32,000 nucleotides of DNA from Haloferax volcanii DS2. Its GTDB lineage: Archaea > Halobacteriota > Halobacteria > Halobacteriales > Haloferacaceae. Both the position numbers and the translations under genes were made by a program. The notes under the pieces were generated by a model. That model had not been told where the DNA came from, made no database searches, and worked only from the letters and a program-made list of their open reading frames with translations. Positions 1 through 32,000 of the stretch are shown one piece after another; the first letter of the stretch is position 1; each line of letters starts with the position of its first letter. The stretch covers positions 90,001 to 122,000 of the forward strand of contig NC_013966.1 of NCBI RefSeq assembly GCF_000025685.1, read 5' to 3'.

Positions 1-1582
1 GCGCGCGACCGTCGCCGTGTTCGCCGGAGACGCTCCCGCCGAGTTCGACCACGAAGTCGGTCACAGCGTCGGCAATCTCGACCATGTCCCGTCGGTCCGC
101 CGCGGCTTTCGTGTTCACGAGCGGGCGGACGTGCAAGACGCCCGGGCCGGCGTGCGCGTAAAACGCTGCGTCGACGTCGCGGTTCTTGGCTTCGAGCAGT
201 GTTTGGAAGCGTTCAACGAACTCGGGGAGGTGCTCCGGTGGAATCGCACAATCCTCGATGAAACTAATGTGTTTCACATCGGACGTCCGAGAGAGCAGGA
301 TGGGGAGACCGGCTTTCCGAAGCTTCCAGAACTGCTCTCTGTCAACCTCGCTGTGCGCTTCCACCCCGGCGAATGAGAACGTCTGTACGGTGTCTGGGTG
401 GTCCTTCGGTGGCTCTACGTCCCCTTCTCCCTCGGAAACGCGGTCAGCGAGGAGCCCCGAAGTCAGCGACCGTCCGTGACCGTCGTCGTCGGCATAAAAC
501 TCCACGAGTAGTCCCGCATGTGCGTCGTCCGGGACGAGCGCGGCAATCTCCTCGAAATCGGCGGTATCCCGCGCCAACCCGATAAGGACGTCGTCGATGA
601 GTTCGACGGCCGCGGGGTCGTGTTCGAGGACGTGCTGCACGTCGGTCACGGCGTCGAGCACGCTCTCGTAGAACAGCAGCGAGACCGCCTTCGTCTCGGG
701 GACCGGCTCTAAGGCGACCTTGGCTTCGGTGACGACCGCTAATGTCCCTTCGCTCCCCGCCATGAGCCGCGCGAGGTTGACTGTCCCCGTCTCGGCTTCT
801 TCCACGAGAACGTCGAGGTTGTACCCGGAGACGTTGCGTTTCAACTCGGGGAACCGCGCTCTGACCTCATCGGCTTCGTCGTCGACGATGCGAACGACTT
901 CGGCGTACACGCGTTGGAGAAGCGTGCCGTCGCTGTCGGCGCGCTCTCGGAGTTTATCGAGGTCCGTCTCGCCGAGCGTTGCGACCGTCCCGTCGGCCAA
1001 GACAACCTCACACTCCTCGACGTACGCGTCGGTCTTCCCATATTTGAGCGAGTGCGCGCCGGTTGAGTTGTTGCCGATGGCACCGCCGATGACGCTCCTG
1101 TCGCCGGCCGCGGGGTCGGGTGCGAACTTCAGTTCGTGTGGGGACAGCGCCTCGTTGAGTTCCGCGAGGACGACGCCGGATTGCACCTGAGCGTACCGTG
1201 CATCCGCATCGACCGACACGATGGTGTCCATGTACCGGGTGAAGTCGAGGACGACGGCCTCGTTGACCGCCTGTCCGGCCAGACTCGTTCCAGCACCCCG
1301 GGGGAGGACTGGGATTCCCCGTTCGGAGCAGTAAGAGACGACGGCAGCGGTATCCTCGGTCGATGTCGGGAATACGACGCCGATTGGCGTCTCTTCGTAC
1401 GCACTCGCGTCGGTTGCGTACAACTGCCGCGTGTACGTATCGAACCGAACGTCGCCGTCAACTCGCTCTCGAAGGTCGGAGACGAGCGCCGGCCGCTTGA
1501 CGTCGTTCGACGTGTGATCGTAGTTCGGTCGTTCGTCGGTGTGATCAGCAGACGTGCTGCGTTGGTCTAGACGGTTACTCAT
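1..1582 (-). CDS. FAD-binding oxidoreductase (FAD-linked oxidase, GlcD/D-lactate dehydrogenase-like); N-terminal ~527 codons, 3' end runs off the window
   Basis: Absent from the ORF track because it has no stop inside the window. Hand translation of the minus strand from ATG at 1582-1580 is open to the window edge: MSNRLDQRSTSADHTDERPNYDH...GVVFPTSTEDTAAVVSYCSERGIPVLPRGAGTSLAGQAVNEAVVLDF...GDRSVIGGAIGNNSTGAHSLKYG. The PRGAGTSL.GQ signature is typical of the FAD_binding_4 fold. The + strand ORFs listed over 17-1570 are Arg/Ser-rich shadow frames. Confidence 0.8.
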   Translation of the reverse strand, partial: MSNRLDQRSTSADHTDERPNYDHTSNDVKRPALVSDLRERVDGDVRFDTYTRQLYATDASAYEETPIGVVFPTSTEDTAAVVSYCSERGIPVLPRGAGTSLAGQAVNEAVVLDFTRYMDTIVSVDADARYAQVQSGVVLAELNEALSPHELKFAPDPAAGDRSVIGGAIGNNSTGAHSLKYGKTDAYVEECEVVLADGTVATLGETDLDKLRERADSDGTLLQRVYAEVVRIVDDEADEVRARFPELKRNVSGYNLDVLVEEAETGTVNLARLMAGSEGTLAVVTEAKVALEPVPETKAVSLLFYESVLDAVTDVQHVLEHDPAAVELIDDVLIGLARDTADFEEIAALVPDDAHAGLLVEFYADDDGHGRSLTSGLLADRVSEGEGDVEPPKDHPDTVQTFSFAGVEAHSEVDREQFWKLRKAGLPILLSRTSDVKHISFIEDCAIPPEHLPEFVERFQTLLEAKNRDVDAAFYAHAGPGVLHVRPLVNTKAAADRRDMVEIADAVTDFVVELGGSVSGEHGDGRA

Positions 1583-1754
1583 GGCCAATTGATTTGTCGA
1601 ATATCTCTGAGGAGTCGAACAATTCGCGGCAGTCCTCACATACCATCCGGTCTTGAATGGCGTACTCCCACAGTTTTCCGCCACAGTTCAAGCAGTCAAA
1701 GTGCGCTCTGACAAATGGATTTGCCTGTGCGTATGGATTCTCGAACTCCGCCAT
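1575..1754 (-). CDS. small zinc-ribbon protein (59 aa), translationally coupled to the FAD oxidase
   Basis: Hand translation: MAEFENPYAQANPFVRAHFDCLNCGGKLWEYAIQDRMVCEDCRELFDSSEIFDKSIGHE*. It has two CxxC pairs. At 59 aa it falls just under the apparent 60-aa track cutoff. Its last codons overlap the downstream start by 8 nt (ATGAGTAA at 1582-1575). Acidic composition fits a haloarchaeal protein. Confidence 0.55.
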   Translation of the reverse strand: MAEFENPYAQANPFVRAHFDCLNCGGKLWEYAIQDRMVCEDCRELFDSSEIFDKSIGHE

Positions 1755-1873
1755 ACACGTTGTCGTGGCGCCGAGTACATAAGCCTACCACCTGCAGTAA
1801 AACAACGTATGAAATATCTCTTAGCAGTAACAGCTGTCGTCCGTAGTGCTTGAACGCTCGCCGACAGCCGCGA

Positions 1874-2947
1874 TTACTGTGGTGCCGCCTCGGCGTAGAG
1901 GTTGAACGCCTCGAACACGGGACGGTCGGTCATCCCGAGGAGGATGGCCTCACCATCCGGATCATGGTGATGAATCTCGTCCGGTGCGACGACGAACACG
2001 TCCCACTGACTCCACTCCAGTGCCTCGTCACCGACATGTGTCGCGCCTTCACCCTCGATGACGAAGTATACCTCAGTCGTGTTGTGGAAGTGTGGGTCAG
2101 TCTCCTCTTGAAGCAACTGCGCGCGGAACGACATCGTTGGAAACAGCGGCGGCTTCCCCGACGCTGGGTTGACGTACGAGAGACTGTAGCCGTCGTGCGG
2201 GTCTGGGGTATCGTTGTCGGCGCGCTGACGGAGTGCTTCTAGGGTGTCGTCCCACCCGAACCGGTAGGGCGGCGTCGCCTCGCACTTCCCCTCAAATGGA
2301 CCAGGAATGCCGTCTCGCTTCGTCTCGCCGTAGTCACGGGCACGCCCGTACTGTGACTCCCAGTATCCCGGCGTCTTCGTGACCGGCTGACGGTCCAGTT
2401 CGTGATACTCGAAGGTATTTTTCGCGTTGAGCGAATCGAGCACGAGCGGGAGGTCGAGGACGTCGAGCCACGCTGCCGTCTCGTCGCCGTCGTTCACGTG
2501 GTCGTGCCACTCCCACTGCGGCGTCGTGATGAGGTCGTTGTCCTTCATCGGGAACTCCTCGCCCGCGACCACCGTCTTCATCTCCTCGTGCCCGTCGATC
2601 GTGAACCGAAGCGCGTTCGCCCCGTGTCGGTGCGAAGGCGCGGTTTCGCCCGGTGAGACCGTTTGAATCCCGACGTAGATAGTGTTCGAGATGGCGTTCG
2701 CCGTGTTGATTGGAACGGCGACGCGCCGCTGGAACCCCGGTGGGAGGTCGGCAATCGGAACGTCTTCCTCGATAGCGTCAATGGCAGTCTGAATATCCTC
2801 CCACTTCCAGATATCTGAGTCGGGGTCGTCTAAGACGTGGCCCATGTCATCTTCGACTTCCCACAGTGGACGTAGGTCGTGTTCTTCGAGGATACCTCGG
2901 GTACCGGAACTCAGCTCTAAGAGTTCCTCTGGCTCTTGTTGTGCCAT
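1874..2947 (-). CDS. gentisate 1,2-dioxygenase (bicupin ring-cleavage dioxygenase)
   Basis: 357-aa ORF with two cupin halves and a metal-binding His cluster (APSHRHGANALRFTIDGHE...WEWHDH). The N-terminal LRPLWEV region is typical of gentisate dioxygenases. Size matches haloarchaeal gdoA-type enzymes as I recall them. Confidence 0.8.
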   Translation of the reverse strand: MAQQEPEELLELSSGTRGILEEHDLRPLWEVEDDMGHVLDDPDSDIWKWEDIQTAIDAIEEDVPIADLPPGFQRRVAVPINTANAISNTIYVGIQTVSPGETAPSHRHGANALRFTIDGHEEMKTVVAGEEFPMKDNDLITTPQWEWHDHVNDGDETAAWLDVLDLPLVLDSLNAKNTFEYHELDRQPVTKTPGYWESQYGRARDYGETKRDGIPGPFEGKCEATPPYRFGWDDTLEALRQRADNDTPDPHDGYSLSYVNPASGKPPLFPTMSFRAQLLQEETDPHFHNTTEVYFVIEGEGATHVGDEALEWSQWDVFVVAPDEIHHHDPDGEAILLGMTDRPVFEAFNLYAEAAPQ

Positions 2948-3049
2948 ACCGAGTCTTTGGTACAGTTTTGCAATAAGTCTATGGGGGGTTTCTAATCGAT
3001 AGCCGAATGAGTCAAACGCTGGCTACGGAGCCCCGATAGAATCATTGCC
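2948..3049. promoter_or_regulatory. divergent intergenic region between the dioxygenase operon and the permease gene
   Basis: A 102-bp gap between divergently oriented starts, locally AT-richer (ttttgcaataagtctatgg). Promoters for both units must lie here. No specific operator was identified. Confidence 0.35.
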
Positions 3050-4483
3050 ATGGGTCTTGAGATCAGACCTACAATGTCGAGTGACTCACGTTGGCCTACC
3101 ATTGGCATCCCTAATATCCACCCTACATGGGTTTCACCTCTCTTTGGGATACTTGTGGCTGCAGCTATCTTTCGGTTCGTTCCACTCGCGCGAGATGCGA
3201 GTCTCATGCTCGCTATCACAGTGTTTTGCGTCGTGTTGTGGATCAAGTCACCGGTTGAGCCGTGGTTCACAGCACTCCTCGGCATCGGATTAATCGGAGT
3301 CGCATTCTCGCCTGGGTTAGCATTGACAGGGTTTCGTTCGCCGGCGACGTGGCTGGTCGCTGTTGGAATTCTCGTCGGAGAAGCTTCCCGTCAGAGTGGT
3401 CTGGCAAGGTTAGTAGAGACGCTTGCTCGCACCCGAATGCCGACCGCTGCCTCAACTGATGCCGTCGCTGCGTTTCGATACCTACTCGTCGCCTTCTGCC
3501 TCGCTAGTCTCGCGCTGGCCGTCTTGATACCTTCTGCGCTCGTTCGGGTTCTCATTCTTGGGCCGATACTGCTCTCACTCGGCGACCTCTTCACTGAACG
3601 GCGAGCGAAAATTGGGCTCTTTCTCGGCCCACTGTTCGCGACGTTTTACGGTTCATCAGGCGTTCTGACTGGGGCTCTCGCGAACATCATCGTAACCGGG
3701 CTCGTCGAATCTACCACTGGCCTATCTATCTCATGGACTGAATGGCTACTCTGGGCCGGTCCCGTGATGGGAATCGGTCGCGTTCTGGTGGTAATCACCG
3801 TCACCTATCTCCTCTATCACCCGCGCGACAAGGGTTCCCTCGCCGCTCACGAACGAACTGCGAACGTTGGTGTGACATCCCAGCAGTTGAGAATGCTCGC
3901 CTTCCTCCTCGTTGGTGTAGCCATCTGGATGACGGACTTCTTACACGGACTCCATCCGTTATTCGGCGCGCTCGTGGTTGCACTCTTGGCGTTCGCTCCA
4001 AAGATTGGTGTTGTCGATTCGGACGCCATCTCTGAGGCCGATTTCTCGATCCTGTTCTTTTTCGGCGCGATATTCGCAATCGCCGCGGGTCTCCAGCAGA
4101 CTGGGTTCACCGATCTGGCTGCCGAAGCGCTCCTCTCACAGTTGCCGAGCGATGCATCGCTCCCTATCGTTCTCGTATTCGTCGTCGTCGTCTCACAACT
4201 CCTCGCTCTGGTGATGGAGGGTCTTGCCGTCGCCAGTGTCCTCACACCAATTCTCACTTCATTTTCGAGTAGTATCGGAATCCCGTTGGTTCCAGTGGCG
4301 GTGATGGAGGCTGTGGCCCTCAATACCTACTTTTTCCCGTATCAATCGGCAGTTCTCGTGGCGATCCTCGGGATGGGAACTGTAGACAGTGTCGAATTGA
4401 CCCGCATCTCGAGTGCTATCGCTGCTGTGTCACTGCTATTTCTCGTTCCAGTACAAATCGGGGTGTTCGTGGTTTTCTTCTGA
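3050..4483 (+). CDS. multi-pass anion/organic-acid permease (ArsB/NhaD-DASS-like superfamily)
   Basis: 477-aa, very hydrophobic ORF with roughly 12 predicted TM segments and an internal two-lobe layout. Family assignment is from overall look only. Substrate unknown. Confidence 0.55.
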   Translation: MGLEIRPTMSSDSRWPTIGIPNIHPTWVSPLFGILVAAAIFRFVPLARDASLMLAITVFCVVLWIKSPVEPWFTALLGIGLIGVAFSPGLALTGFRSPATWLVAVGILVGEASRQSGLARLVETLARTRMPTAASTDAVAAFRYLLVAFCLASLALAVLIPSALVRVLILGPILLSLGDLFTERRAKIGLFLGPLFATFYGSSGVLTGALANIIVTGLVESTTGLSISWTEWLLWAGPVMGIGRVLVVITVTYLLYHPRDKGSLAAHERTANVGVTSQQLRMLAFLLVGVAIWMTDFLHGLHPLFGALVVALLAFAPKIGVVDSDAISEADFSILFFFGAIFAIAAGLQQTGFTDLAAEALLSQLPSDASLPIVLVFVVVVSQLLALVMEGLAVASVLTPILTSFSSSIGIPLVPVAVMEAVALNTYFFPYQSAVLVAILGMGTVDSVELTRISSAIAAVSLLFLVPVQIGVFVVFF

Positions 4484-4974
4484 CGTGCTCTGGTTCTCTT
4501 CGGCGTGAGTGACCGTTTGTACGTGCCCCAAGAATAGGTGTTGTTGATTATTAAAATTCAGAAATACCGAAGCGGATGTAGGCGAAGTGAAGTTCCGCGC
4601 ACCGTCAGAGTTCACAGTACAGGTCCGACGAAAACGATGGTGATAGTCGATTTGTCCATCGGTTAGAACGCACCGAAGATTGGCTGAACACGCAATATAC
4701 GTTCCACTCATAGTGACCCGACCTCTCCCCTGTCTACCACTTTCGAATTTATCGAAGCCACTGACTGACATAGCGTGTCGCTGTGTGAGTGAAATGCCTC
4801 TCTCCGTCAGATTTGCCCACACGACGGTAACTAATGATAATACGTACTGTTCCATGATTGATCCGGTTATTTCGAATCTACTCAGAACCGGACTCACTTG
4901 GTATTCTCCCCTCGAATCTAAGGAACGCAAAGAATGCGATGTCGGGGTTACGAATTACGAGAGAAACGTCTGGA

Positions 4975-6120
4975 TTAGAAGTTCTCGTAGATTATGTCAC
5001 GCTGTATCTCGCTCACGCCCTCGTAGATGAGCGGCATCCGAACGTCACGATAAACACGTCCGATTCGACTCTCGTCGAAGAGTCCGTGACCCCCGTGTAG
5101 TCGGATGGCTGTCTCGGCGCACTCCGCCGCAGTTTCGGTCGCGTGTAGTTTCGCCATCGAAGACCACTTCGCCGCGTCTTCGCCCGATTCCATCCGTTCG
5201 ACGGTGTGCCAGAGTAACGTTCGAGCACTCTCGAACTTCGTCCGCATCTGGGCGAGGTCGTGTCTGACGGACTGAAAGTCCGAGACGGGCCCGCCGAACT
5301 CTTCCCTCTCGTGTACGAACTCCCAAGCCTCTTCGATGGCCGCCGCCGCTAGTCCGATTCCCTGCGCGGCAACGCGTGTTCGGCCGTGGTTGAAGAATTC
5401 GGCAACCATCCGGAACCCGTTCCCTCGTTCTCCGACGAGGTTCTCGTGGGGGACCCGACAGTCGGTAAACGTTATGTGTGACTGTTTCGAGGCGTGCATC
5501 CCGATTTTCTCTGGGACGTGTTCGGCGTCGTATCCGTCGCTATCAGTCGGGACGATTACCATCGAGTGGTTGTCGTGAGGTTTGTCACTCTCTTCCGTGC
5601 GAACGTATACGAGAATCCAATCCGCTTCGACGCCGTTCCCGATCCAGTATTTCTCGCCGTTTAATACCCATTCGTCCCCGTCCCTGACCGCTGTCGTCTC
5701 CATCCCCGCCAGATCGCTTCCCGTCTCGGGTTCAGAGATAGCCATCCCGGTGATTGCATCCCCCTCGGCGACCGAACGAAGGTATGTTTCTTTTTGATGA
5801 GGCGTCCCGAACTGTTCGAGAATCCCGGTACCGAAGCTCTGACCCATAAGCGCAAGTCCGATTCCCGCATCGGCGCGGAAGAACTCCTCCGCGGCGGCAA
5901 CGGCCTCGCTTAAGGAACGACCGGCACCCCCATACTCGGTCGAGATTTCCTGTGCGACCAGTTCCTCTTCGCGCGCGGCTTCGACGATATCTATCGGGTA
6001 CTCCCCCGACTCGAAGTACGCCCCTGCGACCGGTTCAATGTTCTCTCGCGCGAAAGTCCGCGCTCGTCGCTTTACCGTTTTAGCGTTTGCTGGTACCATG
6101 GCCTCGTCTAACAGGTCCAT
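4975..6120 (-). CDS. acyl-CoA dehydrogenase
   Basis: 381 aa with a classic ACAD layout: ...TGMAISEPETGSDLAGMETTAVRDGDEWVLNGEKYWIGNG... and C-terminal ...IYEGVSEIQRDII. Confidence 0.9.
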   Translation of the reverse strand: MDLLDEAMVPANAKTVKRRARTFARENIEPVAGAYFESGEYPIDIVEAAREEELVAQEISTEYGGAGRSLSEAVAAAEEFFRADAGIGLALMGQSFGTGILEQFGTPHQKETYLRSVAEGDAITGMAISEPETGSDLAGMETTAVRDGDEWVLNGEKYWIGNGVEADWILVYVRTEESDKPHDNHSMVIVPTDSDGYDAEHVPEKIGMHASKQSHITFTDCRVPHENLVGERGNGFRMVAEFFNHGRTRVAAQGIGLAAAAIEEAWEFVHEREEFGGPVSDFQSVRHDLAQMRTKFESARTLLWHTVERMESGEDAAKWSSMAKLHATETAAECAETAIRLHGGHGLFDESRIGRVYRDVRMPLIYEGVSEIQRDIIYENF

Positions 6121-6256
6121 ATTGGGCTTTCGATTCGATAATATATAACTTTTTACACTATAGAACTTTGTCTTCGCACAGGTAGCACTCGACGGATTCT
6201 GTCACGTCCAACATATCCGAACGGTTTTATCACCACACTACGATTAGTCATCTACG
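6121..6256. promoter_or_regulatory. AT-rich divergent promoter/operator region (acyl-CoA dehydrogenase <-> IclR)
   Basis: A 136-bp gap between divergent starts with strongly AT-rich TATA-like stretches (cgataatatataactttttacactatagaacttt). This is the usual place for IclR autoregulation and operator sites. Confidence 0.4.
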
Positions 6257-7018
6257 ATGTCTGGTGACACACCACCGATGAAGTCCGTCTTGCGAGCGTT
6301 CGAGGTAATCCGGACGCTCTGGGAAGTTCGGAGCGCGGGGCCGTCCGAGGTGGCGGCCCACCTTGGGCTTTCGAAGAGCACCGCACACGTGTATCTTCGG
6401 TCGTTACAGGAGACTGGATACGTCGTCAACGAGGACGGTACGTACCGCCTTAGTTACCAGTTCCTCACGATGGGGTCTCGTCTGAAGTACCGAAGCCGAA
6501 TCTTTCAGGTCTCGAAAGGGGAGATGCGGTCGCTGGCAGACGCGACTGACGAACTGGTCACTCTGTTCGCCGAGGAGTGCGCTGAGACTGTGTTACTTCA
6601 CCAAGAGCAGGGAGACCAGGCACTCGAACTGGGTACCTACCCCGGGATGAAACTCCCAATCTACTCGCATGCGGCCGGGAAGGTTTTCCTGGCGTTCCTC
6701 AGCGAGTCTCGCACGCGAGAAATCCGTGAAAACCTCTTGCTCGAACAACAAACAGAAGCGACGATTACCGACCCCGTGACGCTGCAGACGGAAGTCGACC
6801 GAGTCCGAGAAGATGGGTTCGCCTTTGACTGGGACCAACAGGTTCAGGGGATGGGCGCCATAGCCGTTCCAGTAGTCGTGGCTGATACACTCTGTGCCGT
6901 CTTGGCAATCGCCTGCCCGACGGGTCGGCTTCAGGACGAGGCCTACAGAACCGAGTTACTCCAGAAACTGCGAGAGACAGTCGACAGCATCGCAATAAAG
7001 TACCAGTACGGAACCTGA
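6257..7018 (+). CDS. IclR-family transcriptional regulator
   Basis: 253 aa. N-terminal winged HTH (LRAFEVIRTLWEVRSAGPSEVAAHLGLSKSTAHVYLRSLQETGYV) followed by an IclR effector domain. Confidence 0.9.
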   Translation: MSGDTPPMKSVLRAFEVIRTLWEVRSAGPSEVAAHLGLSKSTAHVYLRSLQETGYVVNEDGTYRLSYQFLTMGSRLKYRSRIFQVSKGEMRSLADATDELVTLFAEECAETVLLHQEQGDQALELGTYPGMKLPIYSHAAGKVFLAFLSESRTREIRENLLLEQQTEATITDPVTLQTEVDRVREDGFAFDWDQQVQGMGAIAVPVVVADTLCAVLAIACPTGRLQDEAYRTELLQKLRETVDSIAIKYQYGT

Positions 7019-7347
7019 ATTTGCTCCACTGCGTGTGATATCGCACAATCGCCTCCACGAAGCCGACAGGACGGTGCGTCTGATATATCGAGACGGGGAT
7101 TCGGAGAGTGAACCCCCGATAACTGGTTCCTTCCCCGGAATCCGAATTTCATGGACTACCGTTCGATAGATACCGCAATTGAGTCGCACCTTCTATTACA
7201 GACGTATGCTTGTAATCTATGCGGCTGATGGCCCACGAAACAGGCATACACACGCTCAGATATCGCTGCGTCTAATAATAGTAGACGACATTCGAGAAGC
7301 AATAGAGGATTGAACTGAGCAAGCCTCCCAGTCCGAACGCGTGTTCA

Positions 7348-8913
7348 ATGAGCGATGCGGCCGCGCCCTCACCACGGCGTTACGTGGTTCAGCACAAACG
7401 TTGGATTAATCAGTATATTTATCACCCCTCAATTCATGGGTGTGAATTGCTATCATACATGTTCAACCAAGACGCTTGGACCAGTGACCACGAGACGTGG
7501 GAAGAGCCCGAAGAGGAAAGCAAAGCAATCGGCGACGTACTGCTATCGGAACTCGGAACACTCCCGCTGCTCCGGTTCGTAACGCTGTTCGCGTTCGGGG
7601 TCGCGTTCTTCGTGTTTCCCGTACCGCAGGGAAGTACGTTGACGGTTCCGTTCGATATCGTAGTTGGGGGCATTGAGCGACAGTTTGCTGGTGCCGTCTT
7701 GTGGCTGTCGTGGCTGATGGTCGTTGTCGCCGCGGTGTTAACTACGCTTGCGGAGTTACACTCCCGTGAGGTCATTCAGGTCGACGACCAGTCCGCTGAA
7801 CTGCTCCACCTCGATATCTGGACGACGTCAAGTGCGTTCTGGGTACTTCGAATCGCCGGCGCCTTCATGGCGAGCGGGTTTCTCTTCGGAATCGGGCCGG
7901 CGTGGTTTCTTGCGCCAGAGATCTCCAACGTCGTCTGGGGAACGCTCGTACTCAGCATCGTCATAATCATCCCGCTTGGCTCTATCTTCGTGAACCTACT
8001 CGTCGACTGCGGGGCGCTTGAGTTCGTCGGGACGCTCGCACGACCCGTGATGAAGCCGCTCTTTGGCTTACCCGGACGGGCCGCACTTGACGGTGCGGCC
8101 TCGTGGGCGGGGTCGTTCGCAATCGGATTTTACGTCACGCGAAAGCTGTTCGATAGAGGCGGATACAACAAGCGTGAGGTGTTCATCATCTGTTCGTGTT
8201 TCGGTACTGGAAGCATTGGCACCATCGGGGTGTTCGCGTCCGCGTTCGAGATGCTGGAGATATTCCCGGTCGTCCTCTTTGCCTACCTCCTTGCAATCGT
8301 CGCCGTCGGTGTCATCTCCATTCGACTGCCACCACTTTCACATATTCCGGAGGAGTACGTGGCTGAGCCGACCGTTGAGCCGAACCTTCACGGGTCGCTA
8401 GGTGACTTCCTTCGGCTGGCAGTTCGGGAAGCAGTCGCCGAATCCGAGGGGATGTCAACGCCTCGTTCGGCATGGAAGGGGTTTATCGACGGGTTACAGC
8501 TCACCGCAACTATCGTCGGAACCGTGGTCTCGGTCGGGACCACCGTGCTTCTCCTCTACCACAACACGTCCGTCTTCCAGACGGTCTCGACGCCGCTGGA
8601 ACCGGTCATCGTGCTGTTCGGTATCCCGAACGCCGAGACCGTCGCGTCAGCGCTCGTAATTGGGTTCGCAGACATGTACGTCGCCGCGTTGACGGCAGTC
8701 ACACTCCAACCGGCCGCTCAGTTCTTCGTTCTCCTCGTCGTGAGTGGACAGATTCTCTTCCTCTCCGCGTCCGGACCGATGATGATGGATATGTTTGAGG
8801 ACGTCCCGGTGCGGTTTCGAGACATCGTCGCAATCTTCTCTGTGCGCACGCTTGTCTTGATTCCCGTGTGTGCGTTTCTTACTCATTCCGTCGCCTTCCT
8901 GGGATTACTCTAA
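7348..8913 (+). CDS. polytopic membrane protein, possible transporter (nucleoside-recognition/Gate, YjiH-like)
   Basis: 521-aa hydrophobic ORF. The true start is more likely the ATG at 7459 (MFNQDAW...), because 7380-7458 is low-GC and TATA-like. Functional family is a weak guess. Confidence 0.6.
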   Translation: MSDAAAPSPRRYVVQHKRWINQYIYHPSIHGCELLSYMFNQDAWTSDHETWEEPEEESKAIGDVLLSELGTLPLLRFVTLFAFGVAFFVFPVPQGSTLTVPFDIVVGGIERQFAGAVLWLSWLMVVVAAVLTTLAELHSREVIQVDDQSAELLHLDIWTTSSAFWVLRIAGAFMASGFLFGIGPAWFLAPEISNVVWGTLVLSIVIIIPLGSIFVNLLVDCGALEFVGTLARPVMKPLFGLPGRAALDGAASWAGSFAIGFYVTRKLFDRGGYNKREVFIICSCFGTGSIGTIGVFASAFEMLEIFPVVLFAYLLAIVAVGVISIRLPPLSHIPEEYVAEPTVEPNLHGSLGDFLRLAVREAVAESEGMSTPRSAWKGFIDGLQLTATIVGTVVSVGTTVLLLYHNTSVFQTVSTPLEPVIVLFGIPNAETVASALVIGFADMYVAALTAVTLQPAAQFFVLLVVSGQILFLSASGPMMMDMFEDVPVRFRDIVAIFSVRTLVLIPVCAFLTHSVAFLGLL

Positions 8914-8966
8914 TTAGTCGGTCATCTCAATAGGTACTTTTTTATTATCCTGCGCTAACTTCCCTA

Positions 8967-9812
8967 GTGATGTCAACAGTTATCGATACGCACGTGCATC
9001 CGGCAAACGAATTGTTCTTCGAACAGGGTGGCGAATCCCTCGAACACGCCTTGGACTACTTCGGCAAGGACCTTTCACCGGAGCCAATCGAGACGACAAT
9101 CGAAAAGTACCGTGAGTGGGACATCGACAAGGCTGTCCTGTTCGCCCTCGACAGTCGGTCAAACACTGGGACCCCTCCAATCCCGAACGACTGGGTCGCG
9201 GACGTACGCGACGAACACGACCTGTTCATGGGGTATGCGAGCGTCGACCCACACATGGGTCGGGCCGCGAGAGAGGAGGCTGTCCGCGCCCTGGAGGATC
9301 TCGACCTCGACGGGTTCAAGTTCCAACAGGCGGTCCAGGGGTTCACGCCGAGCGACCGTCGATTCGACGACCTCTGGGACACCCTCGAAGACCTCGGGAA
9401 ACCGGTCCTGTTTCACGGAGGGCACACGGGAATCGGTGCGGGGAGTCCGGGTGGCGACGGGCTCATGCTCAAACACACTCGTCCGATCCACATTGACGAG
9501 GTGGCTGCCCGTCACCCTGACCTGACTATCATCATCGCCCACCCGGCGTGGCCCTTCCACCAAGAACAACTCTCCGTCGTCACGCACAAGAGTAACGTCT
9601 ACATGGACCTCTCGGGGTGGCTACCGAAGTACATCCCCGACGAGGTCATCCACTACGCCAAGTCCCGAATCTCAGACAAGGTCCTGTTCGGATCCGACTA
9701 TCCGATGGTGGCACCAGACGATTGGCTCGATGACTTCGAGAATCTCGACTTCGACGAGAAGACGAGAGAGATGATCCTCCACGAGAACGCCGAACGCGTG
9801 TTCAACTTGTAA
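8967..9812 (+). CDS. amidohydrolase_2 family metal-dependent hydrolase/decarboxylase
   Basis: N-terminal IDTHVH motif, then ...LFHGGH..., ...IIAHPAWP... and ...FGSDYP. This is the TIM-barrel amidohydrolase-2 pattern (ACMSD/LigI/LigW-type). The start is GTG at 8967 or ATG at 8970. Confidence 0.8.
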   Translation: MMSTVIDTHVHPANELFFEQGGESLEHALDYFGKDLSPEPIETTIEKYREWDIDKAVLFALDSRSNTGTPPIPNDWVADVRDEHDLFMGYASVDPHMGRAAREEAVRALEDLDLDGFKFQQAVQGFTPSDRRFDDLWDTLEDLGKPVLFHGGHTGIGAGSPGGDGLMLKHTRPIHIDEVAARHPDLTIIIAHPAWPFHQEQLSVVTHKSNVYMDLSGWLPKYIPDEVIHYAKSRISDKVLFGSDYPMVAPDDWLDDFENLDFDEKTREMILHENAERVFNL

Positions 9813-9945
9813 GCAGACCCCGGTAGACAAGACGCTTTCCTCGCCGCGCGCTCGGTGGCTTGCCCCTGCAACGCGCGAGTCCCTGCTGCCGATTACATTC
9901 TGCGCAGCCCCGTAGGCTTAGATAGGATGAGTCTGTATTGGGGGT

Positions 9946-11091
9946 ATGGAGTTCGAGGTTCCAGCAGAGCAGCGAGCAGTACTAGAAGAGGTCCGCCAGT
10001 TCGGTGAGAACGAAATTCGACCGGTGGCGAGCGAGAACGACAGCGCGGAGCGGTATCCGTACGAGATTATGGAACAGGCCGCCGAACTGGGACTCATCGG
10101 TTCTCAGTTCCCAGTAGAGCACGGCGGCGTCGGGTACTCGCTGCTCGAACGGGCGTTTCTGACCGAAGAACTGTTCGCCATCGACCCCGGGACGGCGCTT
10201 TGTATCACCTCCGCTGACTTCGGAAGCGAGGCTATCCTCGCGTTCGGGACGGAGGCACAGAAGGAGACGTACCTCCCACCGGTCGCAACGGGTGAGGCGA
10301 TTATGGGTGCTGCCATCAGCGAACCACAGGCCGGTTCAGACGTGTCGTCTATCGCCACGCAAGCAGAGCGAGACGGCGACAAATGGGTCATCAACGGCAA
10401 CAAGATGTGGATTACGAATGGGAGTGTAGGCGATTACTTCGTCGTGCTCTGTGAGACGAACCCAGACGCTGAACGCCGACACGGTGGATTTTCGCAGATT
10501 ATCGTTGAGTCAGACCGCGACGGGTTCGATGCTGAAAAAATAACCGGGAAGATGGGGATGCGGGCCAGCGATACCGCCGAACTCATCCTCAACGACGTTC
10601 GTGTGCCCGCCGAGAACCTCGTCGGCGAGGTCGACGGGGGGTTCTACCAGCAGATGCAGTTCTTCGACGAGACGCGGACGATGGTGGCGGCTCAAGCCTT
10701 GGGGATCGCGCGTGGTGCCGCCGAACGCGCACTGGAGTACGCCCAGGAGCGCGAACAGTTCGGCCAGACGCTCAGCGGGTTCCAGGCGATTCAGCACAAA
10801 CTCGCCGAGATGTTTACGAACATCGAGGCTGCCCGACAACTCACGTACAAAGCCACGTGGGGCGTCGAGGAGGGGCATGACGACGACACCTCGCTCTCGT
10901 CGATGGCCAAGGAGTTCGCCTCTCGCGTCGCCGTCGACGTGACGAACGAAGCGGTGCAGATTCACGGCGGTTCGGGCTACGTCAACGACTTCGACGTCGA
11001 ACGATTTTACCGCGACGCGAAGATATCACAGATATACGAGGGAGCGACGGAGATTCAGAAGGGCATCATCGCGCGCGAACTGCTGTCGTAG
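9946..11091 (+). CDS. acyl-CoA dehydrogenase
   Basis: 381 aa, ACAD motifs ([39 protein letters not shown]; [17 protein letters not shown]). Paralog of 4975-6120. Confidence 0.9.
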
Positions 11092-11217
11092 CGGCAACTC
11101 CCACGAGTCGACGTGTCGCCGCTGAGATACGGGAGGACACCGGTTTTCCGTGGTCGAACCCGACCACATCGCGTGAGTTACTTTTAAGTAGCCTGGTAAA
11201 AATTCTACTTACGTACA

Positions 11218-13170
11218 ATGGTTAGCTTATCCCAAGTTGATACTGTGACCGTTCTCGGCGCAGGAAGCATGGGCCACGGTATCGCAGAGGTATCTGCTAT
11301 TGCGGGGTACGATGTCGTTCTCCGCGACATCGAAGACGAGTACGTCCAGAACGGATACGACCAGTTGGAGTGGAGCGTCAAGAAGCTCGCCGAGAAGGGC
11401 CAGCTAAGCGACTCTCCCGAGGAGATTCTCGCCCGGGTCGAGACGACGACTGACCTCGAAGCTGCCGTTTCAGGTGCTGATATCGTCATCGAGGCGGCCC
11501 CGGAGAACCTCGGCCTGAAGCGGGACATCTTCTCGGAAGTCGAGGCGTTCGCGTCCGACGAGACCATCATCGCCACGAACACGTCGAGTCTTCGAGTCAG
11601 CGACATCGCCGCAGAGGTGGCCCTCCCCAGGCGGTGCTGTGGTCTCCACTTCTTCAACCCACCAGTAAAGATGGACCTTGTAGAGGTCGTTTATGGCGAG
11701 AAAACTACCGAGGACGTCGCGGAAACGGCCTATGAGTTCGCGGAATCACTCGACAAGACGCCGATCTACGTCCAAAAGGACGTTCCCGAATTCGTGGTGA
11801 ACAACGTGTTGACGCCGTTCATGGAAGAGGCAGGGTGGATGCTCGACGACGGCACCGCCACCGTGGAGAGCGTCGACGCCACGATGGTGTACGAACGGGG
11901 GTATCCAATGGGACCGTGTGAACTCAATGACTTCGGCGGCCTCGACATCCTCGCCCATACTCGCGACCAGTGGGACCGGCCCATTCCCGAGTCCATCAGA
12001 GACCGGGTCGAAGCCGACAAACTCGGCCGGAAGACCGGCGCGGGTTTCTACGACTACGATGACGGCCCCGGCGTCGACTACGGTCCCGAAGACCTCGCCG
12101 GCGTTGACTCGCTCCGAATCGAGGCACGGATGATAAACGCCGCAGCCAAACTCGTCGGCGACGGTGTCGCCACACCCGAAGATATCGATATCGGGATGCG
12201 TCTCGGCGGTGGGTTACCCGAAGGGACCTGCAGAACGGCCGACAAGATCGGGCTAGATGCGGTCCTCGAGAAACTCGAATCGCTCTATTCGGAAACCGGT
12301 GCTGACCGCTATGCGCCCGCAGATTACCTTGTGGAACTGGTTGAAGACGGAAATACTGGCGAAGCCGCCGGACAGGGTTTTTATGACTACTCCGGAGACG
12401 GCCCGTACTTCTATCTGGACCATGAGATCGATGACCGCGGTGTCCTCTCGGTGACCCTCGACCGACAGGAGCGTCTGAACGCGTTCAACGACGACATGTT
12501 CGCCGAAGTCGAACGGTTGATGACAACCGCCGACGTCGACGACGTGCGATGTGTCGTATTCGAGGGTGCCGGCGGCAAAGCCTTCTCCTCCGGTGCCGAC
12601 GTGACGGCCTTCACCACGACTGACCCCATCTCTATGATGGACATCGACCAGACGATGGTCGCCGTCGCCGAGTTCGAACGACCCACCATCGCAAAGATCG
12701 ACGGTTACTGCTTCGGTGCCGGTCTCGAACTCTCCCTCGCGTGTGACTTCCGCGTTGCGTCAGATGGCTCGTCGTTCGCGTCACCGGAAATCGACTTAGG
12801 CCTCATCCCAGGTGGCGGCGGTACTCAGCGTCTCGTTCGGACAGTCGGAGAACCACTCGCCAAGGAGATGATATTCCGTGGCACTCACCTCAGTGCCTCC
12901 GAGGCCGAGACGGCTGACTTACTCAACGAGGCTGTCCCGGAAGATGAACTCGATGACACTATTGAGTCGTACGTCTCCGACTTCGTACGCGGTCCTCCGA
13001 CCGCTCTCAAAGTCGCCAAGCGTATCATTGATAAGGGACAGGACGTCGACCTGGAATCCGGCCTCTCGCTCGAGAAACAGGGATTCAGCCTCCTGATCAC
13101 TACCGACGACATGGTGGAGGGCGTCACAGCGTTCCGCGAAGATCGCGAACCAGAGTTCACTGGTGAGTGA
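11218..13170 (+). CDS. fused 3-hydroxyacyl-CoA dehydrogenase / enoyl-CoA hydratase (FadB-like)
   Basis: 650 aa. N-terminal Rossmann fold (VTVLGAGSMGHGIAEVSAIAGYDVVLRDI). C-terminal crotonase fold (FSSGADVTAF...GYCFGAGLELSLACDFRVA). Confidence 0.9.
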   Translation: MVSLSQVDTVTVLGAGSMGHGIAEVSAIAGYDVVLRDIEDEYVQNGYDQLEWSVKKLAEKGQLSDSPEEILARVETTTDLEAAVSGADIVIEAAPENLGLKRDIFSEVEAFASDETIIATNTSSLRVSDIAAEVALPRRCCGLHFFNPPVKMDLVEVVYGEKTTEDVAETAYEFAESLDKTPIYVQKDVPEFVVNNVLTPFMEEAGWMLDDGTATVESVDATMVYERGYPMGPCELNDFGGLDILAHTRDQWDRPIPESIRDRVEADKLGRKTGAGFYDYDDGPGVDYGPEDLAGVDSLRIEARMINAAAKLVGDGVATPEDIDIGMRLGGGLPEGTCRTADKIGLDAVLEKLESLYSETGADRYAPADYLVELVEDGNTGEAAGQGFYDYSGDGPYFYLDHEIDDRGVLSVTLDRQERLNAFNDDMFAEVERLMTTADVDDVRCVVFEGAGGKAFSSGADVTAFTTTDPISMMDIDQTMVAVAEFERPTIAKIDGYCFGAGLELSLACDFRVASDGSSFASPEIDLGLIPGGGGTQRLVRTVGEPLAKEMIFRGTHLSASEAETADLLNEAVPEDELDDTIESYVSDFVRGPPTALKVAKRIIDKGQDVDLESGLSLEKQGFSLLITTDDMVEGVTAFREDREPEFTGE

Positions 13171-13225
13171 AGTGATGACATTGAACAAAGAAATATATTG
13201 GAATAGCGTATTAACATAACCAGCC

Positions 13226-14860
13226 ATGATGGATTACGAACTCACACTGACGAAAACGCTCCGTCGGGCGGTGGACCAGTTCGGCGACAAGGAGATTGTC
13301 ACTAAGCTTGACGATGGGGGGTACCACCGCTACACGTACAGCGATGCGTACGAACGGATTTGCCAGTTGGCGCACGCGCTGGACGACTACGGCCTCGACC
13401 ACGGCGACCGGGTATCGGTAATGGCTACAAACCACTACCGACACTACGAGTTGTACTACGGTCCCTCCTGTAGTGGTCGGTCCATCCACATGACGAACCA
13501 TCGGCTTCCGGACGAACACCTCACGACAATTATCGATGAGGCCGAAGACCGCGTACTGTTCTTCGACGAGGCTTTCCTCGACACCGTCGAGCGGATCGCA
13601 CCGGAACTCGAAACCGTCGAACAGTACGTCGTCCTCGACGAAAGCGTCCCCGAGACAGACCTCGATTCGGTCACCGACTACGAGTCGTTCATCGCAGGAT
13701 ACGAGACGGAGTACGAATGGCCGGACCTCGACGAGGACACCGAGTGTGGTATCTGCTACACGTCGGGGACGACTGGGCTCCCGAAGGGTGCTTCCTACTC
13801 CCACCGCGGACTGTTCCTCCTGAGCATGAACTACGGGGCGAAAGACACCTTCGGCATCACCGAGAAAGACGTCATTCTCCCCGTCGTACCGATGTTCCAC
13901 GTTAACGGCTGGTGTCTACCCTACAGCGGTACGTTCTACGGTTCTTCGTTCGTTCTTCCGGGGAAACACACTGATCTGGAGGCTGTCGAGGCGATGATCC
14001 GTGAACAGAACGTAACTGTCGCTGCTGCCGTGCCGACGATCTGGACCGACATGGCGAACTACATCGACGAGCATCCCGAAGCCGACATCAGTACCCTCGA
14101 TCGGATTCTGACCGGTGGAAGCTCACCGCCGCCAGCCGTCATGCGGCGGTTCTACGAGGAGTTCGACGCACCGATAATCCAGGGCTATGGGATGACGGAA
14201 GCGTCGCCACACCTCGTCAATACGCTGCTTACCGAAAAAGTTCGAAACCTCCCCGAGGAAAAGCAGTACGAACTCCAGACCAAGCCGGGGCTCCCCGTTC
14301 CGGGCGCGGAGATCCGACTCCGGAACGAGAAGGGCGAACCCGTCGAGCACGACGGCGAATCTAACGGTGAAATCCAGGTCCGGAGTCCGTGGGTCATCGA
14401 CGAATACTTCGCTCGCCCCGAAGCCACTGCGGAGTCTTTCACCGACGACGGGTGGTTCAAGACCGGCGACATTGGGACCATCGACGAATATGGCTATCTC
14501 GACGTGGTAGACCGCGTCGACGACATCATCAAGAGCGGCGGTGAATGGATCTCCTCGGTCGAACTCGAGAACGAAGTCGTAGCCCACGAGAAAGTCGTCG
14601 AGGCCGTCGTCATCGGTGTTGAGCACGACCGTTGGCAGGAACGCCCCGTCGTGTACGTCAACACCAACGACGACGTGAGCGAGGGCGAACTCAAGAACCA
14701 CCTTCTCGACCGCTTCCCGAAGTGGTGGTTGCCTGATGAGTTCATCTTCACCGACGACATCCCCCAGACCAGTACTGGGAAGTACGATAAGAAGATACTC
14801 CGCTCGTTGTTCCGCGACCGGTACGGATCGCTACCGCTCGAAAACGAAACAGCGCAGTAA
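13226..14860 (+). CDS. AMP-forming acyl-CoA ligase (fatty/aromatic acid-CoA ligase)
   Basis: 544 aa with the AMP-binding signature YTSGTTGLPKGASYSHRGL, plus GYGMTE and TGDIG...GYLDVVDRVDDIIKSGGEWIS motifs. Confidence 0.9.
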   Translation: MMDYELTLTKTLRRAVDQFGDKEIVTKLDDGGYHRYTYSDAYERICQLAHALDDYGLDHGDRVSVMATNHYRHYELYYGPSCSGRSIHMTNHRLPDEHLTTIIDEAEDRVLFFDEAFLDTVERIAPELETVEQYVVLDESVPETDLDSVTDYESFIAGYETEYEWPDLDEDTECGICYTSGTTGLPKGASYSHRGLFLLSMNYGAKDTFGITEKDVILPVVPMFHVNGWCLPYSGTFYGSSFVLPGKHTDLEAVEAMIREQNVTVAAAVPTIWTDMANYIDEHPEADISTLDRILTGGSSPPPAVMRRFYEEFDAPIIQGYGMTEASPHLVNTLLTEKVRNLPEEKQYELQTKPGLPVPGAEIRLRNEKGEPVEHDGESNGEIQVRSPWVIDEYFARPEATAESFTDDGWFKTGDIGTIDEYGYLDVVDRVDDIIKSGGEWISSVELENEVVAHEKVVEAVVIGVEHDRWQERPVVYVNTNDDVSEGELKNHLLDRFPKWWLPDEFIFTDDIPQTSTGKYDKKILRSLFRDRYGSLPLENETAQ

Positions 14861-15123
14861 TCCGAGTCATCGACCCGGTAGTGCAGACGAGCAGTCACAC
14901 TTTCGTGCGGTTGTTGCGTTTAGTCTCCATGCAGTCGTTCGAATGCTCGGTCCTCTGCGGAACTCTTTCAGTCGATGATTTATTGTGATGGGTATGGCGG
15001 TGGGGGAATACGGTCATCGAACCTGTCGGGAAGGGTCCGACGTGAGTGACACCGAGTCAAACACACCCAGTGGAATCAGTCGTGTCAGTCGGTTTTGGTG
15101 TGGCGTCTTTACGAACGTAGATT

Positions 15124-15390
15124 CTACAGATAATCAAGGCAGAGTGCCTCGTGGTCGTGTCGCGTCGGCGTTCGCGGCGCGCCCACTCGCTTGCGCTCCG
15201 TGCGCTCGAACGACCGCCACTCGGGGCCGCGGTTGATGCCGTGGCCGTCGATGATGAGACCACAGGACTCACACCGTCGTTCACCAGCGTCTGTAATGAC
15301 CTGGCCGCCACACTCCGGACAGGAGGCGTTTCCACAGGATTTCCCGCACGATTCGTCGAACTGTCGCTCGTAGACATCTCGTGTCGCCAT
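15124..15390 (-). pseudogene. tfb: transcription initiation factor TFB, N-terminal zinc-ribbon/B-reader fragment only
   Basis: From ATG at 15390: MATRDVYERQFDESCGKSCGNASCPECGGQVITDAGERRCESCGLIIDGHGINRGPEWRSFERTERKRVGAPRTPTRHD. It then diverges into HEALCLDYL*. The two cyclin-fold core domains of a normal ~320-aa TFB are missing. The track start at 15519 runs through motif F and is unlikely. Confidence 0.7.
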
Positions 15391-15417
15391 CTCGAACACC
15401 GCGCGACGCAATTTAGT

Positions 15418-15447
15418 GCGCCCCGCACCCGTCAGGGGCTGAAAAAA
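15418..15447 (-). repeat. oligo-T + GC-hairpin motif, instance F (degenerate)
   Basis: Minus strand reads TTTTTT-CA-GCCCC-TGACGGGTGC-GGGGC-GC. It keeps the T-run and the GGGTGCG box. The hairpin end lies ~28 nt upstream of the TFB-fragment ATG. Confidence 0.5.
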
Positions 15448-15532
15448 CGCCGTTGCCGTCTCAAACAAGCAGGCTTCAGTTGGGGAGTCATTAAATGATT
15501 GAACCACAACACCAAACATGCTATAGTATTCG

Positions 15533-16039
15533 TTAGAAGTAATTACTCACTTTTGGGACCGAAAGCTGGTCAAGAGCGGCGTCTATCGCTGTCGTTAACT
15601 CGTCAAGTGAGTCGAAAAACCGGTTGCTCAACGCTGCTTGAAGCTGTCTCCAGCACTCCTCAACCGGGTTTAGTTCCGGCGAGTATGATGGAAGCGTCAC
15701 GAACGCGAGGTCGTCACGGGCCGCCAGGTCCGTGACGGCCGACGCTTGAAAGTACGGCGCACCATCTAGCACCACGAGCAAGTCATCTTCAAATTCTTTA
15801 CATAGTGCTAAAATGAAATGTTTCGCGTGTTCAGCGGTGACGTACTCCTCGAATCGTGAAAAGAAGCGATCACCGTCCTCGGTGATCGCGCCCAGCAGAC
15901 ACGTCCAGTCGCGTTGACCAGAGAGTTTGACCGAGGGCCGCGTGCCACGTGGAAACCACGCGGCACGCGGCTCAACTTGCACGGATTTCTTGGTTTGGTC
16001 GATACAGACTACGGTGGCGTCCATCTTCCGCCGCTTTTT
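15533..16039 (-). CDS. IS630-family transposase, DDE catalytic part (orfB, reached by -1 shift at the A7 run)
   Basis: The -1 frame continues ...KKRRKMDATVVCIDQTKK...LLVVLDGAPYFQA...LPSYSPELNPVEECWRQLQ (DDE_3 type). The joined product, ...YEELKKKRRKMDATV..., would be ~335 aa, normal for IS630 transposases. The track ORF 15533-16210 carries a non-coding 5' extension. Confidence 0.75.
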   Translation of the reverse strand, partial: KKRRKMDATVVCIDQTKKSVQVEPRAAWFPRGTRPSVKLSGQRDWTCLLGAITEDGDRFFSRFEEYVTAEHAKHFILALCKEFEDDLLVVLDGAPYFQASAVTDLAARDDLAFVTLPSYSPELNPVEECWRQLQAALSNRFFDSLDELTTAIDAALDQLSVPKVSNYF

Positions 16040-16533
16040 TTGAGTTCTTCGTAGAACGCTTCTTGCTCGTCTTCGTCGGCTTCGGCGGCTGTACGGCGTG
16101 GTTTCTGATATCTCAATCCCGCTTCTTTCAGCAACCGCCGACAACTCGGGATTGAATACTCGACGCCGTATGTTTCCTCGAGAAATTCTTGGGCAAGCGC
16201 CGGCGTCCACGCCGGCGCGTCGAGCCCAACTTCTTCAGGAGGTTCGTGGACGGTCTCTTGAAATTCGCTTTGCTGTGTTTCTGAAAGCTTTCGCTTCCTT
16301 CCGGTTCGTTTATCGTCAGAAACGGCTTGCTCAAGCGACTCGTCGGTGTCGAGTCGCTTGAGCCAGCTGTAGATCGTCCGGCGTTGAACACCGTACCACT
16401 CGGCTAGCTCGGTCTGCGTGACACCGTTCTTGTACGCGATAGCCGCTAAGAGCCGTTGTGTCGGCTTCTTTCCGTCCACGTTGTCGAGAGTGTCTTGTAA
16501 TTCCTCGACGGAAATCTCGTCGAGATGGTTCAC
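16009..16533 (-). CDS. IS630-family transposase, N-terminal HTH part (orfA)
   Basis: 174 aa with HTH motifs (GVTQTELAEWYGVQRRTIYSWLKR...). It ends just after an A7 run (T7 on the + strand, 16035-16041). Confidence 0.85.
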   Translation of the reverse strand: MNHLDEISVEELQDTLDNVDGKKPTQRLLAAIAYKNGVTQTELAEWYGVQRRTIYSWLKRLDTDESLEQAVSDDKRTGRKRKLSETQQSEFQETVHEPPEEVGLDAPAWTPALAQEFLEETYGVEYSIPSCRRLLKEAGLRYQKPRRTAAEADEDEQEAFYEELKKSGGRWTPP

Positions 16534-16622
16534 TATCTCTTACAAGAGTCTCTGAGTAAAAAGTTCTAACGATTACTATAGTAGGTGGATTATCGTTGCA
16601 GGCTCGACGTGTCACACAAGAC

Positions 16623-16646
16623 GCGCCCTGTTCTGCAACGGGTGCG
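16623..16646 (+). repeat. partial inverted-orientation copy of the hairpin motif
   Basis: The + strand reads GCGCCC-tgttctgcaac-GGGTGCG, the same arms as motifs A-C but on the opposite strand. It has an 11-nt loop and no T-run. Confidence 0.3.
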
Positions 16647-16830
16647 AAATCGCGTACCAAGCCATCCGCGCCCACCCCTTGATAACTTCCTCGTGGGCCT
16701 TGTGCCCACCGAGTTTCGTACACTCGACACTCGAGTTATTGGATATCTGTGAGTCACGGTTTGCGGACTGCGTTAGTAGGAGTTTCTAACCAGGCAAACA
16801 GTTAACTGAGACAACAAATGACAGTCTTGT

Positions 16831-17016
16831 ATGAGTAGCTCACCATGGACTGCGAACTTTGCGACTGAAAAAAGCAAATGTGCAGCCGATGTCCAACGCC
16901 TCCTCGAGAAGTACCCGCAACCGGTCGTCTACGAAGTCATGAGTGAACTGCTCCGACAAGAGATGCGCGAGCAGTTTGCTGGTGCGTACGCTGCGTCCCA
17001 GCAGTCCGACGACTAA
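16831..17016 (+). CDS. hypothetical small protein (61 aa)
   Basis: Only an ORF with acidic, helical-looking composition (…DVQRLLEKYPQPVVYEVMSELLRQEMREQF…). It is convergent with the SWIM gene. No recognisable domain. Confidence 0.3.
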   Translation: MSSSPWTANFATEKSKCAADVQRLLEKYPQPVVYEVMSELLRQEMREQFAGAYAASQQSDD

Positions 17017-17049
17017 TGGGTGATTGGTGACGTACGAAACCCCACACGA

Positions 17050-17457
17050 CTACTCAGACAGCTTACGCCGCCCAGCGTCGATACAGTTCCAACAAGGAAG
17101 AGCTTCAGAGAGCTGTTCACACTCGCAGGGCAGGTCTGCTGTGTCATCATCCCCGCACGATGTTGACCCACCATCTGCGACGACGCGCATCTTGACGGCG
17201 AGTTCGAGTATTCGTGGGCGAATCGCGACCGCAACTCGATGCTTACACGGACCGTTGCCGCTCGCATCAGCGGGACACGAACACGACTCGGGCACGCCGT
17301 CCTGAATTCGAACGCGGTACTCGTGCACGTCCGGATCGGTATAGCTCTCGTTGCGTACACGGACATCGCCATCAAGGAGTTCGAACGCGAACGCCTCGTA
17401 CTGCGCTCGCTTGAGAACACGCGTAGGTGGATCGAACTCTGGTAGTACAGGAATCAT
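17050..17457 (-). CDS. SWIM zinc-finger protein
   Basis: CxC...CxH SWIM signature (SCSCPADASGNGPCKHRVAV) plus a C-terminal Cys cluster (CECEQLSEALPCWNC). Start set at ATG 17457 (MIPVLPEF...). The track start at 17496 lies inside hairpin A. Confidence 0.75.
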   Translation of the reverse strand: MIPVLPEFDPPTRVLKRAQYEAFAFELLDGDVRVRNESYTDPDVHEYRVRIQDGVPESCSCPADASGNGPCKHRVAVAIRPRILELAVKMRVVADGGSTSCGDDDTADLPCECEQLSEALPCWNCIDAGRRKLSE

Positions 17458-17472
17458 GGTAGCCAGCGCGCA

Positions 17473-17503
17473 ATGCGCGCACCCCTTCGGGCGCATAGAA
17501 AAA
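17473..17503 (-). repeat. oligo-T + GC-hairpin motif, instance A
   Basis: Minus strand reads TTTTT-CTAT-GCGCCC-GAAG-GGGTGCGC. It lies between the stop at 17526 and the start at 17457. Confidence 0.7.
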
Positions 17504-17525
17504 CTGCGCCGGACGGCAGATGGGG

Positions 17526-18455
17526 TTAGACCGCGTCGAGTGTCGACAGAATCTCTTCGGCCGTCCCACTAATCCGACCCAGTCGCTCTTGCAGCACGTC
17601 TGTCTCGTCGCCCTGCCACGCCGCGAGATAGAACGCCGACCCACTCGCATCCAAGCCGAGGTATCGACCAACGACGTACGCAACGGCCTCCGCTTCAACC
17701 TCGCGTTTCGCCCGCTCGGTCGCGTCAGTAATATCGAAATGCAGAATCGCATGCGCGTACTCGTGGATGATCGTCGATGCGAGGTCTGCGCGATTCGACC
17801 GATCCTTCACTTCCACGAGTGGGGTGAGATCCTGGACACTCCGCGACTGGCAGACGCCCTTCGCCTCTCCATGTCGCCACTCATCGGGATCGACAATGCG
17901 GATGGTCACACCGAGGTCCGACGCGATGTTAGTGAGATCCTCAACGAGTGTGTCAGACTCACCGGTCGCCGCCGTATCCAACTCTGGAAGTGGTTCGCCC
18001 TCGGTCTGCGAAATGTCGAAGACTGGTGCAGGCTTGAAGCCCACGAGGCCCTCCGACCACTCTTCGGGCGGCGTCTCGTCGTACTCACACTCGCTGTTTT
18101 CGTGATAGCTCGGTGCGTTCCCACACTCGGGGCATTGGGTCGTGATGATCGGCACCCAAATCCAAATTGCCGACTCGCCTTCCTCGACGTATCGGTCGAA
18201 CTCTGCTTGCCACGTCCGGTAACCAGCAACCTTCGTCGCCTCAGGACACTGGAGGGTGATGAGGAGTGTGTTGCGGTGAGAGTAGTCGTGGAACTCGCTC
18301 TGGACGTCCAACCACGCTTGGAACTGCTCGCTCGCCCGAGCGTCGTCGACGTCGGCAGCGAGGTCTGCAAGCCATTGTTCGATCGTGCGATGCATCTCAT
18401 CGTGTCGCGTGTCGGTCTCGTCGAACGACACCGACGGAGAACTCGTTGTTGCCAT
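17526..18455 (-). CDS. ArdC-like protein: N-terminal ssDNA-binding (ArdC-N/DUF1738-like) domain plus C-terminal HExxH metallopeptidase
   Basis: From ATG 18455: MATTSSPSVSFDETD...YSHRNTLLITLQCPEATKVAGYRTWQAEFDRYVEEGESAIWIWVP (ArdC-N-like), an inserted CPECG...ECEYD zinc ribbon, and C-terminal ...IIHEYAHAILH...EVEAEAVAYVV (zincin). The track's 70-codon 5' extension overlaps the upstream gene and hairpin B. Confidence 0.7.
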   Translation of the reverse strand: MATTSSPSVSFDETDTRHDEMHRTIEQWLADLAADVDDARASEQFQAWLDVQSEFHDYSHRNTLLITLQCPEATKVAGYRTWQAEFDRYVEEGESAIWIWVPIITTQCPECGNAPSYHENSECEYDETPPEEWSEGLVGFKPAPVFDISQTEGEPLPELDTAATGESDTLVEDLTNIASDLGVTIRIVDPDEWRHGEAKGVCQSRSVQDLTPLVEVKDRSNRADLASTIIHEYAHAILHFDITDATERAKREVEAEAVAYVVGRYLGLDASGSAFYLAAWQGDETDVLQERLGRISGTAEEILSTLDAV

Positions 18456-18490
18456 TGGTTTCAGTTCTGATGCGTCCCTCCAGGACGCGC

Positions 18491-18516
18491 CGCACCCCTC
18501 TGGGGCGCACAAAAAA
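18491..18516 (-). repeat. oligo-T + GC-hairpin motif, instance B
   Basis: Minus strand reads TTTTTT-GT-GCGCCCC-AGA-GGGGTGCG. It lies between the stop at 18529 and the start at 18455. Confidence 0.7.
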
Positions 18517-18528
18517 CAGCGGGGCGAA

Positions 18529-18867
18529 CTACTGGTCGGTGTCCTCGCACTCGAGACTGTGAAGGTACTGTCGACACTCGCCGAACAGGCCGCTCGCAGT
18601 CGCCTCACCGGTCGTGAGGTGTCGAACCCACTCAATCGCCCAGCAGTACGCAGGATTGGACTCACCTGCCCCGTGGATGTACCACCAGCGAGCGGCTTTA
18701 AGCACGACGAGCGGATTCGTCGGCGGTTGTTCGCTCAGAAGAGACCACGTAATCGACTCGATTTCATCGGGAATATCGGCTCGGGTGAACTCCGAACGAT
18801 GCACGAGGTCGAGGTCGACTGGAATCTCGTCGATCGAGACGTCTGACTCTGTTTGTTGGTGACTCAT
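18529..18867 (-). CDS. hypothetical protein (112 aa)
   Basis: Acidic ORF, MSHQQTESDVSIDEIPVDLDLV...ARWWYIHGAGESNPAYCWAIEWV... The ATG at 18867 is preferred to the GTG at 18876. No recognisable domain. Confidence 0.6.
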   Translation of the reverse strand: MSHQQTESDVSIDEIPVDLDLVHRSEFTRADIPDEIESITWSLLSEQPPTNPLVVLKAARWWYIHGAGESNPAYCWAIEWVRHLTTGEATASGLFGECRQYLHSLECEDTDQ

Positions 18868-18900
18868 GGAGATCACGTCACACGGACTGTGTCTTCAGCC

Positions 18901-18924
18901 CGCACCCATCACGGGCGCAAAAAA
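18901..18924 (-). repeat. oligo-T + GC-hairpin motif, instance C
   Basis: Minus strand reads TTTTTT-GCGCCC-GTGAT-GGGTGCG. It lies between the stop at 18954 and the start at 18867. Confidence 0.7.
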
Positions 18925-18953
18925 TCTCGATGTCGCGCTAGTCCCGACCGACG

Positions 18954-19349
18954 CTATGCGAGGTGCGACACCTCCTCGGGTTCGGGTTCGTCAGCGAACT
19001 CGTTGCGCTTGACTGGCGTCCAGTCTTCAGTCGTGGTTGGTGCCCACCAATCGACGTGATAGTCACCGGGCGCACCGAGAATCTTAACGCGTGCTTCGTC
19101 GTCGGGAAGCGGCCGGCGAAGTTTCTCGTCGACGTGGAGATTCCACGTCGTCGTCGCGTCGAATGTGATGATGACCGCCTCATCGTACCCCCGCGACTCA
19201 GGTGACTCACGGCACGTCACGCTGGTATTGCACTCAGTGCAGAACACCCCCTCGAAGGGAATGTGCGTGAACGCTTCCGTGCCACACACCGGACACCACA
19301 GAAATTCGAACAGCGCCTCGTCGTGACGGAACACGCGCTCGAGACTCAT
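18954..19349 (-). CDS. zinc-ribbon protein of unknown function (131 aa)
   Basis: CPVCG...(13 residues)...CTEC zinc ribbon near the N-terminus, with an acidic C-terminal tail. Confidence 0.65.
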   Translation of the reverse strand: MSLERVFRHDEALFEFLWCPVCGTEAFTHIPFEGVFCTECNTSVTCRESPESRGYDEAVIITFDATTTWNLHVDEKLRRPLPDDEARVKILGAPGDYHVDWWAPTTTEDWTPVKRNEFADEPEPEEVSHLA

Positions 19350-19440
19350 CGATCATTCACCACCGTTGCAGGTGTCACGAGCGGGTGGTGTGGGAAGTGA
19401 GACAACTCGACTGCCAGCGTTGGAATTTGCATCTGTTACT

Positions 19441-19470
19441 GCGCCTCCGCCCCTTTGGGCGGCGCAAAAA
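19441..19470 (-). repeat. oligo-T + GC-hairpin motif, instance D
   Basis: Minus strand reads TTTTT-GCGCCGCCC-AAAG-GGGCGGAGGCGC. It lies between the stop at 19523 and the next starts (19432 micro-ORF, 19349). Confidence 0.65.
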
Positions 19471-19522
19471 CAACACCAAGCGCACCTCCTTCCTACTTGG
19501 TCGCTCCGTCTGTATCCACTGC

Positions 19523-19765
19523 TCACTCCGCGAGAATGTCGTCGTGTGAGGTCGTTCGAACGCGCTCGACAAACGCATGTGCAGCGGCGGCAGTCGAAAA
19601 CACCGACGCATCATAGCCAACAGAGCCACCGAACACAGTCCACTCGTCGGTCACCACACCACCGGACAGCGGCGTGTACTCGACACGATAGGTGTCAGCC
19701 ACGTCGTCGATGACGATTCGAACAGCAATACCACGATCAGGAAGTGTCTCTCTCAAGAATACCAT
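19523..19765 (-). CDS. hypothetical protein (80 aa)
   Basis: Acidic ORF starting 18 nt after the stop of the upstream gene. No recognisable domain. Confidence 0.55.
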   Translation of the reverse strand: MVFLRETLPDRGIAVRIVIDDVADTYRVEYTPLSGGVVTDEWTVFGGSVGYDASVFSTAAAAHAFVERVRTTSHDDILAE

Positions 19766-19783
19766 TGGCCACAGCCTCCAAAG

Positions 19784-20275
19784 TCAGTAATGGACATCAG
19801 CGGGAACGATCCACAGATGATCGTTCGACCCGACGAGCTGCTCAAGTCGCTCGCGATGCCGAACGCCGTCAGCGAACTCGTCGTAGAGGTACACCGCCGG
19901 CCCACGGTACGTCCCGAGATTGTGGCACGCATGCCTGACGAGGTCCTCATCGCGCATGATCGCCGCAGCGTCGAGGTCGTCAACGCCCTCTCGAACACGC
20001 TCGAGATTCCGCTCGAACTCGCGTGTCGTCGCCTGCCACCCGCTCTCGAGGAGTTCCTGGCCATCCTCCGAGCCAACGGGTGCTGCAACTGGGAGGTCAC
20101 CCCACCGGGCGCTGCCGGCGACCGTTGTTGAGTCGTCATCAAACGTCACATAGTAGTCGAACACCGCCTCGGCGTGCGGTGCAGCACCCACCAGTTGGTC
20201 GAATACGTCAGCGGCCCGCGAGAGGGCTTGGTCTGTTGTCGATGCAGTCACGAGTGCGTAGATTACTTGGTGCAT
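19784..20275 (-). CDS. hypothetical protein (163 aa), first gene of the cassette
   Basis: Frame verified codon by codon by hand from 19784 to 20275. MHQVIYALVTAST...FDYYVTFDDDSTTVAGSARWGDLP...LWIVPADVHY. I believe similar proteins occur widely as uncharacterised proteins, but I cannot name a family. Confidence 0.7.
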   Translation of the reverse strand: MHQVIYALVTASTTDQALSRAADVFDQLVGAAPHAEAVFDYYVTFDDDSTTVAGSARWGDLPVAAPVGSEDGQELLESGWQATTREFERNLERVREGVDDLDAAAIMRDEDLVRHACHNLGTYRGPAVYLYDEFADGVRHRERLEQLVGSNDHLWIVPADVHY

Positions 20276-20321
20276 TCGTCGTCACCTCGCCGACTCAGGA
20301 GTCGATGTCTGTCCGACCCCC

Positions 20322-20357
20322 TGCGCCGGCGCCCATCGCCGGCGCACACAAACACAA
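20322..20357 (-). repeat. GC-hairpin motif, instance E (perfect 10-bp stem, interrupted T-rich tract)
   Basis: Minus strand reads TTGTGTTTGTG-TGCGCCGGCG-ATGGG-CGCCGGCGCA. The stem end lies ~47 nt upstream of the ATG at 20275. Confidence 0.6.
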
Positions 20358-20548
20358 CCCATTACGATACACCAGTGTTCACGTGTACTGTTGCTCTGGA
20401 GGAGATGGTGGACTCGATCTGTTGAGCTAGCAGTCGTTGGAGCCATGCTGAACTTAGGGTTCAAGTCGGACCCTGGCATGATATCTCGCCTGAAAGAGTC
20501 GACCCGCTCAAAAATGATAACATACTTACTAATCTCGGATATAGTCGG

Positions 20549-20729
20549 ATGCGTGCACGCCGCAATGTCCTCCTCGGTGCGACCGCCACGTTGTTCGGGT
20601 TCTCCGGCTGTATCGCCCCGTTCACGTCCGACGGATCCCTTCAAGAGGTGAACGTCGAACTCCGGAATACGGATGACGGAGCGCAGACGTTCCACCTCGC
20701 GCTCGAAACCGAATCTGGCATGCTAGACT
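20549..20729 (+). pseudogene. Tat-signal lipoprotein gene, 5' part (interrupted by ISH3-family IS)
   Basis: MRARRNVLLGATATLFGFSGC carries a twin-arginine motif plus a lipobox Cys. The reading frame is cut at the IS boundary (20730). Confidence 0.75.
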
Positions 20730-22127
20730 CAGTACCTCACAAAGCATCCTCGCCTAGCTGTCTCTGAAGCCTGAATTCTGTGGCCGAGCGGTTGCATTGG
20801 CGGTCTCGACGACAGAATCATGGACGGATCGGCGGAGAGCCGTCGCTGTCGGCGGCGGCTGCCGCCGACGCGACAGCGTCGCCACTCCCACTGTTGGCTA
20901 GCCCGGTCGGGAGTTACCGGTGGAACCGGTCGTCTGGTGGTCGGTTCGCGGGGACGGCCCGACGCACCGCGAGGGCCGTCCACGCTGCTCGACGGACCAT
21001 ATTGATGAACTCCTTGAACGACCACTCCCAGAGGCGACGCCCCCCACGGCGGGGCGTCGCCACGTACTCCCAGTGCAAATACCGCCAGACGTTCTGTAAC
21101 AGCAGGCTCACCACGACGTACAACAGCCGTACGACCGGATTTTGTGTCGAGGTCGTCGCGATACTTTGCTCGGAGAGTCGATAGCTTGCCTCGATACCGA
21201 AGCGTTTCGCGTAGTGGTATCGAGCGTCCCGTGGTGAGTCGATGAACGGCGCGTCAGCGGCGTAGCCGTGACGCGCCACGCCATGTTCGTCGTACCGTCC
21301 GTTCTGGTAGGTACAGTCGATGTAGACGGGAAACTCGACGGTCCAGCTGTGACCGTCGAGTTTCGCTGTCAGACTGTGCTGAATCACGCGACTCCACCCT
21401 TCTGAGAGTTCTCGCTTGATCGTCCGTCCCCAGCGGACGATCGGCATGACGTAGGCGTGGTTGTGCGCCTGAAGCAGCGTCAAACACTTGCTGTCGTAGA
21501 ATTCGCGGTCAAGATAGACGGCCTTGACACCGAGGTCAAGGCCGTCGAGAATACCGAGGAACTCTGCGAGGACACTGCTGGCGGTGTCGCCGTCTTCGAG
21601 ACGGCGCACCGCCAGCGTGTAGCGTTTGTTCTTCACGCGTGCGTACAGTGTCGCGTACGCGTGAAACGCGGTGGTTCCACGCTTCGCTTGTGAGTGATAC
21701 AGGCCGTCTGTATCGTCTTCGTCGCCGTAGTAGGGCCGCAGGTGGAGGTCTGCGCAGACCTCCACCTGCTGGGGAAGGACGTCGAGAACGTCTTTCTGGA
21801 GGAGCGTGTTCCCGATTTGTTCGAGCGTCTCGAGGTCGAACTTGGTGCGGAGATGGTAGAGAACCGAGTTTTCGTGAGGTGCATCTTCGCTTCTCTTGCA
21901 GAGTGTAGAGACCGAGGTCCCGTCGGCGCAGGCGCCGACGAGGACCTCGTAGATGTCTTCAGCATCGAGTTCAGCGTTTTCAGCGAGTGAGAGAGCAACT
22001 TCCTCGTCAAGAGAGTTGACGAGGAAGTTAAGGAGCTGGTCCTCGTGGATTTCATCGTCTGTTTGCTGGTTGTTGGACACATCTTCAGCAAGCAGACCTT
22101 CTAACTAAACGGCTTTGTGAGGTACTG
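20730..22127 (-). mobile_element. ISH3-family insertion sequence (1398 bp) with 5-bp target duplication AGACT
   Basis: 16-bp perfect terminal inverted repeats: CAGTACCTCACAAAGC at 20730-20745 and its reverse complement at 22112-22127. AGACT is present at 20725-20729 and at 22128-22132. Removing the IS and one AGACT restores an intact 136-codon ORF. Confidence 0.9.
20914..22080 (-). CDS. ISH3-family transposase
   Basis: 388 aa with a GTG start, MSNNQQTDDEIHEDQLLNFLV...YLDREFYDS...FGIEASYRL. Typical haloarchaeal ISH3-group DDE transposase. Confidence 0.9.
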   Translation of the reverse strand: MSNNQQTDDEIHEDQLLNFLVNSLDEEVALSLAENAELDAEDIYEVLVGACADGTSVSTLCKRSEDAPHENSVLYHLRTKFDLETLEQIGNTLLQKDVLDVLPQQVEVCADLHLRPYYGDEDDTDGLYHSQAKRGTTAFHAYATLYARVKNKRYTLAVRRLEDGDTASSVLAEFLGILDGLDLGVKAVYLDREFYDSKCLTLLQAHNHAYVMPIVRWGRTIKRELSEGWSRVIQHSLTAKLDGHSWTVEFPVYIDCTYQNGRYDEHGVARHGYAADAPFIDSPRDARYHYAKRFGIEASYRLSEQSIATTSTQNPVVRLLYVVVSLLLQNVWRYLHWEYVATPRRGGRRLWEWSFKEFINMVRRAAWTALAVRRAVPANRPPDDRFHR

Positions 22128-22132
22128 AGACT

Positions 22133-22362
22133 GGAAATCGCATCGTGTCAACGCGGGCGCTGACGAGCCAGTAACGATAGCCCCAGACAAAGATGTAACC
22201 CCGGTCGCAGTACACGGAGTTGTCAGGGACTTCGCCGAGAGAGTCGACATCTTAGGTGTCGATAACCTTGATGAGAACTACTGTCTCCAATTCCATTTCT
22301 GGGACTCCCATCCAATCGATGAACGACCGCAGTTGGCGCAGGTCGCAGACATCGAATGCTAA
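22133..22362 (+). pseudogene. Tat-signal lipoprotein gene, 3' part
   Basis: It continues the frame of 20549-20729 exactly (181 + 230 nt = 137 codons): ...ESGMLD/WKSHRVNAGADEPVTIAPDKDVTPVAVHGVVRDFAERVDILGVDNLDENYCLQFHFWDSHPIDERPQLAQVADIEC*. Confidence 0.75.
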
Positions 22363-22411
22363 CTGTGGAGCTGTTCTGCCGATGAATTCAGAAGAATTAC
22401 TGCTCATTCAG

Positions 22412-22606
22412 TTAGTTGCCATGTCTGTCAGTCTGTCTATCTCTGATTAAATCAAAAATATACAAAATTGTAATGAATGCCCATCCGGCTGCGACGAGAG
22501 GAGAGCCCTTGTACGCCCAATAGACTGTGAAGAGCAAGGTACCAACAGTTAGTAGAAGATGAGTGTGTCGTCCTACATACATTTCGAATATAAATTTTTC
22601 GCACAT
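22412..22606 (-). CDS. possible small two-TM membrane protein
   Basis: 64-aa ORF in a markedly AT-rich patch, with two hydrophobic segments (LLLTVGTLLFTVYWAY, LVAAGWAFITILYIF). ORF-only evidence. Confidence 0.3.
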   Translation of the reverse strand: MCEKFIFEMYVGRHTHLLLTVGTLLFTVYWAYKGSPLVAAGWAFITILYIFDLIRDRQTDRHGN

Positions 22607-22700
22607 GTACTAAATAACTTTCTTGGTAGCTACACACACAGCGCGTCGTGCTGGCAGGTGTTTCCCGAATTACCACGCTGCGCGCGAGGTCTGAATCTAC

Positions 22701-23347
22701 TCAGTTTTTGAACAGTACGATGAAGACGACACCAACGATCATCAGTTCTAAGGCCATAGTGCCTGTGTCAGAACTGAGCGCGATGTCGCCAACGTGCGGT
22801 AAGTAGTCGAGCATTTTGATGAGTACCCCCTGGGATGGCCGTCGGCCGAAGTAGTGGTAATACTTCTGCTGAGTTGCTCAGTCGTTGTACAGCCATTGAT
22901 CAGACTGCCGCTTGTTTTGCATACGTGGGTCCCGCTGGTATCGCTCAATATTTCTCGCGATGACCACACGGTCGATGATATCAACGTCAAGCGTCTGGGC
23001 GAGGTCCGTACTGCGGTGTTCGACAGACGGAACACCGCCAGACAGGCTCACCAGCCCACGCTGCAGGCGGACTATCCTCGTGTGAGTCGAACCGATGCGG
23101 CGTCTGTTCACCACTCGACTGACAGCAGAGCAGTTGCCGTGTTGGTGAGGTAGATGTCGGCTGTGATGGCGAGGCGTCGACAGACGTTCGTCGAAGCGCA
23201 ATCGCCGGGACAACCCACGTCTTCGGGTCCGAGAGCAACTTCTCACGCCGGGAGTCCTCAGTAATCTGCGTCCCAGCAGCGTTGTACCACCGGGAGCACC
23301 AAGAAGGTTTCAACAGGTTCAAGAAAATCGTAACCGCGAATCTCCGG
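22701..23347 (-). pseudogene. probable decayed gene (in-frame TGA plus apparent frameshifts), product unknown, hydrophobic C-terminus
   Basis: The frame ending at 22701 reads ...DVDIIDRVVIARNIERYQRDPRMQNKRQSDQWLYND*ATQQKYYHYFGRRPSQGVLIKMLDYLPHVGDIALSSDTGTMALELMIVGVVFIVLFKN*, with the TGA at 22878-22880. Protein-like stretches upstream sit in the other two frames (…RRLAITADIYLTNTATALLSVEW*; …SWCSRWYNAAGTQITEDSRREKLLSDPKTWVVPAIA…). Confidence 0.3.
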
Positions 23348-23815
23348 CTACGCTGATGCGGGCGACGAAGACCCCTCATCACGCGGCAGACCGAACTCAA
23401 CCTCAATCCGGACCGTATCGTAGGGGACGTACGGCTTCTTTGCGCGACCATCCTTCTCGAAGTGGACGATATCGTACTCAGCTAGTAGGTGTAGATCGTC
23501 GTGCACATCGTGGACGTCGCGCTCCAAGCGACTAGCCAGTGCGCGGATACTCTCGGGCGGGCGTTCCATCACCTCTTCGAGGAGTTCCATCCGCCGGTCG
23601 GTTAGCAGTTGGCGGAGCCGCGTCCGATCCTCGAAGTTGACGACATGCGGTACCTCTTCACCCTGCTCCCACCGTTCGGCCCGCTCAAGAGCCGCCGCCT
23701 GCGCCTGTTCTGCTGGGAGCGACGTGATACGGAGAGTCGAAGGGTACTCGACCTCGTCCGGGTCGGGAGTGAATTCGTCGTGCGTCGGTTCAGTGTCAGT
23801 TGGTTCGTTGCTCAT
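23348..23815 (-). CDS. HTH DNA-binding protein (winged-helix; antitoxin-like partner)
   Basis: 155 aa: acidic N-terminus, then ...LRQLLTDRRMELLEEVMERPPESIRALASRLERDVHDVHDDLHLLAEYDIVHFEKDGRAKKP... (wHTH). It overlaps the upstream gene by 20 nt. Confidence 0.75.
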   Translation of the reverse strand: MSNEPTDTEPTHDEFTPDPDEVEYPSTLRITSLPAEQAQAAALERAERWEQGEEVPHVVNFEDRTRLRQLLTDRRMELLEEVMERPPESIRALASRLERDVHDVHDDLHLLAEYDIVHFEKDGRAKKPYVPYDTVRIEVEFGLPRDEGSSSPASA

Positions 23816-24104
23816 AGATCTCGTTCACCTCGGTTTGGAAATCGTTGACTAGGTCGGACAGCCCTGTGAACTCCAACTTCATGATGTCGCCCTCGGGTGT
23901 ATGTCGGTGGTGTCGACCAACATCCAAGTGGTACGGCGAGTTATCATACCGCAGGAGTGTGTCGCCGTCAGCGTCCATGTACTGAAAGCTGTATTTCAGT
24001 CCCTGCGGGAAGTCTTCGCTTGAGGGGACCTGCCACGCGACCATCTCATACCGACTTCCATCTGGCTTCTCGTTTTCGTCCCGGTACACAACCCTTGCAG
24101 GCAT
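23796..24104 (-). CDS. small protein of the DUF6516-like type (putative toxin partner of the HTH protein)
   Basis: 102 aa: ...YEMVAWQVPSSEDFPQGLKYSFQYMDADGDTLLRYDNSPYHLDVGRHHRHTPEG... Family name is recalled from memory for this small-protein-plus-HTH pair in haloarchaea and is unverified. Confidence 0.6.
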   Translation of the reverse strand: MPARVVYRDENEKPDGSRYEMVAWQVPSSEDFPQGLKYSFQYMDADGDTLLRYDNSPYHLDVGRHHRHTPEGDIMKLEFTGLSDLVNDFQTEVNEIYEQRTN

Positions 24105-24232
24105 CGTTTTCCTATGTTGTGTTACAACCCCAACAATGTTAAAGCTTAGCGTTTGGAACGTCCCCCAACAGACAGATTCCGTACACTCAGCACCGCTTTG
24201 AGCTTTTTTAGCGATAGGACTTCGTCCGTACC

Positions 24233-25627
24233 CATCTGTGTTCGGTTAAGCTCTAACCTCCGTTCTGAATGCTTCAGCTACTCGTTCGCTGAGTAAGAGG
24301 CGTGATTTCTCTGGTTGGCGTGCGTTGCAAAACATGAGCTCAGCCAAGTTCGGCGGTGGATGTCCGAACGACTGGGCTAGATCTTCGAGGATGAGCTGGG
24401 CGAAAGACCGGAAGGTCTTCGCCCAGCGTTCTCGTGGAAACATCGTTTCTGGGTGCATCCTCTGAAAGACGCCAAGCAAGGCTCTGCTGACCGTGAGCGT
24501 CAGCAGAGCCGCTACCACCAGCAACTCCACGATTGCTGGATTGCTTGTCTGGAACTTCTCCAGCCCGTACATCGATTTCAGCTCACGGAACAGCACTTCT
24601 ACTTCCCACCGTACACCGTACAACGCTGCGACTTGTTCCGGCGTGAACTCATCTGGGAGGTTCGTGATGTACAGGTGATAGTCGTCGGTGTCCTCGTTGC
24701 GGACACCGACGACGCGGAACTCTATCGTCGCACTCGAATGCTTCTCACCGTACGGACGCCGTTTGAAGCTCACCTCGGCGGTTACATCGATAATCTCGCG
24801 TGTAAGACCACCGAGAACATCCTGAAGACGACGGTCTGGTAAGGAAATGGCGCGCCCGCGCCATTTCCGACGTGCCTCTGTGATTCGTGGGTTTGCGTTC
24901 GTCTTCAGTCGACTCAAAAAGAAGCCGCCGTTCTCCTCGATGAGTGCGAACCGACGATAGCTGTAGAAGCCGAGATCGAACAGCAACAACCGCCCTCGCA
25001 GCCAGTTCCCCGTGCGGAACTGGCTGCTCTCGTGGCTTCGTTCGTCGGTGAGTTCGAACCGCTCGATCGTCTGTTTCGTGAGGTTGTGGACGAGATGAAG
25101 TTTCGCGCCTGACTGGTCAGGATGCGTCGCTGGAAACTCGCTCAGGAGCCGATGCAACCGGAAAACGGTTGCATCGGCAATCATCACATCGCGGAACTGC
25201 TGGAGCTGCGGGGCGAGTGTGTGTGGCACTGCGACCTCCTCAAGAGCATGTTCGAGGAGGTCGCTGAGTAACTGTCCGAGTGCGGGTGTGAACCGATCGT
25301 AGAAGCTGGAACGGGAGAGCGTCTGATTGGTCGCTGCGGCGTAGGCACGTTGAAACCCCGCGATCGTGCGAGATTCGCCGCCGACGGCGAATCCCAAGAT
25401 GAGCGTCCAAACGAGGGCAGTAACATCGATTCGACGGTGGCGTTGGACGACATCGCGCTCGCGCGCGATGTCTTCGATAAGCTCTCCTGGAAAGAGCGAA
25501 GTGAGCCGCCGTCGAATAAGGTCTGGGGAGAGTTCCTTCAGCACAACCTCTCCCCACGCGTTCTACACCGATAACTTCGTCAACAGAGCGCAGTCTCTCG
25601 ATTTTGCTTCTTAACCGAACACGGATG
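24233..25627 (-). mobile_element. IS4-family (ISH8-like) insertion sequence, 1395 bp, 9-bp target duplication GTCCGTACC
   Basis: 18-bp terminal inverted repeats: CATCTGTGTTCGGTTAAG (24233-24250) versus the reverse complement of 25610-25627 (CATCCGTGTTCGGTTAAG), one mismatch. GTCCGTACC is present at 24224-24232 and 25628-25636. Confidence 0.85.
24246..25544 (-). CDS. IS4-family transposase
   Basis: 432 aa, MLKELSPDLIRRRLTSLFPGELIEDIARERDVVQRHRRIDV...VMIADATVFRL...LLLFDLGFYSY...YGVRWEVEVLFRELKS (DDE with YREK-like motif). Confidence 0.9.
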   Translation of the reverse strand: MLKELSPDLIRRRLTSLFPGELIEDIARERDVVQRHRRIDVTALVWTLILGFAVGGESRTIAGFQRAYAAATNQTLSRSSFYDRFTPALGQLLSDLLEHALEEVAVPHTLAPQLQQFRDVMIADATVFRLHRLLSEFPATHPDQSGAKLHLVHNLTKQTIERFELTDERSHESSQFRTGNWLRGRLLLFDLGFYSYRRFALIEENGGFFLSRLKTNANPRITEARRKWRGRAISLPDRRLQDVLGGLTREIIDVTAEVSFKRRPYGEKHSSATIEFRVVGVRNEDTDDYHLYITNLPDEFTPEQVAALYGVRWEVEVLFRELKSMYGLEKFQTSNPAIVELLVVAALLTLTVSRALLGVFQRMHPETMFPRERWAKTFRSFAQLILEDLAQSFGHPPPNLAELMFCNARQPEKSRLLLSERVAEAFRTEVRA

Positions 25628-25650
25628 GTCCGTACCCTTTCTTTGAACGG

Positions 25651-26586
25651 GCTCTGGTGAATCACTAGACGGCGTCGGTTTCGACCGGTAGAATTTGGAA
25701 GATGAAGCGGGAAACCGTCGATGCTCTATGTCGAAAATCTCCCGCTTCACGAAGAAGGCGGTCACGTTGGCTAAAAATGTTGTTGGTGACCGAGGCGAAG
25801 TCGCCGCCCCCGAAGGGGGTGGCGGCTTCGCCGACTACGCTCTCGTATCGCTGCACTGTCTGCGGATTTACCTCGATGAGTCGTACCGCAACGCACTGGA
25901 TCTGCTGAGCGAAATGCCGCATATTCTCGCCGAGATCGGCCTCGAAGAGGGCGATCTCCCTGATCACTCGACACTAGTTAAGGCGTTTGATAGGTTTCAG
26001 ATGAAGGTCTGGCGAGTGCTGCTGCGCCTGTCGGCGCAGCTGCACGACCCCTCGGGTCACGCCGCCATCGATGCCACCTTTTTTGACCGCGAAAACGCTA
26101 GCAAGCACTACTGCCGCCGCACGAATTACCACGTTCAGACACTCAAAGCGACGGCTCTCGTCGATACGCAAACGCAAGCTGTTCTCGACGTTCATTGTAC
26201 GACCGAGAAGACCCACGACACACAACTCGGCTGGCAGGTCGCCTGCCGCAACGCAGGCGACCTGCACAGCCTCGCCGCTGACAAAGGCTACGACTGGATG
26301 CAGTTACGCGAAAAACTACGCGAGGAAGGCGTGAGACCGCTGATTAAACATCGTATCTTCCGGCCCATCGACCACGCGCATAACGCGCGGGTCGATGGGC
26401 CTCGATACCGCCAGAGATCGATGTGTGAGACTGTCTTCTCGTCGATCAAGCGCACGCACGGCGACGCCGTGCGAGCGCGAACGTGGTACCGTGAATTTCG
26501 TGAACTCGTTTTGAAATGTGTCGTTCACAATATCAAGCGTGCCGCAACATAGCCAAATCAACCGCTGTATGGCGATTCACCAGAGC
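25651..26586 (+). mobile_element. IS5-family insertion sequence, 936 bp, 10-bp target duplication CTTTGAACGG
   Basis: 13-bp perfect terminal inverted repeats: GCTCTGGTGAATC at 25651-25663 and its reverse complement at 26574-26586. CTTTGAACGG is present at 25641-25650 and 26587-26596. Confidence 0.85.
25728..26552 (+). CDS. IS5-family transposase
   Basis: From ATG 25728: MSKISRFTKKAVTLAKNVV...AIDATFFDRENASKHY...LAADKGYDW...SMCETVFSSIKRTHGD (DDE). The track start at 25695 is a short 5' extension. Confidence 0.85.
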   Translation: MSKISRFTKKAVTLAKNVVGDRGEVAAPEGGGGFADYALVSLHCLRIYLDESYRNALDLLSEMPHILAEIGLEEGDLPDHSTLVKAFDRFQMKVWRVLLRLSAQLHDPSGHAAIDATFFDRENASKHYCRRTNYHVQTLKATALVDTQTQAVLDVHCTTEKTHDTQLGWQVACRNAGDLHSLAADKGYDWMQLREKLREEGVRPLIKHRIFRPIDHAHNARVDGPRYRQRSMCETVFSSIKRTHGDAVRARTWYREFRELVLKCVVHNIKRAAT

Positions 26587-26871
26587 CTTTGAACGGTATT
26601 CAACGCCATCTCACGCGGTGCTTAACTCTCGTGTGGGAAAGTTCGTCTCAAGCCCGTTTTCAATCGCAGCAGGACGTGGCCGAATGCTACTTGCACCTCA
26701 CCAACGAGCGTCTTCGTTCAGTCGAAGTTCCGCGGCCGGGTCACGGGAGGGCGGCATACCGCGTCGTGGCTGTATCTTCCGATATAAACGTTCGTCCAGC
26801 GAGGTCACTCTGAAACCCGGCCGATGGCCAACAAACGTATATGTATTCTTAAACTAGCTGTGGGCAGCAAA

Positions 26872-27156
26872 ATGTACGATTTGACCGGGTTCCAACGAGA
26901 CCTGCTGTACGTCACCGCCGGCTTGGATGAACCACACGGACTCGCAATCAAAGACCAACTCGAGGACTACTACGAAACCGAGATCCACCACGGCCGGCTG
27001 TACCCCAATCTCGACACGCTCGTTGAGAAGGGACTGCTCGACAAAGGCGAAAAGGACCGCCGAACGAACGTCTACGCGATTACAGCTCGCGGTCGTCGAG
27101 AAATCGAAGCCCGTGACGACTGGGAACAACAGTATACCAGCGAACTGACCACCTGA
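26872..27156 (+). CDS. PadR-family transcriptional regulator
   Basis: MYDLTGFQRDLLYVTAGLDEPHGLAIKDQLEDYYETEIHHGRLYPNLDTLVEKGLLDKGEKDRRTNVYAITARGRREI is a PadR winged helix. Start set at the ATG at 26872 rather than the track start at 26824. Confidence 0.8.
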   Translation: MYDLTGFQRDLLYVTAGLDEPHGLAIKDQLEDYYETEIHHGRLYPNLDTLVEKGLLDKGEKDRRTNVYAITARGRREIEARDDWEQQYTSELTT

Positions 27157-27273
27157 CTGCTGCTACGAGACGAGTAGCTGGGATGACAGACAACTAGTGG
27201 GGGAACGTGCTGTTTAAATCGCTTAATCCGGCCAGTATCTTCTGCCACACATTACGAATACCGACTTCTCGTC

Positions 27274-27978
27274 TCACTGGTCAACTTCGGCAAACGCACG
27301 AATAGGCATTGCAGCAGTGTCTTTGGCTTTGATCGGCACAGCGAAGAATCGGAATGACTCACCACCGAGCGAATCAAGGTTGCAGAGATTCTCGACGATG
27401 AAGATCTCTTCGTCAAGGAGTCGAGTGTGGGCCGGGCGGGCGGGGTTCTGGTGGTCGTCGGCGTTTAGCGTGTCTACGCCAACCAGAGAAACATCTGCAT
27501 CGATTAGTCTCTCAATGACGGCCTCAGAGATGTATGGGTAGGATCGGTACTGCTCTGTGCCCCAGTGTTCGTCCCATCCAAAATTGAACAGGACGGCGGT
27601 ACCTGCGAGGGCAGACTCCTGGGGAAGTGCGTCAACAGTCAATTCTTCGTTGCCAGCAAGCCCACGAGCATCGACGACCGTCCCAGGAAGTACCAGCTCG
27701 CCGATGTCAAGATCACTGATGTCACGACCCTCGGGATGTCGATGATACGGTGAATCTAGATACGTTCCCATGGACGTCTGGAACCGCATTTCGGTAACCT
27801 CGAACGCGGATTTGCCTTCGTACTTCTCCCGAGACTCCTCGTGTGTGAAAAACGGATATACTTCTGCAGTGTACTCCGTGTGTGTCCCGTCATCGTTCTT
27901 TTGACGGAACCCCGGCATCCCGTCTTCGAACGTGTGACTCAAGTCGACGAACTTCATACTAGTTACCTTGTTCGACAT
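27274..27978 (-). CDS. cyclase-family protein (kynurenine/aryl formamidase-like)
   Basis: MKFVDLSHTFEDGMPGF... and ...GVDTLNADD... are typical of the putative-cyclase fold. The start may be the internal MKFVDL. Confidence 0.75.
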   Translation of the reverse strand: MSNKVTSMKFVDLSHTFEDGMPGFRQKNDDGTHTEYTAEVYPFFTHEESREKYEGKSAFEVTEMRFQTSMGTYLDSPYHRHPEGRDISDLDIGELVLPGTVVDARGLAGNEELTVDALPQESALAGTAVLFNFGWDEHWGTEQYRSYPYISEAVIERLIDADVSLVGVDTLNADDHQNPARPAHTRLLDEEIFIVENLCNLDSLGGESFRFFAVPIKAKDTAAMPIRAFAEVDQ

Positions 27979-28038
27979 TGGATACGACTCCTGCTTGGTG
28001 TTTCATTGTTTCTACAGTATCTCGGTCGCTGAAAGGTC

Positions 28039-28707
28039 TCATTGACTACTCCCAGTGTTGCTGTTCGTCTCAACGTCATGGTTCACAGCACTACCACTAT
28101 CGCTTCGGACTTCCCACAGACGACGAAACAGGATCGGGCCTAAAATCAGATAGATGACGGACGTATAGAGTCCGGGAAAGTAGCCGAACTCGCCGGTCGC
28201 GAGGATCGGATAGATGGGATGTAGAACGCCGTTTCCGATGACCCCCATAAGGGTGAAAAACCAGACGATGAGCATTGGACCCTTGATACCACGGTGGATG
28301 GCGACCGCACCGAGAGCGAACGCAGCGTATGAGACCATATTGATCTGAACGAACGTCGTGAGCTCGAACGGGGCTGCGTTGAAAACCTCAACCGGCCAGC
28401 GGGTGTAGAATTCGGTCGAAAACTCCTCGGCGAAGTGTAAGAACTGGACAGCAAATGCGATCAAGTAGACGGGGAGCACCCGACTTGGATCAGGCATTCG
28501 TTGAAAGCTCGTTAATAAATAGCACACGTATGCGAGAATAATAGCAGGAACGAACGTGGTGATCAGTGATAACCCTGGGGAGAGATAGGTAAAGGTCGCA
28601 ACCAAGATCACCGTCATCACTCCAGGAAGAATTGCGTCTCGGCTACGCAACGTGGCGGGAACGCTCTCGGACTCGCTGATTCGAACACCCATCTCAAATC
28701 TCTCCAC
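28039..28707 (-). CDS. HXXEE-domain membrane protein
   Basis: 222 aa, about 6 TM segments, with the motif LHFAEEFSTEFY (HxxEE). Confidence 0.7.
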   Translation of the reverse strand: MERFEMGVRISESESVPATLRSRDAILPGVMTVILVATFTYLSPGLSLITTFVPAIILAYVCYLLTSFQRMPDPSRVLPVYLIAFAVQFLHFAEEFSTEFYTRWPVEVFNAAPFELTTFVQINMVSYAAFALGAVAIHRGIKGPMLIVWFFTLMGVIGNGVLHPIYPILATGEFGYFPGLYTSVIYLILGPILFRRLWEVRSDSGSAVNHDVETNSNTGSSQ

Positions 28708-28836
28708 TCGTACGGTTACTTACAGATCGAGGAGATACTGCTCTCCATAACGGTCTAATATGGAACTGACGCCAACCAAGGCTTTGTCTTTTCATGAGGC
28801 AAATTATCGTTAGAGTGGAATTTGTATGTCAGCATT

Positions 28837-28863
28837 GCCTCACCTAGATAGGCTCATTTATTA
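28837..28863 (+). promoter_or_regulatory. inverted repeat (GCCT-N9-AGGC) abutting a TATA box (TTTATTA) for the HTH_10 regulator gene
   Basis: TTTATTA at 28857-28863 is centred 28 nt upstream of the ATG at 28888, which matches the spacing of a leaderless archaeal promoter. The whole block is duplicated at 30437-30463. Confidence 0.55.
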
Positions 28864-28887
28864 GTCAAAGGAAATCGGAGTAATCTC

Positions 28888-29529
28888 ATGAAGTCGATTA
28901 CGCTGGAGATCTCAGTCGAAGGCGGATTCCACCCGGCGAATCAGTTACTCGCAGCGGATCCGTCGATAATCCGTGAGTCGCTGCACCACGTTACTATTCT
29001 CAAAGATGGGACGATTATTCTGCTCTACCATCTTCGAGGCGACCTCGATCAGGTGAGAACATACCTCACGGACCACAAAGAGGTCATCTCCTGTGATGTG
29101 CCAGAGAACGGAAGTGGGCTTGTGTACATCCACGGTCGCCCACTCAAGCCGATTCGTGAATTTTTCTCTCTTGCCCGGTCACACGGAATCGTGTTCGAGA
29201 CACCCATAACACATACTGATGATGGACTCAAGATCACGATGAGCGGAGATGAACAAACGCTTCATCGTGTCATCTCGGAAATTCCATCAGATATTGAACT
29301 CACCCTCCTCAGAAAGGGAGAGCGTAAGCCAGGGGAGAATGTGATCATCTCACTATTGACTGAGCGCCAGGTAGAGGTACTCACTCTGGCAGTTGAGGAG
29401 GGATACTACGAAACACCGAGAGGAACCACTCACGAGAAGATTGCGACTCAGATTGGTGTCGCAACTACGACTGTGAGCGAGCATCTCCGAAAAGTCGAAC
29501 AACGTGTTTTCTCTGCACTCATCAGATAA
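28888..29529 (+). CDS. HTH_10 (bacterio-opsin activator-type) transcriptional regulator
   Basis: C-terminal LTERQVEVLTLAVEEGYYETPRGTTHEKIATQIGVATTTVSEHLRKVEQRVFSALI is the Bat-type HTH_10 domain. Confidence 0.8.
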   Translation: MKSITLEISVEGGFHPANQLLAADPSIIRESLHHVTILKDGTIILLYHLRGDLDQVRTYLTDHKEVISCDVPENGSGLVYIHGRPLKPIREFFSLARSHGIVFETPITHTDDGLKITMSGDEQTLHRVISEIPSDIELTLLRKGERKPGENVIISLLTERQVEVLTLAVEEGYYETPRGTTHEKIATQIGVATTTVSEHLRKVEQRVFSALIR

Positions 29530-29613
29530 CTGTATTTTCAAAAGTTCTACTGACCAATCTAGACACCCGAGAACCACACATTGCTCAAGGAGCTAACTAG
29601 AGAATCTCGATGT

Positions 29614-29874
29614 CTATCCGTACGAAATCCCCGAGAGGACAAGCATCTCCGTCCCAAATCCCGCACCAGACAGGAACTGTGTTGTCCCAAGCGAACTCAG
29701 ACCGATACCGGTGCCGACGAGCAACACCATTGCGGCCCAGTCGACAGCCCCAGGAGTGTCGCTCGGCCGCTTCTTCGTCACGGACGCGCCAACACCGGCG
29801 AACAGCGCTGCAAATCCGGCGAGGAGAGGAGGCCAAAGGGAGATGTCCTCAACAAGTACAGGGGCCTCACCGCC
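29614..29874 (-). CDS. possible unannotated small membrane ORF, or a frameshifted C-terminal extension of 29867-30403
   Basis: Open minus-strand frame ...VLVEDISLWPPLLAGFAALFAGVGASVTKKRPSDTPGAVDWAAMVLLVGTGIGLSSLGTTQFLSGAGFGTEMLVLSGISYG* with two TM-like segments. The only in-frame starts are GTG (~29781) and ATG (29730), both after the first TM segment. The + strand ORFs listed here are Arg-rich shadows. Confidence 0.3.
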   Translation of the reverse strand, partial: GGEAPVLVEDISLWPPLLAGFAALFAGVGASVTKKRPSDTPGAVDWAAMVLLVGTGIGLSSLGTTQFLSGAGFGTEMLVLSGISYG

Positions 29875-30403
29875 TCATGACGAGCGCGTACCCGACCGTT
29901 GCTGGGAGCGCGTAGATGACATGACCGAGGATACTCCAGAGCTTCTCGGGCATCGTAAGATCGGGGAACGCCGGCGTGAACGGGTAGCCGACTGCACCGA
30001 GCCAAAGCGGCATCAATAGCACCGAGAGCAGCACCGTCGAAACAGCGCCGACGACAACTGCGAGGACAACGGCTCCACGGAGCGTCCTTGGGTACTCGGT
30101 GAGTGGTTCCCATTGGACGGCGGCGACGTACATCACTGCGAGTGCGACGCCGTGGAACTGGTGAATCACCCATCCAGCGAGCAGGTCTGGCCCGGGGAGG
30201 CCGTACATCATCGGCAGGGCGAGCGCGATTAAGGGTTTGGGGTTCCCGTACTGCATCATCAGGCCAAGCGGGACGCTCCCGAGGAACCCGCCGACAGCCG
30301 CGGCAATCCATGCGAGGGCGGGAACTGCTCTGAGTCGAGTGGCGAGTACCTGTGCGTAGCCACGGCCGAGATCAGCCGTAGCCTTCGTCGTACTGGTCAT
30401 CAA
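29867..30403 (-). CDS. membrane protein of unknown function (178 aa, ~4 TM)
   Basis: Hydrophobic ORF (…ALAWIAAAVGGFLGSVPLGLMM…VVLAVVVGAVSTVLLSVLLMPLWLG…). Divergent from the decayed HTH_10 paralog. Confidence 0.7.
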   Translation of the reverse strand: MMTSTTKATADLGRGYAQVLATRLRAVPALAWIAAAVGGFLGSVPLGLMMQYGNPKPLIALALPMMYGLPGPDLLAGWVIHQFHGVALAVMYVAAVQWEPLTEYPRTLRGAVVLAVVVGAVSTVLLSVLLMPLWLGAVGYPFTPAFPDLTMPEKLWSILGHVIYALPATVGYALVMRR

Positions 30404-30436
30404 TCATAGTCCGAGTGGAGATTCCCTATCAGCGCT

Positions 30437-30463
30437 GCCTCACTCCGAGAGGCTCGTTTATTA
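30437..30463 (+). promoter_or_regulatory. second copy of the inverted repeat (GCCTC-N7-GAGGC) plus TATA (TTTATTA) block
   Basis: Same layout as 28837-28863. The TATA box is centred 24 nt upstream of the ATG at 30484. Confidence 0.5.
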
Positions 30464-30483
30464 TCTTCCAGAGAGTCCAAGCT

Positions 30484-30675
30484 ATGGAATCACTGACCCT
30501 GGAACTCGCAGTCAAAGGCAGAAACCGCCAACGGGCAATCGGTGGGTTCGTGCGAGATACACGCTCGACATGCAGCACATCCTCAACAAACGATCAGCGG
30601 CTGAGGGTTTCAACAGAGCCCACTAGACTTAGATCGTCGATTTTACCCGCCGACAAAACTGGTGGTGAACTGTGA
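30484..30675 (+). pseudogene. decayed/truncated paralog of the HTH_10 regulator gene
   Basis: MESLTLELAVKG... parallels MKSITLEISVEG... of 28888. The frame then degenerates into Arg/Ser-rich sequence; a shifted frame (…VRARYTLDMQHILNK…) looks closer to the paralog. It is cut off before any HTH_10 domain by the convergent gene ending at 30702. Confidence 0.5.
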
Positions 30676-30701
30676 GTCCAGTATAGAGTTGGAGTCGTTC
30701 A

Positions 30702-31448
30702 TCAACCGAATGCGTACATTCCCCCTAAGCGGCTCCCAATATACAGACGCCGGTTAACGACAGCTGGCGACCCTGTGATCTCAGTACCGGTGTCGAATGA
30801 CCACATCAGCTTGCCTGTCCGTGCATGGAGTTCGTATACGTACCCGTCGTAGCCGCCGAAATACACACGATTTTGGACAACAGCAGGCGACGAGACAATT
30901 CCTTGAATCGGGTGGTCACCAACGCTGAAGGCCCATTGTTCTTCACCAGTCGCTCGATCAAGTGCAAGTAGTTGGTTGTTGGTAGACCCGAGATAGATGA
31001 GCCGATCAGAGATCGCTGGTGAGTTGGTAATTGTCCCGACATAGACACGCCAACGTTCTGTTCCATCTGCTGCGTCGTAGGTCGCGAGATACGGCCAGCC
31101 ACCAACATACACAATCCCATCGACGAGGACAATGTGTCGTGGAGAGTATGGAACAGGATGAGACCACTCGACCACGCCAGTTGCTGCGTTGAGCCGAGAG
31201 ATCCGTGAATTAGATCCCCCGAAGAAAATACCCCCATCACTCATCGCAAGTGATGTGATTCCAAAGCCGGTGTCGAGACTCCAGATAGCAGCCCCATCGG
31301 CTGCTGAAACCGCGTGAATAACTCCATCCGCGTCACTGAAATACACCACCCCATCAGCAACAACTGAATCATGATTAAGTATCGCACCAGCATCGTAGCG
31401 CCAGCGTTCACTGCCAGTGGTGCTATCGAATGCATAGAAGATATGCTC
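30702..31448 (-). pseudogene. PQQ-like beta-propeller repeat protein, N-terminally truncated
   Basis: Repeated units of the type ...YAFD..TGSERWRY, ...HAVSAADGAAIWSL, ...LNAATGVVEWSH, ...YDAADGTERWRV, ...LDRATGEEQWAF, ...LHARTGKLMWSF. The frame is open without a start up to an in-frame TAG at 31449-31451, 11 nt from the IS end. Confidence 0.7.
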
Positions 31449-31462
31449 CTAATCGCCAATAT

Positions 31463-32000
31463 CAGTACTTCACAAAGCCGTTTAGTTAGAAGGTCTGCTT
31501 GCAGAAGGTGTGTCTAAAACCCAGCAAGCAGACGATGAAATCCACGAGGACCAGCTCCTTAACTTCCTCGTCAACTCTCTTGACGAGGAAGTTGCTCTCT
31601 CACTCGCTGAAAACGCTGAACTCGATGCTGAAGACATCTACGAGGTCCTCGTCGGCGCCTGCGCCGACGGGACCTCGGTCTCAACGCTCTGTGAGAGAAG
31701 CGAAGATGCACCCCACGAAAACTCCGTTCTCTACCATCTCCGCACTAAATTCGATCTAGAAACGCTCGAACAGGTTGGCAACATGCTCCTCCAGAAAGAC
31801 GTTCTCGACGTCCTTCCCCAGCAGGTGGAGGTCTGCGCAGACCTCCACCTGCGGCCCTACTATGGTGACGAAGACGACACGGACGGCCTGTATCACTCAC
31901 AAGCGAAGCGTGGAACCACCGCGTTCCACGCCTACGCGACGCTGTACGCACGCGTGAAGAACAAACGCTACACGCTGGCGGTGCGCCGTCTCGAAGACGG
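31463..32000 (+). mobile_element. second ISH3-family IS copy (partial, runs off the window), inverted relative to the first
   Basis: Terminal repeat CAGTACTTCACAAAGC at 31463-31478, one mismatch to copy 1. By hand alignment there are 30 mismatches and no indels over the visible 538 nt against the reverse complement of 21590-22127. Confidence 0.9.
31510..32000 (+). CDS. ISH3-family transposase (partial, 5' part)
   Basis: GTG start at 31510: (M)SKTQQADDEIHEDQLLNFLVNSLDEEVALSLAENAELDAEDIYEVLVGACADGTSVSTLCERSEDAPHENSVLYHL... Not in the track because there is no stop before the window end. Confidence 0.85.
   Translation, partial: MSKTQQADDEIHEDQLLNFLVNSLDEEVALSLAENAELDAEDIYEVLVGACADGTSVSTLCERSEDAPHENSVLYHLRTKFDLETLEQVGNMLLQKDVLDVLPQQVEVCADLHLRPYYGDEDDTDGLYHSQAKRGTTAFHAYATLYARVKNKRYTLAVRRLED

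Follow-up and report, generated by a model that had tools for sequence, protein, structure and literature searches.

A putative promoter-leader module repeated ahead of a conserved gene set on pHV4 of Haloferax volcanii

Introduction

On pHV4 of Haloferax volcanii DS2, a run of T followed by a GC-rich hairpin recurs on the minus strand between 15.4 and 20.4 kb of the stretch analyzed here. Which function might such an element serve: start of transcription, its end, a leader of the mRNA, or recombination? The window is the whole 32,000-nucleotide stretch at pHV4 90,001-122,000, which spans roughly HVO_A0099-A0108. HVO_A0017-A0108 has been reported to be the longest part of the H. volcanii genome left untranscribed in four conditions (PMC6490895).

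Results

Six copies of a strand-specific repeat

A first-pass annotation had described six elements, A to F, and all of them were found in place and on the minus strand (Table 1). Five of them (A, B, C, D, and F) are strong copies, whereas E is degenerate. In a mechanical scan of the window, 5 of the 18 minus-strand T≥5 runs were followed within 6 nt by a GC hairpin of ≥ 5 bp compared to none of the 13 plus-strand runs, and all five positive sites are confined to 15.4-19.5 kb. The pattern TTTTT-N0-6-CCC-N3-6-GGGYGS had 4 matches versus 0.00 expected from 100 dinucleotide shuffles. An unfiltered covariance-model search of the whole window scored A, B, C, D, and F with 30-44 bits and revealed no further copy besides A-F. 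Copy E reached only a marginal 11.5 bits (E = 0.23); it lacks a clean T-run, still matches the family core (TGCGCC-GGC-GAT-GGGCGC-C-GGCGCA), and is identical in sequence across 8 Haloferax loci. In summary, the repeated T-run and GC hairpin is real, strand-specific, and far beyond chance.

Table 1. Copies of the element and neighboring genes (window positions).
Feature	Position	Strand	Description
Copy E	20318..20357	-	Upstream of g1 (DUF7995, ATG 20275); degenerate T-box TTGTGTTTGTG
Copy E stem	20346-20337 / 20331-20322	-	TGCGCCGGCG / loop ATGGG / CGCCGGCGCA; core GAT-GGGCGC
Copy D	19435..19474	-	T-box 19470-19466; 30.9 bits
Copy D stems	19462-19447 (inner)	-	Inner CCGCCC/GGGCGG; outer TGCGCC/GGCGCA
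sORF downstream of D	ATG 19432	-	28 codons, overlapping g3 ATG (DUF7567, 19349)
Copy C	18884..18928	-	Upstream of g4 (DUF8013, ATG 18867); T-box 18924-18919; 38.1 bits
Copy C, first hairpin	18918-18902	-	GCGCCC-GUGAU-GGGUGC
Copy C, second hairpin	18901-18884	-	GGGCUG-AAGACA-CAGUCC
Copy B	18472..18517	-	Upstream of ArdC/LtrC-like gene (ATG 18455); T-box 18516-18511; 40.8 bits
Copy B, first hairpin		-	GCGCCCC-AGA-GGGGUGC; alternative outer stem GTGCGCC/GGCGCGT
Copy B, second hairpin	18488-18472	-	GCGUCC-UGGAG-GGACGC
Copy A	17466..17505	-	Upstream of SWIM gene (ATG 17457); T-box 17503-17499; 30.6 bits
Copy A, first hairpin	17494-17479	-	GCGCCC-GAAG-GGGUGC; alternative outer stem ATGCGC/GCGCAT
Copy A, second hairpin	17478-17466	-	GCGC-AUUGC-GCGC
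Copy F	15401..15450	-	Upstream of truncated TFB paralog (ATG 15380); T-box 15447-15442; 43.6 bits, best copy
Copy F arms		-	GCCCC/GGGGC flanking loop TGACGGGTGC
Copy F, second hairpin	15426-15401	-	GCG-G-GGCGCA ... UGCGUC-G-CGC
Six co-directional genes	17050..20275	-	Behind copies E to A
g1	20275-19784	-	DUF7995
g2	19765-19523	-	
g3	19349-18954	-	DUF7567
g4	18867-18529	-	DUF8013
LtrC-like gene	18455-17526	-	ArdC-N + M78/IrrE-like
SWIM gene	17457-17050	-	
TFB paralog	15130..15380	-	N-terminal fragment, Zn ribbon CPECGG

An extended module heading a conserved gene set

Related loci contain about 220 copies, distributed over at least 10 haloarchaeal genera and hypersaline metagenomes, and every copy shares the orientation of its downstream gene. 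The module is about 75 bases long and thus more extended than the T-run and hairpin first described. It consists of a T-rich box, a C-rich arm, nGAn, the near-invariant GGGTGCGG, a G-rich arm, and a second hairpin, with nGAn-GGGTGCGG as the conserved core. The spacing between T-box and core is rigid, and both the second hairpin and the partner of TGCGGGGC terminate 9-13 nt upstream of the ATG.

The T-box is the sole AT-rich peak between -60 and +70 (0.94 AT versus 0.2-0.5 elsewhere). It has T≥5 in 64% of the copies and reads TTTAT or TTTTAT in 30%, the latter forms being found also in Halorhabdus, Natrinema, Halorussus, and Haloplanus; divergent copies have TTTAT. Many copies with a degraded T-box (TTTAT, TTTGTG, TTGTT) have kept the GC core. 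Conservation extends only about 14 nt beyond the T-box on its upstream side, also in copies whose more distant context differs, and no CGAAA-type BRE was found upstream of the T-box, only a purine at -1.

The genes downstream of the module encode a TFB paralog, an ArdC/LtrC-like protein, a SWIM protein, DUF8013, and others. They belong to a conserved gene set of plasmids and integrated elements that comprises the TFB paralog, the ArdC/LtrC-like, SWIM, DUF7567, DUF8013, and DUF7995 proteins, and the 'MGHRALIAY' family. The six genes from g1 to SWIM encode proteins identical to pHV4 proteins of H. volcanii DS2 and are probably HVO_A0108 to HVO_A0103, as judged by position. In every genus examined, the module is located upstream of the element's own TFB gene. 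The TFB paralog has matches to the TFIIB repeat (1.6e-32) and Zn_Ribbon_TF; the fragment in the window ends at the junction with a fatty-acid operon, and a full 308-aa TFB gene follows the same element in relatives and in a second pHV4 copy. The plasmid context was typed as MPF_T and includes the ArdC-like gene.

The module is positioned relative to the downstream start codon

The elements had been placed at every gene boundary, which is wrong, as the 18-nt g1/g2 gap and the region after the last gene, g6, carry no copy. A location between one gene's stop and the next gene's start applies to copies A-D, which lie 12-50 nt past a stop codon, and not to F and E, which are not flanked by two co-directional genes; the intergenic region that holds F is divergent and adjoins an annotated opposite-strand gene. 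The hairpin-to-ATG distance had been given as 15-50 nt and used as an argument against a promoter. Measured from the conserved core, it is fairly fixed at 21-36 nt in A, B, C, and F and at a family-specific 26-36 nt in most relatives. The evidence speaks for a promoter rather than against one: the geometry to the start codon is fixed, contexts without a co-directional upstream gene exist, the T-box is the sole AT-rich element nearby, and it reads TTTAT or TTTTAT in part of the copies and in distant genera. A co-directional upstream ORF was present in just 51 of 126 unique contexts. The position of the module is thus tied to the downstream start rather than to the upstream stop.

This placement bears on two alternatives. 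If the module were primarily a terminator, its oligo-T would stop the upstream gene and the GC dyad would slow RNA polymerase or bind a roadblock protein, in agreement with the frequency of T≥5, the established T-stretch termination in H. volcanii, and the location of A-D behind stop codons. However, the element tracks the downstream gene, is missing after the last gene, occurs where there is nothing to terminate (F and the pBNX82-4 copies), and keeps its core while the T-box decays. A terminator scan called none at the element sites, and none of the T-boxes is represented in published 3'-end tables, the pHV4 region being silent in the published data. We consider this function very unlikely; at best, the T5-6 versions would terminate in addition to their main role.

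The copies had also been compared with integron attC, as possible recombination sites at cassette boundaries. Between-copy gene content indeed differs among relatives: one H. gibbonsii contig has lost g3 from between D and C, and the ArdC-SWIM junction holds 0, 0.5, or 8 kb, or an HD hydrolase gene. Yet the indels in relatives do not end at hairpins but break elsewhere, no element accompanies the inserted HD hydrolase gene, the elements stand at gene heads and not at tails, their hairpins measure 20-26 nt compared to 57-141 nt for attC, and there is no adjacent integrase or attI. This suggestion is largely refuted, and we give it next to no credence.

Covariation and strand preference of the hairpins

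The G-U wobble pairs had been taken to favor folding of the coding strand, and of 21 diverse copies, 19 indeed had a more stable fold on the coding strand than on the complement, by a mean of -4.2 kcal/mol. MFE folds showed two abutting hairpins in most copies. The outer stem was 86.6% paired, compared to 43-62% for slid partners, and had 28 double changes versus 7 expected; pair types at the outer positions were GC/CG/GU and CG/GC/UA, and compensatory insertions were present. In the TFB family, the second hairpin comprises 10 pairs, which were 95.5% paired (34-51% for slid partners) with 2 compensatory and 4 wobble-type changes. Over 110 contexts, the best partner helix scored 6.1 versus 4.4 after shuffling, ended 9-13 nt from the AUG, and contained 25% G-U pairs. 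A partner-swap test with 11 families gave p about 0.06. Since the C-arm is nearly a direct repeat of the downstream strand, part of the 'covariation' could be inherited. No Rfam family matched the element.

These properties would suit a unit of U-tract, both hairpins, about 10 nt, and AUG that is transcribed from a promoter farther upstream and serves at the RNA level, as a switch or as a processing site. In one state, the C-arm would pair with the G-arm and expose the conserved loop nGAnGGGUGC; in the other, the C-arm would pair with the core GGG and UGCGGGGC with GCCUCGCA just ahead of the AUG. A protein or ligand would select the state and thereby set translation or stability. Alternatively, cleavage at the U-tract might yield mRNAs with a protective 5' hairpin. 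The paired and covarying outer stem, the second hairpin of the TFB family, the best-partner helix with its G-U pairs, the stabler coding strand, and the abutting hairpins all argue for such an RNA. On the other side, a conserved AT-rich promoter is absent upstream, where conservation starts only shortly before the T-box, and a T5-7 tract should end most transcripts ahead of the hairpins. The copies are moreover paralogous and all GC-rich, and the partner-swap value, the near-direct repeats, and the lack of an Rfam match also count against an RNA function. We regard an RNA switch or processing site as the main rival to the promoter reading, and as less likely than that reading. A protein-binding site and a 5' stabilizing hairpin, both put forward earlier, are still viable.

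The strand-specific fold, the ArdC-like gene, and the MPF_T type would also agree with hairpins that function as priming sites or promoters on single-stranded DNA while the plasmid is transferred or replicated. The T-box, however, is not part of the hairpin, so that folding would not restore a duplex promoter, and the wobble pairs favor the coding (non-template) strand, which is unable to serve as template. To our knowledge, ssDNA transfer is not known for these plasmids. The earlier comparison with plasmid leading regions is thus unsupported, and we rate this role as very improbable.

A putative promoter and leader under one switch

Most likely, the module is a shared promoter and mRNA leader that places the gene set, including the element's own TFB, under one switch. 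More specifically, each copy would head its own transcription unit and join a promoter, whose TATA box would be the T-box, to a 5' leader; in our estimate this proposal has about an even chance. The AT content of the T-box, its rigid spacing to the core, its TTTAT or TTTTAT forms, and the start of conservation shortly upstream of it all favor a TATA box. One switch is favored by the module ahead of the TFB gene in every genus examined and by the lack of transcription across HVO_A0017-A0108. The haloarchaeal consensus comprises a TATA box 'TTWT' centered at -27/-28 and WW at -10/-11 (PMC2151090). If the T-rich box of this putative module, copied ahead of every gene of the set, were a TATA box centered at -27/-28, the GC block (C-arm, nGAn, GGGTGCGG, G-arm) would occupy -23 to -4, the single invariant T of GGGTGC would sit at -11 under canonical spacing, and transcription would start immediately past the G-arm. 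In Haloferax, the T5-T7 box on the coding strand probably also halts upstream transcription and would thereby insulate each gene, given that T5C ends 95% of transcripts in H. volcanii (PMC7237163). A gene preceded by a T5-6 box therefore requires a separate promoter.

Such a GC-rich promoter should melt poorly and hence could be silent until an element-encoded factor acts on the block. Candidates are the co-resident TFB paralog acting positively or a repressor that departs, and the entire gene set would then respond to one switch. The second hairpin region would be part of the leader; its 3' strand always stops 9-13 nt short of the AUG, and it may influence stability or translation. Several observations stand against a promoter. 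The covarying stems and coding-strand wobble pairs favor an RNA (or single-strand) fold; the canonical TATA-to-start distance would leave the 5' arm, the core, and the 5' strand of the second hairpin upstream of the start and thus absent from the RNA; the end of the second hairpin about 10 nt before the AUG resembles an mRNA-level constraint; and the T-box is not preceded by a CGAAA-type BRE.

Comparison with known systems

Bacterial intrinsic terminators likewise combine a GC-rich stem-loop with a T/U run, but in the module the order is reversed and the T-run comes first. With archaeal oligo-T terminators (T5C; Berkemer et al., 2020), the Haloferax copies share a coding-strand T5-T7 soon after stop codons, whereas the module is defined by the sequence following the T-run and by the downstream gene, and many of its T-boxes are too short or interrupted to terminate.

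The canonical haloarchaeal basal promoter (Brenneis et al., 2007; Babski et al., 2016) is resembled by the TTWT-like T-box, the sole AT-rich element upstream of the genes, and by the invariant T of GGGTGC at -11 under canonical spacing. Differences are the missing CGAAA-type BRE and the region from -23 to -4, which is nearly pure G+C and strongly conserved, unlike in ordinary promoters.

In global operator regulons of bacterial plasmids, sites such as those of KorB or ArdK are repeated at backbone promoters. The module would similarly provide a short conserved site per putative gene promoter, for a set in which an anti-restriction-type gene occurs together with the candidate regulator. However, its transcription system is archaeal, and its arms vary yet stay complementary, which a simple duplex operator does not need.

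The intergenic repeats of halovirus HF2 and other Haloferacalesviruses (class I, 58 bp; class II, 29 bp) carry promoters; they are AT-rich, with mapped start sites and reporter activity (Russ, Pfeiffer & Dyall-Smith, 2021; PMC8707807). They show no sequence similarity to the module, whose block behind the T-box is very GC-rich and dyad-symmetric with covarying arms and is followed by a leader hairpin, and which occurs on plasmids and integrated elements of at least 10 genera with a gene set including a TFB paralog. The promoter role of the module is putative, whereas that of the HF2 repeats is backed by start sites and reporters. Both are repeated intergenic families on haloarchaeal mobile elements, each copy facing its downstream gene, with constant spacing between an AT-rich TATA-like box and other conserved blocks, and with sequence and position conserved among relatives. 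The repeated promoter modules of HF2 constitute a precedent that counts in favor of the promoter-leader reading.

Copies of the module in the window

The first-pass annotation had placed six elements, A to F, on the minus strand, and their positions matched the sequence exactly. In a mechanical scan of the window, 5 of the 18 minus-strand runs of at least five T were followed within 6 nt by a GC hairpin of 5 bp or more, whereas not one of the 13 such runs on the plus strand was; all five sites were confined to 15.4–19.5 kb. The pattern TTTTT-N0-6-CCC-N3-6-GGGYGS matched four times compared to 0.00 expected from 100 dinucleotide-preserving shuffles, so that the motif is enriched above background. 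The covariance model R1, searched without filters against all 32 kb, returned A, B, C, D, and F with 30–44 bits and E with 11.5 bits (E = 0.23); there were no further matches, in line with the earlier judgment by eye that the window holds no other copy except a partial inverted one. Copy E has no clean T-run, yet it contains the family core TGCGCC-GGC-GAT-GGGCGC-C-GGCGCA, and its sequence is identical across 8 Haloferax loci. Copy F is located in a divergent intergenic region. The Rfam covariance models gave no match in the window at gathering thresholds, and a scan for bacterial-type promoters and terminators between 14.5 and 21.5 kb listed none of the six sites. The description of an element at every gene boundary was overstated, as the 18-nt gap between g1 and g2, the first two of the six co-directional cassette genes, is empty and no copy is present 3′ of the last gene, g6.

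Copy D is separated from the ATG of g3 by 97 nt, whereas the distance is about 30 nt for the other copies; an intervening small ORF of 28 codons may be the explanation. A partial core in opposite orientation (GCGCCC-tgttctgcaac-GGGTGCG), lacking a T-box and a model match, is present about 185 nt upstream of a plus-strand ORF of 61 aa (see table).

Features of the cassette region and its neighborhood (window coordinates)
Feature	Position	Strand	Remarks
g1		minus	DUF7995
g2		minus	no family match
g3		minus	DUF7567
g4		minus	DUF8013
g5		minus	ArdC-N + M78/IrrE-like ("LtrC-like")
g6		minus	SWIM zinc finger
28-codon ORF	19432-19346	minus	begins 8 nt 3′ of copy D; stop overlaps g3 start (ATGA)
61-aa ORF	16831-17016	plus	opposite to cassette; no Pfam match
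Partial core	16623-16646	plus	
IS630-family insertion sequence	~15521-16583	minus	between 61-aa ORF region and copy F; transposase in two frames, 16533-16009 and 16210-15533
Conserved pre-ATG stretch	15401-15381		
Break of TFB paralog	~15130-15160		about 80 codons remaining
HVO_A0096	9946-11091		published 3′ end at stop + 1332 = pHV4 102,423
HVO_A0110	20914-22080		published 3′ end at stop + 3 = pHV4 110,911
HVO_A0114	23348-23815		named by coordinates; ORF of the HVO_A0114 family on the minus strand; published 3′ end at stop + 28 = pHV4 113,320
TumE-family toxin ORF	23796-24104	minus	overlaps HVO_A0114-family ORF
DDE transposase gene	24246-25544		
DDE transposase gene	25695-26552		

Consensus of the module and its possible folds

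Aligning 37 non-identical copies, which were taken from the window and from 18 genome loci, yielded the consensus G-T-n-TTTTT(T) - 0-4 nt - GC(G/C)CC(C) - nGAn - GGGTGC - GG(G/C)GC. In a sequence logo the T-box reads TTTT(W)T, its spacing to the core is rigid, and the GA and GGGTGCGG are almost invariant. Three pairings can be drawn. In the inner hairpin, which is the one originally noticed, GGGTGC pairs with the C-arm including one G-U pair. In the outer stem, the G-arm pairs with the C-arm around a conserved loop of 10-12 nt. The second hairpin is formed by UGCGGGGC and a GCCUCGCA-like strand located downstream. It is mutually exclusive with the outer stem; the inner and the second hairpin are compatible and jointly constitute the minimum-energy fold in most copies.

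Compensatory changes, which had been named as a check of the stem, were found. Among 127 distinct copies, the outer stem was 86.6% paired compared to 43-62% with slid partners, and it showed 28 double changes compared to 7 in shuffles. Arm variants include GCCCC/GGGGC, GCGCC/GGCGC, GCTCC/GGAGC, ATGCGC/GCGCAT, and CCCCCC/GGGGGG. A partner-swap permutation with 11 family representatives gave a p-value of about 0.06, but this test is weak because all arms are drawn from a small GC-rich vocabulary; the larger alignments gave clearer counts. In the TFB family, the second hairpin comprises 10 pairs, which were 95.5% paired and showed two compensatory and four wobble-type changes. Its 3′ strand terminates 9-13 nt 5′ of the ATG in 110 contexts. 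The main rival of the promoter reading, namely that the whole unit acts as an RNA with two alternative folds, accounts better for the covariation of the stems, for the bias in wobble pairs, and for this fixed "hairpin-10 nt-AUG" geometry; we consider it possible, if somewhat doubtful.

In 19 of 21 diverse copies, the coding strand gave a more stable fold than the complementary strand, and thus the strand argument of the first-pass annotation holds. The suggestion of ssDNA elements of the kind known from plasmid leading regions, however, is very unlikely, as neither geometry nor strand bias fits: the T-box lies outside the fold, the folds span 20-45 nt, and the wobble pairs favor the non-template strand.

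Three further candidates were rejected by inspection. A K-turn bound by L7Ae would not agree with a single GA and a bulge on the wrong side. GGGGUG can pair with the anti-Shine-Dalgarno sequence, but its distance to the AUG is 26-36 nt. An extrusion of the hairpin by supercoiling, which would shorten the TATA-to-ATG distance for leaderless starts, would leave residual spacings that are inconsistent (17-32 nt).

In the leaders of many copies, the second hairpin is separated from the start codon by 8-12 nt that are conserved across different gene families as G(A/T)TTCGAG-ATG and variants thereof, with examples upstream of the TFB fragment in the window (see table) and in the related loci L013, L014, and L016. 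Judging from this similarity, copying evidently involved a single unit that reaches as far as the ATG.

Distribution and association with downstream genes

Gene contexts were assigned by ORF-context rules, GC3-based calling being unsuited to this lower-GC region. In the 18 genome loci, together with the complete Haloferax alexandrinus plasmid pBNX82-4, all 71 model matches lie on the gene-coding strand. A search with the exact 22-base core led to 91 hypersaline metagenome loci with 149 model matches, which always had the same orientation within a locus. A 22-base pattern had no match in IMG/VR, and a 14-base pattern gave only chance single matches in viral contigs. On plasmids of Halorhabdus, Natrinema pellirubrum, Halorussus, and Haloplanus, TFB paralogs and neighboring genes are preceded by divergent copies, in which the core reads GGGTGA and the box TTTAT.

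Among the genes downstream of the module in 126 unique contexts, those encoding a TFB paralog were the most frequent (40), followed by those for ArdC/LtrC-like proteins (35), SWIM proteins (20), DUF8013 proteins (12), and a "MGHRALIAY" family (8). The distance from the core to the ATG was mostly 26-36 nt and family-specific, and the module belongs to the downstream gene. The module, one plasmid-borne TFB clade, and fixed partner genes are physically linked in at least 10 genera.

If the module served as a terminator only, a T-run of at least five downstream of a gene would fit, and such a run is present in A-D of the window and in 64% of the 126 contexts. However, a co-directional ORF ending at most 150 nt upstream was found in only 51 of these contexts, and the association with the downstream gene fits this function poorly. 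We therefore regard it as unlikely.

Gene content and variability of the cassette locus

The cassette is followed by the 61-aa gene on the opposite strand, the IS630-family insertion, and then copy F with the TFB paralog. As previously noted, F stands upstream of a TFB fragment. The truncation point coincides with the junction to a plus-strand fatty-acid degradation operon encoding acyl-CoA dehydrogenases, a 3-hydroxyacyl-CoA dehydrogenase/enoyl-CoA hydratase, and an AMP-binding enzyme; the window cassette has therefore lost its own TFB. In relatives and in the second pHV4 cassette (L238; TFB gene at 4445-5371 of this locus, contig AOHU01000050), a full TFB of 308 aa, comprising a Zn ribbon and two cyclin repeats, is encoded behind the same element.

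In every Haloferax relative, the 61-aa ORF is kept between the gene for the SWIM protein and that for TFB. The IS630-family element has the terminal inverted repeats CTA(C)TATAGTA.TCGTTAGAA and is flanked by TA at both ends; copies with 83-94% identity are present on more than 40 haloarchaeal plasmids. The TumE and HVO_A0114-family ORFs look like a two-gene toxin-antitoxin-type pair, which is adjoined by the two DDE transposase genes.

It had also been proposed that the elements are attC-like cassette boundaries, at which gene content would change between relatives. Their size and position and the indel junctions all contradict this idea, which we consider hardly credible: the elements are located at gene heads, measure 20-26 nt, and have no adjacent integrase. 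The end-points of the indels fall outside the hairpins in each of four cases, namely a deletion of g3 in one Haloferax gibbonsii contig, a 0.5-kb spacer, an insert of 8 kb in H. gibbonsii LR2-5, and, in the second copy on pHV4, an HD hydrolase gene. No element accompanies the inserted hydrolase gene.

A variable spot lies where the ArdC-like gene adjoins copy A (L002 5930-6467, L142 4046-12013, L238 2349-3307). It measures 22 nt in the window, while several relatives have an AT-richer non-coding spacer of 0.5-0.9 kb; the LR2-5 insert, carrying metabolic and transport genes, and the HD hydrolase gene are both located here. In contig_27 of H. gibbonsii ATCC 33959 (L003 4384-4566), the loss of g3 made D and C adjacent, and the 97-bp D-C unit is tandem-duplicated with an N at the joint, possibly an assembly artifact at repeats.

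Transcription of the cassette region

The cassette proteins are identical to those of Haloferax volcanii DS2, and the published 3′ ends of three genes (see table) agree with window coordinate + 90,000, which places the window at pHV4 90,001-122,000. Under four conditions, no other untranscribed region of H. volcanii was reported to be as large as HVO_A0017-A0108 (PMC6490895). Judged by position, the cassette probably extends from about HVO_A0099 (TFB fragment) to HVO_A0108 (g1) and is situated at the end of this 92-gene block. The published 3′-end tables (Berkemer et al.) contain no entry at pHV4 105.44, 107.50, 108.51, 108.92, and 109.47 kb, i.e., at the T-boxes, because the region is silent there, and the lack of entries is thus uninformative. 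This silence fits a promoter class that awaits a specific factor, or a repressed one. Neither a paper on haloarchaeal ArdC-type genes nor a study devoted to the cassette genes was found; the one paper in which any of their locus tags appears lists HVO_A0108 only as the end of the silent region, and the literature on H. gibbonsii LR2-5 provided no usable data on them. Short Logan contigs bearing g4 start or end near the repeats; these are probably assembly breaks and were excluded as transcript ends.

Four published RNA 3′ ends at pHV4 111305, 111506, 111818, and 111899 lie on the minus strand inside the HVO_A0110 ORF (window 21305-21899). Their spacing (201, 312, and 81 nt) equals that of four ends at 81428-82022, which suggests a duplicated pHV4 sequence of about 1 kb, and the ends possibly derive from multi-mapped reads.

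The module as a proposed promoter and leader

That the module is a promoter plus leader copied ahead of each gene is a reading to which we give an even chance. The T-box would be the TATA box, serving in Haloferax also as a terminator, and the GC-rich core would be the site for an element-encoded factor, the obvious candidate being the co-resident TFB paralog, whose gene itself stands behind a copy of the module. The T-box is the sole AT-rich peak between -60 and +70, and conservation starts just about 14 nt 5′ of it, even where the farther context differs. In the 126 contexts, 64% of the boxes contain at least five T and 30% are of the A-interrupted type TTTAT, which agrees with the TATA-like TTWT box of a haloarchaeal basal promoter. 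A CGAAA-like purine-rich BRE was not found in the 14-nt logo upstream of the T-box, which showed a purine at -1 only (G 0.69, A 0.30) and otherwise a weak GC-rich signal.

The haloarchaeal TATA consensus TTWT is centered at -27/-28 and is accompanied by a WW element at -10/-11 (PMC2151090). With this spacing, the GC block would extend from about -23 to -4 with its sole invariant T at -11, and the putative start would lie 3-4 nt past the G-arm. Much paired sequence would then be located upstream of the start site, and its covariation is better explained by a folded RNA. In H. volcanii, T5C stops 95% of transcripts (PMC7237163), so that T5-6 boxes should halt upstream transcription, too, and each gene would therefore need its own promoter.

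Haloarchaea possess many TFB and TBP paralogs, and whether these act like sigma factors with promoter classes of their own is a long-standing question. As a more specific form of the promoter reading, the module might be the cognate promoter class of the candidate mobile-element TFB, which would recognize the T-box and the GC-rich proximal block GGGTGCGG, including that of its own gene, and switch on a silent "entry/establishment" set (ArdC-like anti-restriction, SWIM, and others). We put this forward as a speculative and rather improbable proposal. If true, archaeal RNA polymerase would be taken over in a sigma-factor-like manner, and this takeover would have a defined DNA signature. If the unit instead acts as an RNA, it would be a leader element new for archaea that can adopt two alternative folds, which would be rare as well. 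In either case, the module offers a sharply defined, widely conserved DNA/RNA element that marks and delimits a conserved, previously undescribed "early gene" module of haloarchaeal plasmids, and it occurs in a silent region of pHV4 in the model organism H. volcanii, for which genetic tools exist.

Comparison with known systems

A bacterial-type intrinsic terminator consists of a GC-rich hairpin followed by a U-run, whereas the order in the module is reversed. Integron attC sites are imperfect hairpins of 57-141 nt at the 3′ end of promoterless cassettes with integrase and attI adjacent. The ssDNA promoters and ssi sites of plasmid leading regions are long folds by which a duplex promoter or a primase site is rebuilt on the strand that is transferred and serves as template. 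Among the described cases, the intergenic repeats of halovirus HF2 come closest; these are promoter modules that recur in a defined orientation, and their start sites have been mapped and their activity shown with reporters (PMC8707807). Like these, the module is repeated, oriented, and intergenic, has a TATA-like box, belongs to a haloarchaeal mobile element, and is conserved among relatives. The layout is alike, but no sequence is shared: the alpha, beta, and gamma motifs of HF2 are AT-rich (e.g., TCTTTAAGTC; PMC8707807), while the core here is GGGTGCGG. In contrast to the HF2 repeats, the putative promoter module is GC-rich and dyad-symmetric, includes a leader hairpin, is found on plasmids or integrated elements in many genera, and is linked to a TFB paralog.

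Follow-up and report, generated by a model that had tools for sequence, protein, structure and literature searches.

A probable plasmid relic in Haloferax volcanii: a compacted copy of a conserved haloarchaeal gene array encoding an ArdC-like protein, with a possible role in plasmid establishment

Six co-directional open reading frames occupy the minus strand at positions 17050-20275 of the window (the whole 32,000-nucleotide stretch of NC_013966.1 analysed here), in the transcription order DUF7995, an 80-aa gene, DUF7567, DUF8013, an ArdC-like gene and a SWIM zinc-finger gene. The minus-strand ORFs named in the initial annotation are all found in the ORF list at the coordinates given there; of its four proteins of unknown family, three now fall into Pfam DUFs (DUF7995, DUF7567 and DUF8013) and the 80-aa protein is still without one. 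All six reading frames are full length, with neither frameshift nor internal stop. When the window copy is compared with eight other Haloferax copies, dS is 0.1-0.4 and dN low; the six genes together have dN/dS of 0.04-0.5, versus 0.7-2.2 for two overlapping opposite-strand ORFs that serve as controls (the partner copies may sit in active plasmids, and these values do not prove expression of the window copy). All six retained genes are genuine and evolve under purifying selection. The seventh gene proposed initially, a 28-aa micro-ORF (19346-19432, minus strand), does not hold up: its dN/dS of 0.3-1.8 is, like that of the shadow ORFs, indistinguishable from non-coding DNA, and its amino acid identity across the Haloferax copies is only 61-96%, versus 94-99% for the neighbouring genes. 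It is probably not a gene, so the block is counted as six genes rather than seven. This ORF lies in the 173-nt spacer that separates DUF7567 from the 80-aa gene, where a T-run precedes a GC-rich imperfect hairpin. On the plus strand, a 61-aa ORF (16831-17016) between the SWIM gene and a TFB remnant is kept in Haloferax copies; pBNX82-4, pBNX82-1 and pHG1 have a hypothetical protein annotated at the equivalent position.

The DUF7995 protein (163 aa; 19784-20275), encoded by the first gene of the retained block, is its most widely conserved member and was taken as the anchor of the locus survey. Its homologues (PF25958) are 60-98% identical across haloarchaeal genera, its dN/dS is 0.04-0.14, and it shows homology to the central part of the MBSP1-family core protein (NF051898, E 3.6e-13); its distant relatives form 600 clusters, some of them in viral contigs confirmed as tailed-phage. 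Its structural model (pLDDT 52) is too poor for use. The 80-aa protein (19523-19765; dN/dS 0.22-0.49) is confined to the Haloferax lineage, tblastn matches coming from 10 of 84 loci, all Haloferax. Its gene occupies the slot that DUF7568 holds in other genera; the two proteins share no similarity, and family searches with the 80-aa protein return no match. The DUF7567 protein (131 aa; 18954-19349; dN/dS 0.04-0.17) matches PF24451 over its full length (E 5.7e-71) and has an N-terminal CxxC...CxxC zinc ribbon, whose cysteines C19, C22, C37 and C40 are kept in at least 95% of 60 homologues; its gene lies co-directionally 3' of DUF7995 in 63 of 82 loci, most commonly ~450 nt from the DUF7995 end. 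At the other end of the block, the SWIM protein (PF04434, E 6.5e-7; dN/dS 0.10-0.30) displays the CxC...CxH signature. Its ORF can be read as 148 aa (17050-17496) or as 135 aa (17050-17457), and homologues are annotated from the methionine at 17457, which gives the 135-aa form. Of 84 loci, 22 have a SWIM homologue; its position in the array varies and, in anchor-oriented loci, its strand is always the same.

The ArdC-like protein (309 aa; 17526-18455; dN/dS 0.04-0.08), whose ATG start agrees with that of its homologues, joins an N-terminal ArdC-N-type domain, with an inserted Cys/His cluster, to a C-terminal HExxH zincin domain. As judged from its sequence, the N-terminal domain is of the ArdC-N type and is predicted to bind single-stranded DNA. 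The window copy scores 19.1 bits against Pfam ArdcN, below the cut-off of 22.6; an orthologue (L085:18410-19339) exceeds it at 24.7 bits, and many orthologues carry a precomputed PF08401 match. PHROG 7245 ("anti-restriction protein", E 3.2e-8) spans both domains. In common with R388 ArdC, the protein has the motifs Y-x-x-x-N-x-x-L, VF[DN]xxQ (the "squiggle" motif of ArdC; PMC7213743), HExxH and E-x-x-AE...LGL...S-x-x-Y-x-x-W. Direct alignment with R388 ArdC by hhalign is weak (E 0.014) and limited to the C-terminal region, and a profile search of PDB sequences did not recover ArdC. The original designation of this gene as ArdC-like is nonetheless sustained by the Pfam and PHROG matches, by PF08401 on the orthologues and by the R388 ArdC motifs. 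Relatives of the protein are also present in viral contigs.

The DUF8013 protein (112 aa; 18529-18867; dN/dS 0.06-0.23), whose homologues carry PF26043, is the constant neighbour of the ArdC-like protein: in all 28 loci that have both, its gene stops 80-437 nt before the start of the ArdC-like gene and shares its strand. Its AF2 model (pLDDT 83) consists of four helices and has no Foldseek match in PDB or BFVD. The match to a metabolic fold that would have spoken against an association with mobile DNA is thus not found for this model in either collection, and searches with predicted structures furnish no functional lead.

This arrangement recurs well beyond H. volcanii. The whole cassette is found, at ~92% nucleotide identity and in the same gene order, on the Haloferax alexandrinus plasmids pBNX82-4 and pBNX82-1 and on plasmids of H. 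gibbonsii and H. lucentense. DUF7995 is encoded at 237 genome loci; in the 80 that were fetched, with 10-kb flanks that limit the gene counts, it is accompanied by DUF7567 (60 loci), DUF7568 (55), DUF6166 (52), MBSP1 (52), TFB (48), ArdC-like (35) and DUF8013 (25), in every case on the DUF7995 strand. The full array comprises ~19 genes, runs strictly in one direction and is found in many haloarchaeal genera: TFB, an MBSP1-family protein and several small proteins, DUF7995, DUF7568 and DUF7567 are followed by DUF6166/DUF7389 proteins, DUF6610, DUF8013 and the ArdC-like gene. DUF6610 is identified with DpdA4, a 7-deazaguanine DNA transglycosylase, in bioRxiv 10.1101/2023.04.13.536721. Haloferax-lineage copies lack the segment from DUF6166 to DUF6610 and have the unrelated 80-aa gene in place of DUF7568, with TFB and SWIM downstream. 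Across families the array proteins are 60-75% identical. Because order and orientation are repeated in dozens of loci spread over many genera, the gene order is not due to chance; nor do the homologues lie in housekeeping chromosomal contexts. The same plasmids carry, on the strand of the array, clusters annotated as VirB4-/VirD4-like "transfer complex protein", "primase-like" and "ATP-binding protein". One survey locus (L075) is the plasmid of Ni et al. (2026), who describe the T4SS-encoding, pHdsl9-3-related family, in which ArdC-like, TFIIB, SSB, Orc1/Cdc6, T4SS and uncharacterised proteins form the core in >90% of 133 plasmids (PMC13532300).

The window copy is a reduced version of such a plasmid. 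Its left edge is a truncated TFB gene (15151-15390, minus strand; PF08271, E 4.2e-10) in which only the zinc ribbon of a 308-aa plasmid TFB is left (residues 1-80; 96% identity by tblastn with the TFB of survey locus L002); synteny with L001 and L002 starts at 15150. An IS630-family element (15521-16585, minus strand; two overlapping ORFs with HTH_33/HTH_32 and DDE_3 matches) is inserted between the TFB remnant and the 61-aa and SWIM genes, breaking this otherwise contiguous synteny. On the other side, an ISH3-family transposase (20914-22080, minus strand; NF033541, E 1e-115) takes the place of a 561-aa gene that lies upstream of DUF7995 in intact plasmids: synteny with L002 stops at 20512 and restarts at 22994, skipping that gene. 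What remains of the backbone (22994-27150) is an MBSP1-like fragment (C-terminal match at 22993-23292), a TumE/HVO_A0114 toxin-antitoxin pair, two DDE transposases that constitute an insertion, and PadR, with Pfam matches to TumE, HVO_A0114, DDE_Tnp_1 (twice) and PadR; the blocks 22994-24233 and 26587-27150 are 96-99.8% identical to L002. The IS-rich flanks and TFB fragment noted initially are thereby located, with four IS elements in all. Tblastn of nine transfer, replication, partition, SSB-like, integrase and backbone proteins (VirB4-like, VirD4-like, primase, Orc1, ParA, integrase, SSB-like and the 561-aa protein among them) finds no match in the window. This agrees with the earlier remark that integrase, replication and partition genes are missing; together with the TFB truncation and the IS interruptions, it turns the suggestion that the cassette may be a remnant into a documented one. 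Other Haloferax copies are also decaying: pHG1 and L009 have either lost DUF7567 or lack an annotation for it, and L005 and L007 have a truncated ArdC-like gene.

Recurrence on Haloferax plasmids, the presence of the array on T4SS plasmids and the losses from the relic together demonstrate the plasmid origin, which the initial annotation had proposed as plasmid- or ICE-derived. The cassette is, with high confidence, a compacted, decayed copy of a conserved array in the T4SS-encoding, putatively conjugative backbone of pHdsl9-3-related Halobacteriales plasmids. Its function is a different matter. That the array is a plasmid establishment module, as analogy with bacterial plasmids suggests, is put forward tentatively, at slightly less than an even chance; plasmid origin plus establishment role, taken as one whole statement, is favoured with modest confidence. 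The establishment or anti-defence role is argued from the ArdC-type motifs, the DpdA4-like and SSB-like genes of fuller copies, and the phage-contig relatives of DUF7995. In the establishment region of R388, ssb and ardC are co-directional (PMC7213743), just as an RPA-like SSB is encoded co-directionally upstream on the Haloferax plasmids. The bacterial leading regions, however, hold variable anti-defence islands, whereas the haloarchaeal array is a highly conserved core; a core role in transfer or DNA processing therefore fits equally well on this count.

Such a role would make the array a donor DNA-processing or transfer module, in which the ArdC-like protein, DUF8013 and other small conserved proteins bring single-stranded DNA to the T4SS in place of a relaxosome. 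The plasmids are typed MPF_T without a relaxase ("non-mobilizable"), and according to a 2025 review, archaeal relaxases, or other factors that deliver single-stranded DNA to the pilus, are unknown (PMC12282955). The array is strictly co-directional with the VirB4/VirD4/primase cluster, the ArdC-like protein and neighbouring DUFs belong to the core of >90% of plasmids (PMC13532300), and strong conservation across families is machinery-like, unlike that of arms-race genes. The primase TraC1 of RP4, which moves together with the T-strand, also has the ArdC N-terminal domain (PMC7213743). But family searches detect no domain of nuclease or relaxase type (HUH, Rep, TOPRIM) in the six proteins, R388 ArdC is active in the recipient rather than the donor (PMC7213743), and the fact that megaplasmid relics devoid of a T4SS retain the cassette under purifying selection is harder to square with a pure transfer role, which is accordingly judged unlikely.

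Less probable still is a reading of the cassette as inert baggage: an integrated plasmid would have left it as a fossil that gives the host nothing, and recent integration or recombination would explain why its genes look intact. The segment is truncated, carries four IS elements and has none of the backbone functions that were tested, sister copies decay progressively, and dN/dS between copies gives no date for loss of function; yet the six frames are intact, synonymous divergence is sizeable with dN low, and the relic arrangement is retained, together with its right-hand neighbours, in H. gibbonsii pHG1. In the mobile element ICEBs1, immR is encoded immediately upstream of immA. A comparable ImmA/IrrE-type switch, in which the HExxH protein would respond to a signal by cutting a repressor (perhaps DUF8013 or another of the small array proteins) and so switch on transfer, replication or excision, is suggested by the best C-terminal Pfam match of the ArdC-like protein (Peptidase_M78/IrrE, 22.3 bits, at the cut-off of 22), by NCBI names for many orthologues ("ImmA/IrrE family metallo-endopeptidase", "DUF955"), by matches to PHROG transcription-regulator and metallo-protease families and by the DUF8013 gene directly upstream, but it is very improbable, since the ArdC-N-type half with its ArdC motifs is absent from ImmA and IrrE, and DUF8013 has neither a helix-turn-helix or repressor match for its model in PDB/BFVD nor a Pfam HTH match.

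If the array does serve plasmid establishment, the N-terminal domain of the ArdC-like protein would bind incoming single-stranded plasmid DNA and shield it from host nucleases or restriction; a host factor may be the target of its zincin domain, and DUF8013 would be the partner or regulator of the ArdC-like protein. Where the array is complete, DNA modification would fall to the DpdA4-like transglycosylase and coating of single-stranded DNA to the RPA-like SSB, whose gene shares the strand; DUF7995, DUF7567 and SWIM, which appear specific to mobile elements, may have other roles in anti-defence or DNA handling. The relic in H. volcanii would itself be immobile, and any residual function would be exerted in trans.

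The cassette of six minus-strand genes at 17050-20275 (DUF7995, an 80-aa gene, DUF7567, DUF8013, an ArdC-like gene and a SWIM gene) is of plasmid origin, and its copy in the window is a relic. By megablast, the entire cassette recurs at ~92% identity on two Haloferax alexandrinus plasmids, pBNX82-4 and pBNX82-1, while plasmids of H. gibbonsii and H. lucentense have most of it; gene order is identical in the cassette and the matching plasmid copies. Alignment of the window to Haloferax plasmids marks out a single plasmid-derived segment that extends, with several breaks, from 15150 to at least 27150. The TFB remnant of the window comprises residues 1-80 of a 308-aa TFB. The plasmid-derived segment has taken up four IS elements, all within 12 kb: an IS630 element of two overlapping ORFs (15521-16585), an ISH3 transposase (20914-22080) that occupies the place of the 561-aa gene preceding DUF7995 in intact copies, and two DDE_Tnp_1 transposases (24246-25544 and 25695-26552) that interrupt a stretch with a TumE/HVO_A0114 pair and PadR. 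The VirB4-like, VirD4-like, primase, Orc1/Cdc6, ParA, integrase and SSB-like proteins of pBNX82-4 have no match in the 32-kb window by tblastn, nor do the 561-aa and 166-aa proteins. With the T4SS cluster, Orc1/Cdc6 and SSB not found, the window must be regarded as holding a plasmid fragment and not a member plasmid. The 488-kb H. gibbonsii megaplasmid pHG1 contains a comparable relic, bordered on the right by the same genes; taken together with the breaks in the segment and the missing backbone genes, this identifies the cassette as the fossil of a smaller plasmid within megaplasmid-type DNA. The initial annotation had proposed a plasmid- or ICE-derived cassette; its order and identity on Haloferax plasmids and the occurrence of the larger array on T4SS plasmids bear out the plasmid origin. 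It had also seen no integrase, replication or partition gene and suggested a remnant; the tblastn search (integrase, Orc1/Cdc6 and ParA unmatched), the truncated TFB and the IS insertions agree with it on both counts. The relic may be inert in this host.

The surroundings of the cassette have features of their own. TumE toxin (23796-24104, minus strand; PF20126, E 4.7e-18) and the HVO_A0114-family protein (23348-23815, minus strand; PF25212, E 2.9e-34) are encoded by overlapping genes (23348-24104) and form a toxin-antitoxin-like pair within the plasmid-derived backbone, annotated in pBNX82-1 as 'DUF6516' and 'transcriptional regulator'. The C-terminal third of the MBSP1 family matches 22993-23292 on the minus strand (tblastn, 37.6% identity, E 3e-12), which probably represents what is left of another gene with a DUF7995 domain; the corresponding stretch of pBNX82-1 is unannotated. 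The left flank, 9946-14860 on the plus strand, is a beta-oxidation cluster (acyl-CoA dehydrogenase, fused 3-hydroxyacyl-CoA dehydrogenase/enoyl-CoA hydratase, AMP-binding ligase) that adjoins the truncated TFB; fatty-acid genes are also found on the Halorientalis marina plasmid. No tRNA gene or Rfam family is detected across the whole window, which thus lacks an attachment site of the tRNA type, and deposited phage genomes give no nucleotide match.

The co-directional minus-strand ORFs originally called at 17050-20275 are present, with one exception. The 28-aa micro-ORF has a dN/dS of 0.3-1.8, like that of shadow-ORF controls (0.7-2.2 for two overlapping ORFs on the opposite strand), and is dropped as a gene, which leaves six cassette genes and not seven. 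On these six, purifying selection has acted: comparison of the window copy with eight other Haloferax copies, which may sit in active plasmids, yields dN/dS of 0.04-0.08 for the ArdC-like gene, 0.04-0.14 for DUF7995, 0.04-0.17 for DUF7567, 0.06-0.23 for DUF8013, 0.10-0.30 for SWIM and 0.22-0.49 for the 80-aa gene. Family assignment of the 131-aa DUF7567 protein is direct (PF24451, positions 1-131 of 131, 237 bits, E 5.7e-71), as is that of the SWIM finger in the 148-aa ORF (PF04434, E 6.5e-7, 29.2 bits against a cut-off of 19.6), whose CxCxnCxH signature reads SCSCPADASGNGPCKH in the window protein. The 163-aa and 112-aa proteins are placed in DUF7995 (PF25958) and DUF8013 (PF26043) through the precomputed labels of database homologues that are 88-98% identical to them. 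The 80-aa protein is the only one for which family searches return no match; that it might be a diverged DUF7568 is ruled out by a lack of similarity. Between the 80-aa gene and DUF7567, the minus-strand spacer at 19440-19480 contains a T-run and, after it, an imperfect hairpin rich in GC, GCGCCGCCC-AAAG-GGGCGGAGGCGC, which may be a terminator or a regulatory element dividing the block into two transcription units. A search of the cassette for repeats gives short matches of chance grade only.

The cassette belongs to a conserved one-directional array, a run of ~19 genes from TFB to the ArdC-like gene on haloarchaeal T4SS plasmids. With DUF7995 as the survey anchor, a single scan of reference genomes recovers 237 loci spread over many haloarchaeal genera, many of them on named plasmids and several in some genomes; 80 were fetched with 10-kb flanks, which bound the gene counts per locus. 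Searches of the anchor-oriented loci with the window proteins (tblastn) place DUF7567 in 63 of 82 DUF7995-bearing loci, the ArdC-like gene in 40, DUF8013 in 30 and SWIM, at a variable position, in 22, always on the DUF7995 strand; the 80-aa gene is confined to Haloferax loci. Scored over 80 loci, the array genes are each present in 25-60 and are 98-100% co-directional with DUF7995. DUF8013 ends 80-437 nt upstream of the ArdC-like start in all 28 loci that have both. The neighbourhood survey proposed in the initial annotation has shown the ArdC-like gene to recur co-directionally with DUF7995 on haloarchaeal plasmids.

A complete array is found on the Halorientalis marina plasmid NZ_CP095489, in the order TFB, a 289-aa MBSP1-family gene, two opposite-strand genes, hyp62, hyp126, DUF6735, hyp140, DUF7995, DUF7568, DUF7567, DUF6166, DUF7389, hyp73, hyp99, DUF6166, hyp51, hyp178, DUF6610, DUF8013 and ArdC-like; Orc1/Cdc6 is encoded outside the array, and elsewhere on the plasmid there is a VirB4/VirD4-type cluster on the same strand. 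The Haloferax form lacks everything from DUF6166 through DUF6610, has the unrelated 80-aa gene in place of DUF7568, and carries SWIM and TFB downstream; these losses and this replacement make it a compacted variant of the array. On Haloferax plasmids an RPA-like SSB gene lies upstream of the cassette and is co-directional with it, and on pBNX82-4 the T4SS-like cluster, RPA-like SSB, 561-aa gene and cassette are all on one strand. A few kb from the pBNX82-4 cassette, at 3868-10412 of that locus, is a 7-deazaguanine-type cluster (two tRNA-guanine transglycosylase-like genes, a 6-pyruvoyl-tetrahydropterin synthase family gene and a BREX-type ATPase); the array of this plasmid is without a DUF6610/DpdA4-like gene. 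On Natrinema sp. J7-2 plasmid pJ7-1, genes for a DUF1837 protein and a DEAD/DEAH helicase are inserted on the opposite strand near DUF8013/ArdC-like (12912-16408 of the locus). We take these two to resemble a Hachiman-type defence pair; their insertion inside the array suggests that the array is a hotspot for cargo. As many as four DUF7995 loci of different subtypes occur in one genome, as in Haloferax marisrubri (L005, L007, L014, L083), or even on one plasmid, as in Halorussus aquaticus (L050, L057, L062, L063), a multiplicity that fits repeated integration or co-integration of array plasmids.

Array plasmids as such have been described. Plasmid pHdsl9-3 and 132 related plasmids from seven families were reported in 2026 (Ni et al., PMC13532300), with a core given there as Orc1/Cdc6, SSB, TFIIB, an ArdC-like protein, a T4SS cluster and uncharacterised proteins; the main text of that report names the ArdC-like protein and gives no account of a one-directional array or of the DUF proteins in it. 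The DUF7995 anchor recovers pHdsl9-3 itself (CP183372.1). The ArdC-like protein, TFB, MBSP1/DUF7995-type and other core proteins are shared in the same order and orientation, and intact relatives have the VirB4/VirD4-like clusters, Orc1/Cdc6 and the SSB-like gene. In contrast, the window is without T4SS, Orc1/Cdc6, SSB-like gene and recombinase, its TFB is truncated, four IS elements have entered, and an array of ~19 genes has shrunk to six, with the lineage-specific 80-aa gene. The backbone itself was thus known before, and the window cassette is a new but decayed member of it.

The ArdC-like protein, read from the ATG at 18455 that is indicated by homologue starts, has 309 residues. Against ArdC-N (PF08401) the window sequence scores 19.1 bits (cut-off 22.6), whereas an ortholog that is 69% identical to it (Halorientalis marina plasmid, L085:18410-19339) scores 24.7 bits, above the cut-off, and PF08401 is precomputed on many orthologues; the predicted ArdC-N domain accordingly holds for the family and is marginal for the window sequence taken alone. 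PHROG 7245, 'anti-restriction protein', matches over both domains (E 3.2e-8). The C-terminal domain scores 22.3 bits as Peptidase_M78 (cut-off 22), and its HEYAH (HExAH) motif and downstream Glu/Ala residues are invariant in 18 orthologues. The relation to the ArdC of plasmid R388 (sequence from NC_028464) is remote: the z-score of a global alignment against shuffles is ~4.2, and hhalign pairs the HExxH...E-x-x-AE...LGL...S-x-x-Y-x-x-W block with R388 ArdC residues 192-262 weakly (E 0.014). The two proteins have in common the motifs YxxxNxxL, VF[DN]xxQ, HExxH and ExxAE...LGL...SxxYxxW; Y-S-H-R-N-T-L-L and V-F-D-I-S-Q of the window protein correspond to YRGINVVML and VFNADQ of ArdC, and VF[DN]xxQ is the 'squiggle' motif of ArdC (PMC7213743). 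Searches of PDB sequences, by phmmer with the protein alone or with an 18-sequence profile, find nothing relevant. This outcome and the remoteness of the similarity account for the name 'ArdC-like', which is given with moderate confidence. Like ArdC, the anti-restriction protein of the IncW plasmid R388 and of pSa (PMC7213743), the protein has ~300 residues, with an ArdC-N/DUF1738-type domain, predicted to bind ssDNA, followed by a HExxH zincin domain, and is encoded on T4SS plasmids with an ssb-type gene nearby on the same strand. Unlike it, it has an archaeal host, a C-terminal domain that matches M78/IrrE best, and a Cys/His cluster (C107, C110, H117, C122; CPxC...H...C; window 18090-18140). 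The cluster is invariant in all 18 haloarchaeal orthologues and aligns at the place of the protruding beta3-beta4 hairpin of R388 ArdC; it may be a zinc-stabilised replacement of that DNA-binding hairpin. Nine viral contigs also encode ArdC-like relatives (24-37% identity).

Structure prediction had been proposed for the four unknown proteins and was applied to two of them. The AF2 model of DUF8013 is usable (four helices, pLDDT 83) and has no Foldseek match with E <1 in PDB or BFVD; DUF8013 also has no HTH match in Pfam, and its relatives are absent from IMG/VR viral contigs. The DUF7995 model (25-sequence alignment, pLDDT 52) was unusable and was discarded, its best Foldseek E of 0.79 being noise. 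DUF7995 aligns with the middle of the MBSP1 model NF051898 (E 3.6e-13) at 49.7 bits, against a family cut-off of 320. A genuine MBSP1-family protein (289 aa, 402 bits) directly follows TFB in the Halorientalis marina array (L085:7648-8517); MBSP1 proteins, at 289-298 aa, are longer than DUF7995 by ~90 aa at the N-terminus, and in this extension the plasmid MBSP1 homologue has a weak zinc-ribbon match. MBSP1 owes its 'biosurfactant' name to a metagenomic clone from saline soil that was screened in E. coli (PMC6987170). The name is regarded as uninformative on the native role of MBSP1, is rejected for the same reason as an explanation of DUF7995, and, as 'biosurfactant protein 1' in NF051898, is probably misleading for genome annotation.

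The DUF7995 family extends into tailed phages. A profile search gathers 600 clusters at 50% identity, with non-acidic sequences among them. The near-invariant residues of DUF7995 are H2, an FDY motif and a C-terminal VPADVH, and relatives at 26-34% identity, found among small genes on 18 IMG/VR viral contigs (L089-L106), keep the N-terminal MH and the C-terminal VPADVH. All but one of these contigs are of low GC (0.30-0.39). Two encode a large terminase, accompanied in one of them by a Cas4-like exonuclease, and an RNA ligase is encoded on a third; on L104 (4452-4850), inspection by eye picked out a small protein in which a SWIM-like motif, CxC...CxH, can be read. PHROGs give no match for the viral relatives, a Pfam scan of ten divergent DUF7995 relatives returns nothing significant, and matches of DUF7995 to TY-Chap3 and DUF7118 (E 0.04-0.08) were dismissed as noise.

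The best-supported reading of the cassette and its parent array is that of an establishment module around an ArdC-type protein that is predicted to bind ssDNA. We infer this from four observations: the protein has the ArdC motifs, an SSB-like gene is co-directional, fuller arrays include a DNA-modification gene, and R388 offers a parallel in that its ssb and ardC run in the same direction within its establishment sector (PMC7213743). The DNA-modification gene is DUF6610, which earlier work (bioRxiv 10.1101/2023.04.13.536721) equates with the haloviral 7-deazaguanine DNA transglycosylase DpdA4; it is present in 25 of 80 loci, those with fuller arrays, and is not in the window, where the ArdC-like gene is the only remaining member of the ArdC/SSB/DNA-modification set. 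Like the leading-region islands of bacterial plasmids (Samuel et al. 2024, PMC11541004), the array consists of small, mostly uncharacterised genes in one direction on conjugation-type plasmids, has ArdC-like, SSB-like and, in fuller copies, candidate DNA-modification genes, and may be a hotspot for cargo, as with the Hachiman-like pair of pJ7-1. The comparison covers strand and gene theme; archaeal relaxases and oriT are not known, according to a 2025 review (PMC12282955), and no relaxase is typed on array-bearing plasmids. The array differs from these islands in being a conserved core and not a variable island, in being headed by a plasmid TFB (bacterial Frpo-type ssDNA promoters are inapplicable to archaeal transcription) and in that its DUFs are without a match to any known anti-defence family in PADLOC or PHROGs. 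Within the cassette, PADLOC gives a single weak SWIM-domain match and PHROGs none for the four unknown proteins; apart from the ArdC-like protein, no member matched an anti-defence family of either collection.

The same conservation, and the lack of any known relaxase in archaeal conjugation (PMC12282955), make the main rival plausible: the array proteins would be donor-side DNA-processing or pilot factors. A switch of the ImmA/IrrE-ImmR type is less likely, for although the M78-like HExxH domain and the small gene always immediately upstream recall such switches, the N-terminal domain is of the ArdC type and DUF8013, the neighbour that a protease would take as its repressor substrate, shows no HTH or repressor fold (Pfam; Foldseek against PDB and BFVD). 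The establishment reading can be carried further, although in this extended form it is rather improbable. The array from TFB to ArdC would be an archaeal leading region that enters the recipient first as ssDNA and is turned on by the TFB of the plasmid; DUF7995, DUF7567, DUF8013 and SWIM would be new archaeal families for anti-defence or ssDNA handling; and the relics in Haloferax megaplasmids would help related incoming plasmids in trans. If true, this would be the first sequence-level evidence for ssDNA transfer by haloarchaeal T4SS plasmids.

New in this work are the array as now defined, in which DUF8013 and the ArdC-like gene form a constant pair, its compacted form in Haloferax, the extension of the DUF7995 family to phages and the Cys/His insertion in archaeal ArdC-like proteins. 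An array ending in that constant pair is common to T4SS plasmids across haloarchaeal families, the NCBIfam 'biosurfactant protein 1' is a core plasmid protein, and Haloferax megaplasmids carry selected relics of T4SS plasmids. The array bears on how conjugative elements of archaea handle their DNA, from processing through delivery to establishment; the 2025 review (PMC12282955) counts a single euryarchaeal plasmid for which conjugation has been demonstrated. The window relic itself is ordinary; the family to which it belongs yields testable candidates for archaeal conjugative DNA handling, and for the tractable Haloferax the list is short: the ArdC-like protein, DUF8013, DUF7995, DUF7567 and SWIM.
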